NCBI GenBank assembly: GCA_000004985.1 | Contig: GG738921.1 | Reading direction: 5' to 3' (one strand) | Source of the DNA: Naegleria gruberi | Taxonomy: Eukaryota | Length of the DNA stretch: 64,000 nucleotides | The notes under the pieces: generated by a model | Databases searched by the model: none | What the model was told of the DNA's origin: nothing | The model's input: only the letters and a program-made list of their open reading frames with translations | In this document: positions 1 through 64,000 of the stretch, in pieces | Layout of the letters: each line of letters begins with the position of its first letter | Numbering within the stretch: position 1 is the stretch's first letter | Position numbers and translations under genes: made by a program

Positions 1-439
1 TTTAAATGATAAGAGTGAGATAGAGATTAACAAGAATATTTCATCAAATTCATTTGGTTATTGTCATCAAAGTGATCGAAATGGTTCAATGAGACACAAC
101 ACCATAGTTATTATTGTTTAATGGTTAGATACTTGATGGTGGTTAGATCTTTTTCAAAGTTTAAAAAATTGTCCATCCTTCTTTCCATTCATCATATCAT
201 TCATCACACAATATATTCATTCAATATTGAGTGAGGAATAATAATATTATTTAATAAAACGAGTGAGGACATATATATAAACTACTTGTGTAAATAACAA
301 TCAACAACAACAACAATAACAACAACAATAATTAAACAACGGAATTTCATAATAGTTTATTATTAAATAATAATAGTATTATAGTTACTCATCAACAACA
401 ATAAATCTTCATCATTTCCATTCATTCATCATATATAAT

Positions 440-3400
440 ATGAATTTTAATATTAATTTTAATATTAATGATTTACAAATATTATTAAATGCATCAAAAA
501 GTGAAGATGAAGAACAATATAAAATAGCCTATGATCAATATATTCAATTTGCATCTTTATTTATACAATTAAGAAATCAATGTATGTTTTTTTTAATATA
601 TATTATAATAATAACATTAATATAATATTAATAATAATTTAATAATATATAGTACAAAATAATAATGAATTAAATCAACAACAAAAACAAGATTTACATT
701 TTCAAATAACACAAATATTAAATTTTTCAATTAGTAGAGCTGAATTTTTAGAAAAACGTTTAAAATCTTCATTAAATAATTTAAATAATAATAATGGAAC
801 AATAACATTATCTAAACCAATTGCACTTCATTATTTATTTCATTTTTGTGATTGTACAGCTGAATTATTAATAATATTAAATAGAATTAATGATGCAACT
901 AAATATTATGCACAAGCTGCTGAATATGGATTAGAATTAATTAGTAAATGTATGTTATTTAATATATTTAATTTAATATATTTAATTTAATATTTAATAT
1001 AAATAGATAAAGTACCATTTCAATCAGAAGTAAAGAATGTACTTTCAAAAGCAGAATCATTAAAATCATCACCATCAACAACAACACCTACTACTACTGT
1101 AAATTCATTACAACAACAATTTAATAATTTACATTTATTTACCAATCCAATTTCATCATTAAATAATAATAATACTCCAACTCCTACTACTACTAACCGA
1201 TCATCACCATTATTAAATAATAATCAACAACAACAACAAAGATTATCACCTATTATATTACATCATCATCTAATAATAATAATAATAATAATTTAAATAG
1301 ACCATTATCAATATCTCCAACAAGTAATCTTCCATCTTCATATTCACCAACATCACCTAATAAATATAATCATCACCATCACCATCATCATCGTAATTCA
1401 TCATCAAATAATTCATCATCAAATAATTCTAATTCTAATAATAATAGTATTGATATTGATAATTTTAATTTTAGTTCATTAATAATACCATCTACACCAT
1501 TAACACCTATTACACCATCAAGTGCATCATCTGTATCATCTGTTTTATCTTCTAATAATAATAATTCATCAATTAATCATTCATTAAATACATCATCTCC
1601 ATTTGAAAGATCATTAATAAGTACAACTGTTAATGGTGCTGTTATTAATCAACAACAACAACTATCTAATAATAATTCATCATCTATATCATCATCATCT
1701 ATATTAAATAATAACAATCAAACAAATAAGATTAAACCAATAACAGATGAAGAAATTCAAGTATTAAAATATTCAAGTGTAATGCAATCAGGATTATTAT
1801 TATATCCATGGAATGATGAATTAGATTTAAATGAAAATTTTACATTTTCACAACCATTTATAGATCAACAATTTAATAATGTTTTATCAAAAGAACAATT
1901 ATCTAAATTATATAAATGGTTAAGACCACATGAAATTATTGAAATGAAATTAAATCAATTAAATAATAATAATAATTTAAATCAATCTAATGAAATTAAT
2001 CAATCTAATGAAATTAATCAATTAAATAATAATAATAATTTAAATCAATCTAATAATCAATTAAATAATTTAAATCAATTAAATAATAATTTAAATCAAT
2101 CTAATCAATTAAATAATTTAAATAAATTAAATATATATCCAACATTAATATATCAAGATGAAATTAATGAAGAGAATATAGTACAATCACATGTAGTAAC
2201 AGATTGTTCATTTGTAGCAAGTTTATGTGTAGCAGCATTATATGAAAGAAAATATAAAAAGAAATTAATTACAAATTCAATTTATCCACAAGATCCAATA
2301 ACAGGTAAACCATTTTATAATCCACATGGTAAATATTCTATTAAAATATATTTTAATGGTGTTGCTAGAAAAGTTATCATTGATGATAAATTACCTGTTG
2401 ATATAAATGGTAATTTATTATGTTCTTATTCTACTAAAATGGAAGAATTTTGGATTAGTTTAATGGAAAAAGCATATATGAAAGTAAATGGTGGTTATCA
2501 ATTTCCAGGTTCAAATTCAGGTATTGATTTATATGCTTTAACTGGTTGGATACCTGAAGAAGTTAAAATTATTTTAAATAATAATAATAATACTTCTATA
2601 AATGGTAATAATAATACTTCTTCTATAAATGGTAATAATAATAATAATAATACATGTAAATCACCCAATATGATGATGATGAATAATGGAACACAACAAT
2701 ATCCTATTAATAATCAACAACAAGTAAATACATTTGATAAAGAATTATTATGGAAAAGAATGCATGATGGATTTCAATTAGGTAAATGTTTAATTACCAT
2801 ATCAACTGGTCATTTAGATAAACAAACTGAAGAATTAGTTGGATTATATGCTAATCATGCTTATGCTATTTTAGATGTTAGAGAAATTAAATTAAATACT
2901 TCACCTATTACTATTAATAATACTAATACTAATACTACTATTAATAATAATAATAGTACTAGTAATACTTTAAATATGAATATTAATAATAATTTTAATA
3001 ATTTTAATAATAATTTAAATAATAATAATTTTAATAACAATTTAAATAATTTAAATAATAATAATATAAAAAGATTAATTAAAGTTAAAAATCCATGGAC
3101 TAAAAAAGGATGGAAAGGACCCTATTCACCCTATGATAAACAAATATGGACAGATAAATTAAAAAAAGAATTAGAATATGATGCAAGTATTTCTCATCAA
3201 GAAGATAATGGTATATTTTGGATGAATTATGAAAGTTTATTAAAATATTTTCAAACTGTTCATTTTTCATGGAATCCAGATTTATTTCCATATAGAGAAA
3301 TAAGACATTCATTATGGGATAATAGAATGATAAGTTTAGATGGTACAGATCATTATACAATGAATGGTAATCCACAATTTAGATTAAAATTACATGGTAA

Positions 3401-4064
3401 AGGAAGTGTATGGATAATGTTAACTAAACATTATACTTCATTAGAAGAAAGAGATCGTGATTATTTAACATTTCATATACATAGAGGTAGTTCTTCTTCT
3501 ATTGGTGATACTACTGTTTTTAAACAAGGTATGGATAGAGTTTTTTATAATGAAAATACTCTCATTCATAAAGGAAGATATTCAAATGATCCACATTATA
3601 GAATTTGTTTAAATTCAGATGATTCTAAAAATAGAAAGAAATCTATTAATTTAAATTCAAATTTAAATTTAAATTCATCATCAAATAATTCATATAATTC
3701 ATCAAATAATTCATCAAATAATTCAAATGATGATTCAAATGATCAATTATCAATATTTAGAATAGTATTATCACAACATGGAATGATACAAAGTATTAGA
3801 TATTCATTATTTTGTTATTCAAGTGTACCATGTAGTTTAGAACCCATTCCACAAACATATAAATATTATAGAAATGTTAGAGATTCATGGACAAGTAATA
3901 CATGTGGTGGTAGTTGTAATCAAATTAATACTTTTAGATTAAATCCACAATATTTAATTTCATTACCAAATACAAATAATATTAATAATATTAATAATAT
4001 TAATCATCATCATTCTCATCATGTAATAATAGAAGTAATAGTCCACATACAACATTATTTGATA
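440..4064 (+). CDS. Calpain-7/PalB-like cysteine protease with N-terminal MIT-like region; multi-exon, 3' end lost in assembly gap
   Basis: Exon 1 is 440..581 (MNFNINF...LRNQ), followed by a GTATGT..ATAG intron at 582..652. Exon 2 is 653..949 and contains an MIT-like stretch (ATKYYAQAAEYGLELISK). A second intron lies at 950..1006. The large ORF body carries calpain catalytic-core motifs: DCSFVASL (Cys), ANHAYAIL (His) and NPWTKKGWKGPYS (Asn). The reading frame switches between about 1221 and 1294 with no GT available, so there is a frameshift inside an (AAT)n/(CAA)n tract. The ORF then runs into N's at 4065. Confidence 0.65.
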
Positions 4065-6358
4065 NNNNNNNNNNNNNNNNNNNNNNNNNNNNNNNNNNNN
4101 NNNNNNNNNNNNNNNNNNNNNNNNNNNNNNNNNNNNNNNNNNNNNNNNNNNNNNNNNNNNNNNNNNNNNNNNNNNNNNNNNNNNNNNNNNNNNNNNNNNN
4201 NNNNNNNNNNNNNNNNNNNNNNNNNNNNNNNNNNNNNNNNNNNNNNNNNNNNNNNNNNNNNNNNNNNNNNNNNNNNNNNNNNNNNNNNNNNNNNNNNNNN
4301 NNNNNNNNNNNNNNNNNNNNNNNNNNNNNNNNNNNNNNNNNNNNNNNNNNNNNNNNNNNNNNNNNNNNNNNNNNNNNNNNNNNNNNNNNNNNNNNNNNNN
4401 NNNNNNNNNNNNNNNNNNNNNNNNNNNNNNNNNNNNNNNNNNNNNNNNNNNNNNNNNNNNNNNNNNNNNNNNNNNNNNNNNNNNNNNNNNNNNNNNNNNN
4501 NNNNNNNNNNNNNNNNNNNNNNNNNNNNNNNNNNNNNNNNNNNNNNNNNNNNNNNNNNNNNNNNNNNNNNNNNNNNNNNNNNNNNNNNNNNNNNNNNNNN
4601 NNNNNNNNNNNNNNNNNNNNNNNNNNNNNNNNNNNNNNNNNNNNNNNNNNNNNNNNNNNNNNNNNNNNNNNNNNNNNNNNNNNNNNNNNNNNNNNNNNNN
4701 NNNNNNNNNNNNNNNNNNNNNNNNNNNNNNNNNNNNNNNNNNNNNNNNNNNNNNNNNNNNNNNNNNNNNNNNNNNNNNNNNNNNNNNNNNNNNNNNNNNN
4801 NNNNNNNNNNNNNNNNNNNNNNNNNNNNNNNNNNNNNNNNNNNNNNNNNNNNNNNNNNNNNNNNNNNNNNNNNNNNNNNNNNNNNNNNNNNNNNNNNNNN
4901 NNNNNNNNNNNNNNNNNNNNNNNNNNNNNNNNNNNNNNNNNNNNNNNNNNNNNNNNNNNNNNNNNNNNNNNNNNNNNNNNNNNNNNNNNNNNNNNNNNNN
5001 NNNNNNNNNNNNNNNNNNNNNNNNNNNNNNNNNNNNNNNNNNNNNNNNNNNNNNNNNNNNNNNNNNNNNNNNNNNNNNNNNNNNNNNNNNNNNNNNNNNN
5101 NNNNNNNNNNNNNNNNNNNNNNNNNNNNNNNNNNNNNNNNNNNNNNNNNNNNNNNNNNNNNNNNNNNNNNNNNNNNNNNNNNNNNNNNNNNNNNNNNNNN
5201 NNNNNNNNNNNNNNNNNNNNNNNNNNNNNNNNNNNNNNNNNNNNNNNNNNNNNNNNNNNNNNNNNNNNNNNNNNNNNNNNNNNNNNNNNNNNNNNNNNNN
5301 NNNNNNNNNNNNNNNNNNNNNNNNNNNNNNNNNNNNNNNNNNNNNNNNNNNNNNNNNNNNNNNNNNNNNNNNNNNNNNNNNNNNNNNNNNNNNNNNNNNN
5401 NNNNNNNNNNNNNNNNNNNNNNNNNNNNNNNNNNNNNNNNNNNNNNNNNNNNNNNNNNNNNNNNNNNNNNNNNNNNNNNNNNNNNNNNNNNNNNNNNNNN
5501 NNNNNNNNNNNNNNNNNNNNNNNNNNNNNNNNNNNNNNNNNNNNNNNNNNNNNNNNNNNNNNNNNNNNNNNNNNNNNNNNNNNNNNNNNNNNNNNNNNNN
5601 NNNNNNNNNNNNNNNNNNNNNNNNNNNNNNNNNNNNNNNNNNNNNNNNNNNNNNNNNNNNNNNNNNNNNNNNNNNNNNNNNNNNNNNNNNNNNNNNNNNN
5701 NNNNNNNNNNNNNNNNNNNNNNNNNNNNNNNNNNNNNNNNNNNNNNNNNNNNNNNNNNNNNNNNNNNNNNNNNNNNNNNNNNNNNNNNNNNNNNNNNNNN
5801 NNNNNNNNNNNNNNNNNNNNNNNNNNNNNNNNNNNNNNNNNNNNNNNNNNNNNNNNNNNNNNNNNNNNNNNNNNNNNNNNNNNNNNNNNNNNNNNNNNNN
5901 NNNNNNNNNNNNNNNNNNNNNNNNNNNNNNNNNNNNNNNNNNNNNNNNNNNNNNNNNNNNNNNNNNNNNNNNNNNNNNNNNNNNNNNNNNNNNNNNNNNN
6001 NNNNNNNNNNNNNNNNNNNNNNNNNNNNNNNNNNNNNNNNNNNNNNNNNNNNNNNNNNNNNNNNNNNNNNNNNNNNNNNNNNNNNNNNNNNNNNNNNNNN
6101 NNNNNNNNNNNNNNNNNNNNNNNNNNNNNNNNNNNNNNNNNNNNNNNNNNNNNNNNNNNNNNNNNNNNNNNNNNNNNNNNNNNNNNNNNNNNNNNNNNNN
6201 NNNNNNNNNNNNNNNNNNNNNNNNNNNNNNNNNNNNNNNNNNNNNNNNNNNNNNNNNNNNNNNNNNNNNNNNNNNNNNNNNNNNNNNNNNNNNNNNNNNN
6301 NNNNNNNNNNNNNNNNNNNNNNNNNNNNNNNNNNNNNNNNNNNNNNNNNNNNNNNNNN
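4065..6358. other. Assembly gap (N run, ~2.3 kb)
   Basis: Uninterrupted n characters. Confidence 0.99.
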
Positions 6359-6360
6359 TA

Positions 6361-8015
6361 TTATTCTTCCTTATTCTTTCGTATTTGTTGAAATTGTTTA
6401 CCTGATGTTATTGAATTATTATTTGTATTAATAGTAGCTGTTACATTTGAAAGACTTGAATTAAGTGTGGAGGATGATGATGACATATTAAGACCTGTAG
6501 ATGATGTTACTGCCATCTTACCACTGGTGGGTGGTGTTGGTAGTGGTGGTTTTAAGAGATTTAGAATGATGATGATGATGGCTAAATGTACTACCACTCA
6601 TTATACTTGTATTATTAAGATTTGGAATACTTATATTAATAGTATTGGTATTATTTGTATTTGAATTGGTCATTATAGTTGAATTTAATCTTGTAAATGA
6701 CATATCTTCCTCACCATTATCATCATTTATATTATTGTGATTGAATGTACTAGTAGTGATCATATTACTTGCCAATTTAGATTCATTATTATTTACATAT
6801 ATAGATTCTCTTATAGGTTTAATTGGTGAAGTATTATCCTTATTTAAAAATGCTATTGAATTATTAAGATTTAAATTACTACTATTACTATTATTTGAAA
6901 ATAGTGATTTTGTAACTAGAAGTGAAGTTTTTGAATCATTCTTTTGTGTTGGTTGTTTTTCATTCAATCTCTTAAATCTATCTGCCAATGTTAAAGGATT
7001 TGATAAAATACTATTGGTAATATCACTTTTAATTATACTTGGTCTGGAATTGAGAGTATTACTCAAACCAATAGTAGTGGTATTAGTATTTGTTTTTGAT
7101 AGTGATGATGATGAGATATTGTTATTAATTGTATTCATTGGATTATTAATGGCTGATGAAAATGAATTATCATTAGATTGTTGAACTGATTTTCCATGAT
7201 TCATTTTCATTCTCTTTCTTGAAGCAATTAAATCATCATTCTCTTCCTCTTCATCATCACTCGAATCAAATATTGACTTGTTATTATTATTATTACTGGT
7301 AATTGTAGCACTACTATTATTTAAACTATTTGATGAATTACTAAATAAATTACTAGCTATGGCACTTCTTTCTTGTTCTGAAAGTGGTTTCCATGATGTA
7401 ATAGGCTTAATACCATTAGATTTTTGATAGAGTGAAGATCTTGAGAGGTAATCAAATTGTTGAGGTTGAGGTTGGATTATGAGATGAAGTAAGGTCATGA
7501 ATTTGATGATCATCTTGATCCATTGAAGAAGATGGTACATCCAAATTCTTTCTAACAGAGGAAGGTGAAAGTTCTCTCTTAAATCCACCCAATGATATTT
7601 TGTAATTATTTAATAGTGATAAGGTTGATGATGAAATATTGTGATGAGAATTTTCCTTCATTGTTGCTGGTAATGTTGATGACCAAGATGATGAATTTCT
7701 TATTGTGGTAGTGGTGGTGGTAGGTACAGAGGAAGAAGGAATGGAAGACATTGCAATAGGTTCCTTGATTCCATTTCCTCTAATGAATGATGTTGTAGAA
7801 GTTGATGGTCGACTCGAATAAAGGCTTGTTATTGATGATGATGAATTAGTGATGGTGCTCGGTATATTAGTTTTTTGTACATTGATTGAAGAGAGAGTTG
7901 AGGAATTTAATATTGTGTTATTGTTATTATTAATAGTATTGGTATTAGTAGTATTCTTCTTTGCAAACAAGTGTTGATACTTTTCGCTTAACGACATGCC
8001 CTCATGTTGAGACAT
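6361..8015 (-). CDS. Ser/Thr/Asn-rich low-complexity hypothetical protein; coding signal spread over three frames (apparent frameshifts or 3' intron into gap)
   Basis: There is an ATG at 8015 with an AT-rich leader. Minus-strand ORFs 7452..8015, 6518..7588 and 6361..6597 all have S/T/N-rich protein-like composition but sit in different frames. The 7455-7470 junction offers no GT..AG. The only GTAAG on this strand lies at about 6525, next to the stop at 6518 (CAGTG|GTAAGA). Confidence 0.4.
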
Positions 8016-8075
8016 TTTTTTAAAAAATTTAACAATTCAAACAGAAAATTTTAGCGGGAAAGTTTGATAAAAAAA

Positions 8076-9527
8076 ATGTTCAAAAGCCTTCTTCAACGTT
8101 CCTTCAATCTTCCCCATCACCACCGACATGAAGCCTTCGCAACAGCAACTAGCAAGCTATCCACTTCATTTATTGAAAAACAAAATCCATATTATTTATT
8201 AATTAAATCACAAACAAGCAACCAACAACAATATATTTTCGGAAATGAATTTTCTCAATCTATTAATCCATCCTCCTCATCATCATACACCTCTAAACAA
8301 CATCAACATGTAGGACATCAAAATTGTTCATCCATTAATAAATCAACAACACCAATAGATGAAAAAGAAGAAGAAGCACCAATTATTAAAATTCAAAAAT
8401 TACAAAAGGCTAATACAAGTAAAACCAATGTAGAACAATCAACAATTAATGTTGCATCACAAATAATGTTCGATTCTGTTGATATTACAAAAACATCAAA
8501 AGAAGAATTTCAAACCATCATGACAACATTGAGAAATCATTTAAAAACTATTAATCCTGAACAATATTCAATTGCATTACTTCAAAAAGATGAAATACAA
8601 GTTAATATATTAACAATATTATTTTGTTTAAATGCAGAATTAGCAACTATAAAGGATTTTACAAAAACACCATCAACAGGTTTATTACGTTTATCATGGT
8701 GGAAAGATCAAGTTAAGAATGCACTTGTTGGTTTACCTCCAAGAGTACCTGTTTTAATGGCTCTCTCTTTTATGCAAGTTAATTATTTTAATAAGGGTTT
8801 TACTTGTTTGAATGATAATTATCAACAAGAACAAGAACAATCTAATATTAATACTTCTACTACTTCTAATACTACTGGTTCAACTTCAACTACTTCAACT
8901 CAAAATAATAATTCATTGAAATTTTCACATTTAAGAAATATATTTAAATGGAGAGAAGTTGATTTGAAATGGAAACAACCAGCAACATTGGCAGATATTG
9001 AAAGTTATTCAGAAGGAGTATATTCAACATTAATAATGTCACATTTACAATGTAGTAAATATAGAGATGTACATACAGATCATGTTGCATCACATTTAGG
9101 TAGATCATATGGTATTTGTACATTATTGAGATCTGTTCCTCATTTATCTGAACATCAATCAACTTATTTACCTGCTCAATTATGTGCTAAATATGGAATA
9201 ACAGAAGATGATATTTACAAACATCAAAATTCACATGAATTGGAAGAAGTTGTTTTTAAAGTTGCTGACTTGGCAAAATCTCATTTAGATTTAGCAAGAG
9301 AATTAGCAGATTTGAAAGATGAAAAAACAAACAAATTACTTGTCAATCCAAAGGCCTATCCTTTATTTATGACATCAATAGTTTGTGAAGTTTTCTTGGA
9401 AAAACTTGAAAAGGTTAATTTTAATATTTTTCATCCTTCTATTGGAGCTCAACAATTGAGATTTCAATTCTATTTAGACTTGGAAAAACAAGTTGGTTCG
9501 GAAAGTATTAAATTATTTTCAACTTGA
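8076..9527 (+). CDS. NDUFAF6-like protein (squalene/phytoene-synthase fold, mitochondrial complex I assembly factor 6)
   Basis: Three blocks are collinear with NDUFAF6 as I remember it: GLLRLSWWKDQV, VHTDHVASHLGRSYGICTLLRSVP and FNIFHPSIGAQQLRFQFYL. The protein is 483 aa from ATG 8076. Confidence 0.7.
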   Translation: MFKSLLQRSFNLPHHHRHEAFATATSKLSTSFIEKQNPYYLLIKSQTSNQQQYIFGNEFSQSINPSSSSSYTSKQHQHVGHQNCSSINKSTTPIDEKEEEAPIIKIQKLQKANTSKTNVEQSTINVASQIMFDSVDITKTSKEEFQTIMTTLRNHLKTINPEQYSIALLQKDEIQVNILTILFCLNAELATIKDFTKTPSTGLLRLSWWKDQVKNALVGLPPRVPVLMALSFMQVNYFNKGFTCLNDNYQQEQEQSNINTSTTSNTTGSTSTTSTQNNNSLKFSHLRNIFKWREVDLKWKQPATLADIESYSEGVYSTLIMSHLQCSKYRDVHTDHVASHLGRSYGICTLLRSVPHLSEHQSTYLPAQLCAKYGITEDDIYKHQNSHELEEVVFKVADLAKSHLDLARELADLKDEKTNKLLVNPKAYPLFMTSIVCEVFLEKLEKVNFNIFHPSIGAQQLRFQFYLDLEKQVGSESIKLFST

Positions 9528-9576
9528 ATTACTATTTCCTTTTTTTTCTTATTTCTATTTTTCATTAATGTTCTTA

Positions 9577-10002
9577 TTAATTGGTTGTTGTTGTTGTTTT
9601 GTCAGCATCATCATTATTACTAGCATCAGCATCATCATGATCATCTTCAACTAGATATGAATAACGTTTTGGTAATCTATCTTGTTGTTTTAAATAAGTT
9701 AAATATGAATCTCTCCAAATCCAAGGCATTTGATCCATATTAACATAAACATTTCTAGCTCTAACTTCTAAACGTTTCTTTGCTTCATCATCCATTAAAA
9801 ATTTAGCTTTAAAACACCAACGGAATGTTTCCCATTCTTCTAAACATGGTCTAATTTGTCCTAATTCATAAAAATTTGATAAATTGCTTCTTCTACATTC
9901 TTGATAAATATCGAAATGATCCAAACAATTCATCATATTCTTTTCCCGATAAAATTTTGATGAAGGAATTGCTTTGTATCTGGTATCAAACGGATTATTC
10001 AT
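9577..10002 (-). CDS. Twin Cx9C (CHCH-like) small protein, UPF0545/C22orf39-like
   Basis: CLDHFDIYQEC and CLEEWETFRWC are both exact Cx9C motifs. They are followed by a charged helix (EAKKRLEVRARN). The protein is 141 aa. Confidence 0.55.
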   Translation of the reverse strand: MNNPFDTRYKAIPSSKFYREKNMMNCLDHFDIYQECRRSNLSNFYELGQIRPCLEEWETFRWCFKAKFLMDDEAKKRLEVRARNVYVNMDQMPWIWRDSYLTYLKQQDRLPKRYSYLVEDDHDDADASNNDDADKTTTTTN

Positions 10003-10115
10003 TTTTTTAACTTTGATTTTTTAATGAGTTTGTGTGAAATTACAAATTGAGCTGAACACAAGATACCAATGATGAATAAAATTGGGTTACAATATAAACA
10101 ATGTTTAATCTCGAA

Positions 10116-11612
10116 TTAAATGTTAATTTGCTTTTGCAAACGATTTCTTTGAATCCAATTTTGGAATGCAGAATAAGCAATATCCAACTTGTTAACATCT
10201 CTAACAAATACTCTAACATATTTTTCAATGAATTGAGATGGAATTAAATAGGAAACTTGTTCTCTTGCAATTTTGAATGATTCATCACTGCCATTCTTAT
10301 AGAAAAGACATTGATCAACAGGATTCTTATCTTTCAATGCATAGTTAATAGCCATGTTATGAATAATAATATCACTTGGTAAAAGTTCACCATCACCATT
10401 ATGACATGAAGTAATATCAATCTCTTCTAATGATTCAAATTCCTTATGTCTATCAATAGGTAAAATAATTTCATCAACAAATTTGTAAAGTTGTCTTCTC
10501 TTAATTCTCTTTAAAAGTTGTCTTGATTTTTCCAATTCTGGAGCATCTGATGATTCAATACGATATAAAATAGAATCACTGAGATGAACATATTGTTCTG
10601 GATGATTAATCATTTCTGAAATCTTTAAATATGGGTCTGCTTCAACCAGAGCATCAGTAATCATATATTCTACAGATTTACCAACACGATGAGTATAAAC
10701 TTGTTTGTGTAAATTATATCTGGTATGGAACATTTCATACAAATTGTAAACTTCCTTAGATGAGAAACAAATTTCACCACCAATAACTCTACTGAATTCC
10801 ATTAATCTACTACTATCGTAAGATGAAATTAAACCCAAGTTTTGACAGTCACGTGTTAAATAATCAAACTTATCTACATCTACAGAGTTGAATTTGTTGG
10901 CAACAATTTGATACAAATATTGTCTTTCTTCTGATCTTTCTGAATTAGAAATTCTACCATCAATCATATCAAATACCATTTGTTTTTCTCTTTTTTGGAA
11001 ATCTAAAAGTGAAATACCATCATAATCATAAAAATGATTTGGTTCAAAACACCCTTCTGAATATGTTGCTGTTTGTGGAGTATTTACAAAGTCATTCGGT
11101 TTTTCATGTAATAATTGAACCAAGTCATCATTCTTTGTCCTACCATGAATATCATTGGTGGTTTCTTCTAACATGTATTCAAACATTGTTTTACTTCCTT
11201 GCTCATGAGTCCAACCATTCTTTCTTTCTTCTGGAGTTCTATAATTTAATGCTCTTGGAATAAATTCATTATCAAATACGTGACTAAATGGACCATGTCC
11301 TAAATCATGACACAAGGCAGCAACTTGTAAAATGTACATGTCTGCAAAGTTTGGTTTGTTATGTTCTTTCATTGAGCCAATATGATAGAATTTATCAATC
11401 CATCTCTTTGATAAATGTGCAACACCTAAACAATGTTCAAATCTATTATGTGATGCACCTGGAAAGACGTGATAACAACTTCCTAATTGTTTCAAATCTC
11501 TCAGCCTTTGGAATGATTCAGTATCAATAACTTGTTTACAAATACCAGAAATGAATGCAATTTGTCCATGAATTTCATCCTTGAAAATACGTTCTCTAGT
11601 ACAACGATCCAT
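10116..11612 (-). CDS. SAMHD1-like HD-domain dNTP triphosphohydrolase
   Basis: HD-domain signature blocks are present: DEIHGQIAF, FQRLRDLKQLG, FPGASHNRFEHCLGV and LCHDLGHGPFSH. A possible 5' exon lies upstream (acceptor-like ..CCCATTCAG near 11660), next to the gap at 11710. Confidence 0.8.
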   Translation of the reverse strand: MDRCTRERIFKDEIHGQIAFISGICKQVIDTESFQRLRDLKQLGSCYHVFPGASHNRFEHCLGVAHLSKRWIDKFYHIGSMKEHNKPNFADMYILQVAALCHDLGHGPFSHVFDNEFIPRALNYRTPEERKNGWTHEQGSKTMFEYMLEETTNDIHGRTKNDDLVQLLHEKPNDFVNTPQTATYSEGCFEPNHFYDYDGISLLDFQKREKQMVFDMIDGRISNSERSEERQYLYQIVANKFNSVDVDKFDYLTRDCQNLGLISSYDSSRLMEFSRVIGGEICFSSKEVYNLYEMFHTRYNLHKQVYTHRVGKSVEYMITDALVEADPYLKISEMINHPEQYVHLSDSILYRIESSDAPELEKSRQLLKRIKRRQLYKFVDEIILPIDRHKEFESLEEIDITSCHNGDGELLPSDIIIHNMAINYALKDKNPVDQCLFYKNGSDESFKIAREQVSYLIPSQFIEKYVRVFVRDVNKLDIAYSAFQNWIQRNRLQKQINI

Positions 11613-11709
11613 TGAGGTACTACTCTTTGGTCTATCAAAATATTCTGAATGGGTTGGAGAAATAAAAGTAGAATTATAGGGTGGTGTTAATTGATGATGA
11701 TGATGTGGT

Positions 11710-11831
11710 NNNNNNNNNNNNNNNNNNNNNNNNNNNNNNNNNNNNNNNNNNNNNNNNNNNNNNNNNNNNNNNNNNNNNNNNNNNNNNNNNNNNNNNNNNN
11801 NNNNNNNNNNNNNNNNNNNNNNNNNNNNNNN
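11710..11831. other. Assembly gap
   Basis: N run. Confidence 0.99.
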
Positions 11832-12611
11832 TAAATTTACTTTGCGATGATTACATAACGAAAGTTATATTCCTATGGTGCTGAAAACCAGAATTGTTGA
11901 AAACTTTATTTACTGGATGAGAAAGTAATTATAATAATAATATTGAACATCTTTTTAAAGATGAAGAAGATGGTAAGATGCCAAACTGCCAACATTGAAG
12001 GCTAATGCTTCATAGGTAGATTATATATGTTTTACATCAACTGAAAAAACAAAACAACACAAATTTTTCTTTACTCAAATTTAAAAATTATTCTAGAAAT
12101 GGCCAAAATCTTGGAGGGAACAATGGAGTAGAATTTCAGGTGCAATATTAACTTCCCTTAGTAATAGGTATTTTATTCAATACTGAGGGTAAAGTCATTG
12201 GAATCCATCATTGTGAATATTGGATTCCATTGCATCACCTTGAACATGTTGAATTAAACAACAACCAAAATGCCTTGACAAAATTGAATATATCAAATAG
12301 TCCTCGTACAAGAGAGCAATACTATTGAAAAATTCTTGATGTAACTTGTCGATGTTTATCTCACTTTGAAGAATCAAAAGAGATAATTCAATAAAAGGAC
12401 GACACATTTTACTAATTAACACTTTATGAATATTCATAATATCGGTTTATTATAGGTACCAAACAGTACTATGTGTTCTCTATGAACTTGTCTTCACCTT
12501 AATTAAAAATACTTTATCTCGCAAACAATTAAACTACTAAAGCCTTTAAATAAGAAAAAAACCCACAACACCTTAGTGTAATTATAACTCTCCCTATCGG
12601 TATATAACACA

Positions 12612-14052
12612 ATGACTGAACATACTCACATTTCATCTGATACTTATGAAAGAGAGCTATTTACAAAGGAAGAAAAATTCAATGTGTTGATTAATTATTC
12701 TCCTTCCGATGCTTGTTTTCTTGATGAAATTGATCAAATGATTGATGAACAAGCTGAAGATTCTTGGTTGAGAACAAACTTTAATTTCATCAAGTCTGAT
12801 ATGGATAGAGAATCAATTCAAGGAAAATTACATTTTGCAAAGGATGCTAAGCCTAAAACCATCATGGCCTTTAAATTTCCTTCTAAGGAGAGATATCTCA
12901 TGGATACAAGTAGTATGGAAATTACTAGGGAAAGTTTGACACAATTTTTAAAGTCAATTCTTGATGGTAAGGCTGTGAGATATATTGGTAGAGAAACTAG
13001 ACATGAAAATGATGAATATTCTCCAGAGATGAAACATTTAAAGAGTATTGTTTATGATACATTTGATGAAATTGTAATGGATTCAAAGAAGGATGTTTTT
13101 GTTGCACTTTGCTTTAATGAAACTCTTGAAGGAAATTTCATTTCAACAATGGCTAAAATTCTCCAAAATGAACCTAATTTGGTTATTGGTAGAATGAATT
13201 CTGCTTACAATGATTATTCTCTTGAATATTTTCCAAAAGAAAAGTATTTCCCAAAGCTAACATTCTTTAGTGCAGCTAATAAGACACCCATTATTGGAGA
13301 TGCTTATGTTAATGATGAATGCATTACTGCCAAACAATTATTGACATGGATTCATGAATCATGCACTCATAAATTTGATATGGAAAAGTATTTGGAACAA
13401 GTAACTCAATATGATGAATTGGCAGCACTTATTGATGAATGCAAATTAGCTGTATGGAAAGTTGAAAACAATTTACATTCCATTCGTTCAATCTTGCCAG
13501 ATTATAAACATCCAGCTGAAGAGTTTTCAATTCCATTGAAAGAACTTGTGAAAGGAGAGGATAAAAGCAAGATGAAAGAGCTACTGGAAAAGATTAAGAG
13601 TGTCTCTCTTCAAGATATGATTGATTTACTTGAACAATACAAGGCAGGAAAGACTATACATTTGAAAGCAGATGAAACTGTTGATAGTTATTATTTGGAA
13701 AGATATGAAAAGGTTATTGTTGATTTTACAGCAACATGGTGTGGTAAGTTTTTATTTGATATTTACAATTTGTTAATTAAATATATGGTATATACAAATT
13801 TGTGTTGTGAACTAATTAAAATAATTATTAGGTCCTTGTCAAGCTATTGCTCCACTTTTTGGATATTTATCAAGTATTGAACAAGATATTATTTTCCTCA
13901 AAGTTGATGCTGATGAATGTCAAGAACAATGTAAAGCATTTAACGTTGATGGTTTTCCAACATTTAAATCATTTAAGGGAAAGAATATGGTACAAGTTAT
14001 AATTGGAAGTGATTTGAAAGGATTGAAAAAGATGGTTGAAAATTTACATTAA
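12612..14052 (+). CDS. Thioredoxin-domain-containing protein (C-terminal WCGPC thioredoxin fold), one intron 13744..13831
   Basis: Exon 1 ends ...FTATWCG at 13743, and an 88-nt GTAAGT..TTAG intron follows. Exon 2 opens with G-PCQAIAPLF, which completes the WCGPC active site, and continues KVDADECQEQCKAFNVDGFPTFK to the stop at 14050-14052. Confidence 0.75.
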
Positions 14053-15482
14053 TTTCCAATATTTTTAATATGGAAATAAATTATATTAATAGCTTTAAAT
14101 AAAGATTTAATTTTTGGTAAAATTGTACTTGATAATATTGTATAAATAAAAATAAAATTTAATAATTCAACAATAGGTAATACTAAATTTGGAATTACAT
14201 TTCTATCAATAATATAATAATTAGTAATTAATCCAAATATAGTAAATAAAAACATGTAAGGTGAAACTCTATTAGAAACAAATTTAGAAATTATAATTAA
14301 ACAAATACAAATTGTAACGAGAATATTTCCAAATAGTAAACCAAAAAATTTAAATAAATTCCAAATTAAGTAATCTTCTCCCATTTGTTGATAAAATAAT
14401 TGTCTCATATTTGTAAATAATACAATATCCATATAAGTATTAAAATTACATAATAATAAAATTAGTAAAATTAAAAATATAATTTCAGGTAACATGTTAA
14501 AACATCCTTTTACCAAATTTGGAAAGTTAAATTTATAATTTAAACTTTTAAAAGAATTTCCAATATGTACATCACATGGTAAATCTGAAAAATATTCCAA
14601 AGAATCATCTCCAATATCAAAAAATGATAATTTTGGAACATTAATTACTAATTCCTTTTTTGGAATTATTAATTCTTGTTCAATAATTAAATCTAAAGGT
14701 AAATATGTACTCTTTTTAATATTATAATTATAAATTAGAGAACTAAATACTTGTCTAAACTTTTCCTTTCTTGATTTTTTAAAAGAATTTGAAAAATCAA
14801 AATCACGATCATGTGAAATTTGTAACTTTCTATTTTTGGTAATATCCATTGGTTTTATATCTAAAATTGAAATTGAATTATTATCATTATATCCATGTAT
14901 TAAATATAATTGTTTATCATCAATTACATCTTCACATATTTTGTTAATAATTCCATATTTGGAATTACAAGTTGCATATAGTAAAAAATCTGAAACTCCA
15001 ACATTTCTATTTTCAATAATTAAATCAATATAATTAAATCTCATCATAAATCTTAGACAAACTTTCAAATCCTCCTTATTTGAAATAATTCCATATTTGG
15101 AATCTTTTAAATTAATCAAATTTAATTCCTTTCCATTTGCAAACTTTTTCATAAATGAAATTCTAGAATGTGATAAAAATCTAACAAATCTACATTCTAC
15201 CAATTTTAGAAATATATTTTCCCTATTATAGTCATGTAAATAATTAAACCAATCAACTTGACAAATCATTAACCGATAAATATCATGAACATTGAGAAAT
15301 AAACAAATTTCATAGAGAATATACATGGAAATATGATGATTACATTGATTACATTGATTACTATTATTATCATATTCAACTAGTATATTATTATTATTTG
15401 ATAATGGTGTTGTAATTTCATGGTCATCATTATCATCATTTGGAAAAGATGACAATGATTCTTGTATGTTGGATGAGAACAT
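14049..15482 (-). CDS. Hypothetical multi-pass membrane protein (hydrophobic C-terminal third)
   Basis: It is a 477-aa ORF. The N-terminal region is N-rich and the C-terminal ~150 aa holds several hydrophobic segments. I recognised no family. Confidence 0.45.
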   Translation of the reverse strand: MFSSNIQESLSSFPNDDNDDHEITTPLSNNNNILVEYDNNSNQCNQCNHHISMYILYEICLFLNVHDIYRLMICQVDWFNYLHDYNRENIFLKLVECRFVRFLSHSRISFMKKFANGKELNLINLKDSKYGIISNKEDLKVCLRFMMRFNYIDLIIENRNVGVSDFLLYATCNSKYGIINKICEDVIDDKQLYLIHGYNDNNSISILDIKPMDITKNRKLQISHDRDFDFSNSFKKSRKEKFRQVFSSLIYNYNIKKSTYLPLDLIIEQELIIPKKELVINVPKLSFFDIGDDSLEYFSDLPCDVHIGNSFKSLNYKFNFPNLVKGCFNMLPEIIFLILLILLLCNFNTYMDIVLFTNMRQLFYQQMGEDYLIWNLFKFFGLLFGNILVTICICLIIISKFVSNRVSPYMFLFTIFGLITNYYIIDRNVIPNLVLPIVELLNFIFIYTILSSTILPKIKSLFKAINIIYFHIKNIGN

Positions 15483-15759
15483 TTTTTTTTAAAGAGATTA
15501 AAAGTTAGCACTTATGAACGTTTACTTTGTTTTGAACCTTCTTTAAGTTTCTTACATGTTTCCGATTAACAAGTCCTCTCTCTCTTTGTGGTACATTGGA
15601 AAATTGAGGAAAATAAGAGGATTTGAGAAAAAAACTTGAAGATTCAATCGACTACTACACAAAGATATCCATAGAGTAAATAATTGCATTTGTATTGTTC
15701 ATTCAAAACTAATTTCCTTTTTGGTAATATTGACAAATTAAAAAAAACAATTAAAAAAA

Positions 15760-16392
15760 ATGAAAAGATTCACTGCATGGTATTTGAGACAATTAGATAC
15801 ACGACCAATTCTCACAAAATCCATCAGTAGTGCCTTCTTGGTTGGATTAGGTGATTTACTTACACAAACCTTGGAAATGAACAATCATCCTAATCATCCA
15901 AATCAACAACAATATTTATCGGAGGCTAACAATCAGCCACCTATTCATCATCATCATCATCAATATGATTATGTACGTGTATTGAAAATGGCTAGTTATG
16001 GTTTATTTGTGATTGGACCAACACTTCATTTGTGGTATAAAGTATTAGATAAATATGTTGCTAAGAAATTTGCAACAGGTTACATTCCAACGAATAGAGA
16101 TAAAACAATGAATGCTATTAGACAAATGGTTGTAGATCAAAGTTTATTTGCACCATTTTCACTTGTACAATTTTTAACATATATGGGACTTGTTGAAGGA
16201 AAAACATTTCAATCAGTGTTGGATAAATTGAAAGTGGATATGTGGCCAACACTTGTTGTCAATTGGTATATTTGGCCTGCTGCTCAAATGATTAATTTTA
16301 CTTTAATTCCATTACAATATAGAGTTTTATTTGTTAATAGTATTGCTATATTATGGAATGCTTATTTAAGTCATGTTCAACATAAGGATTAA
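15760..16392 (+). CDS. Mpv17/PMP22 family membrane protein
   Basis: The family pattern is present: LHLWYKVLD, DQSLFAPFSLVQFL, WPAAQMINFTLIPLQYRVLFVNSIAILWNAYLS. Confidence 0.8.
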   Translation: MKRFTAWYLRQLDTRPILTKSISSAFLVGLGDLLTQTLEMNNHPNHPNQQQYLSEANNQPPIHHHHHQYDYVRVLKMASYGLFVIGPTLHLWYKVLDKYVAKKFATGYIPTNRDKTMNAIRQMVVDQSLFAPFSLVQFLTYMGLVEGKTFQSVLDKLKVDMWPTLVVNWYIWPAAQMINFTLIPLQYRVLFVNSIAILWNAYLSHVQHKD

Positions 16393-19300
16393 TTTATTTT
16401 AATTAACATATCAATAATCTTGGTAAGAGTTCTCATGGCATTTTGAGAAATGGTTGGATTAAGATTGGCATGTAAAACACGTGGAGGTTCCTTCTCAGCA
16501 ATGATAAATAATCTCTCTAATAAAATTTGCTTGGATTCATTTGTATTACAGAATGGGAATAAATCATAAGCATACTTGATAGCAATATCTTTAACATTGG
16601 TATTCTCATGAACAAGACAATCAAGATAGAATGGAATGATTGTAACATGTTGTTTAGAATCATGTTGTAAACATCTTATTAATAATTGATAACTAATTTC
16701 CATAACTTGTCTATTACTCTTCACAATTAATAAATCTAATAATTGAGGAATGAAATGAACTAGAATACCTGGTTCATATTGTGAAATTGAATCAATATCT
16801 GTCAATGTATCCATTAACATTCTATTATTTGACTTTAACTGAGAACTATTATAATGTAATTTGGAAGAATATTCTTTGGCCATAGATGATGATGATACAA
16901 CAATTGCTGAAGAAGAACCATTTAGTGTTCCATTACTACCTCCATTCAAATGATGCACATTTCTATGATTAAGATTTGTTGTTAAATGTGAGGCAAATGT
17001 GGAATTGACAGTAGAGTCTTGTAAAGTTAAGAATTGATTATAATTCAATCTGATTCGGAATTGGAATATTTCTTCCTCAGTAACTGGCAATAATGTGAAT
17101 TGCTTCTTGTTAATAAGTAAAAAGGCATTTTCTTCTTGAATGTTATCAAGTTGATGTAGAATATTCAATAAATATTTGATTTTAGGTATTTCAGGGAAAA
17201 TTTCTTGAATCTTGATTATTAAATCCTTTTGGTTAGCAAGGAAGTTGAGTGTATCCATGTTAGACTTGTAACCTTCAAATAATATGTAATTGCAAACAAA
17301 ATCCATAAACTTGGAAACAAATTCTACAAATAAATGTTGATCGCTATTAACAATCATAGAGGATTGATTCAGAATAGTAAAGTAGGTTTCCAAGATCTGG
17401 ATCAAGATATCCTTGAAATTGAATAGATGAGGTCTAAGAGCATCCAAAATGGCAAGAATTTGAGTACTGATTCTAAGAATTGGTCTCAACTCCTCAGTTG
17501 AAGTTTTGCTAGAACTAAAGTTAGTTTCAATGAGGGCTAAAATATTATCCAAGTATCTGATAACCAGGTAAGGATACAAGAAAGCTATTTGTCTAAACAT
17601 TGAGAATGCAAAGTTAGAAATTTCAACATTATCGGTATATGAATAGTAGGATAACAAATGTCCCAAACGATGAAGCATGGCATCCAAACTAGTTGTCATA
17701 TTCTTGCAAAGTGACTCATTTGAAACTATTGGAGTTAGTAACTCGTTCAAGTTATCCAATTTTTGTAATTCATTAGAAAGCTGAGTTGGGAAACAGCAAT
17801 AAATCCATCTTAGCAAAGTTTGACTCTTTTCATCATCAAGTTGATTCATCAAAAATTTGACTGTAACTTGTAAATTCTTTTCACTTTGAGACATGATATC
17901 TACTAATAAACTCAAGTAATCTGAATAAGGATATTCGCTCAACATTGTCAATAGAGTTGTATCATAGCTTCCATTCATATTTTCCTTCAACAGAGAAAGA
18001 ATACATGATGTCACAAATAAGCAAATATCTGACTTTAAGGTTATTGGCAATTTCAATCTACTATTTGTATAAATATCATCAATATTTGTCATGGCCTTAT
18101 AAACTTGAATGAATCTAAGTGTTGACTTGACGAGAAGATCTTTCTCTGAAACCTTGTAAATTTCATTTAAATGTACAGTCAACTCTTGTCTACTACTTGA
18201 ATGAATCATTGATGTCATTAAAAATGTGGAAACATAAGGTCTAATCGAATCAAATTCTGGATTTGAGACAAATAATGCATTTTGTGTTGTCTTTGAGTAG
18301 CTGGATGGATCATTTTGGGAAATAGAGTCCAAAAATAAACCACTCAAGAGAGTTGCCTGCAGATCATTAGGTTGCATTAATGAAAAAAGTTTAGAAAGCA
18401 TGGACAAATCGTTGGAGGTTGAATTTTCAACAATCCATTTCACAATATATTCAGAAATACTCGAACCGGAACCAATTAATTTCACCAATAACGGAGAAAG
18501 TGACTCAAAATCTTGTTTCAATTGTACTTCTCCATCGTATGATTTCATTTCAATACTGTATTGATAGAGAGATAGATCCTTGTCTTCTGCAATACTTGTA
18601 ATATTTGGTGTCTCTAGTTGCAATGTATTATCTAAATGTTCTACAAAAGAAGATAAAATTGAATTTCCCAAATGTAAAGAGTATGTCTGATTATTGACAC
18701 AATAAAATGCCTTGACCAAGTAATTAAACCATTCACTTGCAGGTTCATTCAATAAATTTGTATGTAAGGAAATGTTAATTAAACAATAAAGCCCAAAACC
18801 ATTATGGAATTCATCGAAGAATGTGCTGTCTTGGTAATAATTACCAAGTGCAATAACAAGTGATGATAAAAGCTCTGAATTTCTTTCCACATCTGAAACT
18901 CTGGAATTTAAACCTGTAGAATGATTAATGAAAGAAATAAAGTTGAGAATGGAAATTATTTCCTCCTCTCTTTTAGATCTGCTTGATGCAAATAATTCTA
19001 CCAAACTATTTGCTGTAAAGGCATACATATGAGAGAAAGTGGCATCATCAGAATAGCTTTGAATAATAAACTCTTCATCATCTGTCATTAGGGTTGAGTT
19101 TTCAACATTTTCTGTTCTAACAAAAGCATCAAAACAAATATTTTCATTGAATTCTGATTCTTCTTTCATGTTGATTTCAATACTGTACAAAATAAGTTGT
19201 TGTAATTGTGCATAATCTGGATTCTTTCCATGAAGAATGGACATTTTCAAAAAGCTTTGAATGTCTTGACGTTCGTTTGGTTGTAAGGAATTAGCGTATG

Positions 19301-22300
19301 AAAAAAATTCTGTTACACTAGCAAGACGTGAATAAATAGAGCACATTGAGTAATCAGTCAAGAAATGAGTTCCATTTAACAAGAGTAACATGTCAGTTAC
19401 GTTTAACATTGATACTCCAATATCTACAAGGTTAGTAGCATGTGAACCAACAAAAATAAGAGCATATTCCTTAGAAACCAATGATCTTGTGTCCTGTGGG
19501 TTATTTTCAAAATAATAATAGGAAGATTTTTGTATCAGGGAAAGCACTTGCATAAAATTATCAGTAGTTGATAATGTAGGAATGGAATAAATAATGGATA
19601 CAAAGGCTAATAGCCCATTCAAAAAATTGATAGAAGAGGTTAGTGTACTATTCATAGATTGAATGACAATCAATTCTTGTGGATCAACAAATGTCTGAAT
19701 ATTTGATTGTGTTTGAATATCGAAAGACATGTAAAATACCTCTTGCAAAGTTAGGGAAATTTCTCTAAAATTATTGACTAACAACTTTTCAGAAAAATAT
19801 CTCCTCTTAGTAAGCATATTAGAAACCTCTAGGCATAAATTGAAATCTAGTCTCTTGAGTTGCATCAAATGAATGAATGATGTAAGGAAATTAATATCTG
19901 TTTCTATCATTATTAACTTGGAGAAGGTTTCCCATAAAATTTGGGTATCTACGAATTGAAGTTTGTCAATATCAAGTACCCAATCATATTCGTTATTTTC
20001 CGATCCATCTAGTAATTTACAAAGGGCGTATTGTGATAACTTTCTTTCCATAAAATCTTCGTTTGCCAACCTAGATATAAAAAATGTTGAAACATTTACA
20101 GCATCACCTTGCACACTTCCTCTCAAGTAAAGCTTTAACTTTTCAATAATTTGGAAAATAAGATTTTGGTTTTGTGTGTCGTTTCTACGTTTCAAAATAG
20201 ACACAAGATATTCACATAAAATGGATGAAGGTAAAACTTGAATCGTAACTTGAGCCTCATCTTGAGATATTTGAATAATAGAATCTATCCATGCAATAGC
20301 ATTAGAAACGTTAGGTTCTTTTTGTATCATTTGCATGAGTAAATCAGGTTGTCTACATCCTCTAAGGCATCTTCCCAATTGGAATTCCACTTCATACCTT
20401 CTCAAATCTCTTTGGATTGCAATTGGCATTACTCTTCTCTCTCCATTACCAACTTGGGTCCTTTCATGTAACATGAAAGTATCCATAATATTTTCATATG
20501 GTTGATTATTTTTTCTAAATATTCTCTCAATAATGTCACGTTCTTCTCTAACTAAATATTCACTTTCAATGTCAGATTCCATAAACTGTAATTGGTTTTT
20601 GATAAGATATTCAATAATGTTTCTAAATGTTGGGAAAGTGCTCATTATGGGTTCACATAGTGTTTGAGGATTCATTGAAATAATAATAACAGATACAAGA
20701 ACAGAGTTCCAATACCATTGTCTTAAAACTATTTCATCAGTGAACTTTTCATCAAGTGGTTGAATATTTGAATTATATTTACACAACTCTAGCATATTTC
20801 TAATAATATCTACAGAACTAACGTATAATGAAGGTCTATTCAATACTTGAGGTAAAGGTTTGTTGTTCGTTTGTAAAAATTGCCTAGTGGCCACCATTCT
20901 ATATCTGAATTTAGCGGATTTTAAAACTTGAGTTTGAAGTAAAAACAAAGCATCAGCATATTTCAAGTTTTGATCAACAAGAGCCATTTCTTGGATATTG
21001 AGAAGGGAAGCCTGCTCACATGGTAATTCCTCCAACCAATATCTTATTTGCTCGAATGCTACTGGTGGATTTGGGGGCAGTTCACCCAATACAGCTTGCA
21101 TAAAATTATTATCAGAAAGTTGTTGAATATCGAAAAACAAGAATTTTTGTAAGAACGAGTTCAACTCATCCTTATCCGTACCCAAATATACCGGTAATTT
21201 TCCTCTACACCATGCAATAGCGTCGTTTTGGATAAGAGAAACTTTGAATCTTAATTCTTGATCTTCTACTTCTTTTTGGTTATGAGAAATAATAATACTT
21301 AAAATAATCATTCTAACCAGCTCGAATAGGTTAGTGATCCATCTTTTTCTCGTCTGAAGATTTTGTTGCTTCATTTGTTCTCTTTCAACAAACAAACTGG
21401 AGCATAAATCCACAAAATCGAATTGTCCTGTTGTAGCATTGGCTGCTGAAGAAGCACTTTGTGAAGGAGGATAATATGAACTCTTAATTATCTTTCTTGT
21501 TAACATTTTAAAAGTCTTGAAATATTCTGCATCACCTGAAGCAACCATTTCCTGAAGGGTATAACCCAAATGTCTTTCTCTGTATGATGGAATAGCTTTA
21601 AATATAGTCAATAGGTTTTTGAATGTATTTCCACTCTTATGGTGTGGAGGTGCTTCCATAAGCAAAAACTTTCTCAAAGCAATAACTGGAAATGCAACAT
21701 TATTTTTTACAATATTTGCCACTGCATCGACTTGTGTTTGAATATTATTTGGCTTTAACTTCATATTTACAATGTAATCAAATGCAACTCTATCTCCCTC
21801 TTGGAACATATCTGGTTGGTCCTCTCTAATATAAAAAGACATTCTCGTTAATAAATCCTTAGCATATTTAACAATTTGTAAATTGGTATTTCCGAGCCAT
21901 GATTCCATATTCTTAGCTGCAAAACTTCTAACTTCTCTGACTTTTACACAATACGTACAAAATCTGATAATATTTTCAAGTCTTTTCTTCGTGTTTCCTC
22001 TAAATTGATCCAATATTGAAATAACTATTTCTTTAACTTTAGTTAGGGTTGAATATTCATTATATCTAGAAGGAATATTAGCATACTCGGTATCGTTGAC
22101 AACTGTAGTCGTTTCTGGATCCCTAATTCCACTCAAAATATTATCCACAAACTCTTTGGCATATTCATGTTCACACCAAATACGATCCTCAAGAGAATCA
22201 TTAAACAGTGCACAAATGAATTCCCAATTCCATTCTTCACTAGATGAGCTTGGTGAATTTGATGAAATATCCTCCCCAGATAATAAACTTGTTACATCTC

Positions 22301-23201
22301 CTTGTTGTAACATTTCACTTCCATTTAATAATCCATTAGACAATTTAAATAAAATGTCGCAACAAATAAGACAGAAATAAGTGCCTTTTTTCACAACACT
22401 AGTTTGTGCATTTGGTCCTGAAGCTCCTACATTTGGTTGATTTGGTCCACCTGTACCACCCTGTGGATTTCCAGTTCCACTTGGTGGTGCTCCAGTTCCG
22501 AAATGTTTGTTTGTTAAGAATAAATAAGATAATAATTTTTGTTTGATATTAATTGTGTCAAAAACTTCTACATTCTTTTTGGCCAAGTAGGACATACTAA
22601 CATAAATATATCGTAAATCGTTTTGTTGTTGCTGTTGTGGTGAATTAAATAATAAGTACATTTGATCAAAACAAGCAAATATTAAAGATTCCTTTTGTAA
22701 TGTATTATTCGAATTATGAAACTCTAGTATTTGTGTCACAATGTCATCATAATCTTTTGAAATTTTAATTCTAACTAGTAATATCAATTACTTACCATTT
22801 ACGATCTTGGCACATTTCTTCTTATCATCTGCGCTCAAGTTATTCATTTGAGTAAATTGTTGTACCATTGTATTAAATATCATCAAGGCATTTTGATTAG
22901 TTGATTGATATTGAATGTTATCAGAAGGATTCCTAGATGTTACAACTCCATGAGAACTACCAGTACTTCCTGGGGCTACATAAAAACTTGTTGGATGATA
23001 TCCAAATTGTTGTTGTTGTTGTACGAAAGGGGAAGCATATTGTTGGTTTTGTGGTACGGAATATCCTCCTTGTTGCATATAAGCTTGTTCGAATGGTGAT
23101 GTCCGATTAGTGTTAGGATTTGCATTTCCCAGTGGTACCATTCTTCCCGATGATGATCCTCCTATTGCAGAGTTATCAATCATTTGAGACTTTTTGGACA
23201 T
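16389..23201 (-). CDS. Integrator complex subunit 1 (INTS1)-like, ~2270 aa; 5' exon 23201..22796 separated from main ORF by an in-frame TAA / candidate mini-intron
   Basis: Three blocks match recalled INTS1: EDRIWCEHEYAKEFVDNI against ERIWVDSPHCKTFVDNI, IYVSMSYLAKKNVEVF against YLSLMYLAK..P.IF, and RFCTYCVKVREVRSFAAKNMESWLGNTNL against CGYKEVRLLAVQKLEMWLQNPKL. The upstream ORF 22788..23201 (ATG at 23201 in an AAAATG context) is in the same frame as the 2132-aa ORF. A single TAA inside GTAAGTAATTGATATTACTAG... separates them. Confidence 0.65.
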
Positions 23202-23451
23202 TTTTTTATTAATATTTTTATTTTAATTTTTTTAAATTCTTCTTTGTATTTTTAATTGATTTGATCAAAGGTCTTCGGAAGGCTTGCAAACAGTCTATTA
23301 TCAAAAACATAGTGCTAATTTCATTGTTGCATAGTGTATATTGCCAGCTTCTATTCAAATTCATTTTGTATTTTGTTTTTACTCGATGAATGTTACACAT
23401 TTTGGAGTGGAGCTTCCAATGATCATTCGAACACACAATTCAAAAAAAATT

Positions 23452-23976
23452 ATGTCCACCACAACAGATCAAACTGCTATTAAAATTATTACTCTTCCGG
23501 CTAAGAAATATCTTGGAGTAAGAAGAAATAATATTTCAATTGCTGATGGTGATTTTCCAAAATGGATCAAAGAAGCTTCTCGTTTAATTTCACCAGTTTT
23601 GAATAGAACATGTTATCCAACTGTAACAGCCTTTCCAAGATTTGTCAGCCCACAAGATGCCGATATCGAACATTTGTTATTTGTCGATCAAGAATTGAGT
23701 ATTGATTCTGATCTAGTGAATAGAGTTGAAAACTCTCAACCAAATGATGAAGGATTAAAGGCTCAGTTATCTGAAATGCCAAGTGGAGAATATGCCTACT
23801 TCAGATATGTAGGTCCTTACGAAGGACTGTCTAGTGTTTGGAATAAGCTAATGAAAGAGAAATTGAGTGGCTATGTCCATACAGAGCCATGTTGGGAGGA
23901 ATATATTAATGATTGCACACAAGTGAAGAAGGAAGAACTTATTACAGATTTATATTGGAAACTTGAAAAACAATAA
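23452..23976 (+). CDS. GyrI-like / AraC-effector-binding-domain small protein (bacterial-type fold)
   Basis: Two blocks are typical of GyrI-like (SbmC/Rob C-terminal) domains: MSTTTDQTAIKIITLPAKKYLGV and GEYAYFRYVGPYEGLSSVWNKLM. The ORF has no N/Q runs and somewhat higher GC than its neighbours. Confidence 0.5.
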   Translation: MSTTTDQTAIKIITLPAKKYLGVRRNNISIADGDFPKWIKEASRLISPVLNRTCYPTVTAFPRFVSPQDADIEHLLFVDQELSIDSDLVNRVENSQPNDEGLKAQLSEMPSGEYAYFRYVGPYEGLSSVWNKLMKEKLSGYVHTEPCWEEYINDCTQVKKEELITDLYWKLEKQ

Positions 23977-24939
23977 ATTTCAAGAAAACTTGGAAGCATG
24001 ATACAACAGTAGTTATTAAGGTTGAATTGTCTTTTCTCATTCTTCCTTAAAATCGAAATGAGTTCAAAAATTAACATGCATATCCAAACTTAAAAACCTG
24101 TTCCTTAAAGGAAAATGAAAACAATTTCCTTATTTAAACCTTAACAAAACAGTAAAAGAACTACTTATGAAGAAAAGGAGGAACTTAAAGGCCGTGGAGT
24201 TTTAATCCCTAAAAATTCTCTCATCTAAGATTTCATTTGAAAGGTTTTGTGTTAGTAGTAAGAAGAATAATCATGTTAATACAACCAATTGTATTTGGCA
24301 AAACTAGCATTAATTTGAATGACACTTGAAAAGCACTTGAAATAAAGATTACGCTTGTCGGATTGTGATGATTAGAAATCACTTGGTGATTCTTAACAAC
24401 TCTAAAAAACAAGTCCATTCTCTCTGTGAGTGTCCATTTCTCACCCAAGTAGTTGTTATTGTTATTGTACATAAGAAGAGAACATCAGTATTGTTGTTTC
24501 ATCATCAAAATTGTTGTTAGTTTCAAAAGTAAACTCCATATCTCTCATAGGCCACCATTCCTAGTTTGGATCCAAAAAGCCAACCCTATTCGAATTTCGA
24601 TAACCAAATAAAAGAGCAACCACCTATAGAGTTAATAACAACATTGAGAGAGGTAAATTAATAACTACATCATACTTTGAATAGCACACATTGTATTCTT
24701 ACACGTGTTAGCAGCAACATTGAGACGAATTTCATATAGCCACTCTCACACACAACAGATTAACTGGAGAGAGTAATATTTCATCAAGTAATTGTGCTGT
24801 ACATTGTTTCATTGAAATCTAGATTATCCATCATCATCACCTTCATCAATTATTAATTACAGCAAGAATCAATAATTAATAATATATTCACTTCACCACC
24901 TCTCTACTACAACATCACTACTTTAACCTAATAACAATA

Positions 24940-26227
24940 ATGAATAATAATTTAATGATGAATCATAATAACAATACTCAAAGATCATCTCCTCCATCTT
25001 CCACTAGTTCTCCTCTCACGCCTCAAACCCTACTACATAATAATAATAATAACAATGGAATGATGTTTAATGATCAAAGTATGCCTCCTCCTTCATCAAT
25101 TTCCCCTGGTGGTAATAGTAATAATATTAATGTATTTTCAACTCTTCAACAAATAGCCTCCTCTAATCCAAATAGTCAAACTATGCAACTACTCAAACAT
25201 ATACAAACATTACCACCCAATCTACAACAATTATATTTACAAAGACTATTACAACAATTGAATCAATTAAAAACCACATCATCGGGTGATGGAAATATTG
25301 TCCAATCTCCTAATAATACCACGAATCATATGATGTTAGCAAACAATAATAACAATAACATTGCCTCTACGGCAGTGACGAGAAATAATCAATCAAACTT
25401 GACAATGAATGCAGCAGTGACACAAAACCCATTATCCTCTTCGAATACTCCAACCATTGTAATTCCTAATAATAATAATAATAATCATGCAACAACAGGA
25501 TCAATCATCATTACATATTTCAAGTAATGGTAATTCATTTCATGTTAATAACAATAATAATGGTGCCACCATTGGTCCAGGTGGTATCCTGAATCTTGTC
25601 AATAATTCATCAACAGTCTCAACTCAACCTTCTTCCACAACAATGACATCACTCAATGTAAAAAACAATAGTGGAAGTGGACTTTTCGACCTGACCATGT
25701 TTTCTAATCAAGCAACAGCCAATTCTAAAAATCCTGTACTTCAGAATCTTTCCAATGATATTCTGCTTAAATTATATCAACAACAAATGCAATCACAACA
25801 TCCTTTTAATCACGGAGACAAATTTGTATTTGAACAACAAACTTTTGAATATCAAGTGGAAACTTTAGATGATTTACTGAAAATTGGTATTGGGAGATGG
25901 AAGAATTTAATTCAAAGTAATTTAGTTAATAATCAACAACAACAACAACAACAACAACAATTAATATCATCAAATGGTAATATGACAATGAATAATGTTG
26001 TCATGACTAGTAATAATAATAATAACAATAATATGGGTATTAATAGTATGAATAACAATATTATGAATGGTATGAATGGTACAATAGTAACAACAGCAAC
26101 GAATCAACCAGTCTATATAGCGCCTGGTAATTCTGCTTTTCAGAAATATATGAAAGATTCTTTACATGGTAGTGTACAATATTTTCCACAAAGACAAGTT
26201 GATGGAAGTGTTAAGATGAATGAATAA
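24940..26227 (+). CDS. Gln/Asn/Ser-rich hypothetical protein; two overlapping frames (24940..25527 and 25487..26227) imply a frameshift in an (AAT)n run
   Basis: Both ORFs share the same low-complexity composition. The frame switches within AATAATAATAATAATAATCATGCAACAACAGG near 25480-25500, and no intron signals are present there. Confidence 0.4.
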
Positions 26228-26231
26228 GTCT

Positions 26232-26668
26232 TTATTGGATTGGATTACAAATTAAAATCCCTAGTAATATTAATGATATTCCAGTATAGATTTGTATTTT
26301 ATTTTTCCTAGAATGTCCTAAAATGTAAATATCTGTCAACTCTGTTATGACACAAGTCAATGAATTAACACTAATTACAGCACTAATTGGTGTTAAAATT
26401 AACTTGTTTTGTAAACTTACGTTGTAAGATTGGTATGGCCAAGAATTAATACAAACATGATTGATCCACACCAATTGATTAATTGAGTAATAACAAATTT
26501 GTAATTTTTAAATAATGAAATAATTTGATTAAATATTTGATTTAAAAAAGATTTTGGGCTATCTTCTTTTTCTTCAAATGATGCACTTCCATAGTATTTG
26601 AGGAGTGGATTTGTCATGCCCCACACAAGACTATTCAACAAAATGTACAGAAAAACGTATTCATTCAT
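26232..26668 (-). CDS. TMEM234 homologue (small DMT-like membrane protein), 2 exons with a 38-nt intron
   Basis: The match to recalled TMEM234 is WGMTNPLLK...INWCGSIMFVLILGHTNLTT | AVISVNSLTCVI against WGGTQPLLK...NQCGSLLYYLTLASTDLTL AVPICNSLAIIF. The exons are 26668..26421 and 26382..26232. The intron is GTAAGTTTACAAAACAAGTTAATTTTAACACCAATTAG (26383..26420). Removing it gives a gap-free alignment. Confidence 0.7.
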
Positions 26669-26690
26669 TTTTTTTAAGTTGTTTACAAAA

Positions 26691-27995
26691 TTATTTCATC
26701 AAGTAAAACTTTTCCTTTTTCAAAACTGATTGTTGGATCTTGCAATGCTTCTTCAGCAATGTTTCCAACTCTTGATGAAGTGCGTTTTCACTTTTAGAGA
26801 GCATTAGTTCAGAAAAATAAATTAAAATTTCGTTAAAGGTCCATTTTGGTTTGCATTTGAACATTCTTGTGAGTCTTTCTTTGTATTGAGATGGTAAATC
26901 TCTTCTATCTAAAAAGTGAATCATTGTGTTTTCTTTCGATAAATTCTTTTCTTCTTCAACCAAGACACAATATCCTTGTGAGATTAAAAGTGAAATATCT
27001 GGATTTCTATAATTTAGAGCTTGTTGGAATGAATTCATTGATTCATCCCAAGTATTTTGGAAGTCTTTTAGTCTCCACTTATTATGAGTATTGAATAATG
27101 AAATAGCATTAAATATACAAATCTTATTGATATCAAGTTCAACAGTAGAGTTGAAGGATGGTTGTGATGATAGAAGGTCAAGACAGTGTTCAAGTAAGAG
27201 ATGATCATATTCACCACCAAGCTCTTTTTTAACATTTTCTCTATCTAAAGCTAATTTGGTTGAAAAAGAGGTTTCTGCGAGCATTAATAGCAATAGTTCA
27301 TAAATTTGGAAGAATAATTTTTGATCTAATAAATACCAACGATTTGTTCTGTCATTACAAATTGCATGACATTCATATGTTAAGCAGTTCAGTATTTCAT
27401 TTCTACTGGCTTTGATACAAGACTCTAATTCCTCCAAAGTGAGAGCTTCCTTCTTATTTTCAGATCTAAATTTTACATTGCCAGTAATTGTCTCTGATTC
27501 ACTAATACCATTCTTTGGATAGTATGGTAATATTTTCTCAATATCTTCTTTCAATTTGACCACAGAAGGTGTTATTTCATAGGTACAGGATACTCTTCCA
27601 TGTATTTCACCACTACTTGGATCCAAAATTAATACAGTATTAGAAGTGTCAACTCGAGTAATTTCAAAACTATTAGAGTCTGTACACAAAAAAGCTGGAC
27701 TATTATTTTCACCCTTGATGTAGAATGCTGTTGGTAAAGAATCCAAATCTTGTTCAATTTTTAAAATCTCATCTTCATCTTGCATAATATCGGATGAGCC
27801 TCCAACAGATTCCAAATATCCATCAATATCAAAATCATCGGGAAGTTCAAACACTCTATACATTGGCTCATTACCCATAAAATTTTGAGAAAAATATAAT
27901 TCTAAAGGTGTTGCCACGCTGATCACTTCTCCTGTTGGTGTTGTGATTAATTCCCTATTATTGTTATTTGGTGTTGAAGGTTGTTGTTGACTCAT
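26691..27995 (-). CDS. Sister chromatid cohesion protein DCC1 (Ctf18-RFC subunit)-like
   Basis: Blocks follow the recalled DSCC1 order: ILNCLTYECHAICNDRTNRWYLLD, LKDFQNTWDESMNSFQQALN...LISQGYCVL and DLPSQYKERLTRMFKCKPKWTFNEILIYFSEL. Confidence 0.65.
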   Translation of the reverse strand: MSQQQPSTPNNNNRELITTPTGEVISVATPLELYFSQNFMGNEPMYRVFELPDDFDIDGYLESVGGSSDIMQDEDEILKIEQDLDSLPTAFYIKGENNSPAFLCTDSNSFEITRVDTSNTVLILDPSSGEIHGRVSCTYEITPSVVKLKEDIEKILPYYPKNGISESETITGNVKFRSENKKEALTLEELESCIKASRNEILNCLTYECHAICNDRTNRWYLLDQKLFFQIYELLLLMLAETSFSTKLALDRENVKKELGGEYDHLLLEHCLDLLSSQPSFNSTVELDINKICIFNAISLFNTHNKWRLKDFQNTWDESMNSFQQALNYRNPDISLLISQGYCVLVEEEKNLSKENTMIHFLDRRDLPSQYKERLTRMFKCKPKWTFNEILIYFSELMLSKSENALHQELETLLKKHCKIQQSVLKKEKFYLMK

Positions 27996-28246
27996 TTTTT
28001 TAATTTGAATAAAATAAACATTTCATTTTGGCGGGAAAATTGTTTTGACAATAACTTGCACAATAAAAATTGAATAATTCTCGGATTTAATCAAAGAGTA
28101 CCGGTACTAGTCGATGATACATTTAAATACGAAAAGGTGAAGTGTAAAAGTTTAAATTTTAATTTTAGCTATTGTCAGTTTCAAATCCCAATTCTAACCT
28201 TCTTCTTCATGTTCAAATAATTTTTTCATTTTTGAACTAAAAAAAA

Positions 28247-30463
28247 ATGCACAACAACATCAACCTGCCCTATTACGATCACTCTCTAGGAGGGGAATAT
28301 AATGATTCGGATGATATGGAAACAATGTATGGGATTAAGAAAAATCATGGAGTACAACAGTCAAATTTTGGTTACTATGATGATGGTAGTTGTAAACATT
28401 GTGGAGCATCATCAGAATATATTGAATCCGATGAATTTAATTATGAAGTTTGTAGTAAATGTGGAACACAAGTAACATCTTCATCACAACCAATATCAAT
28501 ATTTAGAGAAGAAATAGAATTTGATAAGGATAATTCGAAAAAGATTGGACGACATGTTTCTAATGATGAAGGCTTTTTTGGAGCCTATTTGATGGCAACA
28601 TCATCCGATCCAAGTGCAATCATTCATGGTCAAAATTCTAAAGCTCAAGCCAGATTACAAAGACAATTGGGTGCCAAAAAGAAGGCTGAAATTAGAACTG
28701 CAAAATTATTGAGTGCTTTGAAATTACCAAATCGTTACCTTCCAGAAGTAATGAATTTTGTTTGTAAAATGGCAGAAAAACCAAATAATGTAACAACAAA
28801 AAAATCAGAAAAGAAAGTTCACAGTAATAAGATTGGATCACCAGACTCACAAAGTGGTGGTAGTGCTGGATGTATCTATAATTTAGGTACTCAAGAAGTG
28901 ATAGATTTTGATGAATTTGCATCAGATGAGGAAAATTTTGATGAAATACCAACTAAAGCCAAATTAGAATCATCTAGTGATGGGTTTAGTCCAGAAAGAG
29001 ATTTTGATCCTTTACCTAGTAGTACTGATGAAACTAAATTTGAGGATGACCCAAGAGAACATAGCTTAAATTTAATGAAACAAAGATTTCAATCCACTTT
29101 ACTTTCAACAAAGCAACAAGAAAAGACAACGAAAAAGGAGGAAGAATCAGAATCAAGCGATATTATCAAATTCAAATACACAAAAGAAAAGTGGATGGAT
29201 GGTGTGATAGCTGGAGCTCTCTATGTAGTGTGTAGACGCGAAAAACTACCAATAACACTTTTGGATCTTTCAGAAGTAACAGGATACAGTATTTTTGAGC
29301 TGGGAAGAAAATACAAGGAAATTTGTAAAACTTTTAATATTCAAGTGGATCCATTGGATTTGGAAACTTTATGTGATAGAATGACTAATGAATTTTCTGA
29401 TTGTTTCACAGATGAAAATGGGCAAGTTAATATCAAGACTAAAACAGATATCAATTTGAGGATGAGAAGAATTATTAGAGTTGCTATGAAAGAATGTTTA
29501 GATTCAGGGAGAAGACCTATTGCTCTGGTTGCAGCTGCTCTTTTACTTGCATTACAATCATGCTCGATTGATATGAAATTATCAGAAGTTGCGAGATCTA
29601 CACATGTAGGAGAGGCTACAATAAGAGAAAGATTTAACGAGCTCAAGCAGCTTTTAATGAACCTTTCGAAACAACTCCCTTGGGCTCATGAAATCACACT
29701 CAAAACACTTCCAAGACATTTACCATTTATTCTCGATGTAGTTGAACAACTCAGAGATTTACAGAGAACCAGAATTGATGATGAATCTTCGGCGAGCTCA
29801 AGCTCGGATTCTCCATCGAATAATAATACGTTCAATCAGTCGTTTGTATCTGAAACAAAAACTGAGGAATCTGCTTTGCCAGAACATATAGTGAAGGGTA
29901 ATATTCAGAGAATTTTGGGATTGACAAAGGGTAAATTGGCTAAGGAGATATCAATAATTAATTCTCAACTCCCAAGTCCAATGCCACCTGCATTTATCAA
30001 GGCTCAACTAGAAAAGGAAAGGAAAAAGGCCATAGTCATGCTTGCCAAGCAAAGAATTCAAAATTCTCTTTCAGGAATATCTAATAGTGAAACTTTACCA
30101 ACTGCTATGATAGAGTCAGATGTGTTGGAGATGGAAAAACTTCTATTGCAAGGTGTCTCAGAGGAGGCCTTAATTTCTGGACATACTCACTTGAGCACTT
30201 TGCCATATTTCCTTGGTAAGGATGGAGTAGACAAGGGTGAGGAACTAACTGAAATGGATGTCTCTCAAAAGGAATTGAACGATATAATGAGGAGTAAGGA
30301 AGAAATTGCTGCACTGGTAGGAATTAGAGAAGAACATGGTGATGATATTGATGCTGAAATATCTATAAAGGAGGTTACACGGAAAAGAAAGAAGGAGGAA
30401 GATGATACCAATTACATTTCTGCCACCTTACTCAATCCAAGTTTAAAAAAAATTAAAAAATAA
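28247..30463 (+). CDS. TFIIB-family general transcription factor paralogue (N-terminal zinc ribbon + two cyclin folds; BRF/TAF1B(Rrn7)-like, paralogue undetermined)
   Basis: The zinc ribbon is CKHCGASSEY...CSKCGTQV. The first cyclin-fold helix pair (LPNRYLPEVMNFVCKMAEK ... GVIAGALYVVCRREKLPITLLDLSEVTGYSIFELGRKYKEI) is split by a ~250-aa acidic, low-complexity insert. The second fold is RRPIALVAAALLLALQ...LSEVARSTHVGEATIRERFNEL. Confidence 0.6.
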   Translation: MHNNINLPYYDHSLGGEYNDSDDMETMYGIKKNHGVQQSNFGYYDDGSCKHCGASSEYIESDEFNYEVCSKCGTQVTSSSQPISIFREEIEFDKDNSKKIGRHVSNDEGFFGAYLMATSSDPSAIIHGQNSKAQARLQRQLGAKKKAEIRTAKLLSALKLPNRYLPEVMNFVCKMAEKPNNVTTKKSEKKVHSNKIGSPDSQSGGSAGCIYNLGTQEVIDFDEFASDEENFDEIPTKAKLESSSDGFSPERDFDPLPSSTDETKFEDDPREHSLNLMKQRFQSTLLSTKQQEKTTKKEEESESSDIIKFKYTKEKWMDGVIAGALYVVCRREKLPITLLDLSEVTGYSIFELGRKYKEICKTFNIQVDPLDLETLCDRMTNEFSDCFTDENGQVNIKTKTDINLRMRRIIRVAMKECLDSGRRPIALVAAALLLALQSCSIDMKLSEVARSTHVGEATIRERFNELKQLLMNLSKQLPWAHEITLKTLPRHLPFILDVVEQLRDLQRTRIDDESSASSSSDSPSNNNTFNQSFVSETKTEESALPEHIVKGNIQRILGLTKGKLAKEISIINSQLPSPMPPAFIKAQLEKERKKAIVMLAKQRIQNSLSGISNSETLPTAMIESDVLEMEKLLLQGVSEEALISGHTHLSTLPYFLGKDGVDKGEELTEMDVSQKELNDIMRSKEEIAALVGIREEHGDDIDAEISIKEVTRKRKKEEDDTNYISATLLNPSLKKIKK

Positions 30464-30578
30464 CTTTGACAAATCCTTTTATGGTCCTTTTTGATATGTA
30501 TTAATATATTTATGAAAAATTGAAAAAATCAGAGGTTACGTATGGGAGATAACTTTTGCTGTTAGTTATTTAATGTAA

Positions 30579-30665
30579 CCGATGATAGCTCAGCTGGTAG
30601 AGCATGGGACTGTAGCAAGAACAACTGTCATCCTGTGGTCGGCGGTTCGATTCCGTCTCATCGGA
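30579..30665 (+). tRNA. tRNA-Tyr (GTA) with 14-nt intron (30616..30629)
   Basis: The acceptor stem CCGATGA pairs with TCATCGG. The D-arm is TAGCTCAGCTGGTAGAGC (A box). The anticodon loop is CTGTAG followed by the intron CAAGAACAACTGTC one nt 3' of the anticodon. The T-arm is GGTTCGATTCC (B box). A T-run lies downstream. Confidence 0.85.
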
Positions 30666-30735
30666 AGCTTTTAACAATTTTGTATTTTAATTGGTATTTA
30701 AGGAATTTAATTAAGGATAATAAGGTCAATGTGAA

Positions 30736-30808
30736 GCTGGCGTAGCTCAGTCGGTAGAGCGTTGGTCTAATAAGCCATTGGTCGCCGGTTCGATCCCGTC
30801 CGTCAGCA
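30736..30808 (+). tRNA. tRNA-Ile (AAT), tandem to tRNA-Tyr; two stem mispairs
   Basis: The sequence is GCTGGCG/TAGCTCAGTCGGTAGAGC/G/TTGGT-CTAATAA-GCCAT/TGGTC/GCCGG-TTCGATC-CCGTC/CGTCAGC-A, with canonical A and B boxes. There is a 27:43 T·T mismatch and a 50:64 C·T mismatch. TTTT lies downstream. Confidence 0.65.
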
Positions 30809-31223
30809 GATGTTTTATCTTTTGAGGATCTTTTGTTCCTTTCAAAATAGGAAGAAACTTTTTTTTTAAATATATCTGTAAAACATGGGATCTTTTAATA
30901 GCAGAAACCCCTTGGTAATGACTTCCATGAGTACAAAACTGGGAATTTAATAAGAAAGTTCGTTGAAACAACTCTTATTTTCATTAAAGACGGTACACAT
31001 TTCACTCATCGTCACTTTAAACTAATTTACCAGAGCAGTGTGTTTTAATGAAGATCTTACAACTGAACTAAAAGAAAATGCAACATGCAATTCCTCCTTT
31101 TTCAATCTTGTCTCTTCTTCTGTGTCCTATTTTTCGGTAAAAGTCTTAATACATAAAACATATAGCAATGTTTATTGAAAGAGCTACGTTCATTTCAATT
31201 TTGAATTTAATGAGACAAATTTA

Positions 31224-31273
31224 NNNNNNNNNNNNNNNNNNNNNNNNNNNNNNNNNNNNNNNNNNNNNNNNNN
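31224..31273. other. Assembly gap (further 50-nt gaps at 32706..32755 and 42926..42975)
   Basis: N runs. Confidence 0.99.
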
Positions 31274-31890
31274 GACATTCGGACAGTTGTATGAAGACTA
31301 CAGCGCCTAGAATTATTGCTCATGATTTTACAAGAAATAATTATTTCCTTGGAATGTTAAAGCTGAAAAGAGGTTAATTATTTTTCCAGGTGGTAATTCA
31401 ATTCGGCTGCTTGACAAGTTAATCCCTGAACATTAATCATTCCTTTTGNTTTGGTATCTTTCTGTGATACATAGTAATATAATTTTCCTATTTTTCAAAT
31501 TATTATTACAATATTGTAGGTTAAAGATGAGAATATAGTATTCGAAACAATTTATTTACTCAACCTGAAATAGATGCAATTACTTGCAAAAATGCCACTC
31601 AAAATTACTGTGGTTTTGTCATGCAGTACAAAACCCATGGATGAGCAAAATTTGTCCTTGAATTATAGTGTCGACATATAAAGTTTCAATTTTTGAATAT
31701 GCAACAAATGGGTTATAATATTAAAAAATTCTTTTCCTATATTCTCAACTTGATTTTTAGAATTTATAATGATCCCTATACAATGATTCCTTAATATGAT
31801 AATATTATATATTAGATTTATTTGATCATCACTTCAAACCAAAAATCTCCCGCTAACATTATTAAGATATTAAAAATATTTACAAAAAAA

Positions 31891-32697
31891 ATGAACCAAC
31901 TCGATCCTAGTGCCTTATCCCAAATTGCTTCATTCCTTACTGTAGATGATATTGATGCTTTCAAATTTATAAACCGAAAGAACGTGGCAGTCTTAGGAAG
32001 TGGTATAAAATCTCAATCGTTGGTGAATCGGGATTTTTCCTATCTTTTTGATGATCATCATGAGAACAGTGATTTGGAAAGGGAGTGGTCAATCTTTGAA
32101 GATCGTAATATACCATCCATTCTGATTCAATTGAATTTTTTAGAAGATGATTTTCCAATCTCTCATGTATTGAGATTCTTTAGACATTTAGTTGGAGAAA
32201 AGAATTTTAAACAATGGAGTAGTACAGAAGCCGATATTATCATTAATTGGGGTTCGGAGGGAAGAAGTTCAATGGATTTAATATTTAAGGAACTTGATGC
32301 TCTTTCGTCTATTAATTTGAAAGGCATGGAGGCAGAGAATCAGGAACAAACAGTAAGAGAAATGATCTCAAATTGGAGAGAAAACAAGAGGTTTTTCATA
32401 AGTGAAAACGATGTTCTAAACCCTTTCCGAGTTTTTAAAAAGATTAAGATCAAAATTCAAGGGTTTCAGGATAAATTTTCAAATCTGTATGAGGAACACC
32501 CGAGACCAATTCGTTGTAAAAATTGCATCCATGTAACAAGTTCCCATCCCAAAACATTTTTCAATGAATATGATGTGATTATGTTTAATGGTTCCATCAA
32601 ACATGATTATAAAACATGTACAACATTTGACAATCTTCCAAGAGACAAATTTGAAAAATTTGATGAAAAATGCAGGCTTTTCTCTATAGCATGGTAG
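31891..32697 (+). CDS. Hypothetical protein (no recognised domain); may be the N-terminal part of the downstream protease gene across the 32706..32755 gap
   Basis: It is a 269-aa ORF from ATG 31891 (AAAAAAAATG). Its composition lacks the N/Q runs typical of neighbouring genes. Confidence 0.35.
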   Translation: MNQLDPSALSQIASFLTVDDIDAFKFINRKNVAVLGSGIKSQSLVNRDFSYLFDDHHENSDLEREWSIFEDRNIPSILIQLNFLEDDFPISHVLRFFRHLVGEKNFKQWSSTEADIIINWGSEGRSSMDLIFKELDALSSINLKGMEAENQEQTVREMISNWRENKRFFISENDVLNPFRVFKKIKIKIQGFQDKFSNLYEEHPRPIRCKNCIHVTSSHPKTFFNEYDVIMFNGSIKHDYKTCTTFDNLPRDKFEKFDEKCRLFSIAW

Positions 32698-32755
32698 ATC
32701 AAGTGNNNNNNNNNNNNNNNNNNNNNNNNNNNNNNNNNNNNNNNNNNNNNNNNNN

Positions 32756-33967
32756 AGCTCTCCCCATTGAATACAATCTCTCTTCATTCTCAAATCATAA
32801 CAACAAGATTAATGAAGCCTTGATGGTCCGAATGAAAATGATTAACAATAACACTCGAGCAGATGATGAAGGCATACCTGAGCTTCTAATCCCTAACATT
32901 TACAAAGATTCTTCTGCTGCTTTCAACATCTTTATGGTGTTTGATAAATATACATTCAAAGAGGCCCAAGATGAAGGAATTATTACTGAAGAAGAAATTA
33001 AAAGAGTAACCGAAAATAATCCAGTTATAATTCATGGTGGGAATGATGGTAAACTAATTTGTTCTGGATCTGCCTTTTTGTTACATCCTTGGTTCAATAG
33101 ACCTCAAGAATCTCAAACTCTATACTTCGCAACAGCTAGACACAATCTGTGCAAACAGATATTGAACAACTATGTGATTAAATTATCCACAATGTATGTC
33201 ACTGAGCATGTGCAAACTGATGTGTATCATCAAGACATTGGTTTAAACAATTATGATAAAATTCTTGCCACCCCATTAATTAAGAAGGATGTTGAATCCT
33301 TAATGTGTACATCAGATCCAGATATAACTTTTTTCAAAATCCATCTAGATGGTTTTTCCAATCATAGAATGGCATTTGAATTCTTTAGCAAAGCAAGATA
33401 TTTCATTCCAAAATCTGTAACGCAACTTTCAACAATTAATGATGAAAGCTATAATGTTGGAATAGCTTGTGTATTAGGAAAGTGGAGAGATGTGGATTTT
33501 GAAAGGTAAGTATTCAATTATTTAAGTAGTTATATTTTATGACAAGATTGGAAAACACTAGCCCAAGTATTGAGTGGACTGAATCATTAAGGCAATATCT
33601 GAACTCAACTAATCGACCTGGAGGTGTGGTTTGGTCATTTGGTCAGTCAAAAGGATTCAAAACTATTGGAAACATTGACTATATTTGTTATAATTGTGCC
33701 TCTGCACCTGGATGTAGTGGCGGAGCTTGTATTTTAATGAATCCAATCAGTAATCCTTATCCGTCCAAAGAACAATGTATCTCATTCATTGGTGTTCACA
33801 GAGGGTTTAGTCCACAACATGACTGTAACATTGCAACTCCATTCTCCATAGCGAAAGATCAATACAAGACACTCATCTATGCCAATATTAAGAATGATTT
33901 GCCAAGAAAGGGAAGAAGACAAATAGAAGAGTTTTTGGGTGAAAAAGGATCTTGTACTGTATTGTAA
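32756..33967 (+). CDS. Chymotrypsin-fold serine peptidase (GxSGG nucleophile motif, 3C/V8-like His in S1 wall); 5' end in gap; 41-nt intron 33506..33546
   Basis: The His motif FATARHNL is in exon 1. The nucleophile motif APGCSGGACIL and then ISFIGVHRGF (GxH, as in Glu/Gln-specific 3C-like and V8 proteases) are in exon 2. Exon 1 ends GAAAG|GTAAGTATTC, and ..TGACAAG|ATTGG restores the frame (DVDFE-R-LENTSP). Confidence 0.55.
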
Positions 33968-34263
33968 ATAACCAATCTGTCCATATTTTGAGAGCATCCC
34001 TAAATTCTCGTCCTGTACAATAATTTCAATTTATTCAAAGTTAGCATTTCCATTAACAAATCCTCTAACATTGAATGTTGTTTTATTTTTCAATTATTAT
34101 TTAGATCCCAAACTATCAGTTTCAACAAGACAAATTAAAATACACATGATAACAGACGATTTCTTGTTTTGATAGAACTTTTTGGAGTTTTATAATTTTT
34201 TAATCTATTTTTTATTATTAAAAATTTAATTTTTGATAAACTGGGTGAAATAATCAAGAAAAC

Positions 34264-37200
34264 TTAGATTTCTTGACAATAATTACCAGGGAAGAGTCCC
34301 CTCTTTCCTTGTTTTTCACCTTCCCACCAACCAGATGGATCTTTATCTAACAAGGTAATAATTTCTCCTTCACGAAGAGTCAACTCGTCGTCAGCTGAAG
34401 CTTGATAATTGTACAATACCTTAACCTTTGGCTTTTCATCCTTCTTTGGTGGAGGTGGTAACTTCTTCTTATATGCACCACCGCCTTGTTCTTGTTGTTG
34501 AGCTAGGTAGGTTGATTCTTGAATTGGTGCAGTTTCCAATAATGACATTCTGTGACCAATTTGTTTTGGTTGATTGTTGGCTTGATAGGCTTGCATCTTA
34601 ACTTCGACCTTCTTTGGTTGGGAACTTGCTGGTAAACCATCAGCAATACCAATCTTGTAGCCAGAACCAGAACCAGAAACGTTGGCTAACTTGCTCTTTG
34701 GATCCAATACAAATTCTGCCTTCTTAACAGTCTTCTTCTTCTTATTCTCAGTGAAGGACAACATATTTTCAAAGGTACGAGGAATATCACGATTCATCTT
34801 GGCTCTGTATTGATCGTTCAAAATGGCCAAAAATTCAGTCTTGTTTTCACATTCCAAGAATAAGTCATCAATGTTTGGATCATTGATTTGAATGGCAAGC
34901 CAATTGTCAGACAATTGAGACATGGAAACACATTGAATTTGATTCATGGAAATTCTACACAACATGTCCATAATGAATTGCTTCTTGACCTTTTCACGAT
35001 GGATAAAGTACAAGGCCTCATTGGTCAATAGACCCCAAATCTTGTCGAAAGTGACACCCTTCAAGAGTTTCTTCTTTGGTCTCATGAAAATATCACCAAA
35101 GACAACACCACCATCATCTTTACGACCTTGCTTTTTCATCACTTCTTGCAATTGAGCATTATCCATATAATTGGCATGGTCACCCAAAAAGTTTCTATTG
35201 AGTGACAATCTACGACGTTGCTTTCTTCCTTCCAACAAGTCAGCACTGGTATTTCTCAACTTGATAAAGTAACGTTTCAACTTGTAGTTACGCCACAATC
35301 TTTGCATTTGAGTAGCATTGTCGTGGAATAAACGTTCCTTACTTTCTTCCAAACCAAAGAGAGTATCTGGCTTTCTCAAAAAGATTTTAGTTTTACCCAT
35401 TTGATATTCACCTTGATCAATGCCCATATCCTTCAAAATGGTTTCACAACCAGTACGTGGATCACCCTTCCATTGTGGCCATGTCTTTTTAGAGAGGACA
35501 GAGAAGGAGTTCAAGAACTTTTGGAATGGAGCACGGAATGCAAAACCAGCTCTTCTCACACGAATATTTTCCAACAAACCCAAATATTTGACTTGATGGA
35601 GTACACGTTTGGTATCAAAGTCACGAGGTTGCTTGGTTTCGTTTGGTTTAATACAACGAATATAGTGAGGTTCACACTTTTTCAATGTTGCAACCAATTC
35701 CACAGCAGAATTCTTAATCTTAAAACCAGCACTTTCAGGTCTCTTCTTATCATTTTCATTGACATTTTCAGGGAAGAACTTTCTAATGAAAGAATTGGTT
35801 GTAGATTGCATACATTGAATCAAGGTCTTGTAGAGAACGTCCTTATTCTTATCAGTGAAACCATCAATGTTATAATCGACAGTACCAGCATAGTGCTTAA
35901 CTGAAAATTCATTGGTACGACCAACAAAGTGAGGATTATTGACAACTTCACGCAAACGTGTCAAGAATTTTTCATCAGCAGCTCTAGCTTCCATAGAGTG
36001 AGTAGTGTTACAAGTGTCATCGAGAATGGAAAAGATACCAGGTGGATTCTTTTCTTCAATCAAATCACAGACAATCTTATTGTTAAAGTATTGAATTGGT
36101 TCCCATTTGATACCTTCTTGAGTATATTCTTCCTGTTCTGCTTTAAGTGTCAAGTCAATAAAGATTTGTTGCAATTTTTCATTGACATAATTGATACAGA
36201 ATTGTTCAAAACCATTCTTGTCAAAGATTTCAAAACCATAAATGTCCAAAACAGCTAAAATCAAAGTATTCTTCTTTGTATCCATGGCATCATTGATACG
36301 TTTAACCAACCAATCGAACAATCTAGCATATAATACCTTAGCCAAGGCATCACGAATGTTGGCAGCTTGAGCAGGTGATTGAGAAACTGTAATTTCTTCA
36401 TTACCTGATTTGATAATTCTATTCAACAAGGCAAATTGCAACTTATCAGAAGCAACATTGAGTAAATAGGCAGCATAATCCAAAGTACCTGAATCTTCAA
36501 CAACAGATCCTTTACCAGCTTCTCTAAATGTAATGTTACCAAGCCACAAGATACCTGCAACCATTCTCATGATATTTGATTGTTCTTCCTTTGTAATACC
36601 AATAACGTCCATGGCCTTTCTAGTCAATTGATATTCTTCAGCATCATCAATACCATCAACATTGTAACAACCAGATTGTGATAAGTAGTAGAAATCGTGA
36701 GCATTGGTTGTGGCAAATTCTTCCTTTTCTTCCTTAGAAGCACCTGCACACAATTGATAGAAAATGTGGAAGTTACGTTCACCAGCTTGTTGATAGACAA
36801 CTCTGGATTTTTCCAAGAGATAGTTGGTAATTTTACCACCTATTGGATCACCTCTATCATCAAACTGTTTAATAGTTGAGTAGTAGTAGTAGTTGTGGTA
36901 GTAGTAGTTACAGTTTACAATGAAATTTTTGTAACAAGTACATATTGAAATAAATTACAAAAAAATGTTAAACATTATATTAACAAATCAGCAAGTAGTA
37001 CAACATACCTGAATTTCAAAGAATTTACCGAAACGAGATGAATTGTTGTTACGAACAGTTTTGGCATTACCAAAAGCTTCTAACAATGGATTGGACTCGA
37101 GGATAATTCTCTTCACACGATCAACACCAACACCATCACCAGAAACAGCAGCAATATATTGCATAATTAACTTGGAAGCTTCAGTCTATTATAACAATTT

Positions 37201-37709
37201 ATCACATAATAAAAAGTATTAGTATTGGTAGTATTAGTAGTGGTATTAGAAAAGGAAAATGGCAAATATATAGAGTGTCATGAAAAAAACAATGTAGAAT
37301 GCAACAACAACAATAATAAAACATTTCAAGTAACATAAGATAAGCATAAACATAAAAATAACTCATAACATACCTTACCAGCACCAGATTCACCTGAAAT
37401 GATAACACACTGTGAATCACCATTATTCTTCATGTTTTTGTAAGCAGTTTCAGCAAGAGCATAAACGTGTGGAGGTTCTTCATATGGATACTTTCCATTG
37501 TATTGATCAATGAAATTTTGATCAAAAATAGGAATTTGTTTGAAAGGATTGACAGAAATCAAGACATTTCCAATGTAGGTATAAATCACATCCGAACCAT
37601 GTCTCTTTTTAAGATTTTCCATAACTTCATTCTCTGATAATTTTGGTAAGAGGACCATGTCATCAATACCAGCTTGTTTTTGTTTGGCTTTCTTTGCGTT
37701 AAATGCCAT
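34264..37709 (-). CDS. Long-tailed class I myosin (motor + TH1 + Pro-rich + C-terminal SH3), 3 exons
   Basis: Exon 1 is 37709..37374 (MAFNAKKAK...GESGAGK, P-loop). A 188-nt intron follows. Exon 2 is 37185..37009 ([18 protein letters not shown]...[14 protein letters not shown], switch I). A 144-nt intron follows. Exon 3 is 36864..34264 ([38 protein letters not shown] ... SH3 [36 protein letters not shown]). All junctions are GTATGT..AG and in frame (1037 aa). Confidence 0.9.
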
Positions 37710-38426
37710 TTTTTACAATTTAAATATTTAATATAATATAATAGTGGAGAGGAAAGTAGAGTGATGATTGTTTTTTCACAAAAATCGGCTAGGGTTTGTT
37801 TAACTCGCTCTGCTGTATTCAACTCTCTCGAGAATTTTTTTTTTGATGGGTTTAACAATTTGACGTTCTCACTTTGAAAGTTGACGTGATTCTCGTACAG
37901 TTTGAATCGCAGTGATGATCTATCACTCGTTTGTGGTAAGACAATTTGCAAACATTTGAAAAAATAGACATTTTATTGATAATTTCTAAAGTTGTTAATA
38001 TAGATTACAATACATGTTAAATATTTTCAATATCTGGTTTTTGTTTAATTGAGAAAACTTGTTAGATTTAATGTTTTTAATAACAATTTCAATTAAAAAC
38101 GGCATTATAATAATGAAAAGTGAGATTCAAGTAAAAAATATTGATTTGTGATTGGTGTGACAGGTTTGACGATCTTGCTCTTTCCTTTTGCAATGAAAAA
38201 TTGCTCTTGATTACAATATTACATTCAGTGTTATTATTCATCATATTAAGAGTATCTCTATTTTAACAAGAATCAGTTAATGATTTTCCTTAATTTCTTT
38301 GTTGTTAACCATCTCATTTGATAAGTTGAGGGAATGTACTCATTGCATAAGTAAAATGAAAGAATTGAGATCCAATGTATGCATCAATCATGATGGATGA
38401 GGGATCAATACTATTGAAAGCACATC

Positions 38427-39529
38427 CTATTGAAAAATAATACTTTCAGAAAGGAAGGGCATTTCTTCAACACTCTTCTTCAGTGAAAACTCTTCATCCT
38501 TTCCTCCATATGTGAATACTCCAATAAAATTATTGTTATAACCAATCACTCGAATTGTTTCCCACATTTTAACAAGTTGATGTTCAATAAAAAGGTCAAA
38601 TTCAAACATTTGTTCAATTTGCTTATTTCTGCAATGAGGAGATGGAAGGATATTTTCTCTAATTGCCATCAATTCAACATTTGTATATTTCTTCTTTAGA
38701 GATGTAATAGTTTCACCTTTAATCTTCTTTGACAATAATCCAAAATCAATTTTTTCTTTAAATTCTTTCAAAACAGTTTCAAAAGACACCCCATTCGATG
38801 AATTGACGAATGAGGCCATATAACTATGCGATGAATCATTTGAACTTGTCATTGAAAATTCCTTAGGAAGACAATATTCACACTTTTTAAAAGGTTTAAA
38901 GATTTTAAAGTCTTCCTCATGAATTCCTTGAGTTTCATCTTTACCAATAATGATTTTTACAAACAAGATACCAGCAGCCTTTTTTCCATCTCTTAGAGGT
39001 AACATTTCTTCGTATTCCTTACCATACTCCAATTCTTCCGATTTAAGAGTCCAAGATGTACTTCCCAGAAAATCCTTAATACAACAATTGATATAGTAAA
39101 TAAGTAATAATAATAATATTATTAAATTTGATTCAATTAATACAAACAAATTATGAACTTACATCTTTTGAGAATCGATCGTAATCATAAACTTCAAAAA
39201 TCACTTCAATTCCCTTGTGCTGCCTATCTAAACAATCAAGGGAATGGAACGTCTTACTTTCATTCCATGAGGGATTTAGATTTTCCATCACTACGGAAGT
39301 TCTTTGCTCCCAAACCTTGTCTGAATTATTTGGAGGCAATCTTTCCTCTCCGACTGATCGTAATTTAATCACCACATACTATTTTAAATCAATTCATGTA
39401 TTAATTATTAATTGAAAATTAAAAGCAATAATACATTACAGGGTCCGAAAGATTATTCAGATCTGATGCTTTGAGTCCAGTGGCTTTATATGGAGAAATG
39501 ATGAGAGTATCAATTGATGAGAAGGGCAT
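38427..39529 (-). CDS. C2-domain protein A (N-terminal C2 + conserved C-terminal domain with PSPHCRNK motif), 3 exons
   Basis: The exons are 39529..39440, 39378..39163 and 39074..38427, separated by introns of 61 and 88 nt. The C2 signatures are SDP|YVVIKL, NLNPSWNE and FEVYDYDRFSKD|DFLG. Confidence 0.7.
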
Positions 39530-39659
39530 GATTGTTCTATTTTTTATAATGTTTGTATCAATTAGCGCCAATAAGTTAGAATTCTATTAAAGGAAAAACA
39601 AACAATACAAAAAGAAATCATGATGATTTCGATTGATTTTATTGTTATAGTGTGTAAAT

Positions 39660-40809
39660 CTAGAGAAAGAGGGTATTTTCTGAAACTCTGGCAACTTCAG
39701 CTTCACCCATTCTCAAAATACTATGAAGTGCATCTTGTGGTTCAATATAAATGTATAGTCCTAGTTTTCCATTTGAATGAGAAACAATACGGAAAGTTCC
39801 CCACATCCTTATTCCTCCCTTCTTTTCAAGTAAGAGAATGTACTCCATAATATTGGTAATTAATTTGTTTCTACAATGAGGATCTGGGTTAACATGTTCA
39901 TTCTTACTCTTAACTTCCACCTTGGAGTATTCCTTTTTCATGTCACTAATCTTTTGGTCACTCACTTGCTTGGCAATATCTGCAAACTTGGCATTGCTAT
40001 CGAATGGAATAAACTTGGTCAATAATACTTCAGCTCTCTTCATATCTGCAAAAACTGCATTATGCGCATCGGTTTCTTCACTTGAAGAGATGAGAGAAAA
40101 TTGTCTTGGGGTACAAATTTCAGCAAAACCAGATTGGAATGGGGAAATAAAGTTAAATTCCTTATCAACTCTATCTTGTTCATAACTCCAAATCTTGTAA
40201 CTGATATACAGTGTTCCCGATTTACAATCAGTTAATTCAAGGACCTCTGAATATTCCCTATCATGCTCAAGTTTATCACCATCAAGTAGAATTTCAGCTT
40301 GTCCAATAGGATCCTTTCAAAATGATGGATTGATGAATACATTTGAATTTAACACTTACATCCTTAGACAATAAATCCCAATCATAAACTTCAAACTTTA
40401 ACTTGATTCCCAAGCCAGTGTCAAGATACAATAAACTGTGGAATGTTTTATCCTCATTCCATTCGGGATTTAAGGTCTTTTTTTTGACGCTTGTTTTTTG
40501 TCTCCATTCCTTAGCTGTTTCCTTCATTATATCGTCAAATCTTTCATCATCAATGGCTGATTTTGCTTGTACAATCACATACTATTACAAGTCAATAAAC
40601 CAATACTAATTAACAATCACTTACAGGATCCTTTGGAAAGAGTCAATACATCAATCGAATAATAAATTCACTTACAGAAAATCCATTAAGATCAGCCTAT
40701 TACGATAATTAAGATGAATTGATAGCACCAATAAGAGTCAACCTACAGCCTCAAGATTTTTTGCGTGCTTGATTGTCACGGTTAATGTATCCATAGCTCT
40801 GAAAGGCAT
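39660..40809 (-). CDS. C2-domain protein B, tandem paralogue of A; 5 exons including a candidate 6-nt micro-exon (40625..40630) and a 1-nt frame problem in a T5 run
   Basis: The exons are 40809..40747 (MPFRAMDTLTVTIKHAKNLEA), 40697..40676 (ADLNGFF/S), 40630..40625 (GATCCT = DP), 40581..40360 (YVIVQAKS...NPEWNE...FEVYDWDLLSKD) and 40313..39660 (DPIGQAEILL...PDPHCRNK...). The introns are 49, 45, 43 and 46 nt. Confidence 0.6.
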
Positions 40810-41121
40810 CTTTAAATTATGTTTGATAAAAATCTAGTAGCAATTGTTGAATCAGTGAAAATGAACACTTGATTGTTTGTTATTTTTTCTGTATTGCTTT
40901 TTGCTTGCTTAATATTGTTATTTACTTTTCAAATCCCATAGTACCTTATTAAAAGTTGTTAGGGACATGAAATTACCATTTCGGGAACGGTTTTTATATA
41001 ATGCCGAAAACCTAAACACCTTAATAGAGTATAACAATAATTTAAAGGTGGGTACTAGCAAAATATCAACAGATTTTTAATCAAGAGTGACTTCACTAGT
41101 TTATTACAACAAATGTTCAAT

Positions 41122-41866
41122 TTAAGCTGTAGTAGTGGTGTTTGAAGCAACTACTGGAGTAACAACAGTTTCAGTCTTCTTGGCCTTCTTAGATCCCTTC
41201 TTGACCTTCTTAACCTTCTTAGCACCCTTCTTAGCAGTCTTTTTTACCTTCTTAGCACCCTTCTTTGTACCCTTCTTGACCTTCTTGGCACCTTTCTTAG
41301 TGGACTTCTTAACCTTCTTAGCCTTCTTAGATCCCTTCTTGGCACCCTTCTTGACCTTCTTAACCTTCTTAGCAGTCTTCTTTGCCTTCTTAGTACCCTT
41401 CTTGGCAGATCTAACAGTCTTCTTTGCCTTCTTAGCACCCTTCTTGGTGGACTTCTTTGGTGTTTTCTTGACAGATCTTACAGTAGTCTTGGTGGACTTC
41501 TTGGCAACCTTCTTAACACCAGTTTTCTTTGGAGTCTTCTTTACAGATCTAACAGCAGTCTTCTTTGGGGAAGCCTTCTTGGTTGCCCTCTTTGTTGTTC
41601 TCTTGACAGATCTAACGGCCTTTGGCTTCTTTGGAGCAGCAACTCTAGTGGAGTTTCTTTGACTAAGAGTCTTGATAACGGTAGGTGGCTTCTTAGCTCT
41701 TGTGGTTTTAGTGGCTCTAACACCTCTAATTTTAGCCTTAGCCTCAGTCTTCCAATTGATAAGAATAAAAGCAACAATTAAAATTAGTACGTACAGCCAT
41801 AGTCATGCCGGCAACACAGGCCAACAAGGCAATCAAACACAATGTAAGGAAAAGCTTAGCACTCAT
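41122..41866 (-). CDS. Secreted poly-lysine/alanine repeat protein (signal peptide + ~200 aa of AKKGAKKVKK-type repeats), 2 exons
   Basis: Exon 1 is 41866..41795 (MSAKLFLTLCLIALLACVAGMTMA). A 46-nt GTACGT..GGAAG intron lies at 41749..41794. Exon 2 is 41748..41122 and is open to TAA. Lys is encoded almost exclusively by AAG, with GCT/GTT/ACT/GGT/AGA bias (a highly-expressed-gene codon pattern). The listed + strand ORF 41135..41662 is its antisense (FLAFLDPFL repeats). Confidence 0.55.
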
Positions 41867-42517
41867 GATTAATGTTGTTCGGTAATTTTTTTTGATGATG
41901 AAAACATACCTCAATCAAAACCGCTTTTTAAAAACTGAGGGACTGTAATCACATTACAGATGAAGTATGCACAACACACTAATACTGATACTCGCCTAAG
42001 GTTAGTGGATAACAATGGGTGGAAAAACAGGATCAGTGTTTGGTAGGTGAATGAAGTAACTTGAGTTTTGTTTTAACTTACGTTGTAATCTATGGAGAGA
42101 CTGTATGTGTAGAAACAGTTAGTAGTAAAATTGAGCAAATTGGGTAATGGAATGTTGTATCGGCGACAATGTGTTTAATTTTATTGAAATAATTGTGGAA
42201 TGTGGATTGTACATCAAAGAGAAAAGTCTTTGAAAATCATTACTGAACTTTGATAGATTCTTATATTCATAATTTTTTAATATTGACATTCACAAAAGAG
42301 AGATAAACAAAATAAAGATGAAATTCATATCTTTATTTGAAATGTTACTAAATAGTTAGTAGAGAGGTTATTAAACAAGCTTTATCTGTCAGTTTTCCTC
42401 CCAATTAATAGTTGTTTAGAGATATGAACAATTTCTCTCTTGTTAATCGAGGAAAATAAGTTTGCCCATAAAGAGCGGTGAGTTGAGCTTTGTTTATTTT
42501 CAAAAAGAAAAAAAAAC

Positions 42518-42925
42518 ATGTTCAAGATCTCATTCGTCGAGTTTTCAACACCTCAAACAATTAAATCAGCCTTATCTTGTGAGGTCAAGAATAAGAACAA
42601 CAATTCTCCAAAGAAACGAGGACGACCACCAAAGAAGAAACAACAGGAAAGAGATTCAAAAGTTGTCACATCCTCAGAATCAATGAAAGATGCTCAAAAG
42701 AATGATGTAAATCATCCTGCTGTGATCTTGACCGAATGTAAGAAGAGGAAATTGGAGAATGTTTGTGAGCAATACAGAACTCCTCCATTGGTGGTTTCTC
42801 CTCCTTCACTGCATGTTGAGGAGGATTCTAATACTCAAGCAACAACAACAACATTAGCAAGGAATAGAAAAATTATAAGAACCTCAATATCGCTTAAAGA
42901 AATATTGAATTATAATGGACAACAA
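42518..42925 (+). CDS. AT-hook protein family member 1 (3' end in gap)
   Basis: It opens MFKISFVEFS, carries the AT-hook PKKRGRPPKKK, and then has RKIIRTSISLKEILN before N's at 42926. Confidence 0.5.
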
Positions 42926-42978
42926 NNNNNNNNNNNNNNNNNNNNNNNNNNNNNNNNNNNNNNNNNNNNNNNNNNAAA

Positions 42979-43486
42979 GATGTACATTAACAAATTCTCT
43001 ATTGTTGACTTTACTCCTGCTCAGAATATTCAAACAAAAACTACTGATTTACCAAAGAAGAGAGGTAGACCACCTAAGAATTCACCACATGCAAACAAAT
43101 CAATGTTTATTAGGTCAACTGAGACAATGCCAATGAGGTATGAATTGACGAATAGAATGACAGACCAATTCAAGAAGGATAAACGAAGAAGAAGGGAAAA
43201 GAAAGCATGTAATAGTCCAAACACATCTAATTGCTCCACATCTAGTAGTACATCATCTTTGACTATTGTGCAAGAATTGAATAATTGTTTAGTTTCAGAC
43301 ACATTAGTTTCGTCTCTTCCAACAACGCATGCATCCACTCCTCAATCTAATATCACTACCACTAACGACAATACAACAACACATCTAGAATCCAATCTTA
43401 TCACCTCCAACAATAACAACACATCCAATTATAAACCTCCAAGAAAGATAAGATATTCGATATCCATCCAAGAATTATTAAATTGA
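42979..43486 (+). CDS. AT-hook protein family member 2
   Basis: The N-terminus is MYINKFSIVDFTP, the AT-hook is LPKKRGRPPKNSP, and the C-terminus is PPRKIRYSISIQELLN*. Confidence 0.55.
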
Positions 43487-44081
43487 AACTATTCCAATAT
43501 TAATACTAATTAGATGTAATATTTCAAAAAGATGCGTTTTGGAAAGGTAGATGCTTTTTTACGCGATTTCCTTTCAGTAGCTATCACACATGTGTTTCGA
43601 ATCGTTTCGAATAATAGTGCAGAGGACAAATAAATCACCTCTTTCATTATCACTCACAATACAAAATACATGCATGTGTCATCTTCTTGTTGGTCCTTTT
43701 ATCAACAGAAAGTACATGAGAATCGAATAGATGAAGAGGTTTAGTTTGTGAAGGATGTGTGAAATAATTTTTTTAATAAATCAAATTCTACTAACTGTGG
43801 ATTCTTTAGCACTACTAGCACAAATTACGGAGACCAATCTTCAATTAGTTTCTCACCTTGCCGCCTTTCTAATTTTGTCCTTTAGCCAATTCAAGAATGT
43901 TAAAAGTTTTTCGTTGAGGGGATTCTTATCAAGGGTTCTCTCCTTAGTAATACTGTACAATACAATGCCAGCTACAAGAATAAATAAGCTCTCAATATCA
44001 AGGTTCGATAATTTTTGTTGGAAAGCAGGTCCAGCAATAAATCTTTAAAAAAATCAATTATTCGAAAGTAAACTAAATTAC

Positions 44082-45274
44082 TTACGGAATCATAAAGAAG
44101 AGATTGGACATTACCAAACGAGAAGTTAGAGCAATCATGGCCAAAGTTGAAGATCCATGCTTGAAAACAACCAATTGAGTAACATTAAATAAAACATTGA
44201 AAACTTCAAATAAAATTGCAACCCAATAAACTCCATCACAAATGTCACCCTTCAAAGAATTCATTCCAACAACACATTTCAATGAATATAACATGTAATT
44301 AGGTAGGTCAGAAGCAGATTTCACAATACTATTTGGATTCCAAGGAATTAATAAAAATGGAATGAAAAATAAAATTCCAAATAATAATTGAAATAATTCA
44401 ATCCATGCGACCATATAGAAAACATCTAATTTCTCCTTTTTTAGATAATGTTCAATGTAAACATTGGCAATGGCTTGGAAAAATGTGGAAATTAATAGAA
44501 CGAGAGCCCAAATCCATTCTGTTGAGCTAGTTCCAGACCTTCCTGAAAGAAATAAAGGCAAAACATTTAAAATTACTCCAATGATTACAATAAAAGTTCC
44601 TCCAAATTGTAGAATATTATATCTCACCGATAAGAATATCATGGAAACGAGCATATTATTGATGATAATGGTTTGATTCATTGCCACGTTTACACTACCT
44701 GAAACATTTGATGAGGCAATGACCAATATCAAGTTTGCTAAATTCGTTAAAAATCCCATAATTACAAACTATTCCAATAATTGATTAGAAACATTCCTCC
44801 CATTTGAAAACATACTCTATAAACAGGAAATTTTCTCATTTCCTTTGTAACACTCCTAGTTCCAAACATTTTAAACCAAGCAATTGGCCAATAAACAATA
44901 TTTGACATGGTTGGAATTAAAATCGATGACAGGAAATATCCATAATGTTTCATTTGTGTTGACAATCTAACAATCAGAACAAAATTAATAGATCTAGAGA
45001 AGGCCATCACCAAAACCACCAAACACAAGGCCCCAAACACAACATACTTGTTGGTGTGAAGGAAATTCCTCACAGCACCTAAATTCCTTCGGAATGTTGA
45101 AGTTGTGTGAATTTGCATCTCACAATTATTGACATTTCCTTGAACAGAATTCTGATAACCAGGATCCTGAACCTCAACATGAAGACCTTGTTGCAGTTGT
45201 GAATTATTGTCGTTATGTAGTGATGGAACAATCAAGGGCACATGTTCATCATCTTTTCGTGCCATTTTTTTCAC
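44082..45274 (-). CDS. CRT-like (chloroquine-resistance-transporter family, DMT superfamily) membrane transporter, 2 exons
   Basis: The exons are 45274..44816 and 44768..44082, with a 47-nt GTATGT..GGAATAG intron at 44769..44815. The protein has multiple TM segments, including NVYIEHYLKKEKLDVFYMVAWIELFQLLFGILFFIPFLLIPW. Confidence 0.65.
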
Positions 45275-45726
45275 ATCAGGAAAAATTGTCGTTTTTCTTA
45301 AGGTTCACAAGGAGTCTAGTTATGTTTTGGAAACAAGTATTGAATTTAAATTAGCCGGCTCCAGTTATGACTCATTATTTTGTTATGACTTTACGAAGAT
45401 AATTATTGGCAAAGAGAAAGATCACTCAAGAAAACAAACCATTCTATCATCAAATGAAAAGTGAGAACACTTTCAAACTGAATGAAGGAGGGCTTCTATT
45501 AATCAACTTATTTCATATAACCAACAAGAACAAAAGAGGAAATGTGTCCACTGTTTTAAAATGACTACACATGGACAAGTGTCCCCGACCTAATAATAAT
45601 TATGAACAAAATTTCTTCCTTTTCTGAAGCGATTTTCAAAGTCCATAGGCTAAAACCCAAAAGACTTCAGACCTACAGCCAATTTTAAAGATTAATTCAT
45701 ATAATATTTATGATTAAGAATGGATA

Positions 45727-46500
45727 GTGAGAGCATTTTATCACTATTCACAAATAAAAAATTAATTACACAAATTTTTTGTGAATATTTGTGGTAAAAT
45801 ATTTTCACAAATTTGTGTTTGTGTTTGTGTAGACAGGCCATTTTATCTTGCACAAATACATATTTTTATTAAAATTATTCCAACTAATGTCTATCTCAAT
45901 AGAAGGTATAAGTTGAAATCAGAAAGTAATTTCTACAATATGTTGATTCGAATGTAATGTATCCTAATTTAATTAGTGATGATGGAGTTGGTTCTGGTGG
46001 TGCGGAATCAATGAAAGCATGCTCCAAAAACAAACTGTTTTGTTCCAAATATTTAATTATTCCATCTGTTACTGCTTTCCCTCTTTATTTCACTTGAATC
46101 TTGGGTTGTTGGTGGTGTTGATGTTGGTTTCTCTGATGAAGGTTCTTCTTACATTTTTTAATATTTAATTAATAAAAAATGTATTAAACTTCTCCTTCAT
46201 CAAACGGGAGAAGAAATCAGCAACCATTAGAACCCGATTCATGTCCAATTCTTGCAACAACAATATTGATATCGGATCACATATTTCAAGATCAACGACG
46301 AATGAACTTTTACTACTAGATTCAAAGAAAACAACCTAAGATTCAAGACCAACAATAATTTATTATTTTAATAAAATACTTTTGTGTTTTCACAAATATT
46401 TGTGCAAGATAAAATGGTCTGTCTACACAAACACAAATCACAAATTTTTAAATCTGTGTAATTAATTTTTATTTGTGTTTAGAGATAAAATGCTCTCAGT
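45727..46500. mobile_element. Non-autonomous TIR DNA transposon (MITE-like), ~775 bp with ~120-bp terminal inverted repeats
   Basis: The left arm at 45727..~45850 is GTGAGAGCATTTTATCACTATTCACAAATAAAAAATTAATTACACAAATTTTTTGTG...GTGTTTGTGTTTGTGTAGACAGGCCATTTTATCTTGCACAAATA. It is the near-perfect reverse complement of the right arm at ~46375..46500, with a handful of mismatches. The ~520-bp internal region has no long ORF. Confidence 0.6.
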
Positions 46501-47311
46501 GTCCTGTTATTATGAAAGTTGCAGTTTGCCATGAAATCTATTGTAACAAATAAAGACCACTCAACAAGCAATCATTTGACACTTCTGTAATACATAAAAG
46601 AGCACAAATTATGAAAATCCTAAAATCACAGATACTATCATGTTCCTGTTAGCAATGAATTGTATAACTCAATTTGAGGACATATTTCAATCAATAATAA
46701 TATTCTCCATATTGAACTGTTTTTAGCCTTGTCATGCTAGTTGTGTTTCATATTCCTCTCCAATTTCATTAAGAACAGTTTTAGCACAGTACTATTATAT
46801 TGACACTCCCATTGTCAGATAAGGCGACAAAACCCTTTTCTGCCTTAATACTCCCTTCCCTCATTCAAGTGGGTAAATCTGAAATTTCTGCTGACTTTTG
46901 GAAGGCGGTTATTGACGCTAAGGAGCTTTGTGTGTAAACATGTAAAGTATTTTCAAATAAAGAAGTCCTCAAATGGAAATTCTGCTGGTTAAATGTGTAT
47001 TTGCGGTTTTAATGCACCCTTATTAAGGCAGTGACAGGAGGCGTATCCAATGGAGGATCACAATTAAATAATGGCACTTTAATTAAATCGTCATATTTGG
47101 CCATCCTTAACATCAGGTACGGGCAGTTAGAGGATACGAAATATTTAAATGTCTGTCCTGCGACACACATCCCCCAATGCTATTAGAGCTTGTGTGTTTG
47201 AATTGGATTAAGAGTAAGCAAAAATCTCTTCATCAACCTTCTCGTTTCACAAAATTTCACACACACACGAAGAGTTATAATTCTTCCATTTTCAATTACA
47301 GAAAAAAAAAT

Positions 47312-47851
47312 ATGTATAGCAAATTCTCAATCGTTCAATTTACAACACTCAGCTATATTCAGCCATCACATCAGGACAGCAACTGCCTGTGTATGGATGT
47401 TTCTTCTTCAAACAATTCAGCTAAAAATCCACTCTCCATTGGTCATAATCATGTTGAACTGATGCCAAAGAAGAGAGGAAGACCTATTAAGAATGAACCA
47501 AAATCCAACACCCAAATGGTAATTACCTCAACAGAAAGTTTGTTATGTCGGTCAATGAGCAATCGTCAAACAAATGTTACAAAGAGACAACACAGAGACA
47601 GTACATGTTGGGAGAGAAGAGTGAAACCAAAACCTGCAACAGTTACATCTCCTTCATCATCAATGGATATGCATACATGTATTAGCAATACTCCTTCAAT
47701 GCTCAATAGCCATACATATAATTACTCACAACCAGCAACAAGTATTCATGTTGAAAGCGAGGAGTTGCCTGCTTCTCCACATGGAACTGTGCAAATCTCC
47801 AAGAAGAGAATAATAAGAAGTTCGATATCAATTAAGGAATTGCTTAATTAA
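47312..47851 (+). CDS. AT-hook protein family member 3
   Basis: The N-terminus is MYSKFSIVQFTT, the AT-hook is MPKKRGRPIKNEP, and the C-terminus is KKRIIRSSISIKELLN*. Confidence 0.55.
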   Translation: MYSKFSIVQFTTLSYIQPSHQDSNCLCMDVSSSNNSAKNPLSIGHNHVELMPKKRGRPIKNEPKSNTQMVITSTESLLCRSMSNRQTNVTKRQHRDSTCWERRVKPKPATVTSPSSSMDMHTCISNTPSMLNSHTYNYSQPATSIHVESEELPASPHGTVQISKKRIIRSSISIKELLN

Positions 47852-48428
47852 GGTTTAGAGCTGTGTAGGATTGATAGGTCAATCCACATCATTCTCTCAA
47901 TTTACAAACCAACATTTAATTGGTCTAGTTCAGGACAAATAATCAAAAGATAGCTAGTTAAGAATTTCTGTAGATCTAATAGTTGATTCAGAATAAAGTA
48001 TTGAATAACGTTCAACATACAAACATGCATGGAAAGTGAGATTTTGAAATGATTAGTTACAGTTGTTGGTATTACAATAGTGGATGGGAGTACTTTTGTT
48101 GATAGGCAAAACTTCAAGTTGCGTTGATGATTTGTGATGGATTGTGACGAGTCAAACCCAACTTCTTATCATTCTCACAAAACTAAACACTTCATTCGAA
48201 AGTTATTTTCTCAACAATTACTTAGCATCGTGTAAGAAAATTTTACAATTTCAATAGCAGAACATTCCCTTTACCCCTTTTCGACGTTTACCAATCTACT
48301 TTTCCCTCTAAACCATTGACATTCACCAATTTCTTAACTGTCATCAAAATACACATCTCATCCATCACCTGATCAAATATTCTGCAAATTTAAAAAAATT
48401 AAAAAAAACAAATCTAATCACCATCATC

Positions 48429-49172
48429 ATGTCATCAGATCAAGTTTACGAAGATTCTTTAACCCCAGAGCAATCTAGAACTTTACGTTATTTCTCTGCT
48501 GCCAAGAGAGGACAAGTTTTGGAAATCCAAGAATTGCTTCAAGAAGATCCAAAGTTTAATACAGGAGCCTTGGATGAATTTGGAAATAATGCATTGGTGA
48601 GTTTTATGATGATGATAATGATTTAATTAACCATTATTATGTGATCTTTTTGTGGTGTATCATTTCCGATCATTGTCTCTCACTGCTGATCAATTATATT
48701 ATTCCTCTCCTATTTATTTGTTCATGATTTTACTTAATTTTGTTTTTTTTTGATTCTTCAACACCAATTAATGTTTTTTTGATCGATGTAAAATGTTTTA
48801 CAATCATGAATACTGCTTTTTCATATGAAATTGAATAATATTTTGATAATAATAATAATATTATTATGTGAGTAGCATTGGGCAGCTGGTGCTGGTCACT
48901 TGGATTGTGTTAAATTCCTTGTTGAAACTGTCAAGTTGTCAATTGATGCTATCAACAAACAAGGTGATACTCCTCTTCACAAGGCAACATGGAGAGGTGC
49001 TTTGGATGTTGTTAAATATCTTGTCGAAAAGGACGCTAAATTAGATGTTGTGAATGGTCAAAAGAAGAGACCAGTCGATTTGGCTCATCACTTGGAAGTC
49101 AAGTCCTATTTACAATCATATGAAGGAGGTGATGATGAAGACGATGAAGATGACGAAGATGAAGATGAATAA
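48429..49172 (+). CDS. Small ankyrin-repeat protein with acidic C-terminal tail, 2 exons (intron 48597..48875)
   Basis: Exon 1 ends ...GNNAL at 48596 (TTG|GTGAGT). Exon 2 opens HWAAGAGHLDCVKFLVE (ANK consensus) after ..TGTGAGTAG, includes GDTPLHKATWRGALDVVKYLVEKDAKLD, and ends in a DDEDDEDDEDEDE tail. Confidence 0.65.
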
Positions 49173-49494
49173 ATATTTAATGTACCATATTATTTTGTAA
49201 AATAGCACAAAATTGATGGCTTAATTGACTGAATTCCTTTATTTGCTGTTGCATAGTAACAAATTCAAATTAAATTTTCAAAGTTAAATTTAGATATTTA
49301 TTGTTTGGATTTTGGGTAACGGAATTCATAACAGAAAAAAATACATCCAAATCAACTGTGGAAGGAACTACTTTGATTGGAGAAGAAAAACACATCACCA
49401 CCAATTTTTTGATACTCTTTTGATCTAATCAAATATAATTGTAGATTTAACTTGATCATTTTTGGATCTTTTATCAACTTGATCGGAATTGAAA

Positions 49495-51543
49495 ATGGTA
49501 ACAGTTGATTTAAATAACGAGGATGAGAGCACATTATTGAAGGCTATAGAGAATAAGCCTGCTTCACCTCTCCTTGACTTTACAGATGAAAATGGAACAA
49601 TTCATATCATTGATGATATGGATACAAAGGAAGATACAGAATTGGCTAGAGCTATCCAAATTTCTCTTGATCAAGACAAGGCTTCAAATAATAATAATAC
49701 CAATTCAACAAATGTACCTTCAAACCCAGATGAGTTAATTTTAAGAACTACTTGGACTCCACAGGGAGATCAAGAGAAATTTCCAAGTGGTGTAGGCTTG
49801 AAGAATATTGGAAATACTTGTTATGTAAATGCATTGTTGCAATCATATTTCATGATACCCTCTGTTTTGAAAAGTATCATGAAAACAAAACCATCAGCTC
49901 AAAAACCCAATTCTTCTCCAGAAGATGTACAAATGACAGAAGCAAATCAAACACAGGATGCTTCATTGGCCCACTTAGATGAAGAATCTAGTATTGAGTT
50001 TTTACAGAGTCTACAAAAATTATTTGCAAGCATGTTACTTTCAAATACAAATTTTGTGGATCCCTCACCAGTCATGCAAAAATTGAAAGATGCTGAAAAT
50101 AAGCCATACAAAATTGGTGAAATGCAAGATTTACCAGAGTTTAACAGTTTATTCCTCTCTAGATTAGAGAAAGGAATGGAAACCCTACATAAGGAATCCA
50201 GAGAAAATATTTCAGCAAAATTCAAAGAACTTTTCTATGGAAAAACAGCTGTGTTTGTTGAAGCTGAGGAGTTGGACCATACCAAGATTGAAAAAAAGAC
50301 CATCGATACATTCAACCATCTTATCCTTCCAATATCTCAAGATACACGAAACTATATGGATGCCTTTGAATTGTGCATGAAGGACGACATGATTGAATAT
50401 ACCACAGATAAGAGTCACAAGACAAAGGCTCGTAAGACCATGTGGTTTGATGGAAAGGATTCTGTTCCTCCAGTTTTATTTTTACAAACATCTAGAGCTG
50501 TTTATGGTACCAATACTTTGACCAAAATTCAAAATTCAATTGATTTGCCTTTTGATCTTAATTTAGGACCATATCTTCTTCATAATAAGGAAATAACAGA
50601 AGGTATCAGATCCAAATTGAAAGTACTGAATCAAGAACTTGAACATGTTGACAGACGTCTTAAATCATTCTTGGAGTCTTATGAAAATAGAGACTTTGGA
50701 TTAATTCAAGCTTTTGAAGTGTGCTCAAATAGGTTATTTGAAATAAGGCATGAATATGAAGAACAATTATCTTCCTCAAATGCAAACAACATTGATCATT
50801 TTTCAATTGCTATTCAAGTTTTACAACAACAACAAGAAAATATGACAAGAAGAGTCTCTGAATTGAAAGAAAAGAGAGATTCATTACTCAACCAAATAGA
50901 AAAAGTTTGGGAGGTTCAATATCCTCAAGAATTAACATACAATCTTTATTCAATAATTATGCATTCAGGATCAAGTGCCTTAGGTGGACATTACTGGAGT
51001 TATATCAAATATCAAGGAGATGATGATACTTGGTTTAAGTTTAACGATACAATAGTCACCACTTTAACAAAAGAAGATGTGATCAGAGAAGCTTTCAAAA
51101 CCAAGAGTAATTCTGCATACTGTTTAATTTATATTGATCCAAGCAAAACTGGCAAGTTTGATGCATCTTTCAAAGATGAAATAGTCACAGAAGTACCTCA
51201 ACAAGTACTCGCAGAAATTGAAAGGAAAAACCATGATATTTTAAGAAAATTCAAACCTGAAATTCTACAGGAAATGAAGAAGAATTTTTCAGTCAAAGAT
51301 TTATTGAAAGATGATATGACCAACAGAATACATTTAGCAAGAAGCGATTTGCAAAATTCATCTTTAGAGCATGATTACAAGTTGAGAAACTTCCTTTCCT
51401 TCCTTCAATGCATTATAAATGCAGCTTCTTCTGAGGCTGCTAAAAACGAGCTCAATGCTATATTTTGCGCTCACATTGTAAATGAAGGTCAGAGGCTGTA
51501 TTTGGTGAATCATTTTCAAAGAATCCTGAACATCAAAAAATAG
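49495..51543 (+). CDS. Ubiquitin carboxyl-terminal hydrolase (USP, C19 family), USP25/28-like with N-terminal UIM
   Basis: The Cys box is GLKNIGNTCYVNALLQ and the His box is YNLYSIIMHSGSSALGGHYWSY. The UIM-like motif EDTELARAIQISLDQD lies near the N-terminus. Confidence 0.8.
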   Translation: MVTVDLNNEDESTLLKAIENKPASPLLDFTDENGTIHIIDDMDTKEDTELARAIQISLDQDKASNNNNTNSTNVPSNPDELILRTTWTPQGDQEKFPSGVGLKNIGNTCYVNALLQSYFMIPSVLKSIMKTKPSAQKPNSSPEDVQMTEANQTQDASLAHLDEESSIEFLQSLQKLFASMLLSNTNFVDPSPVMQKLKDAENKPYKIGEMQDLPEFNSLFLSRLEKGMETLHKESRENISAKFKELFYGKTAVFVEAEELDHTKIEKKTIDTFNHLILPISQDTRNYMDAFELCMKDDMIEYTTDKSHKTKARKTMWFDGKDSVPPVLFLQTSRAVYGTNTLTKIQNSIDLPFDLNLGPYLLHNKEITEGIRSKLKVLNQELEHVDRRLKSFLESYENRDFGLIQAFEVCSNRLFEIRHEYEEQLSSSNANNIDHFSIAIQVLQQQQENMTRRVSELKEKRDSLLNQIEKVWEVQYPQELTYNLYSIIMHSGSSALGGHYWSYIKYQGDDDTWFKFNDTIVTTLTKEDVIREAFKTKSNSAYCLIYIDPSKTGKFDASFKDEIVTEVPQQVLAEIERKNHDILRKFKPEILQEMKKNFSVKDLLKDDMTNRIHLARSDLQNSSLEHDYKLRNFLSFLQCIINAASSEAAKNELNAIFCAHIVNEGQRLYLVNHFQRILNIKK

Positions 51544-51607
51544 TAGACGAATTAATAGAAGACCACTCTGTTACTGAATTGGCTTAGAAGATTACAAAAT
51601 TTATAGA

Positions 51608-52153
51608 ATGGCTAGATTGGCAATTAATAGAGCTCTCACATCAATTACAAATAGCACATTCACTGATTCCATTAATTATTTGGCATTTTCAATTTCAGAA
51701 TCTAGACGTATTAAGAACAAATTCATTCAAGAAGAAATGGTGAAGGAGGCTCAATCTGTTCTCAATATTTGTTGTGCCTCTCTCCTCAGTGAAATGCTGT
51801 CATTCTTGCAATTTGAAACTGGCGAACCAAGTAAGCAAATTGTCAACTTTTGTGTTAAATGTGCAGCTGATTTCGGCTCTATTGAATTGTGTAAATACTT
51901 GTTAGAAAAATGTGACCTAATCAACCAACAATTCGATGGTTGTTTAAAGACCTATAATGTTTGGATTGAAGATTTAAAGAAACGAATTAAGAATGATAGA
52001 GTTATTGGAACAAACTATCACATCGATAAGAAATCTGTCCACATTTCTCCTCAAGAGGATGAATCTTACTATGAAGCTGAAATTGAAGAAAGCAAGAGAA
52101 ACTATCCTCAATTCCTCTCCCTACGAGCAGCTTACGCTTCGGATTTTATATAA
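51608..52153 (+). CDS. Hypothetical 181-aa protein (possibly separate gene; no recognisable domain)
   Basis: The ORF has an ATG at 51608 and an in-frame stop upstream at 51575. I could not build a clean splice to the USP gene. Confidence 0.3.
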   Translation: MARLAINRALTSITNSTFTDSINYLAFSISESRRIKNKFIQEEMVKEAQSVLNICCASLLSEMLSFLQFETGEPSKQIVNFCVKCAADFGSIELCKYLLEKCDLINQQFDGCLKTYNVWIEDLKKRIKNDRVIGTNYHIDKKSVHISPQEDESYYEAEIEESKRNYPQFLSLRAAYASDFI

Positions 52154-52364
52154 ATTATTTTCAACACAACTATATATTAAAATACTCTTGTACAACAAGA
52201 TCCACCTCAATGACACGTTTATTGACCCTTTAAAAGATCTAAATTCCAAGTAATTTCCATCAAAATAACCATCGCTGCTGTTAGAGAAAAGATACTTGGC
52301 AATGTTGTTTGATTTATTAATTTTTTATTTTTACACGTAATTGCCCCATCATCACTCTAAAAAA

Positions 52365-55199
52365 ATGATGCAAGAACGAGACCCACACAACAAGGCAAAG
52401 GACGAAGATGAAGAGGGTAAGTGTATCATCCTATTAGAGGTGCGATGTATTTTTGATCATCAATTGTATTAATATTATTAATCATCATCGTGATATTATT
52501 TTAATTATTATTGGATAATTTTTGAACAACAACAACAATATTATTAATATTCGATCTTTATAGTTGAATTTCCATTCCAAAATTTGGAAAAGACTCAAGT
52601 CTTACAAGAGACTAGAATTTTCAACGAGTCACCTCTAAGTCCTCGTAAATGTGTTCTTACACTTCTCCAACTCTTGTACGTCATTTATCAAGGAAAGAAT
52701 TTGAATGCTACTGAAGCTACCGATGTTTTTATGAACATTACAAAGCTTTTCTTAAGCCCTGATGTACGATTGAGAAGAATGTTATATATTGCTGTAAAGG
52801 AACTTTCAAGGACAGCTAATCAAACATTTGTAGCAAGTAACAGTCTCTTCAAGGACATGAGTCAAAATCAAAACGAAGATTTTAAAATCAACGCTATTCG
52901 TTCATTAAGAACAATCATGGATGAAAATCTTTTCAGTAACCTTGAAAGACACTTGAAGCAATGTGTTGTTGATAAGAATCCAGGTGTTGCCAGCTCTGCT
53001 ATTTTGGCTGGTTTCCACATGTCCGATTCACAAAAAGGTGATCAACTTGTTAAGAGATGGACTGGAGAAATTCAATCAGCTGTTGATTCTCGTTTCCACA
53101 TGGTACAATACCATGCTTTGGCATTATCTTACAAACTTAGACATCAAGATGGTTTGGCTATCAGCAAGATTGTTTCCGCTGGTATGCAAAATCTCAGATC
53201 ACCTCTTGCTCATACTCTTCTCATCAAATATTCCATGAGGATTATGAGAATGGAAGGAAATATTAATTCTGATAGAAGCAAGGCAATTTTACAATATTTA
53301 ACATCATGTCTTAAATTTAGAAATGATATGGTCATTCTTGAAGCTGCTAAAGCAATTTGTACAATTAGAGATTTAGGAAAGGAACTTTCCGCAGCTATTG
53401 AAGCTCTTCGTATGTTCTTGTCATCAAACAAGCCAGTTAAGAGATTTGCTGCAATTCGTCTTTTGAATGATGTTGCAAATCATTATCCAACTCTTGTTTC
53501 TCAATGTAATAACGAACTTGAAAAGTTGATTGCTGATCCAAATAGAAATATTGCTACCCTCGCTGTTACAACTCTCTTAAAGACTGGACAAGAAACAAAT
53601 ATTGAAAAATTGATGAAGAAGATTCAAAGATTTATTCCAGAAATTCCTGATGAATTCAAGATTATTGTTGTTAAATCTATTGAATCTTTGTGTATTAGAT
53701 ATCCAAAGAAGTTCTACAGCATGGTTTCTTTCTTATCAAATGCTTTACGCACTGAAGGTGGATATGAATATAAGAAACAATTAGTCAGTACTTTGATTTC
53801 AATCTGTAAGGCATTGCCAGAAAGTAGAGATTTGATTGTTTCCTACTTGTGCGAATTTATTGAAGATTGTGAATATACCATTGTTTTGCAACAAGTATTA
53901 CACTTTTTGGGAGATGAAGGTACTCAAAGTACAGGTCCTTCTAAATGTATTAGATTTATTTATAATCGTTTGATTTTGGAAAACCCAACCGTAAGAGGAA
54001 GTGCTGTTATTACTATTGCTAAATTTGCTGCCAAGATTCCAGACCTTAGAAAGTCTATTTTGGTCATTTTGAGAAGAGTTTTACTCGATAGTGATGATGA
54101 AGTCAGAGATCGTGCTGTTTTCTACGTTAAGGCTCTCGAAACAAAGGATGAAGATTTGATTAGAAAGTTGATTGTTAATGACCTTCCAGATAATATGCAA
54201 CACTACTTCTACAGTGTTGAAAAGAGTTTGGTTAACTATCTTCAATCTACTCTTGATGAACCATTTGATCTTTCTGATGTCCAACTTGTTGATGCTTCTG
54301 CCATTCAAACTGAAGCTCCTACTGAAACTGGTTTGGAATCTGCTGTAACACAACCAATCCTTTCTGAAACTACCACCACTGAAACTAGCAATGCCAATGA
54401 TACTCAAGAATATGAACAAGCAATTACAAAGATTCCACAACTCCAAAATCTTGGAAAGGTTTTCAAGACAAACCCTCCAATTTACCTTACTGAAGTTGAC
54501 GCTGACTATGTAGTCTCATGTGCTATCCATGTTTTCGAATCTAATATTGTTCTCCAATATATTGTAAAGAATAGAGTTGAATCTCAACAATTGAGTAACC
54601 TTATTGTTGATTTGGATTTGGGAGATTTTGAAGATGTACAAGAAGTTTTCAAGATTCAAGCTGAATCAGCTATCAAATTTAATCAAGCCGAATCTACCTT
54701 TGTTGTTTTGAAGAGAGAAAAGGAAATTGCTACTGGTAAAATTTTCAGTACTCTCAAGTTTTGTACAGCCGATGTTGATCCAGAAACTGGTGATCCTTAC
54801 GATGAAGAAGATGAGAATGAAGACGAATTTGAATTGGAAGCATTTAATATTCGTGTTACTGATTTCGTTAGAAATATGGCAGTATCATCATTCAAAGAAG
54901 AATGGGATAAGCTTGGTGAAGAGTCCGAATTTGCTCAACAACCAATTGAATACACTGCATCAGATGATTTGCAAGCTGCTGTTGACAAGTTCATTTCTAG
55001 TGTTGGTTTGAGACCAATTGGTGACAGAACCGTCTCAAAGAAGACTCACTCTTTATACTTTGCTGGTAAATCAATATTCGGTGATATGGTTTTGGTTGCT
55101 GCTCAATTAGGTGAAAAGAATGGTTCTATACTTCTTAAATTATCTGTGCGATCACAAGGAGATTTGAGAGAAAGTATTGTTCAACAATTATCTGATTAA
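52365..55199 (+). CDS. Coatomer subunit gamma (COPG), 2 exons
   Basis: Exon 1 is 52365..52416 (MMQERDPHNKAKDEDEE-). An intron with GGTAAGT..TTATAG boundaries lies at 52417..52563. Exon 2 is 52564..55199 and opens VEFPFQNLEKTQVLQETRIFNESPLSPRKC...LLYVIYQGKNLNATEATDVF, which matches the COPG N-terminus ([27 protein letters not shown]). Confidence 0.85.
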
Positions 55200-55228
55200 A
55201 CTTATTTAAATTTATATTATTAAGATTT

Positions 55229-56671
55229 TTATTGTTTTGCATAAACCAAAAGGAAACTCTGAGAAATTGACACTTCTTCAGCAATGACTTCCTTTACATC
55301 CAAATCCTGAATTTCATACCACTTTCCTTCAGCAACATTATGTACATGTATTTTGTAGACACTTCCATCATGACAAATATTGGCAACAAGATTGTAATGA
55401 CTTCCAGAGTAATCTGGAGCTATCTCACTAATGTCTAAATTATTGAGAGGAAAGTTAACAATTGTGTTATTCTTCTCTTCAAAGAAAAAGTTCTTGGAAA
55501 ATCTCTTTACATGGAAAACTAAATATGGTGGTAATTTTTCAATCTTGTACTTTCTCATTTCTACATTGCCATCATTGAGTGGAACAGCTGTTTCCTTCTC
55601 ACCATTGAATTTCGAAAGCAAACTGAAAAGCGAAACTTGGGGTAAGATATTTCTCTCATATTCATCTTTGAATATTGGCGCTGAAGGCACATCTAGTGTC
55701 AAAAACATGAATGGTGTTGTATTTTGTGAGGTTGTTTCTTCCACTTGTTTTTTGTCAGCTCCACCCGATTTCTTTCTTTTAATTACTTTCGAAGTGATTG
55801 TAATCCTACCTCTAAATGATTCTGATATTATACTCTTTTGTTTTGGTTGATTATCAGTCAGTTCTCCATGTAAATAGTTCAACAACCATGTGAAAAATTG
55901 GACTGGGTCTATACTTTCTCCTAGTTTAAATTGCTTTGCGTTTGATAAAATACTTTGTACAAATTCTAGAGGATTTACATGATTCTTAAAATTTTTAGGA
56001 TTCCAAATTTTTCTTAACAATTCAGAAAATAGTAATACAGATCTGGACTTGACTTTTGAAAGATTCTTCTGATCCAAAAGGAAAAAGTCTCTAACTGGCT
56101 TAATTCTAGTAAGTGCTTGAATTGCCACATTTATACCATCTGTAGATTGTTTGATTGAATTTAATCCAACAAAACCTGGCATGAATGTAGCACCATTACT
56201 TATTGATGTTACTGTTTTCAATTGAATATCCAATTCCTCGACATCCTTCTCAGAATATGTTGGATTCAAATTAAATTTAATATCCTCCAAACTCTTATCA
56301 TTCACTTCATAATTATCAGGCAAACAATATATTTTTCCATTAGAAATACTCATAAATAAGTGATGATCCTCGTTCAGTGAGTGAATATAAGCTGGTGTAG
56401 ACTCTCCTTTTCCTTTAAAGAATTTTCCATCAACCAAACAACAATAAACATTAGTATTGGACAATGTTTCGGAGCAAACTTTTTCAAAATCAAAATCCAA
56501 AACTTTTCTATTAATTGTATCCAGATATGGACACTCACTCTCATCTATATTCTGTACTGATTGATTACCATTGGTCTTTAACTTTTTATGATGATTATTC
56601 GTATCCTCCGATTCACTTGATTGAACACTCTCAGACAACTTTCTCTTTAAAGATTCTTCCATAGTCTTCAT
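55229..56671 (-). CDS. USP39/Sad1-like tri-snRNP protein (zf-UBP + catalytically inactive UCH domain)
   Basis: The zf-UBP block is CPYLDTINRKVLDFDFEKVCSETLSNTNVYCCLVDGKFF. The degenerate Cys box MPGFVGLNSIKQSTDGINVAIQAL lacks the catalytic Cys, as in USP39. Confidence 0.75.
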   Translation of the reverse strand: MKTMEESLKRKLSESVQSSESEDTNNHHKKLKTNGNQSVQNIDESECPYLDTINRKVLDFDFEKVCSETLSNTNVYCCLVDGKFFKGKGESTPAYIHSLNEDHHLFMSISNGKIYCLPDNYEVNDKSLEDIKFNLNPTYSEKDVEELDIQLKTVTSISNGATFMPGFVGLNSIKQSTDGINVAIQALTRIKPVRDFFLLDQKNLSKVKSRSVLLFSELLRKIWNPKNFKNHVNPLEFVQSILSNAKQFKLGESIDPVQFFTWLLNYLHGELTDNQPKQKSIISESFRGRITITSKVIKRKKSGGADKKQVEETTSQNTTPFMFLTLDVPSAPIFKDEYERNILPQVSLFSLLSKFNGEKETAVPLNDGNVEMRKYKIEKLPPYLVFHVKRFSKNFFFEEKNNTIVNFPLNNLDISEIAPDYSGSHYNLVANICHDGSVYKIHVHNVAEGKWYEIQDLDVKEVIAEEVSISQSFLLVYAKQ

Positions 56672-56858
56672 ACAATTATTAAATTTCAAAATTGATATAA
56701 TCTTCTAATAATATACTATTTAAAATAGTGTGCCGGCACCAAAACTACAATATCGAAATAACAACAACAAGGCTTCTTGTGATGAAGGCTTGATAACAAG
56801 GAATATTTGTAAGAGAATCTAAAAATTAAATTTTTTTTTAAATTTGAAATTGAAAAAA

Positions 56859-58841
56859 ATGAGCAAGCAATACATTGTCACGCCGCGCGACATTCAAAAC
56901 TTTGATGAAAACGAAGAATTTGTTTTTGATGAACCTGAAGTAACTTTTAATGACGATATTTCCAATGTTGTTGTTATTGATGGTTTACCAATCATTGACC
57001 AAGCCAAGGAAGAAGCTTTAAAGAGCAAGGTTGTTCAAATTATAGAAAAGAAAGCCGAAGCAAAGATTGTTAATTTTTATATTCCATATCAAGCAGGAAA
57101 GTCTAAAGGTATGGCTATTGTAGAACTTTCAACAGCAGAACAAGCTAAAAAGGTCCTTGATGGAATTGAAGGATTTAAATTTGCCAGTTTTACTCTTCAC
57201 TCAATTTCTGCAGCTGAAGTGGACAAGTATCAAAAATTCGACGAAACAACATACCAACAACAACACAAACAACAATCAAAACAATACAAGGAAAGAGATA
57301 ATTTGGTCAGCTGGTTGAAGGATCCTAACGCAAGAAGTCAATATGCTATTAGATATGATGAAACTGTTGATATTTGTTGGAATGATCCACTTCACGTTAA
57401 AGAAATTATTTACTCTAAAGAAAGATGGTCCGATGATAAGATTGACTTTTCACCACTTGGTTCATATATTGTTACTTATCACGAAAAAGGTGTTGCCTTG
57501 TGGGGTGGTCCAGAATTCAAAGACCAAGATACTCTTTCACATAGGAACGTTATTAGTGTTCAATTCTCACCAAACGAATCATTTGTTGTAACTGTTAGTG
57601 AAAGTCCAGCTAGAGCTGTCTTGTGGGATTTGAGAGCCCAAAGAAAGGCCATGTCTCTTCCATTGAAGGATAGAAGTGCTCTTAAAGGACATGTTTTCAA
57701 GTGGAGTGCTGATGAAAAATACTTTGCCAAGATGGGTGTAGATTGTATCCACATTTTCGATTCTTCTACTATGGAATTGCTCCACCAAAAGACATACTCT
57801 GTTCCAGGTGTCAGAGATTTTGCTTTCAATCCTGTTGGTAAATCTTTCATGATTTATTCCGCTATTAATGATACCAATGGAGAAGGTTTGGTTACTTTGG
57901 TTGATATTAACAGTAGATCAATCAAGGAATTGAAGTCTAAACCATACTATAACTCTACTGATATTAAGCTCAACTGGCAACTTAGTGGTGACTACATTGC
58001 TATTGCTACTAGTCGTGAATCAACAATTCAAATGGAAAAGGTCATTACAACTGCTTTCGATGTTATGAAAGTTAACCAAAAGAACTTCCCAATTGAAGGT
58101 ATTGCTGATTTTAATGATTGTGTCGATGAATTCGAATTTGAACCAATCGGAGATACTCTCGCCATTATTCACGGACCTGGTAATGTCAAGAAGTCTTTCA
58201 GTTTGTATTCATTCAAGAATGCTGTTCACAAGCTCATTAAGAAATGTGAAGGAAAGACAATTAATAGAATGTTGTGGAGTCCTCGTGGTCATGATTTGGT
58301 TCTCATGAATACAAAGCTTGTCAGTGTTACTCTCGAATTCTGGAATGCTGAAGAAGGTGAACTTGTTGGTACAGGAGAACACTTCTCTATGACTGATGCT
58401 TGTTGGGATCCATCTGGTAGATATTTCTCTACTTTTGTTAGTGCTGAACGTAGATCAAATGACAATGGTTTCATTATCTGGACATTCTTGGGTAAGGTTA
58501 TGCATAAGGCTAACGTTGAAAGACTCCTCGAATTCAAATGGAGACCAAGAATCAAATCACTCCTCACTGCTAACATGGAAAAGGAAGTCAAGAAGAGATT
58601 ACCAAACAAGAAGGTTGAAATTGAACAAAAACTTTTACAAGAAGCTAAGGCTTTGCGTGAAGCTAAGCTCAAGAAGAGAAAGAGTGCTTGGGATGAATTT
58701 GAACAAGTTTTGGCCAGACTGAAGTCTCAATACGAAAAGATGAAACCAGAATTGATTGCTCTTAAGGGTTATGATCCTGATGAATTTAATCAAGAAGAAG
58801 TTGATGAAGTTATTGAAACAATTGAAGAAATTGTCGAGTAA
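56859..58841 (+). CDS. Eukaryotic translation initiation factor 3 subunit B (eIF3b): RRM + beta-propeller
   Basis: The RRM region is NVVVIDGLPII...KGMAIVELSTAEQAKKVL. WD/propeller repeats follow, and the C-terminal helix is rich in K and E. The 660-aa length is typical of eIF3b. Confidence 0.8.
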   Translation: MSKQYIVTPRDIQNFDENEEFVFDEPEVTFNDDISNVVVIDGLPIIDQAKEEALKSKVVQIIEKKAEAKIVNFYIPYQAGKSKGMAIVELSTAEQAKKVLDGIEGFKFASFTLHSISAAEVDKYQKFDETTYQQQHKQQSKQYKERDNLVSWLKDPNARSQYAIRYDETVDICWNDPLHVKEIIYSKERWSDDKIDFSPLGSYIVTYHEKGVALWGGPEFKDQDTLSHRNVISVQFSPNESFVVTVSESPARAVLWDLRAQRKAMSLPLKDRSALKGHVFKWSADEKYFAKMGVDCIHIFDSSTMELLHQKTYSVPGVRDFAFNPVGKSFMIYSAINDTNGEGLVTLVDINSRSIKELKSKPYYNSTDIKLNWQLSGDYIAIATSRESTIQMEKVITTAFDVMKVNQKNFPIEGIADFNDCVDEFEFEPIGDTLAIIHGPGNVKKSFSLYSFKNAVHKLIKKCEGKTINRMLWSPRGHDLVLMNTKLVSVTLEFWNAEEGELVGTGEHFSMTDACWDPSGRYFSTFVSAERRSNDNGFIIWTFLGKVMHKANVERLLEFKWRPRIKSLLTANMEKEVKKRLPNKKVEIEQKLLQEAKALREAKLKKRKSAWDEFEQVLARLKSQYEKMKPELIALKGYDPDEFNQEEVDEVIETIEEIVE

Positions 58842-58900
58842 ATCTAACCTATTTATTTATTGATTAAATCAAATATAGTTTTTTTGTACAGAGAAGGAAT

Positions 58901-61900
58901 TTATGTTTGTAAAAAGTTCAATAGTGATTCCAAAGATTCTGCAACTTGAATAAATTCTGGTCTTTGATTAGGTTCATTATTCCAACATTCTTTCATAATT
59001 TCGATATAATCCGAAAGAGATAGTTCTAATTTTGAAATTCCATATTTATCAATTTCCTTTTTTGAAATATTATTTTCGATCCATGCTTGATCTGTAGTAA
59101 TAATTCTTGGTCTATGTCCTTTGATGACTTCCATCAATATGGAAAATACTGTATTGGTGTCTGACAATTCATCCGAAAATGGGACCATTTCGTATAATAA
59201 TTCCCACAAAATAATTCCAAAAGAGTAAACATCAATTTTAGTAGTAGGACCTCTATGATGATTAGAAAGTAACTCCTATTAGAAATTATATTTAAATTAT
59301 TCAGAAATGTTATCAAAAACTTACAGGTGCCTTTTAAAATAGTTTAAATTAGAATTCGAATAAAACTTACAATATCTTTACATCAAAATTAAGAAACTGA
59401 TCTAATTTCGTATTACTTACATAATAGAGTTCCAACATTTGTGGTCATTGTTGCAGAATTCCCATTAACAATCTTACTTAATCCAAAATCTCCCACTTTT
59501 GCATTCATATTCTTGTCGAGTAGAATATTTGCACATTTCAAATCTCTGTGAATTATCTTGTTTGGCCTAATTGAATGTAAATAGACCATTCCTTTACATA
59601 CATCATTCAGAATATTTAATTTTGTAACGTAACTCAATTTCTTTTTTCCTATTTTTGATTCGTAAATTGCTCCATCTAAGGCACCATTCGAAAGATATTC
59701 CACCTTAATATTCAATTCATTAAGTACATCAATTGTATTCAAATACTTACAATCATATATTTTGATTCAGTGGATAGAGAAATTCCATAACAACTAACAA
59801 TTGAAGGATGTCGTAGGGAGCTCATCAATAAGGCCTCCCTTTCAAATTCTTCATCATCAGTGTCTGTCTTGAATTGCTTAATGGCAACATCTGTTTTGTT
59901 CCAAAGTCCTTTATAAACCACACCCGACGCTCCTTCACCAATCTTTTTCACGATAGTAATATCTGAAATTGGAATAATGTACCTTTCAGGAGTTTCATTA
60001 TTCAAACTATTCTCAAGTAAGGGCAAGTTTTCGATACCATTTCCAAATACAAAGTATTTGTTTTTGAATTGATCTTCAATTCTCTTCTCCGCCTTTTCTT
60101 GTTTTCTCAATTTGAACAACTTTTTCATTACATAAACGATTACAAAAATTGTAAAAGAAAAAATGATGGTGAGTGAGATAGTTCCCAAAACTGCTGATGG
60201 AATAATTATCTCAAATGGAATGGATTGACAGTAATAATACTTGCCTCCTCCCAACACCAATGAAAATCCTGCTGGACATTTCATTACTTCCACATTAACA
60301 AACGAGGTAATAACATCCAAGTCTGTAATTGAAAATCTCAACTCAAAATGGTCAGAATTGAAATCCTTATCAACGAGTAGGTATTGTAAATTGTTGAGCA
60401 TGATATATCCTTCTCCGACTTGATAATCCTGCTTTTGTAGAATGATATTCTTCACAGAAGAAACTACCAAAAGTGGGGAGTCACTAGAAAGCTTTGAAGT
60501 GCTTTGATTATATTGATCATAAATGAATAATTTGAAATCAAGTGGTTGGCCAGGATACACTTGAATGGATTTGCCTTCTGCAACTCTGAATTGACCATCC
60601 TGTCCTCTAAATTCAATTCTTTGGCTCACCAATTCTGAACCGATATCATTTCCATAATAGTAAGCTCTGTTTTCACCAATCATTCGATATTTCGTATTTG
60701 GATTTAAGGAACTCGATGTGGATGATTTGTAGATACAACCTCCAACTTGAAATGCAATATTATCCTGACAATAACTGTCAGTTGTGGCAATACCACTTAA
60801 TAGATTGAGGAGATAGATGGCTCCTCCCTTCTTTGCCTCATTTCCAATAAATGAACAGTTTGAGAGAGTTAGGGAATTACTGATCTCAATTCTAATGGCA
60901 CCTCCAAATTCTGCAACATTATTCGAAAAGAAACAATTGAAAACTATTAAGCTATTGCCATTGTAAAAAAGAGGTGAACCACCCATATTGTTTCTGAACT
61001 GACACGTCCTTACCATTGAAGCTGTTTGCTCAGATGTCATGATTGAAACAAAAGAGGAATCTTTCAGAACTCTATTGGAAATGAATTTTGATTCGTCTAT
61101 TACTATTGGAGCTACAATTGTATTAATATCCCAATAGATATCCTTAATAGATAGTATTGTTCCAGTATTGTTATTAAATGTACAATTAAATACTTGAACA
61201 GTTTTACCTTTTTGAATGGAAATCAAATTGGCAAATATATTGTTAGTTACATTCCAGTTTCGAATAGAGATTTCGGTAGAACCAATCAAGCTCAGATAGG
61301 ATTCGGATATATCACCAATAACTCGATCAATAATACTAATTCCATCCAAAACAACTTGAAAAACTATCATAATCTGAATAGTTGGAATGGAGCTAGCCTC
61401 TGTAATATTCAACACGTTTCCAGCATTGAAAGCACATAAAGAACTAGCTGTCCAATGACAATTGTTAATTTTCACAGTTCCAAAAAAATCAATATTTAGA
61501 ATTGCATTCAATAATTTAGAATTATCTATTTGAATAGACTCTGTCTTACTCAATCTTACTTTCGTTTCAGAAATGGTCGATTCAAATACTCGAAATGTCT
61601 CCACCATTGCATTTTTCAATCCAAAGTTGTTGAAATTTGACTGATTAATAAGTAAATTTTTCACATTTAATTCACTCATTACCAACAAATCACTATGGCA
61701 TTGATCAAAACTGAGAATTTCCAATTTCCTATCCAAACTCAATGCTCTACCAACTCCTCCATTCACAAAATGAAATCTCTCAATTACACTCTGCCTATTA
61801 ACGAGCCACTCACATCCAGGATATATAAAACCATTAGTATCCATTCCAATCCAACTCAATTCAAATCTATTGGTATATTCGGAAAAGTCAAACAATTGTC

Positions 61901-62279
61901 CACATTCATAACTTCCCTTCATCATTATTTTCATTTGAAATTTGAATAATTTTGATGAATTGCCAATAGGAAACATGGAATATAATTCATCGTTAGCAGC
62001 AGTGATGACTTGATGAAATACTTGACATGGTAGATTCACATCAGTGCATGTATTATTCTTCGGTTGTTGTGATTGGTTGGAGTCAATGTAATAGGTACGT
62101 TCAATACTCTGCTGTTGTGCTCCGACAAGAAGAACAACTAGGTGATGTATTAAAATTAATGACACGATGAAGATTTGTGCAATTGTTCGAGTAGACAAAT
62201 GGTGTGGCAGTAGTTGTGGTAGTTTCATTCTTTTTTGTTGGAAGATATTGTCCAAGGTTTTGTGTGTTACTGTTATCAT
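58901..62279 (-). CDS. Receptor-like protein kinase (TKL-type) with signal peptide, parallel beta-helix (PbH1-like) ectodomain, one TM helix and kinase domain; 5 exons including 5-nt and 6-nt micro-exons
   Basis: The exons are 62279..59751, 59703..59421, 59375..59371 (ATATT), 59330..59325 (GCACCT) and 59275..58901. The introns are 47, 45, 40 and 49 nt, all GTAAGT..AG. Kinase motifs are present: GEGASGVVYKG, AIK, YMIV|EYLSNGAL, HRDLKCANILL, DFGLSK, NVGTLL-Y-I-A-P-E-LL and DVYSFGIILWEL. The joined CDS is 3198 nt, which is divisible by 3. Confidence 0.75.
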
Positions 62280-62617
62280 GGAGATGATTACAACTCTTGG
62301 GGAGGCATTTCAATAAAAATTGGAATGTTGTTGGATATTGTTCCAGAATTTCAAACACTGGTTAAAGCTCTCAGGTTGAATTCAACTGTTCGATTATTCT
62401 CGTATGGGACAAAAGCATTCATTACCAAATATATAAATTAATATCTTGATCCCAAATTCATGGCACAATCACTCTTGCATCAACGCTTTTACCTATGTCA
62501 TGACATTGTCTACTTTCAAATGATTGTAGTGTTGGTACTTTACTTCATTTCTTTGGAACGTATAGGAAGGTAAGAGAGGAAATTGTTTTTAATAATGTTG
62601 TTGCCTTAATTGAAAGA

Positions 62618-63262
62618 CTAACCTTGGTGTTCATTCTGTTCTCCATCTTGGGTTTCCTCTTCATCATTCCCTTCATCGATGAGAAAAGCAGACCGTTTGA
62701 GTGAGTGGAGTGCCTCACAGGTTTCAATCATATTATAGTAGGATTCGTCTTGTGTAATTTCTTCATCCCAATGAGGGAAAGTTCTACATTGTTGAGGTCG
62801 TACTGGATAAATTGAACAAGAATAAGTCACTTGTCCATCTTCTTGTGTTTGAGGTTTCAGAAATATGCATTGAACTCGTTTGTGAAAGGCTAAGGAAGGC
62901 TTATATTTGATAGAGATTGAGGTTTCATCTGATTGTTTAAGGGTTGACAAGGTATAGTTCTGAATAAATTCATTCGGAGATATTTTCAAATAATTTGATA
63001 TTTGTTTCACATTATTCTCATCTAGATAAATACGTATAGATCCAAAACCGGTACAACACTTTCCACATTGTGTACACCCTTTGAAATTTTCAGTAATTAA
63101 TTTCTTTCGTTCCTCCAATTTGTTTTTATTCCTATTGCATGATAAGTGGGTAGAGAAAAATTGTTTATTAAATTCCTTCCTCATTCCGACAGAACATGTT
63201 ATATTGTGTTTCAGCATTGCAGTCAAAATTGAAGCTTTCCTTGAGAGTTGTTGTGTTTGCAT
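62618..63262 (-). CDS. CxxCxxCC putative zinc/iron-chelating domain protein (UPF0153/YkgJ-like)
   Basis: CTQCGKCCTGFG is followed by further Cys and His residues (CSIYPVRPQQCRTFPHWDEE). Confidence 0.5.
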   Translation of the reverse strand: MQTQQLSRKASILTAMLKHNITCSVGMRKEFNKQFFSTHLSCNRNKNKLEERKKLITENFKGCTQCGKCCTGFGSIRIYLDENNVKQISNYLKISPNEFIQNYTLSTLKQSDETSISIKYKPSLAFHKRVQCIFLKPQTQEDGQVTYSCSIYPVRPQQCRTFPHWDEEITQDESYYNMIETCEALHSLKRSAFLIDEGNDEEETQDGEQNEHQG

Positions 63263-63265
63263 TTT

Positions 63266-64000
63266 TTATTCTTCTGTTGGTTTTCGTTCAATTTTTGAAA
63301 GTAATTGATTGCAAATGTCTAACAGCTCCTTATTTTCCTTTTCTTTTGCTTTTAATCGATTTTCAACCTGCACTCTTTTCTCCTCTTCTTTCTTTAACTT
63401 TTCTTCAAGTGTAGATGATGGAGTTGTGGTTGAGGATGACGAGGAAATTAGAGTTTTCAATGCTTCTATTTCATTTGTCTTATCATAAATCTTTGCCTTT
63501 AGCTTTTGATTTTCTTCGTAAAATACGTGTAAAGATTGTTGAAGCTCGTCATTTCTAACTTTGAATTCTTCCTTTTCCTCCTTGATTTTTCGTGTTTCAG
63601 TTTCCTGAGAGATTATTTTGGATTGGAAATCATTTGATTCTTTAACCAGTTTTTCGTTTGTAAATTCTAGGAACTTGATTCTGTCTTCGAGGGCTTTGAT
63701 CTGAGTCTTTGGAATGGTGGAGAGCTTTTTGATTTTATCATTTAGGGAGACTATTTGTTCGTCCTTGTCTTCCTTCTCTTTCTTCATCAAATTCATCTCT
63801 TGTTCCAATGACGTTATCTTACTCTCGAGCTGATGTTTAGTTGTGGATAACTCTTTGAGTTTGGTATTAGCTCCATTAAGTTGGTCCTCTGCATGTTCCT
63901 TGAGCTTATTATATTTGGTCTCGTAAACTTTACAATCTTTCATGCTGGCATGAATCTTTTCTTTCAGTACTTGCTCGTTTTGTTTAAATTTTTCATTTAC
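63266..64000 (-). CDS. Coiled-coil protein, C-terminal part (5' portion beyond window end)
   Basis: The open frame runs from the window edge to the stop at 63266. It has heptad-rich K/E/L composition (LKELSTTKHQLESKITSLEQEMNLMKKEKEDKDEQI...). Confidence 0.45.
   Translation of the reverse strand, partial: VNEKFKQNEQVLKEKIHASMKDCKVYETKYNKLKEHAEDQLNGANTKLKELSTTKHQLESKITSLEQEMNLMKKEKEDKDEQIVSLNDKIKKLSTIPKTQIKALEDRIKFLEFTNEKLVKESNDFQSKIISQETETRKIKEEKEEFKVRNDELQQSLHVFYEENQKLKAKIYDKTNEIEALKTLISSSSSTTTPSSTLEEKLKKEEEKRVQVENRLKAKEKENKELLDICNQLLSKIERKPTEE

Follow-up and report, generated by a model that had tools for sequence, protein, structure and literature searches.

Tysnd1/Deg15, an intracellular eukaryotic serine protease of the PA clan with a trypsin domain, is peroxisomal and is targeted by a short C-terminal signal, the PTS1 tripeptide, where the Naegleria protein described here has a CaaX box. 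Outside the proteases, a C-terminal C-a-a-X sequence is carried by Ras/Rho GTPases, G-gamma, lamins and OAS1 p46, X being L in the geranylgeranyl type and M in the farnesyl type. The glutamyl endopeptidases and staphylococcal exfoliative toxins (MEROPS S1B) are bacterial, secreted, and made with signal peptides and propeptides. Residues Ser/Thr190 and His213 form an S1-pocket pair that is common to glutamyl endopeptidases and to the 3C and 3C-like proteases (PMC5508998).

The gene reported here lies in a 64,000-nucleotide stretch of Naegleria gruberi DNA, called the window below, and its product resembles each of these systems in part. Among known proteases, S1B gives the best profile match of its family, with the same motif order (T-x-x-H, D-[IL]-x-[LF]-[IL]-[KR], P-G-x-S-G, [IV]-G-[IV]-H-x-G) and with counterparts of Ser/Thr190 and His213. 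Unlike S1B, the family is eukaryotic and apparently cytosolic; its proteins exceed the S1B enzymes in length by about 120 residues, the residue before the candidate nucleophile is Cys where S1B has Asn, and the C-terminus is a CaaX box. The DLAVLKI and GNSGGA segments and the GFAIPF strand of HtrA/DegS (S1C) align with its DITFFKI, GCSGGA and NIATPF, whereas it lacks a PDZ domain, and HtrA has Asn or Thr instead of His at position 213. With the 3C and 3C-like proteases it has in common a predicted Glu/Gln-type pocket (PMC5508998): the rhinovirus 3C sequence TKTGQCGG...GIHVGG fits the pattern [ST]-x-x-G-x-[CS]-G-G then G-[IV]-H-x-G, as does the family. In contrast to picornain 3C and NIa, the nucleophile position is Ser, with a Cys one residue earlier, and the protein is found outside any polyprotein, with no other viral genes nearby. 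It shares the C-a-a-X end of the CaaX proteins, from which it differs in that the cargo is a putative protease domain and the lipid modification a predicted one. We consider it probable that 32757-33967 is an endogenous, lineage-restricted Naegleria gene, encoding a cytosolic, highly diverged PA-clan serine protease of ~400 residues, of the bacterial S1B/S1C (Trypsin_2-like) type and anchored by its CaaX box.

A reading made from the sequence alone had given the coordinates 31891-33967. This interval holds two separate genes, ORF-A and the protease gene, both on the plus strand. The features of the locus are the following:

30579..30808, plus strand: pair of tRNA genes (ARAGORN; Rfam tRNA, 54.8 and 59.9 bits)
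30982..31135, minus strand: segment X, 87% identical to positions 223-367 of the metagenome contig L001 (blastn, alignment)
31224-31273, 31449 (1 N) and 32706-32755, no strand: assembly gaps (gap list)
31891..32697, plus strand: ORF-A, the gap-truncated 5' half of a separate orphan gene (match to NAEGRDRAFT_54359)
32757..33508, plus strand: protease exon 1, open from the gap edge (ORF and translation)
33509..33561, plus strand: spliceosomal GT-AG intron of 53 nt, GTAAGT...AG (frame switch from 32757 to 32756)
33562..33967, plus strand: protease exon 2 (translation; hhalign against the S1B toxin profile and DegS)

The two upstream tRNA genes announced by the sequence-only reading were found at 30579-30665 (intron-containing, read as Tyr (GTA)) and 30736-30808 (tRNA-Ile(AAT)), and the assembly gaps that it mentioned were located, three in number. 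Exon 1 of the protease gene, present in one copy within the window, encodes a conserved N-terminal region of ~85 aa and a putative first beta-barrel with the candidate His and Asp. Exon 2 encodes a putative second beta-barrel, which carries the Ser nucleophile and S1 pocket, as well as a helical C-terminal region, and it ends with the CaaX box and stop codon. Because the ORF is open up to the gap edge, the start codon is placed in gap 32706-32755. The exon 1 product aligns with proteins of Willaertia magna from their N-termini (MSIEYDV versus ALPIEYNL), and 32803-33508 is 97% identical at the nucleotide level to L001. Unspliced, the reading frame meets a stop immediately (after GAA AG/G TAA). 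The intron is also found in L001, where it is 92% identical, and is missing in the homologues of Willaertia and of the metagenome locus L004. The public gene model takes an alternative in-frame acceptor at 33546, which adds the residues RLENT; residue numbers below are those of our 384-aa spliced model.

ORF-A matches the N-terminus of NAEGRDRAFT_54359, a 522-aa protein encoded on another N. gruberi scaffold, at 258 of 263 residues (98% identity), and diverges from it by a frame shift ~10 nt before the contig end. A Pfam scan of ORF-A gave no match, and no ORF-A homologue was found near the Willaertia protease genes. The public 474-aa N. gruberi model makes one gene of the two, with an N-terminal ORF-A domain fused to the protease domain, and the two are indeed adjacent and on the same strand. 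Such a fusion is scarcely credible: it needs a 614-nt intron running over the N-gap and skipping the conserved coding sequence 32757-32966; the near-identical ORF-A paralogue runs on for 259 residues without any protease domain; and no protease homologue carries ORF-A, which is lacking in the proteins of Willaertia and L004 and also at the L001 locus. We conclude that the public model is a chimera, an artefact of prediction across the assembly gap, and its entry is to be corrected. If the scaffold is right, gap 32706-32755 conceals the rest of ORF-A (~260 codons), the spacer between the two genes and the codons with which the protease begins; the 1.4-kb contig is probably misplaced or duplicated.

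Relatives of the protease were searched exhaustively with phmmer among 1.84 billion representative proteins. Eight matches were obtained, 5 of them to the protease part: the W. magna proteins P0004 (398 aa) and P0005 (425 aa), a near-identical metagenome copy (P0002), and the fragments P0007 and P0008. The family is made up of the N. gruberi gene, the two Willaertia paralogues, which are 49% identical to each other, and three metagenome fragments; all named relatives are heteroloboseans, and the metagenome fragments have no assigned organism. A profile search of 5.8 billion proteins yielded no further members. None of the 46 pattern matches in IMG/VR and none of the 206 obtained by peptide pattern in JGI metagenomes was real, and tblastn confirmed none of the 52 loci found with the DNA pattern for YFATAR[HN]N. 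Other Naegleria species had no match in the protein databases searched. The protease gene is lineage-restricted: outside Naegleria and Willaertia, only a few environmental relatives are known to have it. Homologues carrying the motifs are only 30-40% identical, with YFATAR, D-I-x-F, AS..GCSGG and GVH.G among the invariant columns, and a dN/dS of 0.39 was obtained against the L001 copy. Several of the relatives appear to be decayed or wrongly assembled: an in-frame stop interrupts L004, whose CaaX box lies in a shifted frame, a further metagenome copy, L005, has a deletion of 25 codons, and L001 has lost its stop codon.

The sequence-only reading had proposed a chymotrypsin-fold protease. With hhalign, the family profile aligned to a 14-sequence exfoliative-toxin (S1B) alignment with a score of 30.5 (P=0.0027), which was reached by none of 200 column shuffles (mean 14.3, sd 2.3). 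Against the protease domain of E. coli DegS (S1C), the score was 29.0 (P=0.0023; 0 of 100 shuffles), and the C-terminal barrel alone gave P=6.5e-4. Both PA-clan templates aligned in the same register, at z ~7 over shuffles, and 21 unrelated phage proteins used as controls scored at most 18.7. The hhalign probabilities are only 11-12% despite these low pairwise P-values. DegQ reached z=2 only, a two-sequence DegQ/DegS template proved too shallow, and the His was not consistently alignable with the HtrA/DegS type. The significant similarity is limited to the C-terminal half, and the N-terminal half alone gave no independent signal against S1B or DegS/DegQ. By eye, its PxxI / CSGxxFLL / TLYFATARH segments resemble the strand-turn-strand pattern PAVVNV / GSGVIM / GYIITNKH of DegS. 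In short, the proposed fold found support in the C-terminal half, and did not reach threshold in curated families. The Pfam profile Trypsin_2 (PF13365) had its best match in P0004, at residues 287-323 (profile positions 97-135) and in the register of the hhalign alignments, with 14.8 bits and E=0.049, below the cut-off of 27.6 bits, and did not match the window protein. In scans of Pfam, NCBIfam and PHROGs, no model reached its threshold. Sequence and profile searches of the PDB returned nothing significant, and a sub-profile of the C-terminal barrel ranked unrelated reductases first; one of just three PDB matches of the profile was HtrA2, non-significant (E=1.3) and in the same register.

Two AlphaFold2 runs, with the public model and Willaertia P0004 as first sequence, gave unusable models (pLDDT 38.6 and 34.9). 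Both of these low-confidence models are largely beta until the helices of the C-terminal end, with an all-beta N-terminal half in which strands end at the His and begin at the Asp. In Foldseek the protease model had no match with E < 0.8; half of the top 50 were S1 proteases, at TM ~0.1. G-alpha and flavodoxin matches, obtained with the chimeric model, were drawn by the ORF-A part and are meaningless. The blank results in Pfam, NCBIfam, PHROGs and PDB sequence searches, together with the silent N-terminal half, the inability of AlphaFold2 to fold the protein and hhalign probabilities of this order, would suit a novel fold in which the His, Asp and GxSGG...GxH strings are coincidental. We find this distinctly unlikely, as two independent PA-clan templates agree in register at P ~0.002-0.003, above all 21 unrelated proteins, and the toxin-profile alignment is co-linear over catalytic and pocket positions; the DegS-like strand-turn-strand pattern points the same way. 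The motifs are more than chance: they are conserved at 30-40% identity, and the profile stands far above shuffled controls against two PA-clan families.

The peptide motifs quoted in the sequence-only reading are all present in plus-strand reading frames, at the place where it had put them; they are listed here together with the segment around the Asp, a second His and the CaaX box:

33141..33143, plus strand: candidate catalytic His129, in FATARHNL (low-confidence hhalign match to ETA His72, TNxH)
33228..33230, plus strand: second His, residue 158 (VYHQ / ITHP), an alternative general-base candidate (invariant column; low-confidence placement of the DegS catalytic His)
33321..33323, plus strand: candidate catalytic Asp189, in DPDITFFKI, consensus D-I-[TS]-F-[FLI]-[KR] (invariant; aligns with toxin DLAL(I/L) and DegS DLAVLKI)
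33701..33718, plus strand: S-A-P-G-C-S, overlapping PGCSGGACIL (alignment with toxin T-x-P-G-N-S-G-S and DegS/HtrA2 GNSGG)
33791..33805, plus strand: G-V-H-R-G in IGVHRGF (aligns with toxin VGIH, and by motif with rhinovirus 3C GIHVGG)
33953..33967, plus strand: CaaX prenylation box C-T-V-L, then TAA (window translation)

His129, in the context CSGSAFLL...TLYFATARHN, Asp189 and Ser302 (33716-33718), the candidate nucleophile of GCSGG, follow each other in the order His-Asp-Ser, with spacings of 52-60 and about 113 residues. In the extended toxin alignment, the His, Asp, Ser, Ser(-5) and GVH are co-linear with ETA His72, Asp120, Ser195, Thr190 and His213, the His and Asp columns being of low confidence. 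Residues A296, S297, G300, C301, S302, G303 and G304 are invariant, as are G327, V328, H329 and G331. Ser297 (33701-33703) corresponds to S1-pocket residue 190 and His329 (33797-33799) to His213 of the S1 wall; that this invariant pair matches Thr190 and His213 in the toxin profile is known from alignment only, not from structure. The GxH motif had been called 3C/V8-like. This resemblance is real at the level of motifs. Direct similarity to the viral 3C and NIa proteases was undetectable: HRV14 3C (z=1.9) and TEV NIa (z=0.1), template sequences verified against the PDB, gave no significant hhalign similarity, in a comparison that took in viral cysteine proteases.

Every family member keeps His129 apart from Willaertia P0005, where Asn stands in its place; the column varies in 1/4 sequences of the alignment, whereas the Asp, Ser and His213 motifs stand in invariant columns, and this also speaks against coincidental strings. 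Because P0005 has Asn at His129 and a second invariant His exists, the assignment of the triad is not unique. The Asn of P0005, the disruptions in several family members and a dN/dS that means only moderate constraint could also be taken to indicate a PA-clan fold that has no catalytic activity or has been put to another use; the prenylated protein, tethered to a membrane, would then serve as a binding module or scaffold. We hold this to be unlikely, since His, Asp and Ser occur together with the oxyanion motif GxSGG and the His of the S1 pocket in the window protein, in P0004 and in the copies from L001 and L004, and in P0005 the second invariant His could take over. It also counts against a dead enzyme that in pseudoenzymes the first feature to be lost is usually the nucleophile or the glycine frame. 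In an active protease, His129, Asp189 and Ser302 would act as the charge-relay triad, the oxyanion hole would come from the G-C-S-G-G backbone, and Ser297 (190) with His329 (213) would shape an S1 pocket accepting Glu or Gln at P1.

All five lineages of the family have Cys at -4, an aliphatic residue at a2, and L or M as X at their C-terminal end. The boxes read CTVL in the window and L001, CTLM in P0005, CMIM in L005, CVVM in L004 (in the shifted frame) and CVLM in the Willaertia locus L002, there 1 nt out of frame. A second Cys is found just upstream of the box in L004 and L005, with basic residues close by, and the full-length Willaertia sequences have, by eye, no N-terminal hydrophobic signal sequence. 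Judging from these sequences, the protein is probably prenylated. The CTVL box would be geranylgeranylated; this would tether the enzyme to the cytosolic face of a membrane, where we propose that it cuts its substrates.

Full-text literature searches turned up no prenylated chymotrypsin-fold protease. If the present reading is true, a chymotrypsin-fold protease would sit at the cytosolic membrane face, an arrangement that we did not find described, and could process membrane-associated substrates. It would be the first chymotrypsin-fold protease with a CaaX box among those found in the literature, and would point to regulated proteolysis at this location in a deep-branching eukaryote. It would also belong to a new PA-clan family, missed by profile libraries and by AlphaFold2, for which the alignment is shallow. 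More tentatively, the gene may be the founding member of an undescribed PA-clan family confined to vahlkampfiid heteroloboseans, joining a 3C/V8-type Glu/Gln pocket to a CaaX lipid anchor. More speculative still would be an action against the membrane-bound machinery with which RNA viruses of this protease type replicate, or a descent from it.

We finally examined the origin of the gene, for which the sequence-only reading had invoked an atypical composition in an amoebozoan genome, and a horizontal, mobile-element or viral source. N. gruberi is a heterolobosean. The GC content is 0.335 for ORF-A and 0.337 for protease exon 1, with GC3 of 0.29-0.30, within the range of the long ORFs of the window (GC 0.20-0.37, GC3 0.10-0.35), so that a richer GC is not confirmed for either. 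The codon usage (RSCU) correlates at 0.89 with that of the pooled window ORFs, to which the comparison applies, inside the range of its neighbours (0.68-0.96). Nor does the absence of N/Q runs set the two ORFs apart, since the immediate neighbours, 28241-30460 and 34267-36954, and most ORFs to the right of 28 kb are also without them. The neighbouring genes are housekeeping ones: Dcc1, a TFIIB/Brf-like gene and myosin-I.

A foreign gene, whether recently transferred, virus-derived, or carried by a tRNA-targeting mobile element, would account for several observations. In both the window and L001, the protease gene lies just downstream of the same tRNA-Ile(AAT), and the DNA that separates tRNA and protease gene has been rearranged: segment X is inverted, and ORF-A is there in one sequence and missing from the other. 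Between the window and L001 the coding block has 97% identity while most of the flanking DNA is unalignable, the distribution is patchy, with other Naegleria species lacking a match in protein databases, and the nearest detectable fold relatives are bacterial-type S1B/S1C enzymes. We nevertheless judge a foreign origin very improbable. The gene is host-like in composition and codon usage, contains a spliceosomal intron and codes for a CaaX signal of eukaryotic type. No meaningful terminal or direct repeats were seen in 30400-34300, and the ORFs around the gene include no transposase, reverse transcriptase or integrase. Neither two protein sets of very large size nor IMG/VR, the JGI metagenome contigs, PHROGs and NCBIfam yielded a bacterial, viral or phage relative. 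None of four other family loci has a tRNA within reach, the Willaertia paralogues lying among ordinary eukaryotic genes; the linkage is found only in the N. gruberi-type locus. The existence of two Willaertia paralogues diverged to this extent implies a long residence in the lineage. A search of the literature on Naegleria/Willaertia, on horizontal gene transfer and on proteases brought up nothing of relevance. We conclude that nothing marks the gene as an island, an endogenous viral element or transposon cargo. The fallback of the sequence-only reading, a diverged housekeeping peptidase, comes closest as far as a diverged peptidase is concerned, the gene being lineage-specific and not housekeeping.

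The 3' flank of L001, which by eye had suggested a homology broken by an insertion, received no support from alignment. The orientation of segment X relative to the tRNA and the protease gene is opposite in the window and in L001; the record is to be corrected in this respect as well, as the tRNA-to-protease interval is structurally variable between strains.

The sequence-only reading of 31891-33967 was partly confirmed: the locus most likely encodes a diverged PA-clan serine protease, restricted to one lineage and bearing a predicted CaaX membrane anchor, while its arguments from composition and mobility were not supported. Translation revealed two distinct reading units on the + strand of this interval:

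31891-32697, + strand: ORF-A, starts with ATG 31891 and stops with TAG 32695-32697, nine bases short of the N-gap 32706-32755
32757-33508, + strand: protease exon 1, open from the gap edge
33509-33561, + strand: protease intron, GTAAGT...AG, found by translation
33562-33967, + strand: protease exon 2, where the ORF resumes, ending at TAA 33965-33967

An alternative in-frame acceptor for the protease intron lies at 33546, and is the one chosen in the public model. The peptide motifs quoted earlier are all present in the translation, and all fall within the second (protease) gene. Once spliced, the region gives a product with 98% identity to P0001, an N. gruberi 'predicted protein', so the window is heterolobosean and the amoebozoan setting initially proposed does not hold.

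This public 474-aa model (P0001, window 31891-33967) is a chimera. In it, residues 1-155 of ORF-A run straight into the protease sequence that begins 'AQDEG', a junction requiring a 614-nt intron that spans the N-gap. The 210 nt thereby left out (32757-32966) are conserved protease coding sequence: they are preserved on contig L001, an environmental copy with 97% identity, and can be aligned to the N-terminal part of the Willaertia proteins, with His14-Asn15, Glu20, Ile45-Pro46 and Phe62 invariant. Judged from these comparisons, ORF-A is a gene separate from the protease. It is identical at 258 of 263 positions to the start of NAEGRDRAFT_54359 (P0003, 522 aa, on a different scaffold), which extends 259 residues past the match without a protease domain, and it is absent from every protease homologue examined. 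The ORF-A stop codon is probably an end-of-contig artefact, because the P0003 frame is lost about 10 nt from the contig end. Codons 1-263 of NAEGRDRAFT_54359 are therefore repeated, at 98% amino-acid identity, on the 1.4-kb contig 31274-32705, which has a gap on each side; this contig could be a haplotype fragment placed wrongly, or could stem from a recent segmental duplication. The N-terminus of ORF-A (31891-31980, LDPSALSQIASFLTVDDIDAFKFINRKN) is F-box-like by eye, and had no match in Pfam; downstream of it, a low-confidence model shows alternating strand-helix units, a pattern that would suit an F-box/LRR-type protein.

The protease family is small. Among 5.8 billion proteins, a word-indexed search matched only P0001 and the near-identical metagenome protein P0002. 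When 1.84 billion representatives were searched exhaustively with phmmer, eight proteins came back, three of which matched the ORF-A part alone; the matches included the Willaertia magna paralogues P0004 (398 aa) and P0005 (425 aa), and the metagenome fragments P0007 and P0008. A profile search added no further members, and none was found in the IMG/VR and JGI metagenome contigs scanned. Four full-length sequences have ~30% identity to the window protein, and the blocks P-x-x-I, C-x-x-x-x-F-x-L, YFATAR-x-N, D-I-x-F, FIP, YN, AS-x-x-GCSGG, F-x-GVH-x-G and N-x-AT are invariant among them. Several copies are damaged. The full-length copy on contig L004 has an in-frame TAA (976-978) at a conserved Tyr and a frame-shifted 3′ end (1360-1410), that on L005 misses 25 codons after GVHKG (195-215), and on the contig of P0004 (L002, 11185-11230) the CaaX box is off frame by 1 nt. 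These lesions could reflect gene decay or sequencing errors.

Curated resources were silent or sub-threshold on the fold. The window protein had no match in Pfam, and PHROGs and NCBIfam gave none; Trypsin_2 reached a sub-threshold E=0.049 on P0004, around the Ser motif, and a PDB search gave HtrA2 at E=1.3, in the correct register. Two AlphaFold2 models built from a seven-sequence alignment had pLDDT of 38.6 and 34.9, too low to be of use. Foldseek with the low-confidence P0004 model gave no match below E=0.85, and although by our count 25 of its 50 top matches were S1 proteases, their TM of ~0.1 led us not to count them as evidence. The question was therefore approached by comparing the family profile with reference sets.

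Comparison of the family profile with reference sets (score; P; shuffles)
14 exfoliative-toxin relatives (S1B): 30.5; P 0.0027; reached by 0/200 shuffles (mean 14.3, sd 2.3, max 21.6)
S1B template reversed: 18.6
E. coli DegS protease domain: 29.0; P 0.0023; reached by 0/100 shuffles
DegS C-terminal barrel alone: 25.0; P 6.5e-4; reached by 0/100 shuffles
E. coli DegQ: 18.3; P 0.11; z=2.0
21 unrelated phage proteins: at most 18.7

When the alignment to the toxin profile was extended, TLYFATARH fell on V(I/L)TN-x-H (His72 of exfoliative toxin A, ETA) and DITF on DLAL (Asp120 of ETA), both in low-confidence columns, S-A-P-G-C-S on T-x-P-G-N-S (Thr190...Ser195) and GVH on GIH (His213), all co-linear. 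The N-terminal half alone had no detectable similarity to the reference templates; the case for a first barrel, and for these His and Asp residues, is therefore built on how the motifs are shaped, ordered and conserved. Residue 158 is a second invariant His, and a rival to His129 as candidate general base. P0005 (L003, 10001-11278) reads ATARNN, with Asn at the proposed catalytic His, although Asp, Ser, GVH and CaaX box are all retained. This paralogue is possibly a pseudo-protease; alternatively, its Asn may point to His158 as the general base. We conclude, with moderate confidence, that the sequence comparisons support the protease reading for clan and pocket type.

His213 and Ser/Thr190 are common to all glutamyl endopeptidases (Glu-SGP, V8, exfoliative toxins, arteri- and sobemovirus serine proteases) and are also found in the Gln-specific 3C/3C-like enzymes; mutation of His213 abolishes activity in most of them (PMC5508998). 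Since the equivalents of both residues are invariant in the Naegleria/Willaertia family, a P1 preference of the Glu/Gln type is a reasonable inference. Direct similarity to verified sequences of rhinovirus 3C and TEV NIa was not significant. Of the '3C/V8-like' label, the V8-like half fits the family better than the 3C-like half.

The C-terminal CaaX box was absent from the features listed in the sequence-only reading. The tails are CTVL in the window protein, CTLM in P0005, CMIM in L005 and CVVM, one frame off, in L004; in P0004, shifting the frame by 1 nt beyond the annotated stop yields KRKGGNCVLM-stop, and this can be aligned to the other tails. In L001 (1536-1623), TAT replaces the stop after CTVL and the frame stays open up to the contig end, so that its CaaX box would not be terminal. 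By eye, no obvious signal peptide was seen in the full-length proteins. These features fit a cytosolic protein that would be farnesylated or geranylgeranylated and tethered to a membrane. Full-text literature searches turned up no report of a chymotrypsin-fold protease that is prenylated.

Upstream of the gene, tRNA-Ile(AAT) is also present on L001 (100% identity over 90 nt). There it lies only ~240 nt from the protease gene, without ORF-A, in the order tRNA-Ile, segment X, protease gene (L001 58-400 versus window 30727-31165). Segment X (150 nt, window 30982-31135) is inverted relative to L001; a 9-nt inverted repeat seen by eye around the inverted stretch (ATGTTTTAT at 30810-18, ATAAAACAT at 31153-61) could be chance in AT-rich DNA. 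The N-terminal 13 codons of L001 are unlike those of the window, and its stop codon is lost. L001 is a copy that has been rearranged or is decaying, unless the metagenome assembly itself is chimeric. Because the spacing, ORF-A, the orientation of segment X, the N-terminal codons and the stop all differ, the tRNA-to-protease interval is either structurally variable or wrongly assembled in the reference scaffold; these differences are not enough to count as evidence for a mobile element. The second tRNA (30579-30665; Rfam tRNA, 54.8 bits) was given no name by ARAGORN; a manual reading folds it into a tRNA-Tyr(GTA) that has a ~14-nt intron after position 37.

The composition had been described as atypical and richer in GC than that of the neighbours. 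Measured values (GC 0.34, GC3 0.29) are both within the range of the window's long ORFs, and codon usage is ordinary (RSCU correlation 0.89; neighbours 0.68-0.96). N/Q runs, said to be missing unlike in the neighbours, are missing from the flanking genes too. The 'neighbours' meant were probably the N/Q-rich ORFs at 24883-26224, 6 kb away (29% Asn+Gln, runs such as NNQQQQQQQQQ). The neighbour genes encode Dcc1, a TFIIB/Brf-like factor and a myosin-I with TH1 and SH3 domains, and no repeats of note flank the ORF-A and protease genes. The Willaertia paralogues are intronless and lie among ordinary genes, with no tRNA gene within 10 kb, and none is present on L004 or L005. Against L001, dN/dS of the protease gene is 0.39. 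With host-like composition, housekeeping-type neighbours, no notable repeats and no tRNAs at the other family loci, the suggested mobile or foreign origin finds no support.

Other assembly gaps in the window lie at 4065-6358 (2.3 kb), 11710-11831 and 42926-42975. The feature of the window that truly stands out in composition is a minus-strand ORF of 479 codons (14052-15488), whose GC3 is only 0.10 and which is overlapped by the very AT-rich segment 14001-15000 (GC 0.19).

Follow-up and report, generated by a model that had tools for sequence, protein, structure and literature searches.

A probable six-nucleotide exon in one of two tandem C2-domain genes of Naegleria gruberi

Results

Organization of the locus

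The region analyzed lies on contig GG738921.1 of the Naegleria gruberi assembly GCA_000004985.1, within a stretch of 64,000 nucleotides (64 kb) that is referred to here as the window. From the TAG stop of gene A at 38427 to the ATG of gene B at 40809, the region holds two minus-strand genes arranged head to tail (Table 1). Exon boundaries were set by translating the three minus-strand frames and by searching for exact strings. The five-exon coding sequence of gene B (966 nt) is in frame and specifies 321 aa, and the coding sequence of gene A (954 nt) is likewise in frame and specifies 317 aa. All introns in the two models are GT-AG introns in phase 0, and the junctions predicted for the gene A model are GACCCT/TATGTGGTG and AAAGAT/GATTTTCTG. 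The position of gene B intron 4, between the two final residues of S-K/R-D-D, is conserved in gene A, in the N. lovaniensis homologue (locus L001) and in a homologue on an environmental contig (L053). The original prediction had split the N-terminus of B by three introns, and these are borne out as GT-AG, phase-0 introns of 50, 45 and 43 nt. It had also described the equivalent motif of A as contiguous, which was mistaken, as a 61-nt intron lies directly after SDP in gene A, at the position of the third intron of B.

Table 1 Features of the gene A and gene B locus in window coordinates
Feature	Position	Strand	Description
Gene B, NAEGRDRAFT_75101 (EFC37175.1)	39660..40809	minus	five-exon model, 321 aa, C2 + Mog1/PsbP-like domain
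Gene B exon 1	40747..40809	minus	MPFRAMDTLTVTIKHAKNLEA
Gene B intron 1	40746-40697		50 nt, phase 0, GTAGGT...TAG; public model uses same intron
Gene B exon 2	40676..40696	minus	21 nt, ADLNGFS; TTTT at 40681-40678
Gene B intron 2	40675-40631		45 nt, phase 0, GTAAGT...TTGAC...CCAAAG
Gene B exon 3, proposed micro-exon GATCCT	40625..40630	minus	6 nt, Asp29-Pro30 of SDPYV
Gene B intron 3	40624-40582		43 nt, phase 0, GTAAGT...TTGAC...TAATAG
Gene B exon 4	40360..40581	minus	YVIVQ...YDWDLLSKD, C2 core
Gene B intron 4	40359-40314		46 nt, phase 0; in public model too
Gene B exon 5	39660..40313	minus	C2 end + Mog1/PsbP-like domain (residues about 150-321); TAG 39662-39660
Spacer, B stop to A start	39530..39659	minus	130 nt
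Gene A, NAEGRDRAFT_75100	38427..39529	minus	extended three-exon model, 317 aa
Gene A exon 1	39529-39440	minus	
Gene A exon 2	39378-39163	minus	
Gene A exon 3	39074-38427	minus	
Gene A introns			61 and 88 nt, both phase 0

Gene B had been thought to need a 1-nt correction on account of a run of five T's that would break the frame of exon 2. An exact search finds the four-T string GGATTTTCTGTAAG at 40684..40671 and no copy of the five-T string GGATTTTTCTGTAAG in the window; the five T's were a miscount. With four T's, exon 2 translates in frame as GCT GAT CTT AAT GGA TTT TCT (ADLNGFS), and the 966-nt coding sequence therefore stands as given, without any correction.

Both genes have been deposited in shortened form, with EFC37174.1 and EFC37175.1 carried by one 207,235-bp contig. 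When the proposed micro-exon is left out, the gene B model is identical, residue for residue, to the 319-aa protein EFC37175.1 (XP_002669919.1, NAEGRDRAFT_75101). In that public model, 40675-40582 is taken out as a single 94-nt intron, and Asp-Pro is thus lost. Searched against proteins, A matched a 192-aa N. gruberi 'predicted protein', whose sequence and the C-terminal part of A are 100% identical. This is EFC37174.1 (NAEGRDRAFT_75100), the public model of gene A, which starts at an internal Met and comprises the last 192 aa only, with the whole C2 domain gone.

Comparison with a second strain

Coding constraint was assessed against L002, an ENA metagenome contig of 1719 bp from a second strain that has 98% nucleotide identity to window positions 40543-38829. 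The contig ends at 40543, 82 nt short of the micro-exon, and covers exons 4 and 5 of gene B. Over these exons there are seven synonymous changes and two replaced codons (M49L and E199H), and in gene A there are three synonymous and no non-synonymous changes. The three changes in A, all synonymous, fall within exon 2, a part missing from the public model, and so support the extended model of that gene. Every indel between the two strains is non-coding (+9 nt in B intron 4, -3 nt in A intron 1 and -2 nt in the spacer), and the spacer itself carries nine differences, indels included. Summed over A and B, 10 synonymous changes stand against two replaced codons, which is not the pattern of a pseudogene. 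Since the changes are mostly synonymous and the indels fall outside coding sequence only, neither gene appears to be decaying; judged by these substitutions, A and B are under purifying selection and neither is a pseudogene.

Paralogy and intron history

A and B can be aligned over their entire length, with 35% identity (E 1e-65), the P-x-P-H-C-R-N-K motif included, and both match Pfam C2, in agreement with the original description of tandem paralogues that have an N-terminal C2 domain and share a C-terminal PxPHCRNK domain. A further N. gruberi paralogue, NAEGRDRAFT_82085, is 56% identical to B. In a neighbor-joining tree, B pairs with 82085, and A falls outside a clade made up of B, 82085, the N. 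lovaniensis protein and the L053 homologue. On the strength of the 35-37% identity and of this placement of A in the tree, the tandem pair is judged to be old. A tblastx comparison of the N. lovaniensis L001 locus with the window gave matches confined to the A and B genes, and L001 therefore probably carries the orthologue of 82085 and is not the counterpart of the A/B locus. A metagenome scan (JGI/ENA) with the family alignment returned generic C2 matches at 50 of 50 loci, in which the aligned part was the C2 domain alone, at 28-42% identity.

The intron after SDP is common to A and B and is absent from the N. lovaniensis and L053 genes. This distribution could reflect loss in the lineages of N. 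lovaniensis and L053, parallel gain, or gene conversion between the two neighbors. Introns 1 and 2 of gene B are so far specific to B. When 12 intron interiors were compared pairwise against shuffles, no similarity beyond background was found (best z 2.4), and there is thus no sign that the new introns copied an existing one. The B2/B3 and B2/B4 intron pairs, considered as candidates for an origin by duplication, were not outstanding against shuffles.

A candidate 6-nt exon in gene B

At 40630..40625, the hexamer GATCCT has AG directly 5' and GTAAGT directly 3' (CCAAAG-GATCCT-GTAAGT). A search of the 64-kb window on either strand turns up the pattern AG-GAYCCN-GTRAGT once, at the micro-exon, against an expectation of about 8e-7 for an intron of this composition 94 nt long. 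The looser AG-GAYCCN-GT has an expectation of about 8e-5 in such an intron, with 11 occurrences in 200,000 shuffles. The GATCCT-GTAAGT pattern is not a product of chance. The donor is GTAAGT in both intron 2 and intron 3 of B, in each of which a TTGAC motif resembling a branch site stands 10-13 nt upstream of the AG, and the acceptor of intron 2 has a clear pyrimidine tract (CTCTTTCCAAAG) that is the best among the gene B introns. The lengths of these two flanking introns fit the 41-50 nt size of the other short introns here. A crude screen of the window for GTAAGT introns between long open frames gave other candidate introns of 41, 42, 43 and 47 nt, and introns of 88-90 nt occur in the window too. 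Reading through either intron 2 or intron 3 meets a stop codon. The hexamer, in phase 0 on both sides, keeps the frame when it is included, and skipping it also leaves B in frame.

The residues that the hexamer would encode belong to a stretch that does not vary in the family. An alignment of A, B and other paralogues was among the checks suggested with the original prediction; across B, A, NAEGRDRAFT_82085 and the N. lovaniensis and N. fowleri homologues, it finds S28, D29, P30, Y31 and V32 invariant throughout. SDPYV is also present in the L053 homologue, DP is found in six of the six family members, and the NGFSDPYV of B is identical to the synaptotagmin-3 C2 motif. In N. lovaniensis (L001 6001-7088) and L053, the whole N-terminus, SDPY included, is encoded uninterrupted, and the sole intron of either gene is at the S-R-D/D position that is common to A and B. 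With the micro-exon in place, B intron 3 takes the position of A intron 1, in phase 0 after the P of SDP, and the public model of B would shift that intron by two codons relative to A intron 1. The hexamer had already been put forward as a DP exon, and the proposal is supported in that it would restore the invariant SDPYV and align these two introns. Gene B most likely gives an mRNA of five exons, the third being the 6-nt micro-exon GATCCT, and the public NAEGRDRAFT_75101 model is probably short of two invariant residues, of which Asp29 is a Ca2+ ligand.

Inclusion and skipping predict different junctions in the mRNA of B. Inclusion would give CTTAATGGATTTTCT/GATCCT/TATGTGATTGTACAAGC (longer string, CTTAATGGATTTTCTGATCCTTATGTGATTGTACAAGC) and skipping would give CTTAATGGATTTTCT/TATGTGATTGTACAAGC (longer string, CTTAATGGATTTTCTTATGTGATTGTACAAGC); TTTTCTGATCCTTATGTG is predicted only with the micro-exon included. 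RNA-Seq data for N. gruberi are deposited under ENA accession number PRJEB23822 (PMC6142364).

The C2 domain

Both proteins exceed the 22-bit cut-off for Pfam C2 by a wide margin (A, E 1.2e-18 and 67.7 bits; B, E 4.3e-21 and 75.5 bits). A phmmer search of PDB gave the synaptotagmin-3 (Syt3) and synaptotagmin-1 (Syt1) C2 domains as best matches (E 7e-22), with the C2 domain of synaptotagmin-7 also near. By alignment, the aspartates of B in loops 1 and 3 are D23, D29, D97, D99 and D105, which correspond to D172, D178, D230, D232 and D238 of Syt1 C2A, and A carries the same set. D29 of B is encoded by the micro-exon, and the five-aspartate set is complete only when the exon is included; in the public model D29 is lost. 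This residue is the equivalent of Asp178 of Syt1 C2A, a Ca2+ ligand of loop 1. The likeness to C2 domains of the synaptotagmin, DOC2 and PKC type (PF00168) extends to NGFSDPYV and the YDxD...SKDD loop, with all five aspartates. Unlike those proteins, A and B each begin with their one and only C2 domain, and an insert of ~20 residues (SAIDDERFDDIMKETAKEW) follows the SDPYV strand, at which the AlphaFold2 model of paralogue 82085 shows a helix. Neither protein was found to contain a transmembrane segment, a second C2 domain or a kinase. By these alignments, the C2 domain of A and B is of the synaptotagmin type, and its predicted set of Ca2+ ligands is intact.

The C-terminal domain

No Pfam match to the C-terminal domain was obtained, either at E<=1 with the full-length proteins or at E<=10 with the C-terminal domains of four family members. 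At the same thresholds there was no match to Mog1, PsbP or related Pfam families (Mog1, PF04603; PsbP, PF01789), which leaves the domain outside these families by sequence. A profile built from the four C-terminal domains and searched against 1.84 billion representative proteins gave four real matches, namely three proteins tied to N. gruberi or a near-identical strain and a metagenome fragment (P0013). A fifth match, P0014, was discarded as a tandem-repeat artefact. As far as these 1.84 billion representative proteins go, the C-terminal sequence family appears to be restricted to Naegleria.

Structure prediction gives this domain a compact, recognizable fold. AlphaFold2 modeled residues 150-321 of B with a pLDDT of 89.5 and a pTM of 0.87 from a shallow alignment of four sequences, and the full-length model of 82085 (pLDDT 79.8) yielded two sets of fold matches, one to C2 and the other to Mog1/PsbP. 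The predicted fold is an antiparallel beta-sheet sandwiched by helices, as in solved members of the Mog1/PsbP group. To this group belong Mog1/RANGRF of yeast and human, PsbP and its PsbP-like kin, and the bacterial DcrB, LpqN, Tsi3 and BT_1490. Sequence identity between the A/B domain and the Mog1/PsbP structures is 7-13%, and the assignment is therefore one of fold and not of family membership. The sequence offers no basis for binding of the Ran GTPase (as for Mog1) or of photosystem II (as for PsbP), and a PsbP-type function would be implausible in a non-photosynthetic amoeba.

Discussion

Ultra-short coding micro-exons (<=15 nt) that were missed by annotation have been catalogued in plants, where exons of this size are routinely missed or misannotated by gene finders (Yu et al. 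2022, PMC8831610). Micro-exons missed by annotation are well documented in animals too (PMC7821500). Like the plant micro-exons (PMC8831610), the proposed exon 3 of B is internal and in frame, is far too small for gene finders and aligners to pick up, lies within a conserved domain between strong splice signals, and encodes residues that are deleted from the reference annotation. It differs from plant and animal micro-exons in that its host is a heterolobosean amoeba and its flanking introns (45 and 43 nt) are near the minimum. In the literature searched, micro-exons were not reported for Naegleria, and the NAEGRDRAFT_75100 and NAEGRDRAFT_75101 loci were not named.

The short introns of this locus (41-50 nt) are presumably recognized by intron definition, in which case introns 2 and 3 of B would each be recognizable alone. 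Only 6 nt separate the acceptor of one from the donor of the next, and the two sites would be hard to occupy together; for that reason, introns 2 and 3 would probably be removed consecutively and not simultaneously. In plants, sequential intron removal around micro-exons has been shown, and the upstream intron tends to go last (PMC8831610). We consider it quite probable that the account as a whole is correct, with A and B as intact, old tandem paralogues and with B needing no sequence correction and having five exons, the micro-exon among them.

Two other readings of the hexamer are unlikely to about the same degree. In one of them, the public model is right, 40675-40582 is one intron of 94 nt, and GATCCT-GTAAGT is the relic of a former exon end, left behind once a stronger donor had arisen 51 nt upstream; gene B would then encode a 319-aa protein with one C2 Ca2+ ligand fewer. 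The skipped product is in frame and equals the deposited EFC37175.1, introns of 88-90 nt exist in the window, and an exon of 6 nt leaves little room for its acceptor and the next donor to be recognized at once (PMC8831610). However, EFC37175.1 bears only the name 'predicted protein', and exons of <=15 nt are routinely overlooked by gene finders (PMC8831610). The loss of DP would remove residues that are invariant in the family and in synaptotagmin-type C2 domains, from a gene of which the remainder is under purifying selection. Moreover, the signals of a relic would be expected to decay, whereas the 94-nt segment contains the best pyrimidine tract, TTGAC and a perfect GTAAGT.

In the other reading, both isoforms are made, and the hexamer is a candidate 6-nt cassette that would distinguish a Ca2+-competent from a Ca2+-impaired C2 domain. 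Micro-exons are frequently alternative in animals (PMC7821500). The inclusion and skipping products of B are both in frame, and the transcriptomes of N. gruberi include cases of exon skipping (PMC6142364). Against this, intron retention was commoner than exon skipping in every eukaryote species surveyed except one (PMC6142364), and the skipping of micro-exons is uncommon in plants (PMC8831610). A stronger form, to which we assign a slightly lower probability still, is a regulated cassette: with Asp29-Pro30, B would act as a membrane adaptor that responds to Ca2+, and without the two residues as one that is blind to it, the switch being made, for instance, between the amoeba and flagellate stages.

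That B is frameshifted, through a homopolymer error in the assembly or as a recently decayed paralogue, as originally suggested, is highly improbable, as nothing in the window favors a reading based on counting five T's: the window has four, the coding sequence of B is intact, exon 2 is translated in this frame in EFC37175.1 too, and the substitutions relative to the second strain are those of a constrained gene. With the miscount, the choice between assembly error and decay falls away.

A mode of action can be proposed for the two proteins. A rise in Ca2+ would dock the C2 domain of A or B on acidic phospholipid, and the C-terminal domain may serve to bind a protein or other ligand. Docking would then bring the Mog1/PsbP-like module, together with its bound protein or ligand, to the membrane. 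The predicted Mog1/PsbP-like fold offers a first structural clue to a domain that appears restricted to Naegleria and is joined to a Ca2+ sensor.

Conclusions

The practical outcome of this analysis is the correction of two public N. gruberi gene models (NAEGRDRAFT_75100 and NAEGRDRAFT_75101). Exon 3 of B is likely a misannotated micro-exon in a conserved domain, and A and B are otherwise ordinary, uncharacterized genes; current understanding is not overturned by the results at this locus. Were the exon a regulated cassette, it would extend the tuning of a Ca2+ sensor by a micro-exon far outside animals and plants, and the setting would be a genus-specific family of C2 plus Mog1/PsbP-like proteins, the tandem members of which retain an intron position that their relatives lack. 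Whether protists with short introns have ultra-short exons, and whether annotation misses them systematically, could be tested cleanly at this locus. If so, annotation may have silently damaged further domains in Naegleria, among them some of the pathogen N. fowleri.

Gene A model

In the public annotation, gene A (NAEGRDRAFT_75100; EFC37174.1) is modelled as a 192-aa protein whose first residue is a Met within the last exon, and which lacks two upstream exons together with the entire C2 domain. These were restored in an extended model, in which all differences from a second strain were synonymous.

Coordinates of gene models, homologues, flanking ORFs and gaps (window positions unless a contig is named)
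Feature	Contig	Position	Strand	Remarks
Extended gene A, 317 aa		38427-39529	minus	Pfam C2, E 1.2e-18
N. lovaniensis homologue	PYSW02000054.1 (L001)	6001-7088		one intron, 128 nt
Environmental homologue	JGI 3300002220 MLSBCLC_10296507 (L053)	343-1442		one intron, 38 nt
AAAG/GATCCT, end of gene B intron 4		40309-40320	minus	
AAAG/GATCCT, end of gene B intron 2		40625-40636	minus	
Long ORF		~34264-37709	minus	additional upstream exon, 37326-37709
Lys/Ala-rich ORF		~41110-41700	minus	KKAKKxKK-type repeats
N runs (scaffold gaps)		4065-6358, 11710-11831, 31224-31273, 32706-32755, 42926-42975		

Introns of the tandem pair

The single intron of the N. lovaniensis and environmental homologues lies at the S-R-D/D codon boundary, a position also used by genes A and B, whereas the extra intron after SDP is common to the N. 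gruberi tandem pair only. In gene B (NAEGRDRAFT_75101), the string AAAG/GATCCT recurs at two intron ends, where GATCCT forms the proposed micro-exon after intron 2 and the start of exon 5 (DPIGQ) after intron 4. This recurrence was taken as coincidence, since similarity between the interiors of introns 2 and 4 was not significant (z 1.8).

Genomic context

The region of both genes is free of all five N runs, the first of which accounts for the near-zero GC in composition window 4001-6000. A long ORF adjoins gene A on its downstream side and, judged by eye, reads as a myosin-I-like protein with motor, tail and C-terminal SH3, with at least one additional exon upstream. The Lys/Ala-rich ORF adjoining gene B on its upstream side bears a likeness to a histone H1 tail. 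A contig from a metagenome assembly (ENA ERZ929261, run ERR1078381, contig k127_149467) is 98% identical to the N. gruberi A/B locus, which indicates that a close N. gruberi-clade strain was present in the ERR1078381 sample.

Follow-up and report, generated by a model that had tools for sequence, protein, structure and literature searches.

Gene organization at the locus

A predicted gene of two exons lies on the minus strand between positions 41866 and 41122 of the window, the whole stretch of 64,000 nucleotides that was analysed (Table 1). The two exons join by an in-frame GT-AG splice into 699 nt that encode 232 residues. Every sequence-level statement of the initial annotation was re-read on the minus strand and found correct; the 46-nt intron and the repeat chain of about 208 residues ending in the TAA at 41122 can be read directly.

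Table 1 Features of the lysine-repeat locus and local introns used for comparison.
Feature	Positions	Strand	Description
Exon 1	41866-41795	minus	72 nt, 24 codons; ATG (41866-41864) plus 23 codons; reads MSAKLFLTLCLIALLACVAGMTMA
Intron	41794-41749	minus	46 nt, phase 0, GTACGT...TTCTTATCAATTGGAAG; full sequence GTACGTACTAATTTTAATTGTTGCTTTTATTCTTATCAATTGGAAG
Exon 2	41748-41122	minus	627 nt; 208 codons plus TAA (41124-41122)
Predicted exon 1/exon 2 junction		minus	GGCATGACTATGGCT / ACTGAGGCTAAG; also written GGCATGACTATGGCT / ACTGAGGCTAAGGCT
Mature residues 1-98	41455-41748	minus	Pro-containing, non-helical, H1-tail-like
Mature residues 99-193	41170-41454	minus	25 KK pairs; spacers A/V/G/T/S
C-terminal tail VVTPVVASNTTTTA	41125-41169	minus	Uncharged, Thr/Val-rich, after KT-E
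AATAAA hexamer	41100-41105	minus	16 nt past the stop codon; candidate polyadenylation signal
Antisense open frame	41135-41662	plus	175 codons; reads FLAFLDPFLTFL..., F/L-rich
Local comparison intron	44815-44769		47 nt, GTATGT...TTCTAATCAATTATTGGAATAG
Local comparison intron	22795-22754		42 nt, GTAAGT

Exon 1 provides the only usable start codon for the lysine frame. Met1 has an A at -3, and two further in-frame methionines, Met21 (41806) and Met23 (41800), are located just 5′ of the donor. Among 95 in-frame combinations of ATG, donor and acceptor upstream of exon 2, the proposed GTACGT is the only donor that fits GT[AT][ACT]GT. Alternative first exons farther upstream were rejected, as they have poor donors and would need introns of 440-650 nt. 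The size of the intron and the CT[A/T]ATCAATT element at its 3′ end are as in the two confidently placed local introns. The GC content is 0.43-0.47 in the exons (0.46-0.47 in exon 1), 0.26 in the intron and 0.29-0.35 in the flanks. The AATAAA hexamer may serve as a poly(A) signal in Naegleria; the next gene downstream has its own ATG at 313 nt. The neighbours of the locus are a C2-domain gene (40809, minus strand) and an AT-hook gene (42518, plus strand).

Evidence for a protein-coding gene

Judged from the sequence, the locus is a real, protein-coding, two-exon gene of Naegleria gruberi that is missing from public protein sets. The initial annotation had taken the spliced minus-strand model to be the coding one, and this was supported by the in-frame splice, the unique consensus donor and the finding that ATG is missing from the region of exon 2 whichever of the six frames is read. 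None of 1000 dinucleotide-preserving shuffles gave an open run as long as the 208 codons observed (mean 78, maximum 190). However, four of the six frames contain at most four stops across exon 2, thus openness alone is partly compositional. The proposed phase holds 72 of 76 AAG triplets and all 31 AAGAAG hexamers (513 nt), and the AAG phase is unchanged through old, degenerate repeats. Within the window, only two of the 2615 ATGs open a signal-peptide-like N-terminus.

It is very unlikely that the locus is not a gene, i.e. that a degenerate low-complexity tract derived from (AAG)n is open by luck and adjoins a chance ATG and a hydrophobic stretch. The scarcity of stops in four frames would fit such a tract, as would the fact that a public gene model, a homologue and a transcript-derived protein were all not found in the sets searched, although the last of these is uninformative because verified neighbour proteins are also without Logan-derived copies. 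The repeats, on the other hand, are old (65-72% matches, 13-20% indels), yet every indel kept one phase, and AAG is kept at 92% even though the genome has 30% GC and an AAA:AAG ratio of 2:1. Moreover, the non-repetitive N- and C-terminal parts are open in the same frame, the spacing of the lysines is α-helically periodic, and the leader, donor, intron size, stop and AATAAA are each in the right place.

The observation that lysine is encoded nearly always by AAG within a biased codon set held up, with 73 AAG and 6 AAA codons in the 232-residue product (73/79); the other favoured codons are GCT/GCC, GTT, ACT, GGT, AGA and CCA. With lysine left out, the codon shift follows those of a myosin I, a gamma-COP and an eIF3B-like gene (rho 0.43, p 0.007). 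The suggestion in the initial annotation that the AAG bias marks a highly expressed gene stands in part. The shift in the housekeeping direction agrees with it, whereas AAG would be preferred over AAA anyway so as to keep the message for a KK-rich protein free of poly(A) tracts, since ribosomes slide on these (PMC4363877). A recent microsatellite expansion as the source of the codon bias was rejected, the matches of the TRF repeats being only 65-72%. Together with the periodicity of the lysines, the codon shift may be counted among the signs of selection on the protein.

There is next to no probability that the true gene is the F/L-rich frame on the plus strand (41135-41662), of which the lysine frame would be the mirror: the 175 codons of the plus-strand frame are open, but ATG is absent from it and from every frame of the region, a flanking start exon and signals are lacking, its F/L/P/D repeat product is implausible, it is missing from all protein sets, and codon bias is coherent on the minus strand only. 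Since no frame of the exon 2 region contains an ATG, this ORF is without a eukaryotic start, in agreement with its earlier description as a mirror artefact of the lysine frame. Its description as annotated could not be upheld, as it occurs in no accessible source and an exact look-up found it absent from a collection of 15 billion proteins; used as a search query, it returned nothing.

Database searches

An exact look-up of the 232-residue product found no entry in the same collection, which includes the N. gruberi proteome. When the full protein was used in a word-indexed search, K-rich tails crowded the output and Bradyrhizobium adenylate kinases were the only matches; the N-terminal 93 residues across the junction gave nothing at E ≤ 10. 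An exhaustive phmmer search with exon 2 against 1.84 billion representatives, in which the composition correction may mask weak K-rich similarity, yielded a single match, to a KE-rich repeat protein, which was dropped after inspection as compositional. The 3′ end of exon 1 had 0 matches in metagenomes. Contigs from metagenomes, viruses and prokaryotes were scanned as well, with 600 pattern matches in each set, and tblastn confirmed none of them. Pfam, NCBIfam and the PDB contributed chance or compositional matches only, those in the PDB being to designed helical proteins; at E ≤ 10 the Pfam scan listed only DUF3679 and Mitofilin, both sub-threshold and attributable to chance. A search for K-rich repeat paralogues had been proposed, and neither paralogues nor orthologues emerged from the searches above. 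In the literature on Naegleria lysine-rich, cyst-wall and secretome proteins nothing relevant to the gene was found.

The leader peptide

The leader comprises an n-region (MSAK), a 15-residue h-region (LFLTLCLIALLACVA) with a mean Kyte-Doolittle value of 2.93 over the 15 residues, and a c-region (GMTMA), with small residues at -3/-1 (T22/A24, or V18/G20). A positively charged n-region, a hydrophobic h-region of 7-15 residues, a polar c-region and small residues at -3/-1, which define a cleavable eukaryotic signal peptide, are all present. This result of the signal-peptide check proposed with the initial annotation was obtained by rule-based inspection of leader and cleavage. A mitochondrial presequence was rejected because the leader is of strongly hydrophobic character and contains a single Lys but no Arg.

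Residues 5-25 form an uncharged run of 21 residues, with a charge of +1 before the run and +4 in the 15 residues after it. An apolar run of this length with a more positive C-flank could remain as an N-terminal anchor, leaving the polycation in the cytosol. The charge-difference rule favours such an uncleaved N-out/C-in anchor, whereas the c-region with its small -3/-1 residues argues for cleavage. Both a retained anchor and a leaderless product from Met21/Met23 had been overlooked by the initial annotation.

The polycation chain

The 232-residue product contains 79 K, 33 T, 30 A, 24 V, 14 S, 12 G, 11 R and 8 P. The product of exon 2 has 78 K, 11 R, 2 E and 0 D, which gives a net charge of +87, a pI of 12.0 and a mass of 22.4 kDa; lysine makes up 38% of the mature 208-residue chain.

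Mature residues 1-98 include one SPKK motif (precursor residue 84), two TPKK motifs (96 and 120) and APKKPK. Four VRS[VA]KK quasi-repeats are spaced 21-24 residues apart, three of them in this part and the fourth in the helical half. The AlphaFold2 model of residues 1-98 is coil with pLDDT of ~60, and no helical periodicity of charge was found in them.

The KK pairs of residues 99-193 are separated by one-residue spacers (11) and two-residue spacers (14), and the underlying DNA repeats are degenerate, with periods of 9, 12, 21, 33 and 42 nt and 65-72% matches. AlphaFold2 predicts a single continuous α-helix with a lysine face (pLDDT ~95), a model that may be over-confident as it is built on one low-complexity sequence. 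The Fourier peak of the K/R positions is located at 101.8 degrees and was matched by 0 of 5000 residue shuffles and by 74 of 5000 shuffles of unit order (beyond 98.5%). On the helical wheel, 43 of the 51 lysines of this part fall on one half. With a lysine every ~3.5 residues, the chain as a helix would thus carry a continuous lysine stripe opposite a stripe of small residues.

Both Asn residues of the mature chain are in glycosylation sequons (N56-S-T, and N227-T-T in the C-terminal tail), a weak hint of lumenal exposure. A GPI anchor was rejected because the protein is without a C-terminal hydrophobic stretch, and ER retention, KKxx and KDEL signals because it ends in TTTA. The combination of H1-like tail composition with a signal-peptide-type leader had been called odd; the architecture is real and rare.

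Topology and proposed function

The product is best described, with some probability, as a "molecular poly-lysine", either secreted or anchored in a membrane, whose binding partners would be polymers of negative charge. The chances are about even that it is, in particular, an ER-targeted and probably cleaved polyanion-binding polycation, secreted or residing in the secretory or endolysosomal lumen. The leader would be recognised co-translationally and cleaved near Ala24, which coincides with the exact exon boundary, and the mature polycation would pass into the secretory or endolysosomal lumen or be secreted. Its action would be purely electrostatic: disordered alone, it would bind a polyanion and neutralise or condense it, and the helix would form on binding, like H1 tails on DNA. 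For a bacterivorous amoeba our guess at the likeliest ligands, to be met in phagosomes or the medium, is bacterial envelopes or nucleic acids, with a putative agglutinating or antimicrobial role; an acidic polysaccharide or matrix belonging to the cyst wall or the substrate would come next. Counted against this reading are the absence of an acidic pro-region to offset +87 in transport, unlike in silaffin precursors and defensins, the charge difference around the 21-residue run, and the lack of orthologues or paralogues among the search results.

It is rather unlikely that the segment stays uncleaved in the membrane of the ER, a later endomembrane, the plasma membrane or the nuclear envelope as a type III (N-out/C-in) N-terminal signal-anchor, which would place the polycation in the cytosol or nucleoplasm as a tether for RNA, ribosomes, acidic lipids or chromatin, a minimal analogue of p180/RRBP1 or AEG-1. 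A cytosolic location of the +87 chain would avoid its translocation, and the S/TPKK motifs, CDK-type sites known from H1, fit the cytosolic or nuclear side. Four residues, the 21-residue uncharged run and then +4 in 15 residues versus +1 on the N side also suit an anchor, a layout as reported for p180 (PMC3362647). However, the n-region carries a Lys, the strong core spans only 15 residues and leads into G-M-T-M-A, whose small residues occupy -3/-1, all of which is typical of a cleaved signal peptide, and both Asn residues are in sequons. Neither a coiled-coil or other domain nor similarity to p180, kinectin or AEG-1 is present. A narrower proposal, itself unlikely, is that the uncleaved protein is an independently evolved minimal counterpart of p180/AEG-1, in which an abundant, membrane-tethered lysine-stripe helix would keep RNA or ribosomes against the endomembrane or, at the inner nuclear membrane, chromatin. 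If true, electrostatic anchoring of nucleic acids to membranes would be a recurrent eukaryotic solution, with a 232-residue model for it in a discoban amoeba.

It is distinctly unlikely that a leaderless H1-like protein starts at Met21 or Met23 (MTMA/TEAK...), through a transcription start downstream of 41866 or leaky scanning, to give a soluble nuclear, nucleolar or mitochondrial polycation that binds DNA or RNA, in the manner of the kinetoplastid H1 that has no globular domain or of kinetoplast-associated proteins (KAPs); such a form might also be a second isoform beside the ER form. Two in-frame ATGs are indeed located 4 and 2 codons 5′ of the donor, the composition is H1-tail-like with S/TPKK motifs, and the related Euglenozoa possess KAPs that are small, basic and H1-like (PMC2700280). 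Yet the 60 nt 5′ of Met21 have a coding-like GC content (0.47) and are open in frame from an ATG that carries A at -3; the signal peptide they encode is near-ideal, and such a peptide is very rare by chance. Furthermore, KAP presequences have 9 residues and start with M-L-R, unlike the present leader or MTMA, and the H1 globular domain is absent.

Significance

The predicted gene is a real orphan of extreme and unusual architecture. If expressed, it was overlooked by the N. gruberi annotation; gene callers systematically miss small, low-complexity, intron-split genes. In that case the protein would rank with the most cationic ER-targeted ones described so far, with +87 over 208 residues and no acidic pro-region. 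The phase-locked lysine stripe leads to a simple hypothesis within reach of physical methods, namely that polyanions induce the helix. According to its topology, the protein could inform either on the way an amoeba that feeds on bacteria deals with their surfaces or makes its matrix, or on the tethering of nucleic acids to membranes in organisms other than animals. The locus is also a clean teaching case of a real lysine-repeat gene versus its antisense mirror ORF.

Comparison with known systems

The composition of the chain resembles that of linker histone H1 tails and of the kinetoplastid H1 without a globular domain, with which it shares Lys/Ala/Thr/Pro-rich low complexity and S/TPKK motifs; a Lys/Ala/Pro-rich tail with S/TPXK is present. 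The C-terminal tails of H1 lack order until they fold on DNA (PMC3287190, PMC2504289), and similar behaviour is expected of the Naegleria chain, disorder when alone and a helix when bound to a polyanion. Coding by indel-prone low-complexity DNA is shared as well (PMC5400378). H1 is a leaderless nuclear protein, whereas the only upstream start with a usable donor at the Naegleria locus encodes a signal-peptide-like leader, hydrophobic and of ER type, and the KK-x/KK-xx array is far more regular, with strict helical phase. The phmmer search with exon 2 detected no homology to H1, the winged-helix domain (PF00538, Linker_histone) was not in the Pfam scan at E ≤ 10, and the AlphaFold2 model has no globular part.

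The order of parts, a short N-terminus, an apolar segment, a Lys-rich region and basic repeats, is that of p180/RRBP1, kinectin and AEG-1/LYRIC. p180 is a member of a metazoan family. The Naegleria protein has 4 residues, the 21-residue uncharged run, a Lys-rich part and the KK-x/KK-xx array where p180 has a lumenal N-terminus of 7 residues, a single TMD, a lysine-rich region that binds RNA in vitro and basic tandem repeats (PMC3362647). Binding of RNA and ribosomes by p180 is non-specific and electrostatic, as it would be in the Naegleria protein. The latter is ten-fold smaller, and its repeats are without the acidic residues, Gln and Gly that occur in the decapeptide of p180. In place of the C-terminal coiled-coil of RRBP1, the chain ends 15 residues past the repeats, and it has neither homologues nor a Pfam match.

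Naegleria is not known to make silica, and the protein is without homology to silaffins. In the silaffin precursor Sil1p, residues 1-19 are a signal peptide and the C-terminal part is basic and repetitive, which provides a precedent for the ER import of strongly basic repeat proteins (PMC4557024). Like Sil1p and other secreted Lys-rich repeat proteins, the Naegleria protein combines a predicted N-terminal signal peptide with basic Ser/Thr/Lys-rich repeats that would be routed through the ER. The acidic pro-domain and RXL motifs of silaffins have no counterpart here (0 Asp, 2 Glu, and 0 of 11 Arg before x-Leu).

KAP1-4 and KAP6 of trypanosomatids are H1-like, Lys/Ala-rich DNA condensers of ~20 kDa with pI >11 (PMC2700280). 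Small size, H1-like composition, a cleavable N-terminal targeting peptide (putative in Naegleria) and the supergroup Discoba are shared. The KAP presequence has 9 residues, starts with M-L-R and is mitochondrial in type (PMC2700280), whereas the Naegleria N-terminus is MSAKLFLTLCLIALLACVAGMTMA, a leader of 24 residues that is strongly hydrophobic and of ER type. The exon 2 phmmer search against 1.84 billion representatives detected no similarity to CfKAP or TcKAP, although its composition correction may hide a weak one.

Cecropin- and magainin-type peptides and the designed (KLAKKLA)n share lysines on one helical face with a periodicity of ~3.5 residues, and the cecropin/magainin type also shares a secretory precursor with a signal peptide (predicted in Naegleria). 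Antimicrobial peptides are 20-40 residues long, whereas the modelled Naegleria helix has 95 residues, its apolar face consists only of A/V/G/T/S and is weakly hydrophobic, and processing sites are not evident. Cationic amphipathic peptides undergo a coil-to-helix transition on anionic surfaces, and the same would be expected of the Naegleria protein.

Gene structure and genomic setting

The target gene comprises two exons on the minus strand and its spliced product has 232 amino acids, including 79 lysines, 73 of them encoded by AAG. Exon 1 encodes a 24-residue leader and exon 2 a polycation in a lysine-rich reading frame, the Lys frame. The coordinates, splice and product proposed in the initial annotation were re-derived from the sequence and are exact at the base level. 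An AATAAA is located 16 nt past the stop codon. An upstream ATG, 41 nt before the target ATG, lies within GGTATGTTTTCA, 10 bases of which, GTATGTTTTC, recur unchanged in the donor GTATGTTTTCAA of the 47-nt intron verified at 44815. This ATG could open a 12-codon uORF whose end lies 4 nt short of the main ATG; alternatively, the site could be a 5'-UTR splice donor.

GC content of the window is 30%, and poly-Asn/Gln tracts and short introns occur in it. This is N. gruberi nuclear DNA, because two of its single-exon ORFs match N. gruberi proteins EFC37172.1 and EFC37123.1, both on a 207-kb scaffold, with 100% identity. A 2294-nt assembly gap inside a calpain-family gene (Peptidase_C2, E 1.6e-35) accounts for the '0.8% GC' block of the composition profile. 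Further genes are of ordinary kinds: a class I myosin, gamma-COP, an eIF3B-type factor, a calpain, a CRT-like transporter and a receptor-type kinase. Three paralogous ORFs, the first two with only a 50-nt assembly gap between them, share the start M[FY]..[KS][IF]S[FI]V[EDQ]F, one AT-hook each (PKKRGRP[PI]K) and, at the C-terminus, a conserved IR.SIS[LI][KQ]E[IL]LN motif; Pfam gives no match for any of them, and by these motifs they look like a small lineage-specific DNA-binding family.

Coordinates of the target gene and of other features in the window.
Feature	Position	Strand	Remarks
Exon 1	41866-41795	-	MSAKLFLTLCLIALLACVAGMTMA
Met21, Met23 codons	41800-41808	-	in frame; leader's extreme end, adjoining splice donor
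Intron	41794-41749	-	46 nt, GTACGT...AG
Exon 2	41748-41122	-	208 codons + TAA
Asn56	41699-41701	-	NST sequon
Asn227	41186-41188	-	NTT sequon
Upstream ATG element	41902-41913	-	
Antisense + ORF	41135-41662	+	175 codons
C2-domain gene	own ATG 40809	-	same strand as target, 313 nt downstream of its stop
AT-hook-like gene	from 42518	+	divergent; start ~650 nt upstream of target ATG
Paralogous AT-hook ORFs (3)	42518-42925, 42980-43486, 47312-47851	+	
Short intron, 47 nt	44769-44815	-	links long open segments, CRT-like transporter gene
Short intron, 42 nt	22754-22795	-	links long open segments, 2132-codon gene
Assembly gaps, N runs (6)	4065-6358, 11710-11831, 31224-31273, 31449, 32706-32755, 42926-42975		

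Coding strand

The openness of exon 2 alone is weak evidence for coding, since its six frames include four with no more than four stops. Seven observations that are independent of openness agree on the minus-strand model. Exon 2 contains no ATG in any of its six frames; the + ORF, an F/L-rich frame opposite the Lys frame, therefore lacks a eukaryotic start, and the Lys frame needs splicing to an exon upstream. Among all 95 in-frame ATG/GT/AG combinations, enumerated over the entire intergenic region upstream of exon 2, only the proposed donor matches the local consensus GT[AT][ACT]GT. Two confidently placed introns of neighbouring genes are of similar length, 42 and 47 nt, and the 3' end of the target intron, TTCTTATCAATTGGAAG, closely resembles that of one of them, TTCTAATCAATTATTGGAATAG. 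The DNA repeats of exon 2, with periods of 9, 12, 21, 33 and 42 nt, are old: they are degenerate, with matches of 65-72% and indels of 13-20%. Nevertheless, one phase is kept over 513 nt by 31/31 AAGAAG hexamers and 72/76 AAG triplets, and no frameshifting indel has been tolerated. The 208-codon open run exceeds that of every one of 1000 dinucleotide shuffles. GC content is 0.47 in the leader and 0.43 in exon 2 but only 0.26 for the intron, with flanks at 0.29-0.35, and a signal-peptide-like N-terminus is opened by only 2 of the 2615 window ATGs. The remaining two observations are the housekeeping-like codon choice described below and the AATAAA just past the stop.

The target is very probably a real coding gene, and it is improbable that the region is not a gene. 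The missing ATG, the sole consensus donor and the AAG phase bear out the earlier proposal that the minus strand is coding and the + ORF is not, and leave the + ORF scarcely any chance of being the real gene.

Alternative first exons for the Lys frame were rejected for poor donors and the introns of 440-650 nt that they require. A CTAATCAATT element, located 13 nt before the AG in both the 47-nt intron and the target intron, may be a local branch-site motif.

Codon usage

Relative to ordinary window genes, codon choice in the target is shifted in the same direction as in the myosin I, gamma-COP and eIF3B-type genes (Spearman rho 0.46, p 0.003; with Lys excluded, 0.43, p 0.007). The AAG share of Lys codons follows gene kind, at 0.36-0.46 for ordinary or lineage-specific genes and 0.65-0.74 for the three housekeeping genes, a gradient suggestive of translational selection in N. 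gruberi; the target reaches 0.92. Across window coding regions, A-ending codons (ACA, GGA, GCA, TCA, TTA) drop in parallel with the rise of AAG. Runs of AAA cause ribosome sliding and lower output than AAG (PMC4363877), so the 35 KK pairs of the target would push it towards AAG at any expression level. High expression, claimed earlier from the AAG bias, is thus reasonable in view of the housekeeping-like shift but not compelling, since AAG is expected in a KK-rich protein anyway.

Search for relatives

Neither the exact target product nor the exact + ORF is in a collection of 15 billion proteins that contains the N. gruberi proteome. The locus is therefore uncalled in the public proteome, and the description of the + ORF as annotated is unsupported. 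The initial interpretation is thus borne out in part, the minus-strand gene being real with high probability. Word-indexed searches with the whole protein, the junction-spanning N-terminus and the + ORF returned no meaningful match. Exhaustive phmmer with exon 2 as query, run on 1.84 billion representatives, found a single, compositional match; scans of metagenome, viral and prokaryotic contigs gave zero tblastn-confirmed relatives, and Pfam, NCBIfam and PDB only chance matches. Within the protein collections and the metagenome, viral and prokaryotic contigs covered, the gene is thus an orphan by sequence, with the proviso that K-rich homologues are difficult to detect under composition correction. 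Logan-derived copies are missing for verified neighbour proteins too, so the missing transcript-derived target protein is uninformative on expression.

The leader and the polycation

The leader comprises an n-region (MSAK), a 15-residue h-region (mean Kyte-Doolittle 2.93) and a c-region (GMTMA) whose -3/-1 positions carry small residues; as judged from sequence, this is the anatomy of a eukaryotic signal peptide. Cleavage is predicted after Ala24, exactly where exon 1 ends. The remaining chain has a net charge of +87, a pI of 12 and a mass of 22.4 kDa, and contains one SPKK, two TPKK and four VRS[VA]KK quasi-repeats. Its only two Asn residues, Asn56 and Asn227, one towards each chain end, both lie in N-x-S/T sequons, which hints weakly at exposure to the lumen.

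From the target sequence alone, AlphaFold2 modeled mature residues 99-193 (numbered after Ala24) as one unbroken helix with pLDDT ~95 and residues 1-98 as coil. The helix was then tested independently of the model. Residues 99-193 contain 25 KK pairs separated by A/V/G/T/S spacers of one (11) or two (14) residues, so that a unit averages 3.56 residues. The K/R positions give a single sharp Fourier peak at 101.8 degrees per residue, reached by 0 of 5000 residue shuffles and by 74 of 5000 shuffles that preserve the KK + spacer units. On a helical wheel, 43 of 51 Lys occupy one half, the opposite half holding A11, V8, G8, T8 and S4. This lysine periodicity is a protein-level regularity missed by the initial annotation; it is absent from the N-terminal 98 mature residues, where every Pro and all S/TPKK motifs lie. 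On its own, a helix so densely charged should be unstable. H1 C-terminal tails are reported to become helical on DNA (PMC3287190, PMC2504289), and the natural reading of residues 99-193 is a disordered chain that would turn helical once a polyanion neutralises the Lys stripe.

Proposed function and comparison with known families

The leader would direct co-translational ER targeting and then be cleaved off, releasing the polycation into the secretory/endolysosomal lumen or outside the cell, where it would bind a polyanion electrostatically and form a helix on it. We give this composite an even chance. For a bacterivore the obvious candidate polyanions would be bacterial envelopes and nucleic acids, followed by an acidic matrix, that of the cyst wall or the substrate. 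ER import of such a chain is feasible, as the strongly basic repeat protein Sil1p, a silaffin precursor, illustrates (PMC4557024).

An uncleaved N-terminal anchor with a cytosolic polycation is the main rival, though less likely. The leader has an uncharged run of 21 residues, with +4 in the next 15 residues and +1 on the preceding side. The order of parts copies that of p180/RRBP1, in which a 7-residue lumenal end and a TMD precede a Lys-rich RNA-binding region and basic tandem repeats (PMC3362647); the layout also recalls AEG-1 (PMC5900566). However, the target has neither homology to these proteins nor a coiled-coil. A leaderless H1- or KAP-like product starting at Met21 or Met23 is doubtful. 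The position of these codons just before the donor could allow a leaderless soluble polycation through alternative transcription or translation starts, but the leader is coding-like, and KAP presequences follow a rule of 9 residues starting M-L-R (PMC2700280).

The target protein, an orphan of low complexity, is an oddity in its extreme charge and striking helical lysine stripe. It resembles the H1 tail in composition and probably in physical behaviour, yet fails membership of linker histone H1 because it has no globular domain. It shares the layout of p180 and of silaffin precursors but fails a defining feature of each; Sil1p has an acidic pro-domain and RXL processing sites (PMC4557024), neither of which the target has. 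On these sequence features it may be grouped with ER-targeted low-complexity polycations, as a member of no family.

Follow-up and report, generated by a model that had tools for sequence, protein, structure and literature searches.

The stretch of Naegleria gruberi DNA analyzed here (64,000 nucleotides of contig GG738921.1, hereafter the window) raises the question of what several small proteins that share a single AT hook and two conserved ends, but differ in between, might do in the cell. An earlier reading of the sequence (the original prediction) had placed three such paralogues at 42518, 42979, and 47312; all three are real and lie on the + strand, although the second starts at 42980. 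Paralogue 1 (42518–42925) contains a family-conserved part of 131 aa (42518–42910), in which the N-terminal motif KISFVEF (42524–42544) is followed by the AT hook PKKRGRPPK (42608–42634), a post-hook block KVVTSSE (42659–42679), and the C-terminal motif RKIIRTSISLKEILN (42866–42910). Beyond a scaffold gap of 50 N (42926–42975), paralogue 2 (42980–43486; 168 aa plus a TGA stop codon at 43484–43486) carries the corresponding blocks KFSIVDF (42992–43012), PKKRGRPPK (43052–43078), MFIRSTE (43103–43123), and PRKIRYSISIQELLN (43439–43483). Paralogue 3 (47312–47851; 179 aa plus a TAA stop codon at 47849–47851), an exact match to NAEGRDRAFT_75105/XP_002669870 (P0001), has KFSIVQF (47321–47341), PKKRGRPIK (47465–47491), MVITSTE (47516–47536), and KRIIRSSISIKELLN (47804–47848). 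The single canonical hook core, the conserved N-terminal motif, and the divergent middles that had been described for the three copies are therefore all present; RGRP occurs once in each of these + strand ORFs and nowhere else in the six frames of the window, and overall protein identity between copies is 32–43% (32–41% when measured against copy 1). Also as described, a CRT-like gene (Pfam PF08627, E = 1.4e-33) and a terminal-inverted-repeat element (45722–46504) sit between the family copies. A comparison of the upstream regions for a common promoter motif returned only an A-run before the ATG, which is uninformative in an AT-rich genome.

Could the cluster simply be an artefact, made up of assembly duplicates or chance ORFs? 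The gap between copies 1 and 2, and a chimeric gene model that spans it, would fit such an origin. However, the low protein identity and the dissimilar flanks mean that the copies are true paralogues and not assembly duplicates, and the loci resemble each other in DNA only over 29–71-nt stretches encoding the motifs, where the same conserved residues are written with different synonymous codons from copy to copy. In an independent assembly of a sister strain, the orthologues also have uninterrupted ORFs that start and stop at the same positions, and paralogues occupy at least six other scaffolds, including a close N. gruberi relative of paralogue 2 (NAEGRDRAFT_76067). Together these observations refute the artefact, to which we assign a negligible probability. 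Copy 1 differs from its sister-strain counterpart with a dN/dS of 0.31 and indels that stay in frame, and the copy 2 orthologue (P0002; 97% DNA identity) gives a dN/dS of 0.27. These are thus real genes, with purifying selection acting on their short peptide blocks, and they go back to old duplications, tandem in part.

The extreme C-terminal peptide is nearly identical in the three copies, as had been claimed, but in copy 1 it is not terminal as assembled. After ...ILN comes TAT, and translation continues as YNGQQ up to the gap. The sister strain (96% DNA identity) has TAG at this position, and its copy 1 orthologue (P0004; 131 aa, 92% identical) ends in ...KEILN. Copy 1 of the present assembly thus appears to lack a free C-terminus, which counts against the adaptor explanation favored below. 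One sister contig (L001) reaches 521 bp beyond the copy 1 stop and another (L003) covers 346 bp upstream of the copy 2 ATG, without any overlap between them, so that no less than ~870 bp of intergenic DNA is missing at the gap. Copies 1 and 2 are nevertheless joined by splicing over the gap in the deposited model NAEGRDRAFT_75103 (P0013, 252 aa), a wrong fusion of the two genes. A practical gain of the analysis is therefore the correction of this chimeric model and the flagging of a dubious stop codon at the contig edge.

A search across Amoebozoa had been suggested, but the organism belongs to Heterolobosea. In N. gruberi NEG-M the family comprises at least 11 genes, every one annotated as "predicted protein". 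A profile search recovered N. gruberi paralogues from other scaffolds (E = 9e-80 to 3e-6), P0038 and P0040 are additional members, and an exhaustive HMM search of 1.84e9 representative proteins added NAEGRDRAFT_82132 (on the same scaffold as P0040), NAEGRDRAFT_81683, and NAEGRDRAFT_76321, together with more members from ERZ929261, the assembly of the sister strain, which is 96–97% identical in DNA. Among these representatives, the family is limited to N. gruberi, ERZ929261, and a single Logan run (SRR25266754), and the remaining matches are unrelated multi-AT-hook proteins. A scan of JGI metagenome contigs gave pattern matches but no relatives, and a profile built on the final 40 residues gave 29 word-sharing candidates with none at E ≤ 10, a null that the size of the database makes uninformative. 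On the more distant SRR25266754 contig the neighboring genes differ. A viral or mobile origin was rejected: IMG/VR contains no relatives, and the genes lie outside the nearby inverted-repeat element. On this sequence sampling, the family appears so far to be restricted to N. gruberi and close relatives of it.

The original prediction did not recognize a described family, and this was borne out: no Pfam family matched above threshold (a sub-threshold AT_hook was the sole match at E ≤ 1), the PDB profile search matched only the AT hook of GLYR1 among solved structures, and neither search assigned the shared ends to a known domain. Of the two outcomes that the original prediction named as refuting it, a known domain at the ends and assembly duplicates with identical flanks, neither was observed. 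The locus tags of the family genes are named in no paper found by the literature search (expression and proteomics included), and a copper-proteomics supplement contained no match to the family. The same search brought up no localization, DNA-binding, or expression data on these proteins.

Across 20 family sequences, the same four blocks follow in fixed order: an N-motif ([KR]FS[IV]V[EDQ]F), the AT hook, a post-hook block (M-x-I-x-[ST]-[ST]-E), and a C-motif (R-x-x-R-[TS]-S-I-S-I-[KRQ]-E-L-L-N) at the free C-terminus. The original prediction mentioned neither the post-hook block nor the likeness between the N- and C-terminal motifs, which share the form [FI]-S-I-x-E-[FL]. While the mean column identity of the alignment is only 23%, F10, R-G-R, R169, I172, L178, and N179 are invariant, and conservation reaches at least 90% at K4, S6, E75, S171, S173, and E176. 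The distance from the N-motif to the hook is variable (17–51 residues), that from the RGR core to the post-hook block is 12–19 residues, and the protein ends exactly at ...LN in all 20 sequences. The members are 121–263 aa long, with a pI of 9.1–10.6, rich in Ser, Thr, and Asn, and mostly disordered. This arrangement of one hook and three short conserved blocks is undescribed in Pfam, the PDB, and the literature searched.

The nature of the hook itself also has to be weighed, since AT-hook-like basic patches of an extended type with a preference for RNA exist, and the family proteins might bind RNA through this region, or be nucleolar or cytoplasmic, and perhaps not bind the DNA minor groove at all. 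RGR[PK] occurs once per protein, and in 4 of the 20 the core is RGRK(R/T)R in place of RGRP, which would fit an RNA binder. The Pfam AT_hook model (PF02178) scores 13.1 bits in copy 1 (E = 0.094), below the gathering threshold of 17.4, and reports no match in copies 2 and 3 at E ≤ 1; this sub-threshold score, which would also suit RNA binding, is due to the low information content of a 13-position model and not to absence of the motif. On the other side, 16 of the 20 members retain P-K-K-R-G-R-P-x-K, a core that is typical of hooks that bind DNA and that matches the GLYR1 hook, and in all three window copies G-R-P follows R, with K/R and P flanks. We therefore regard an RNA-binding, nucleolar, or cytoplasmic role as very unlikely.

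The AlphaFold2 models, although weak overall (mean pLDDT of 55–61 and pTM of 0.2–0.28), suggest how the blocks may be related. For paralogue 3, strands are predicted at residues 6–11 and 70–76 and a helix at 174–178, with pLDDT below 70 elsewhere; a second run on a different target again gave strands at the N-motif and after the hook and a helix at the C-terminus (138–142), with a pLDDT of 74–84. In both runs the N-motif strand pairs with the post-hook strand, the remainder is disordered, and the C-motif is helical and has the highest pLDDT (~83–84). Because both runs shared one shallow 20-sequence alignment, the strand pairing is without independent confirmation. Given the predicted pairing, the N-terminal end looks less like a linear motif in its own right than like a structural or dimerization element, and in the models the C-terminal peptide alone has the character of a short linear motif for docking.

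These predictions bear on whether the proteins could be purely architectural, HMGA-like chromatin proteins, in which the ends would serve self-association among paralogues and raise the valency of the hooks, with no external partner involved. Small, basic, disordered proteins with a canonical AT-hook core fit this description, the predicted pairing of two short beta-strands is easier to envisage between molecules than within one, and many paralogues have identical interface motifs. Nevertheless, there is one hook and not three, the acidic tail is absent, the C-motif forms a predicted helix of its own outside the sheet, and its terminal position in 20 of 20 sequences suggests a dedicated pocket for the free carboxylate and not mere self-association. 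A purely architectural role is thus rather unlikely.

Instead, we favor, with modest confidence, the explanation that the family consists of chromatin adaptors that combine a single AT hook with a docking helix at the C-terminus, a function read from the motifs. The single hook (PKKRGRPxK) would insert into the minor groove of AT-rich DNA and probably double as a nuclear localization signal. The N-terminal strand ([KR]FSIVEF) would pair with the MxIxSTE strand, found at a near-constant distance after the hook, to form a small beta-ribbon framing the hook. A sheet of only two strands would probably not be stable by itself, so the pairing might just as well join two molecules into homo- or heterodimers, in which two hooks would provide usable DNA affinity. 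The invariant amphipathic C-terminal helix, with its free carboxylate (R-x-S-I-S-I-x-E-L-L-N-COOH), may then dock a partner protein, and the basic R-x-x-R-x-S stretch before it resembles a phosphorylation site. From the motifs we infer, much as originally proposed, a partner-binding or localization module on a putative minor-groove binder. A lone AT hook, as known from HMGA, binds DNA only weakly, and this counts against the adaptor explanation. The RGRK cores, the Pfam result for the three copies, and the overall weakness of the AlphaFold2 models were likewise counted against it. With a GC content of ~33%, the genome offers plentiful AT-rich DNA. The family provides a compact, testable case of a putative DNA tether combined with a docking peptide in a deep-branching eukaryote.

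As for the partner, the proteins could be corepressor adaptors, in which the C-terminal helix (I-S-I-[KRQ]-E-L-L-N) would be of the eh1/Tup1 type and dock a Groucho-like or Tup-like WD40 propeller. The N-motif (F-S-I-V-E-F) is possibly of this type too, and the AT hook would bring repression to AT-rich DNA. N. gruberi is one of just two non-holozoans with a Groucho-like WD40 protein (Copley 2016, PMC4943189) and also encodes a Tup protein, while no attached eh1/WRPW motif was found on Naegleria transcription-factor domains (PMC4943189). The N-terminal IxIxxLL of yeast MATalpha2 contacts Tup1 (PMC4943189), and the family C-motif fits this pattern. When T-S-I-S-I-K-E-L-L-N is compared with the NK-class TN motif TPFSVKDILNLE (PMC2570084), 5 of 10 positions are identical and 4 conservative. 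The eh1 motif is helical when bound (PMC1939712), a feature predicted for the C-motif but not for the N-motif, which is a predicted strand, and eh1-like motifs lie at the extreme N- or C-termini of ces-1, bowl, and odd (PMC1310626), matching the terminal placement seen here.

The eh1 consensus, however, is FS[VI]xx[IL][LM] with Phe/Tyr at position 0 (PMC4943189; PMC1939712). The C-motif has Ile at this position, where Phe is nearly invariant, and Copley warned that the pattern is poorly specified without F/Y (PMC4943189); positions 5 and 6 of the N-motif are F and T/S/A, not [IL][LM]. When scored with a PSSM derived from 81 distinct Fox eh1 octamers, the family motifs reach −7 to +1 bits versus 8.9–23.4 for real eh1 motifs, which rules out canonical eh1 membership; the per-octamer p values of 0.002–0.03 correspond to about one such match per protein by chance. 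A corepressor-adaptor role is accordingly quite unlikely. Its strongest form, in which the family members would be the missing DNA tethers of the Naegleria Groucho-like or Tup proteins and recruit the WD40 corepressor through a divergent C-terminal eh1/IxIxxLL helix, strikes us as decidedly improbable. If true, recruitment of the Groucho/Tup type by a short motif would be present in a discoban (excavate), with an AT hook replacing the folded transcription-factor domain, and this would bear on whether such a mode of repression dates to the last eukaryotic common ancestor. The gap in Naegleria corepressor-recruiting motifs left by Copley (2016, PMC4943189) makes the family a concrete candidate.

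Among known systems, the family resembles the eh1/TN motifs of metazoan homeobox, Fox, and T-box repressors, which bind Groucho/TLE, in its amphipathic, predicted helical S-I-x-x-L-L core and in a motif that is often at the protein terminus and joined to a DNA-binding element; it differs in that the C-motif has no Phe/Tyr at position 0, the N-motif has no hydrophobic pair at positions 5–6, and the DNA-binding part is an AT hook and not a folded domain. I-S-I-x-E-L-L has the exact IxIxxLL spacing of the MATalpha2 Tup1-interaction motif (PMC4943189), but the yeast motif is N-terminal and defined by three mutated residues only, a pattern too loose for statistical membership, so that this likeness does not imply homology. 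Like animal HMGA (HMG-I/Y), the proteins are small, basic, and disordered, with an R-G-R-P core flanked by K/R and P, and their presumed target would likewise be the minor groove of AT-rich DNA. In contrast to the three hooks and acidic C-terminal tail of HMGA, the Naegleria family has one hook and no such tail, adds a predicted N-terminal strand, post-hook strand, and hydrophobic C-terminal helix, and has no sequence homology to HMGA beyond the hook. Plant AHL proteins differ in carrying a PPC/DUF296 domain, which is absent here (Pfam, E ≤ 1), the interaction modules of the Naegleria family being short peptides and not a folded domain, but they too couple AT hooks (one or two) to a conserved module for protein interaction, in a family that has expanded within a lineage.

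Three genes for small basic proteins with one AT hook lie on the + strand, and both the ORF listing and direct reading place their starts at 42518 (copy 1, running to 42925), 42980 (copy 2, to 43486), and 47312 (copy 3, to 47851). The original prediction had the first and third starts right and gave 42979 for the second. A six-frame regex scan of the whole 64-kb window found exactly three RGRP cores, one per ORF, and confined the N- and C-terminal motifs to the same three ORFs. The alternative that these are assembly duplicates with identical flanks was ruled out. Pairwise protein identity is only 32-43%, and when the three loci were compared as DNA, each with 1-1.5 kb of flank, the flanks did not match and the loci shared only stretches of 29-71 nt at 73-83% identity, which code for the hook and the C-terminal blocks. 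Even at conserved residues, synonymous codons differ by copy (Ser TCA/TCG/TCC/TCT/AGC, Ile ATA/ATT/ATC, Leu TTA/TTG/CTT, and Arg CGA/AGA); therefore, the similarity has been kept at the peptide level, and the three copies are old paralogues.

The C-terminal motif was expected at the extreme end of every copy, which does not hold for copy 1 in the window assembly. There, ...KEILN is followed by TAT (42911-42913) and not by a stop, and the frame continues as YNGQQ into a 50-N scaffold gap (42926-42975) that separates copies 1 and 2. In the sister strain, the same codon is a TAG stop, and a second mismatch to that strain falls inside the last 20 nt ahead of the gap. The TAT may be a sequencing error at the contig edge or a real read-through allele; in the latter case, the C-terminal motif of copy 1 would be buried. 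In the independent sister-strain assembly (ERZ929261 / ERR1078381), the orthologues of copies 1 and 2 are separate genes on two contigs, both 96-97% identical to the window. The copy-1 orthologue (P0004) is 131 aa long and ends in ...KEILN followed by TAG. Since 521 bp downstream of it and 346 bp upstream of the copy-2 orthologue (P0002) are missing from the window, and the two contigs do not overlap each other, at least ~870 bp of intergenic sequence must be hidden in the gap. NAEGRDRAFT_75103 (P0013, 252 aa, 42518-43486), as deposited, is a chimera, in which a false intron over the gap joins copy 1 up to ...SPPSLH with copy 2 from NIQTKTT..., whereas the sister-strain assembly has two distinct genes at least ~870 bp apart. 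Further runs of N occur at 4065-6358 (the largest, 2,294 bp), 11710-11831, 31224-31273, and 32706-32755, and gene models close to them may be as unreliable.

The CRT-like transporter gene between copies 2 and 3 (44082-45274, - strand; Pfam PF08627, E=1.4e-33) reads as two adjoining ORFs (44762-45274 and 44082-44759) whose frames differ, with probably a short intron or a frameshift at ~44760. The proposed MITE is plausible: between this gene and copy 3 lies a 783-bp element (45722-46504) with inverted terminal arms of ~137 nt that are 86-95% complementary, with no long ORF and no second copy within the window, consistent with a MITE or a foldback element. Upstream of copy 1 and divergent from it, a - strand gene (41122-41866) has a signal-peptide-like start (MSAKLFLTLCLIALLACVAGMTMA), and its 46-nt intron (GTACGT...AG) is followed by ~210 aa of lysine-rich repeats (KKxAKK/VRSVKK), whose DNA periodicity is 9-42 nt; its product could be an H1-tail-like or a secreted polycationic protein. 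The + strand ankyrin-repeat gene at 48429-49172 (Pfam Ank_4, E=2e-13) carries an acidic D/E tail from a GAT/GAA tandem repeat and reads as separate ORF pieces, and therefore probably contains introns.

Copy 3 (P0001) exactly matches XP_002669870 / NAEGRDRAFT_75105, an entry from a 207-kb scaffold with the annotation "predicted protein [Naegleria gruberi]". The window therefore belongs to Heterolobosea and not to Amoebozoa, the lineage originally suggested for searching. A profile search across 5.8 billion proteins, together with an HMM search run exhaustively over 1.84 billion representatives, recovered further N. gruberi members (NAEGRDRAFT_76067, 73527, 61743, 82132, 81683, and 76321, together with proteins P0038 and P0040), orthologues or extra paralogues in ERZ929261 (P0002, P0004, P0006, P0009, P0020, P0022, P0031, and P0039), and one member in Logan run SRR25266754 (P0005). 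The remaining matches were discarded as unrelated proteins with many AT hooks, aligned through the hook columns only. Neither JGI metagenome contigs nor IMG/VR yielded relatives. The count for N. gruberi NEG-M thus stands at 11 genes or more, represented by 10 gene models and spread over at least seven scaffolds. So far, family members are known only from N. gruberi-like sequence, and such small ORFs are possibly unannotated in other Naegleria genomes. Outside the window, NAEGRDRAFT_82132 (P0015) and P0040 share a scaffold of 174,974 bp, possibly as a second cluster.

An alignment of 20 sequences, numbered by copy 3, resolved four blocks in fixed order. Block i, [KR]-F-S-[IV]-[VI]-[EDQ]-F, lies in the first 20 residues of 19 members; block ii is the hook, P-K-K-R-G-R-P-x-K (RGRK in four members); block iii, M-x-[IV]-x-[STK]-[ST]-[ED], follows 12-19 residues past the RGR core, usually 14; and block iv, R-x-x-R-[TSY]-S-I-S-[IL]-[KRQ]-[ED]-[LI]-L-N, forms the final residues in all 20. 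The two conserved ends and the hook stand as predicted, but block iii had been overlooked, as had the likeness between blocks i and iv ([FI]-S-I-x-E-[FL]). Mean column identity is only 23%, with F10, R-G-R, R169, I172, L178, and N179 invariant. The middles have indeed diverged, being S/T/N-rich linkers (23-41%) of varying length, and every member is basic (pI 9.1-10.6). Compared with the 96%-identical sister strain, copies 1 and 2 have dN/dS values of 0.31 and 0.27, respectively, from few substitutions, and every indel is in frame.

Domain searches agree with the earlier impression of novelty: Pfam returned a sub-threshold AT_hook alone, the sole match in a PDB profile search was the AT hook of GLYR1, and Foldseek found nothing in the PDB. 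The family is real, undescribed, and lineage-restricted, a variant among the known AT-hook proteins. AlphaFold2 gave the same picture for copy 3 and P0006, with a strand on block i (residues 6-11 and 4-12, respectively), a strand on block iii (70-76 and 59-68), a short helix at the end of block iv (174-178 and 138-142), and disorder elsewhere. Because neither model contains other strands, those of blocks i and iii must pair with each other; with mean pLDDT of 55 and 61 (72-84 in the blocks) and one common shallow 20-sequence alignment behind both weak models, the predicted structure should be taken as a lead rather than a result.

AT hooks bind AT-rich minor grooves, and the affinity of a single hook is weak. 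We lean slightly toward the view that the family proteins are single-AT-hook chromatin adaptors. By analogy, the hook would tether the protein to AT-rich minor grooves, framed by a predicted beta-ribbon of blocks i and iii. These blocks may equally pair between molecules, giving bivalent dimers, which would make up for the weak binding of one hook alone. Block iv would be a putative docking helix requiring a free carboxy-terminus, and the R-x-x-R-x-S at its upstream side looks like a basophilic kinase site.

What such a helix might dock to can be considered against known corepressor motifs. Membership in the eh1 class was rejected. With a PSSM built from the 81 distinct Fox eh1 octamers given in PMC1939712, family motifs scored -7 to +1 bits versus 8.9-23.4 bits for true eh1 motifs, and at a per-octamer p of 0.002-0.03, each protein should show roughly one such match by chance. 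Position 0 of eh1 is almost always Phe, which the C-motif does not have, and the N-motif, itself a predicted strand, has no hydrophobic pair at positions 5-6. That the C-motif is a functional analogue of a corepressor-recruiting motif is improbable and at present unsupported. Copley 2016 (PMC4943189) reports a Tup protein in N. gruberi as well as a Groucho-like WD40 protein, one of only two cases of the latter outside Holozoa. According to that study, a search for eh1/WRPW motifs on the transcription-factor domains of Naegleria found none; the present family would have escaped such a search because the AT hook, its sole DNA-binding element, scores below threshold. Modestly interesting now, the family would become far more so if its C-terminal helix recruits the Groucho-like or Tup corepressor of Naegleria. 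The I-S-I-K-E-L-L-N of its C-motif has the IxIxxLL spacing of the Tup1-contact motif of MATalpha2 and can be lined up well against the TN motif TPFSVKDILNLE (PMC2570084).

Follow-up and report, generated by a model that had tools for sequence, protein, structure and literature searches.

The 64,000-nucleotide stretch of Naegleria gruberi DNA analyzed in this study (hereafter "the window") has a GC content of ~31%, is densely covered by long open reading frames (ORFs) with many poly-Asn tracts, and contains six runs of N that represent assembly gaps. Few ORF-free stretches of the window are as long as the one from 45305 to 47110 (~1.8 kb), which hosts a 783-base unit bounded by a long inverted repeat. 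A preliminary description of this DNA had placed the element between a CRT-like gene and an AT-hook gene, and this placement was confirmed by a left-hand gene matching Pfam PF08627 and a right-hand ORF that encodes a KKRGRP motif. The two neighboring genes are transcribed divergently, with 447 bp between the outer end of the left arm and the start of the CRT-like ORF (45274) and 673 bp between the outer end of the right arm and the start of the AT-hook ORF (47177). The main features of the locus are:

44082–44759 and 44762–45274, minus strand: CRT-like transporter gene, left neighbor (Pfam PF08627, 1.4e-33 for the larger piece)
45722–45885, plus strand: left arm of the inverted repeat, 164 bp, GC 0.24
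45886–46354, no strand assigned: core, 469 bp, GC 0.32
46355–46504, minus strand: right arm, 150 bp, GC 0.23, reverse complement of the left arm
47177–47851, plus strand: AT-hook ORF (KKRGRP), right neighbor, without Pfam match

The locus is flanked by a small family of AT-hook ORFs (42518–43486 and 47177–47851) that have no Pfam match. Their units have in common an N-terminal KFSIV(D/E/Q)FT, the KKRGRP motif and a C-terminal (K/R)IIR(S/T)SIS(I/L)KE(I/L)LN, and at the DNA level positions 43052–43122 and 47465–47535 are 73% identical. The gene at 42518–43486 comprises two units and is broken by an N gap (42926–42975). The largest N run (2294 N; 4065–6358) lies inside a calpain-like ORF (1782–6431). 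The ORF at 41135–41662 consists of an internal tandem repeat (41176–41481 versus 41314–41616, 72% identical) of hydrophobic, FLA/FLT-rich units without Pfam match. ARAGORN predicted a tRNA-Ile(AAT) at 30736–30808 and, upstream of it, an odd tRNA-like feature of 87 nt (30579–30665).

A ubiquitin hydrolase ORF (49495–51543) is identical over its full length (100%) to an NCBI "predicted protein [Naegleria gruberi]", and its next-best matches stem from N. lovaniensis (51%) and Willaertia magna (39%). The window thus represents nuclear DNA of N. gruberi and not of a plant. The genes for this protease (USP) and for coatomer-gamma are adjacent in both N. gruberi (window positions 49489–63262) and N. 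lovaniensis (PYSW02000017.1). Upstream of USP, N. lovaniensis has a transmembrane kinase gene and a CxxCxxCC gene, which are found ~10 kb downstream in N. gruberi, and this gene order indicates that the USP/coatomer-gamma region is rearranged between the two species. No orthologous intergenic region was found in N. lovaniensis, as the CRT-like and AT-hook genes are not located beside USP/coatomer-gamma. An environmental metagenome contig (ENA ERZ929261, contig k127_392309) is ~98.7% identical to window positions ~43974–45330, the region of the CRT-like gene, which points to a second N. gruberi-like strain in public data. This contig ends near 45330, ~390 bp short of the element. Exact look-ups of the ORFs within and beside the element gave no match.

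The outer ends of the inverted repeat lie at 45722 and 46504, and the terminal consensus reads GGAyAsTGAGAGCATTTTATC (left terminus GGATAGTGAGAGC; right terminus, as reverse complement, GGACACTGAGAGC). The inner ends of the arms were located at ~45885 and ~46355 by gapped alignment. Hence, the repeat that had been delimited as 45727–46500 is real but extends farther on both sides than was claimed. At the outer ends the similarity of the arms stops sharply, with 16 of the next 40 bp outward being identical, which is the chance level for this composition. The arms are also set apart by their low GC content (0.23–0.24, as compared to 0.32 in the core and 0.31–0.35 in the outside flanks). Self-BLAST of the window recovered the arm pair with 71.7% identity over 138 columns (E 1.5e-17) as the sole long inverted repeat across the 64 kb.

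Alignment of the two arms yielded 119 matches and 7 mismatches, corresponding to 94.4% identity (119 of 126 aligned positions) or 5.6% substitution. The same alignment contains 62 gap columns, and the identity drops to 63% if these are counted. The indels, which amount to ~29 bp extra on the left and to 12, 7, and 4 bp extra on the right, are located in an array of short half-sites described below. The arms had previously been portrayed as near-identical over ~120 bp. While mismatches in the aligned columns are indeed few, and the quoted CAGGCC/CAGACC mismatch is present in the alignment, the indels had been overlooked, and "near-identical" overstates how alike the arms are. Large indels of this kind also show that the arm pair is not young, and the recent mobility that had been deduced from high arm identity is weakened by indels totaling ~55 bp.

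In each arm, a module built as CATTTTATC-N3-6-CACAAATA occurs twice in direct orientation, once at the outer end and once farther inward. The module is ~30 bp long and has the general form RGnCATTTTATC-N3-6-CACAAATA. The four copies and their best-matching parts are located as follows:

45722–45756: outer module, left arm
45729–45742, plus strand: terminal 14-mer GAGAGCATTTTATC, with CACAAATA 6 nt later; identical right copy at 46484–46497 (minus strand)
45827–45858: inner module, left arm
45834–45857, plus strand: inner-module stretch CAGGCCATTTTATC-TTG-CACAAAT; right counterpart at 46398–46421 (minus strand)
46428–46397, minus strand: inner module, right arm
46504–46471, minus strand: outer module, right arm

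Counting both strands of the window, the 9-mer CATTTTATC has four sites, and all of them fall within the arms: positions 13 and 118 of the left arm and positions 13 and 89 of the right arm. CACAAATA starts 3–6 nt after every one of these sites. The inner module lies 76–105 bp inward of the outer module in each arm, and when the four modules were aligned over ~40 nt, 21 of 44 columns were invariant. The best-conserved part of the arms is a 49/50-nt block around CAGGCCATTTTATC-TTG-CACAAAT, in which the two arms differ by one mismatch and one 1-nt indel.

The modules are interspersed with and surrounded by a dense array of CACAAAT/ATTTGTG half-sites, which is shorter in the right arm than in the left. 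The 314 bp of arm sequence hold 11 of the 28 half-sites in the whole window, whereas shuffled sequences had 0.07 on average and never more than 2. Some half-sites form palindromes, namely the 12-bp CACAAATTTGTG at 45806–45817 and CACAAATATTTGTG at 46391–46404. The short internal motifs that had been noticed in the arms are thus present and, judged by the counts for CACAAAT/ATTTGTG and CATTTTATC, strongly enriched.

No intact ORF above ~62–63 codons was found in the core, and pieces of the core showed no similarity to the rest of the window including the neighboring AT-hook genes. When all 30 open pieces of the element from the six frames were joined into one query and compared to 5.8 billion proteins, nothing was retrieved at E ≤ 10. 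The 62-residue core piece with the top summed codon-usage score (15.5 bits) was in addition compared with 1.84 billion representative proteins in a search that used no word index. Its three matches (~1e-7) were judged spurious, because they involve long tandem-repeat proteins with many weak Pro/Thr/Ser-rich stretches. Rfam and tRNA scans yielded nothing relevant to the element (best Rfam candidate MIR8675, 21.9 bits versus a threshold of 90.8 bits, E 0.8).

Codon usage was scored with a table trained on the long ORFs of the window, for which coding windows average 0.35 bits per codon, while for random open pieces of comparable length the median is 0.01 and the 90th percentile 0.20 bits per codon. 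The following consecutive open pieces of the core, all on the minus strand, have coding-like codon usage:

46335–46168, minus strand: open piece, 0.21 bits per codon
46148–46056, minus strand: open piece, 0.48 bits per codon
46084–45899, minus strand: open piece, 0.25 bits per codon

The three pieces lie in three different frames, and no convincing intron was found that would join them. These scores are a weak hint that the core may be a decayed, frameshifted coding remnant on the minus strand. The earlier view of the core as ~520 bp of non-coding DNA agrees with the short ORFs and the absence of homologs in the searches above, but codon usage leaves room for a coding ancestry. The core also contains a nested hairpin (46093–46347, no strand assigned), which is formed by an 18-nt inverted repeat (46093–46110 and 46330–46347, 17 of 18 nt complementary) and encloses an AT-rich palindrome of 34 bp at 46150–46183 (DNA fold z = −4.3). 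No duplication flanks this hairpin, which may represent a further small insertion or else a transcript with secondary structure.

Target-site duplications were searched for by varying the boundary positions and considering lengths of 2–11 bp. Three candidates emerged. The first is AGT/AGT around the perfect 14-mer GAGAGCATTTTATC. The second is a 5-bp pair of TAGTG (45725–45729, plus strand) and CAGTG (46497–46501), which agrees at 4 of 5 positions and overlaps the outermost bases of the repeat. The third, ATTAAGAA/ATTATGAA (7 of 8 positions), is asymmetric, its left member being separated from the repeat by 1 nt and its right member by 4 nt. None of them exceeds chance, as 12% of the trials with shuffled flanks matched or surpassed this number of candidates. 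With 5.6% substitution between the arms, a duplication of 8–10 bp ought to have survived, and its absence therefore counts against a simple insertion.

The search for additional copies gave a similar picture. Neither blastn with word sizes 9 and 11 nor nhmmer with an arm profile detected a further copy or a solo arm in the 64-kb window, and 23 kb of N. lovaniensis contained none either. A 23-mer from the arm core had no match in viral (IMG/VR) and JGI metagenome contigs, and the terminal pattern had none in the viral contigs and no true match in the JGI metagenomes; both collections barely sample Naegleria. The single metagenome match to the terminal pattern falls within coding sequence on a 73-kb contig that has no relation to the element and was attributed to chance. 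A Pfam scan of 20 ORFs of the window revealed no transposase domain. [quoted passage not shown] Thus, the anatomy agrees with the MITE-like DNA transposon proposed in the preliminary description, but a duplication above chance, a second copy and a transposase in the window did not accompany it, and mobility of the element is unproven. That description had also named the grounds on which it should be given up, namely a lack of other copies anywhere together with arms that result from a local inverted duplication without defined termini. No other copy was found in the scanty sampling of Naegleria, but the termini are defined.

From the sequence features taken together, the most likely reading, to which we give about an even chance, is that the element is an old, decayed, non-autonomous cut-and-paste DNA transposon of N. 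gruberi, to which no superfamily is assigned. The arms are read as transposon ends because they have sharp boundaries, are AT-rich and distinct from their surroundings, carry two direct modules each together with an array of half-sites, and enclose a core with no intact gene; the unusual length of the surrounding intergenic region also fits. In combination, these features are unlike what is expected of a random local inverted duplication. Our confidence does not go higher because the duplication is missing and evidence for copies is lacking. The transposon reading is supported by the fact that Naegleria genomes are known to carry DNA transposons. Repeats make up 5.1% of the N. gruberi genome, and CMC-EnSpm and PiggyBac elements have been annotated in N. 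lovaniensis (PMC6125883). In N. gruberi, a full-length MuDRF element with a 9-bp target-site duplication has been described (PMC3164196).

The main, though less likely, competitor is that the arms arose by a non-mobile local inverted duplication, which now acts as a symmetric regulatory region or has simply survived as one, with CATTTTATC and CACAAAT being putative sites for host transcription factors. The absence of a duplication above chance and of other copies in the data searched is in line with this explanation. Furthermore, owing to the divergent transcription of the neighboring genes, each of them has the same 150-bp arm upstream in the same orientation, and palindromes such as CACAAATTTGTG and CACAAATATTTGTG are expected for dimeric DNA-binding proteins. 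However, sharp ends, a distinct composition, and outer and inner modules would not be expected if an arbitrary sequence had been duplicated locally. A regulatory function is further challenged by the lack of motif enrichment upstream of other genes in the window, whose other 63.7 kb contain 17 dispersed CACAAAT sites. Nor could conservation be called upon, because N. lovaniensis lacks synteny at this locus.

Considerably less probable is a hairpin-RNA locus, in which a read-through transcript of the 783-bp unit would form a stem of ~140 bp and be processed by Dicer to small RNAs. Naegleria encodes RNAi components, and a very stable panhandle is predicted. As single-stranded DNA, the 783-bp unit folds at −153.7 kcal/mol, as compared to −73 ± 6 kcal/mol for shuffled sequences (z = −13), and the core contains a nested hairpin of its own. 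However, every long inverted repeat folds in this manner, which makes the fold uninformative on function. In addition, no Rfam family matched, and the stem is interrupted by loops from the 29- and 12-nt indels; in the predicted fold, the arm indels form local hairpins. Such a locus could be partly compatible with the transposon reading, as an exapted or silenced relic, and would suit an origin by local duplication as well. It is very improbable, even in a draft assembly with six N runs in the window, that the structure was created by cloning or assembly, for instance through a chimeric inverted join, because the nearest gap (42926–42975) is 2.7 kb away and the arms have diverged by 7 substitutions and several indels, whereas inversion artefacts give perfect arms.

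If the element is a decayed DNA transposon, a transposase encoded elsewhere in the genome would have mobilized it in trans. The modules and the CACAAAT/ATTTGTG half-sites would then be putative binding sites of this transposase. Two sites per end may have allowed a transposase multimer to pair the ends, as in Tc1/mariner elements of the IR/DR type or in hAT, CACTA, and Mutator elements with their subterminal repeats. The 469-bp core could represent the remnant of an internal region, either of a deleted transposase gene or of a captured host fragment.

The combination of two-module arms with no recognizable duplication is mildly unusual, and the two-module layout could help in finding the matching transposase. 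In case the element is confirmed genome-wide, the repeats of N. gruberi, of which little has been described, would gain an unclassified non-autonomous DNA-transposon family, possibly one that is already curated in some repeat library. Its position between divergent genes could affect their regulation. It would be a long shot to regard the element as the first described Heterolobosean DNA-transposon family that has two-module, IR/DR-like ends and either no conventional duplication or a 5-bp one at the palindromic GGACAGTGTCC. Such a Heterolobosean family, if true, would point to an uncharacterized transposase lineage in Naegleria. Alternatively, the arms could be a symmetric regulatory palindrome of the host that is common to the two divergent genes. 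Overall, the significance of the locus is very small, and the main value of the analysis is corrective in that the DNA is of Naegleria and not of plant origin, the arms are not near-identical and mobility has not been proven.

The element was compared to known groups of DNA transposons. Assignment to hAT, Mutator, CACTA, or Tc1/mariner was considered and rejected, as each of these superfamilies fails the duplication test at the corresponding termini. Tc1/mariner elements of the IR/DR type, such as Sleeping Beauty, Tc3, Minos, and Paris, have inverted repeats of ~150–250 bp with two direct transposase-binding repeats each, one outer and one inner. The element resembles them in its long arms, each with an outer and an inner direct module 76–105 bp apart, although binding to these modules is putative. 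Unlike Tc1/mariner elements, it is not flanked by a TA duplication: the left end can be read as TA followed by GTGAGAGC, whereas on the right GCTCTCAG is followed by TG instead of TA. Its termini are TAGTG and CACTG rather than a matched CAGTG pair, an additional array of short half-sites lies between the modules, and no DDE/D transposase is known to belong to the element.

Elements of the hAT, CACTA, and Mutator superfamilies carry subterminal repeat arrays, which, together with the IR/DR ends of Sleeping Beauty/Tc3-type elements, are the closest parallel to the layout seen here. With Mutator-like elements, a superfamily that occurs in N. gruberi, the element has in common arms of at least 100 bp, a G-rich terminus (GGA/GAGA), and a core that is possibly captured or decayed. 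It differs from them with regard to the 9–11 bp duplication, as ATTAAGAAT and TGTTATTAT at the repeat ends agree at 4 of 9 positions; the best pair of 9-mers (7 of 9) requires a 4-nt offset on the right side and does not exceed chance. Similar to CACTA/CMC-EnSpm elements, it has short subterminal repeats in direct and inverted orientation and, three bases inside the boundary, a right end reading CACTG. In contrast to this group, the left end is TAGTG, the repeat runs 3 bp past CACTG, and its 3-bp flanks, GGA and TCC, complement each other instead of forming a direct repeat. The 8-bp duplication typical of hAT elements was not observed (AGAATGGA versus TCCTGTTA, without match), and of the YARNG termini of this superfamily only the left one (TAGTG) fits, whereas the right one (CACTG) does not.

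MITEs are defined by high copy number. Compared with strict plant and animal MITEs, the element is at the upper size limit with its 783 bp, its arms are ~10 times longer, and it has no TA/TWA duplication. Like MITEs of the Tourist and Stowaway types, it is small, without coding capacity, bounded by inverted repeats, located near genes, and able to fold into a hairpin. At the most general level, the locus displays the generic traits of class II elements, namely terminal inverted repeats with defined ends and no coding capacity of its own.

Follow-up and report, generated by a model that had tools for sequence, protein, structure and literature searches.

Adjoining micro-exons of 5 and 6 nt complete the conserved APE region of a Naegleria gruberi receptor-like kinase and may point to a broader class of such exons

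The closest described counterparts of the gene structure reported here come from plants, where ultra-short micro-exons can adjoin, as in rice Os08t0562700 with its neighbouring validated exons of 5 nt and 12 nt, and where 1-nt exons have conserved GTRAGT donors (PMC8831610). The stretch of DNA that we analysed (64 kb of Naegleria gruberi, hereafter the window) holds on its minus strand NAEGRDRAFT_75112, a gene for a receptor-like TKL-type kinase with two consecutive micro-exons, A (5 nt) and B (6 nt). These resemble the plant cases in being no longer than 15 nt and, on our reading, constitutive, in having GT-AG introns on both sides, in forming an adjoining pair and in encoding part of a conserved motif. 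The likeness extends to the strong GTRAGT donors at the smallest exons and to the relatives without flanking introns, which hold the same bases in a larger exon. The plant micro-exons, however, have been confirmed by RNA-seq and RT-PCR, are mostly missing from annotation and lie between longer introns, whereas both members of the Naegleria pair are at most 6 nt long, are flanked by introns of 40-49 nt, are annotated and are known from sequence. In Fusarium, CYP621A carries a 1-nt exon within the P450 PKG motif, in a genome whose median intron is 56 nt (PMC12940212). There too a tiny exon sits in a conserved motif among short introns, and it was found by similar clues, namely flanks that are out of phase, an apparent intron that is over-long and an intronless relative. 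CYP621A nevertheless has a single 1-nt exon, conserved in about 20 orthologues and backed by SRA reads, whereas the Naegleria gene has two exons of 5 and 6 nt at intron positions that vary among paralogues. The neuronal micro-exons of animals (3-15 nt) are alike in size and in their canonical splice sites, but are mostly alternative, have lengths that are multiples of three, lie between long introns and depend on tissue-specific regulators (PMC13149111, PMC4317164). In contrast, N. gruberi is a single-celled heterolobosean in whose kinase gene one exon is 5 nt long and obligatory for the frame, and the introns are tiny.

At the ratchet points of recursive splicing (AG/GTAAGT) there is either no exon or one that is discarded and not kept, and the introns concerned are very long. 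The likeness to our gene is a 5' splice site just behind a 3' splice site that would be used next after ligation, by the order proposed below; as splicing here keeps 5 and 6 coding bases and the introns measure 40-49 nt, the two sites are not ratchet points. The micro-exon genes (MEGs) of Schistosoma have a coding region composed mostly of many symmetric micro-exons with long introns between them. NAEGRDRAFT_75112 is not of this type, with only two micro-exons among its five exons, one of them 5 nt, introns of at most 49 nt and a first exon of 2529 nt. The best matches to solved structures come from the TKL group of protein kinases, such as Arabidopsis CTR1 (3ppz) and human TAK1; the Naegleria protein differs from these in joining its kinase domain to a transmembrane segment and a PMP-repeat/beta-helix ectodomain.

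We propose that NAEGRDRAFT_75112 is a normal, expressed N. gruberi gene for a receptor-like TKL-type kinase, with an internal exon of 5 nt and another of 6 nt, both constitutive, between three short GT-AG introns, and we give this reading a probability of roughly 0.85. Conceptual splicing of the minus strand joins five exons into an in-frame coding sequence of 3198 nt (1065 aa) that contains YIAPE, as the preliminary description had claimed. Exon 1 (59751..62279, 2529 nt), which is backed by an 846-aa ORF, runs from an N-terminal hydrophobic segment through a Chlam_PMP/beta-helix ectodomain, a transmembrane segment and kinase subdomains I-V to ...SKYMI, and is followed by intron 1 (59704..59750, 47 nt, GTAAGT...TTAAG, phase 0, between MI and VEY), which is identical in the metagenome contig L001 considered below. 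Exon 2 (59421..59703, 283 nt) encodes VEYLSNG...HRDLK...DFG...NVGTLL and ends at 59421 with ...CTATTAT, of which the final T is the first base of a Tyr codon. This codon is interrupted by intron 2 (59376..59420, 45 nt, GTAAGT...TAAAG, phase 1), again unchanged in L001. Micro-exon A (59371..59375, 5 nt, ATATT) finishes the Tyr codon (T-AT) and adds Ile (ATT); intron 3 (59331..59370, 40 nt, GTAAGT...AAAAG, phase 0) separates Ile from Ala; micro-exon B (59325..59330, 6 nt, GCACCT) is the Ala-Pro of the APE motif; and intron 4 (59276..59324, 49 nt, GTAAGT...AATAG, phase 0) lies between Pro and Glu. Exon 5 (58901..59275, 375 nt including the TAA stop that ends at 58901) starts GAGTTACTT, covers kinase subdomains VIII (Glu) to XI and translates as ELLSNHH...DVYSFG...CWNNEPNQRPEF...LQT. 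All of these features are on the minus strand. The predicted junction order in the spliced transcript is TATTAT-ATATT-GCACCT-GAGTTA, within the predicted spliced junction string GTTGGAACTCTATTATATATTGCACCTGAGTTACTTTCTAATC for window positions 59421-59275 (minus strand). Both adjoining exons, each well under 15 nt, have an AG upstream and a GT donor downstream, with canonical borders that read AAAG/ATATT/GTAAGT and AAAG/GCACCT/GTAAGT. These flanks, and the lengths of 45, 40 and 49 nt for introns 2 to 4, agree with the preliminary description, and the lengths are comparable with those of the other introns in the window (41-50 nt).

Under this model, three introns would interrupt 11 coding bases and leave A and B as tiny exons, both of them needed for Y-I-A-P-E, the anchor of the activation segment, and for an in-frame C-terminal lobe. 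Each intron would probably be recognised across itself (intron definition); all three begin with a perfect GTAAGT and contain a candidate branch site of their own. Read by eye, the YNYTRAY-like candidates are TCTTAAT in intron 2, about 19 nt from the 3' end, and TTCTAAT in intron 3; the best YNYTRAY match of intron 4 is only 3 nt from the AG, so its branch site is uncertain. As the acceptor of one intron and the donor of the following one are 5-6 nt apart and could not be co-occupied by splicing factors, we infer that the introns would be removed sequentially, not simultaneously, in an order by which each ligation would put the next GTAAGT behind a long exon and make of it an ordinary donor.

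The reading frame and the gap-free protein expected of a kinase require both micro-exons. Joined straight to exon 5, exon 2 gives a stop codon at the junction (T+GA), as had been claimed; skipping of A shifts the frame and leads to a stop after 8 residues, skipping of B alone keeps the frame and loses A-P (...YIELL...), and retention of any intron, like the skipping of A or of A and B together, ends in an early stop, all as computed. A full-length kinase domain is obtained only when both are spliced in. If the micro-exons were instead unused, the 145 nt between exons 2 and 5 would be one intron, or some other junction would be taken, and the gene would be a decaying pseudogene or encode a kinase-dead receptor, with a truncated or motif-less product. 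A single GTAAGT...AG intron of 145 nt would be unremarkable beside a genome mean intron length of 203 bp (PMC8296547), and four alternative single-intron joins do preserve the frame. All four, however, remove the GT...APE segment and rely on weak donors (GTTGGA, GTAATA) or exonic acceptors, the direct join makes a TGA, and exon 5 has stayed open in the window and in L001 alike, over 124 codons that contain kinase subdomains IX-XI. It is not credible that two AG/n/GTAAGT sites should supply precisely the missing Y-I-A-P by chance, and the public model includes A and B; disuse of the micro-exons is accordingly very improbable.

The splice signals themselves were compared with random expectation. 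Counted over both strands, the 64-kb window has only 17 copies of GTAAGT, where Markov shuffles have 22.7 +/- 4.8, and the kinase gene accounts for four of the 17. Shuffled windows are expected to contain 1.44 matches each to a loose micro-exon pattern (donor, intron of 35-70 nt, AG, 1-25 nt, donor); the matches in the real window are A and B, two in a gene for a C2-domain protein and one spurious locus. The chance that two adjoining random matches would also put the reading frame right and yield Y-I-A-P at the correct site of a kinase domain is about 1e-10 by our own rough estimate, and a chance origin of the signals of A and B is not credible. We ascribe to chance a third candidate, on the minus strand near 12629, which relies on GTGAGT/GTGGGT and lies antisense to the beginning of a gene on the plus strand.

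The spliced product also has the form expected of its family. Its kinase domain, which reads ...NVGTLLYIAPELL..., matches Pfam PK_Tyr_Ser-Thr (PF07714) over the whole profile (positions 1-258 of 258, E = 8.5e-53) and PF00069 as well. The best match among solved structures is Arabidopsis CTR1 (3ppz, E = 4e-40), to which it aligns gap-free through subdomains VIb-VIII including GT..(W/Y)(M/I)APE, VGTLLYIAPELL standing opposite aGTPEWMAPEVL. Other solved kinases also align gap-free across the motif, and no gap separates VGTLLYIAPELL from the GTLxYMAPE of 11 family members, so that YIAPE is indeed expected at this site, as the preliminary description had supposed. The invariant columns of the 11-member alignment include the kinase motifs, and the catalytic motifs GEGASG, VAIK, HRDLKCAN, DFG, APE and QRPEF are all found in the translation. 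We predict from these comparisons a TKL-like kinase with a full motif set that is catalytically competent, and intact rather than broken. Hydrophobic peaks at residues 33-55 and 696-716, together with the Pfam matches, bear out the designation as a receptor-like kinase, in which a hydrophobic stretch at the N-terminus and a Chlam_PMP/beta-helix ectodomain precede a single transmembrane segment and the full-length kinase domain. The architecture of PMP-repeat ectodomain, transmembrane segment and kinase is common to about 10 relatives of 1000-1200 aa; shorter relatives come from N. lovaniensis and N. fowleri, and partial ones from N. gruberi. No second kinase gene was found in the 64-kb window.

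The pair is, by comparison with the public protein, already in the gene model and hence not new. XP_002669923.1 / EFC37179.1 (NAEGRDRAFT_75112, 947 aa) is exactly residues 119-1065 of the 1065-aa conceptual protein, and as this sequence is obtainable from the window DNA only via both micro-exons, both must already be annotated, contrary to what the preliminary description implied. The novelty that it suggested does not hold either: introns of 40-50 nt recur in the window, and adjoining or motif-coding micro-exons have been documented in plants and fungi (PMC8831610, PMC12940212). The two micro-exons are thus confirmed as real and correctly interpreted, and as ordinary rather than novel. For NAEGRDRAFT_75112 the analysis serves as a check that the odd 5-nt and 6-nt exons of the public model are right. 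A literature search of limited coverage returned nothing relevant on micro-exons in Naegleria.

An independent assembly of nearly the same sequence is provided by L001, a contig from an ENA metagenome (ERZ929261) that is 98% identical. It retains both micro-exons, 8/8 splice-site dinucleotides and 4/4 GTAAGT donors, and exon 5 is intact in it as an ORF with its stop codon. Across the introns and micro-exons it departs from the window by two substitutions only, both in intron 3 (59364, 59345). The dN/dS between the two copies is about 0.33, with 3 synonymous and 4 non-synonymous differences in exon 5 alone. Conservation of the micro-exons in L001 is by itself weak evidence, because the divergence is only 2%. 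The agreement does bear on whether errors of assembly or sequencing in a draft genome have produced the structure. The window contains six runs of N, but the nearest gap is more than 15 kb from the kinase gene, and L001 is the same base for base save for the two intronic substitutions, so that an artefact is exceedingly improbable.

Inclusion of A and B could alternatively be a switch that tunes the amount of active receptor. The computed outcomes of skipping would suit such regulation, being a stop (A or both) or an in-frame kinase without Ala-Pro (B); alternative use under tight regulation is typical of micro-exons in animals (PMC13149111); and exon skipping and intron retention are seen in N. 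gruberi transcriptomes, for which an RNA-seq dataset is available (PRJEB23822; PMC6142364). Perfect GTAAGT at 3/3 donors nevertheless argues for efficient constitutive use, no conserved flanking element accompanies the exons, intron 3 being the only part that varies between strains, and the family does not need the switch, since in most paralogues these residues come from a plain exon. We therefore regard regulated inclusion as unlikely and retain constitutive splicing as the preferred reading.

Comparison with more distant relatives shows how the codons of A and B are arranged elsewhere. L001 is identical in structure, while distant relatives keep these codons exonic and share one of the introns or none, most having Y-x-A-P-E within one exon. 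The metagenome relative L003 has TAT ATT GCA CCA on its upstream exon and a single 46-nt intron at P/E, the position of intron 4. N. lovaniensis C9374_013523 (L005) has a single 61-nt intron at M/A, the position of intron 3. L004, L086 and eight ORF-called relatives have no intron in the motif region, and at the position of intron 2 no intron was found in any relative examined. A HMMER search, with multi-kinase proteins dominating the top of the results, recovered about 10 members of the family (320-1190 aa), and in every one the GTxxYxxxE region is contiguous. A scan of JGI metagenome contigs with the family alignment and generic patterns (HRDLK, CDFG) returned 80 loci, all kinases about 25-35% identical to the query and none of them family members.

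The cluster would accordingly reflect the variable intron positions of the kinase family, either old positions with loss in most paralogues or repeated gain at one spot. A more specific form of gain would have the extra introns be recent copies of a neighbouring intron, by local duplication or introner-like reverse splicing, which would explain why clusters lie beside an older intron. In both micro-exon genes of the window, the kinase gene and the C2-domain gene, one intron position of the cluster is common to a relative and the others are not, and by eye neighbouring introns have short words in common (TAATTTAAA in introns 3 and 4, TTGACTCTT in two introns of the C2-domain gene). Local alignment of 12 intron cores in 66 pairs against 500 shuffles per pair, however, gave p = 0.006 for the best pair and p = 0.19 when introns 3 and 4 were compared, which is not significant after multiple testing, and the introns do not qualify as introner-like or duplicated by sequence similarity. 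Two of the three positions in the kinase gene are, moreover, each common to a different relative, which fits old positions with repeated loss equally well as gain. Copying of a neighbouring intron is thus improbable as the source of the cluster.

The second 6-nt exon of the window, GATCCT, lies 19 kb away and encodes the D-P of the SDPYV motif in the C2-domain gene (40809-39660), with the same anatomy as the kinase pair; the predicted junction order is TTTTCT-GATCCT-TATGTG and the conceptual product has 321 aa. Three exons of at most 6 nt are therefore spread over two genes within 64 kb. The two conceptual C2 proteins have no exact match among public proteins, the models of which may be without the micro-exon or differ elsewhere. 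The pair in the kinase gene may point to a broader class of such exons in N. gruberi; that this class is sizeable, partly unannotated and made of constitutive exons of at most 6 nt, left by two or three clustered introns of about 45 nt near conserved motifs, we put forward as a tentative and rather doubtful extension. Gene prediction and read mapping are known to handle very small exons poorly. As three such exons occur in two genes within 64 kb and the C2-gene product has no exact match in public proteins, conserved domains might be recovered or repaired if Naegleria genomes, that of the pathogen N. fowleri among them, were re-annotated with micro-exons in mind. Whether introns are gained or lost is a question on which the variable positions at one motif of so large a set of paralogues could also throw light. 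Should the class prove general, it would offer a compact natural system for how the spliceosome copes with 3' and 5' sites 5-6 nt apart, and a test bed for repeated intron gain against old positions lost in most copies.

Finally, the conceptual kinase is longer than the public protein at its N-terminus. The true start codon may be M1 (62279), M18 (62228) or M119 (61925), the last being that of the public model, and the metagenome ORF P0001 begins at the equivalent of M18.

The gene for the receptor-like kinase, read on the minus strand, carries two consecutive micro-exons that together restore the subdomain VIII motif Y-I-A-P-E, and our analysis confirms this observation and supports its interpretation. 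Exon 1 (2529 nt, starting at 62279) is followed by intron 1 (59750-59704, 47 nt) and by exon 2 (59703-59421), which ends ...AAT GTT GGA ACT CTA TTA T. Intron 2 (45 nt, GTAAGT...TAAAG) then leads to micro-exon A (ATATT, 59375-59371), intron 3 (40 nt, GTAAGT...AAAAG) to micro-exon B (GCACCT, 59330-59325), and intron 4 (49 nt, GTAAGT...AATAG) to exon 5, which begins GAG TTA CTT at 59275 and runs to the TAA at 58901. This reading agrees exactly with the coordinates and exon/intron layout of the preliminary description, and joining the five exons reproduces the in-frame CDS of 3198 nt claimed there, whose conceptual translation has 1065 residues and includes TMTTNVGTLLYIAPELLSNHHRGPTTKIDVYSFG. The interest of the gene lies mainly in this tight packing, with three introns within 11 coding bases, and in the hint that such clusters recur in the genome.

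Alternatives at the RNA level were computed as exon skipping, intron retention and single GT...AG introns. Simulated skipping of both micro-exons joins exon 2 directly to exon 5 and, as had been stated, creates a T+GA stop; skipping of micro-exon A shifts the frame, with a stop 8 residues on, and skipping of micro-exon B alone keeps the frame and loses Ala-Pro. Retention of any one of introns 2, 3 and 4 brings a stop 8-16 residues past NVGT. Among single GT...AG introns only four preserve the frame; each relies on poor sites (a GTTGGA or GTAATA donor, or an exonic acceptor) and removes the GT...APE segment. The intact kinase is thereby predicted to be reachable only with both micro-exons spliced in.

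A cluster look-up links the gene to the public protein EFC37179.1/XP_002669923.1 (NAEGRDRAFT_75112, 947 aa) as its annotated product. That protein matches the conceptual kinase exactly from residue 119 to residue 1065, including NVGTLLYIAPELL, and, as far as the window DNA tells, such a sequence can only be obtained by way of all four introns and both micro-exons. As the public protein includes the micro-exon residues, the splice structure has been public since the genome annotation, and the earlier statement that annotations hardly ever contain exons of this size fails here, both being present in the public model. That model starts at a later Met (Met119) and leaves out a hydrophobic signal-like segment (residues 33-55). 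The ORF stays open upstream of the public start, back to 62279 (window 61925-62279, minus strand), and the gene caller on L001, a metagenome copy of the gene, picked the equivalent of M18 as start. The longer ORF, from M1 or M18, is probably nearer the truth and the public N-terminus too short.

Residues 774-1056 of the kinase match PF07714 over profile positions 1-258 of 258 (Pfam, E = 8.5e-53), and PF00069 also matches the protein. In the N-terminal half Chlam_PMP and Beta_helix match weakly, and the hydrophobicity profile peaks at residues 33-55 and 696-716. From these domain matches and peaks we infer the architecture of a receptor-like kinase, in which a signal-like segment is followed by a beta-helix ectodomain, a single transmembrane segment and the kinase. 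The translation contains the Gly-rich loop, VAIK, HRDLKCAN, DFG, APE and the subdomain XI Arg, and with this full set of motifs the kinase is predicted to be catalytically competent. The top solved relatives include the TKL kinases Arabidopsis CTR1 (E = 4e-40) and TAK1; in the alignment to TKL kinases proposed in the preliminary description, YIAPE is gap-free against CTR1 (vgtllyiapell against aGTPEWMAPEVL), as is GTLxY(M/I)APE in an alignment of 12 family members.

An artefact of assembly as the source of this structure is excluded by L001 (3793 bp, ENA ERZ929261), which is 98.2% identical across the whole gene. L001 does not differ from the window at either micro-exon, at any splice site or in introns 1, 2 and 4; in the region of introns and micro-exons, two substitutions within intron 3 are the sole changes. 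The exon-5 ORF is intact in L001, and the CDS shows 17 synonymous and 21 non-synonymous codon differences (dN/dS ~0.33), which is consistent with a gene under selection and, at 2% divergence, would say little on the micro-exons themselves. The contig derives from an environmental metagenome (run ERR1078381, project PRJEB11402), and its 98.2% identity shows that the sample contained a very close strain or sister species. A myosin fragment, P0075 (ENA, 84% identical), suggests that public metagenomes also include another Naegleria species.

Members of the kinase family occur in Naegleria and in environmental assemblies, and their intron positions vary. Around Y-x-A-P-E, eight members called as single ORFs have no intron, and neither do N. 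lovaniensis C9374_008807 and C9374_008101. The JGI metagenome relative L003 (54-59% identical) has one intron, of 46 nt, where intron 4 sits, between Pro and Glu, with TAT ATT GCA CCA unsplit on the upstream exon. In N. lovaniensis C9374_013523 (L005) the one intron is 61 nt long and separates Met from Ala, which corresponds to intron 3. Two of the three kinase intron positions are each common to a different relative; none of the relatives examined has an intron that, like intron 2, splits the Tyr codon. P0195, the nearest relative of L003 (64% identical), has no intron. This distribution of positions fits equally well old positions lost repeatedly, for example by cDNA-mediated loss, and repeated gain at one spot. 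As intron-free length markers, the relatives confirm that exactly Y-I-A-P is expected at the kinase site. Sequence comparison detected no kinship among the introns of the kinase gene itself. The PMP-repeat/beta-helix ectodomain with one transmembrane segment and this type of kinase recurs in a sizeable family of 1000-1200 aa (P0350, P0379, P0403, P0409, P0414 and P0429), and some N. lovaniensis models look split, as in L005 (1-1409), where an 806-aa Chlam_PMP gene lies directly upstream of the 414-aa kinase gene.

GTAAGT is rare in the window and not enriched: the two strands together hold 17 copies, compared with 22.7 +/- 4.8 when the sequence is shuffled by a first-order Markov model; four of the 17 fall inside the kinase gene. 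For a deliberately loose micro-exon pattern (GT[AG][AG]GT donor, 35-70 nt, AG, 1-25 nt, second such donor) the shuffles predict 1.44 matches per window. The real window matches it at micro-exons A and B, at two small exons in a C2-domain gene and at a single locus judged spurious. By a rough estimate, two neighbouring chance matches that also restored the reading frame and encoded Y-I-A-P at its proper place in the kinase would have a probability of ~1e-10.

The donors of introns 2, 3 and 4 are all perfect GTAAGT, and in introns 2 and 3 a YNYTRAY-like word is suitably spaced from the AG. Being so short, the kinase introns would be recognised across the intron. Where only 5-6 nt separate a 3' splice site from the following donor, factors cannot bind both at once for steric reasons, as the older mini-exon literature holds. 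Given this clash the introns are probably removed one after another, and each ligation would put the next GTAAGT behind a long exon. A recursive splice site follows similar next-donor logic, but is ruled out for the kinase, in which the 5-6 coding bases are retained. The strong GTRAGT donors of the smallest plant exons (PMC8831610) are a documented parallel to GTAAGT at the kinase micro-exons.

The kinase micro-exons belong to a known phenomenon. In plants, exons of 1-15 nt are established, micro-exons code for the core of conserved domains, and an adjacent pair of 5 nt and 12 nt in rice is confirmed by RT-PCR (PMC8831610). A 1-nt exon in the PKG motif of a Fusarium P450, confirmed by reads in a genome with introns of ~56 nt, follows the same logic of inference (PMC12940212). 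In animals, most micro-exons are alternative and neuronal (PMC13149111). The kinase gene is not of the Schistosoma micro-exon type. The literature searched yielded no paper on Naegleria micro-exons. With the exact splice structure already in the public model and micro-exons of this kind recorded in other eukaryotes, the case adds little that is new.

The preliminary description had also proposed a search of the genome for other micro-exons; within the scope of the 64-kb window, one was found. A C2-domain gene (39660-40809, minus strand, 321-aa spliced product) has introns of 50, 45, 43 and 46 nt. After ...GAGGCT and the 50-nt intron comes a 21-nt exon, GCTGATCTTAATGGATTTTCT (40696-40676), then the 6-nt micro-exon GATCCT (40630-40625) between the 45-nt and 43-nt introns, and then the exon TATGTGATT. 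GATCCT encodes D-P of the calcium-loop motif SDPYV, and the spliced product reads NLEAADLNGFSDPYVIVQ, with a C2 domain at E = 4e-21 (Pfam). Its tandem paralogue (38427-39529, minus strand) encodes 317 aa with a C2 match of E = 1e-18. There SDLNNLSDP lies within one exon, and a single intron of 61 nt, beginning GTAATG, splits the P|Y position as in the neighbouring gene, whose two upstream introns the paralogue lacks. The pair repeats the pattern of the kinase family, one shared intron position plus extra ones. Neither conceptual C2 protein has an exact-sequence match in the public protein collection, so the public C2 models may differ from our products. In total the window holds three exons of <=6 nt in two genes, each adjoining an intron position common to a relative, and on this basis we read such exons as a possible wider class, with a hint that clusters of very small exons recur in the N. 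gruberi genome.

The kinase introns are comparable in length to others in the window, which measure 41-50 nt at several sites, 61 and 88 nt in the C2 paralogue and ~185 nt in the myosin gene. Genome-wide, N. gruberi has a mean intron of 203 bp and 1.7 exons per gene (PMC8296547), so the five-exon kinase gene is intron-rich for the species. On both strands the short introns end in A-rich AAAG, ATAG or TAAG without a pyrimidine tract, and several of their donors have a T just before them. The minus strand carries 13 of the 17 GTAAGT, most of these at plausible donors of 41-50 nt introns (22795, 33506, 40359, 44085). Assembly gaps (runs of N) lie at 4065-6358, 11710-11831, 31224-31273, 32706-32755 and 42926-42975; the first accounts for the near-zero GC at 4001-6000 in the composition profile, which is not a real AT-only tract. 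The myosin-I ORF is 100% identical to N. gruberi D2W159. Finally, a small-protein gene (41120-41865, minus strand) has a signal-like start, MSAKLFLTLCLIALLACVAGMTMA, a short intron and then a long stretch of Lys/Ala-rich repeats (KKxAKK, VRSVKKT...).
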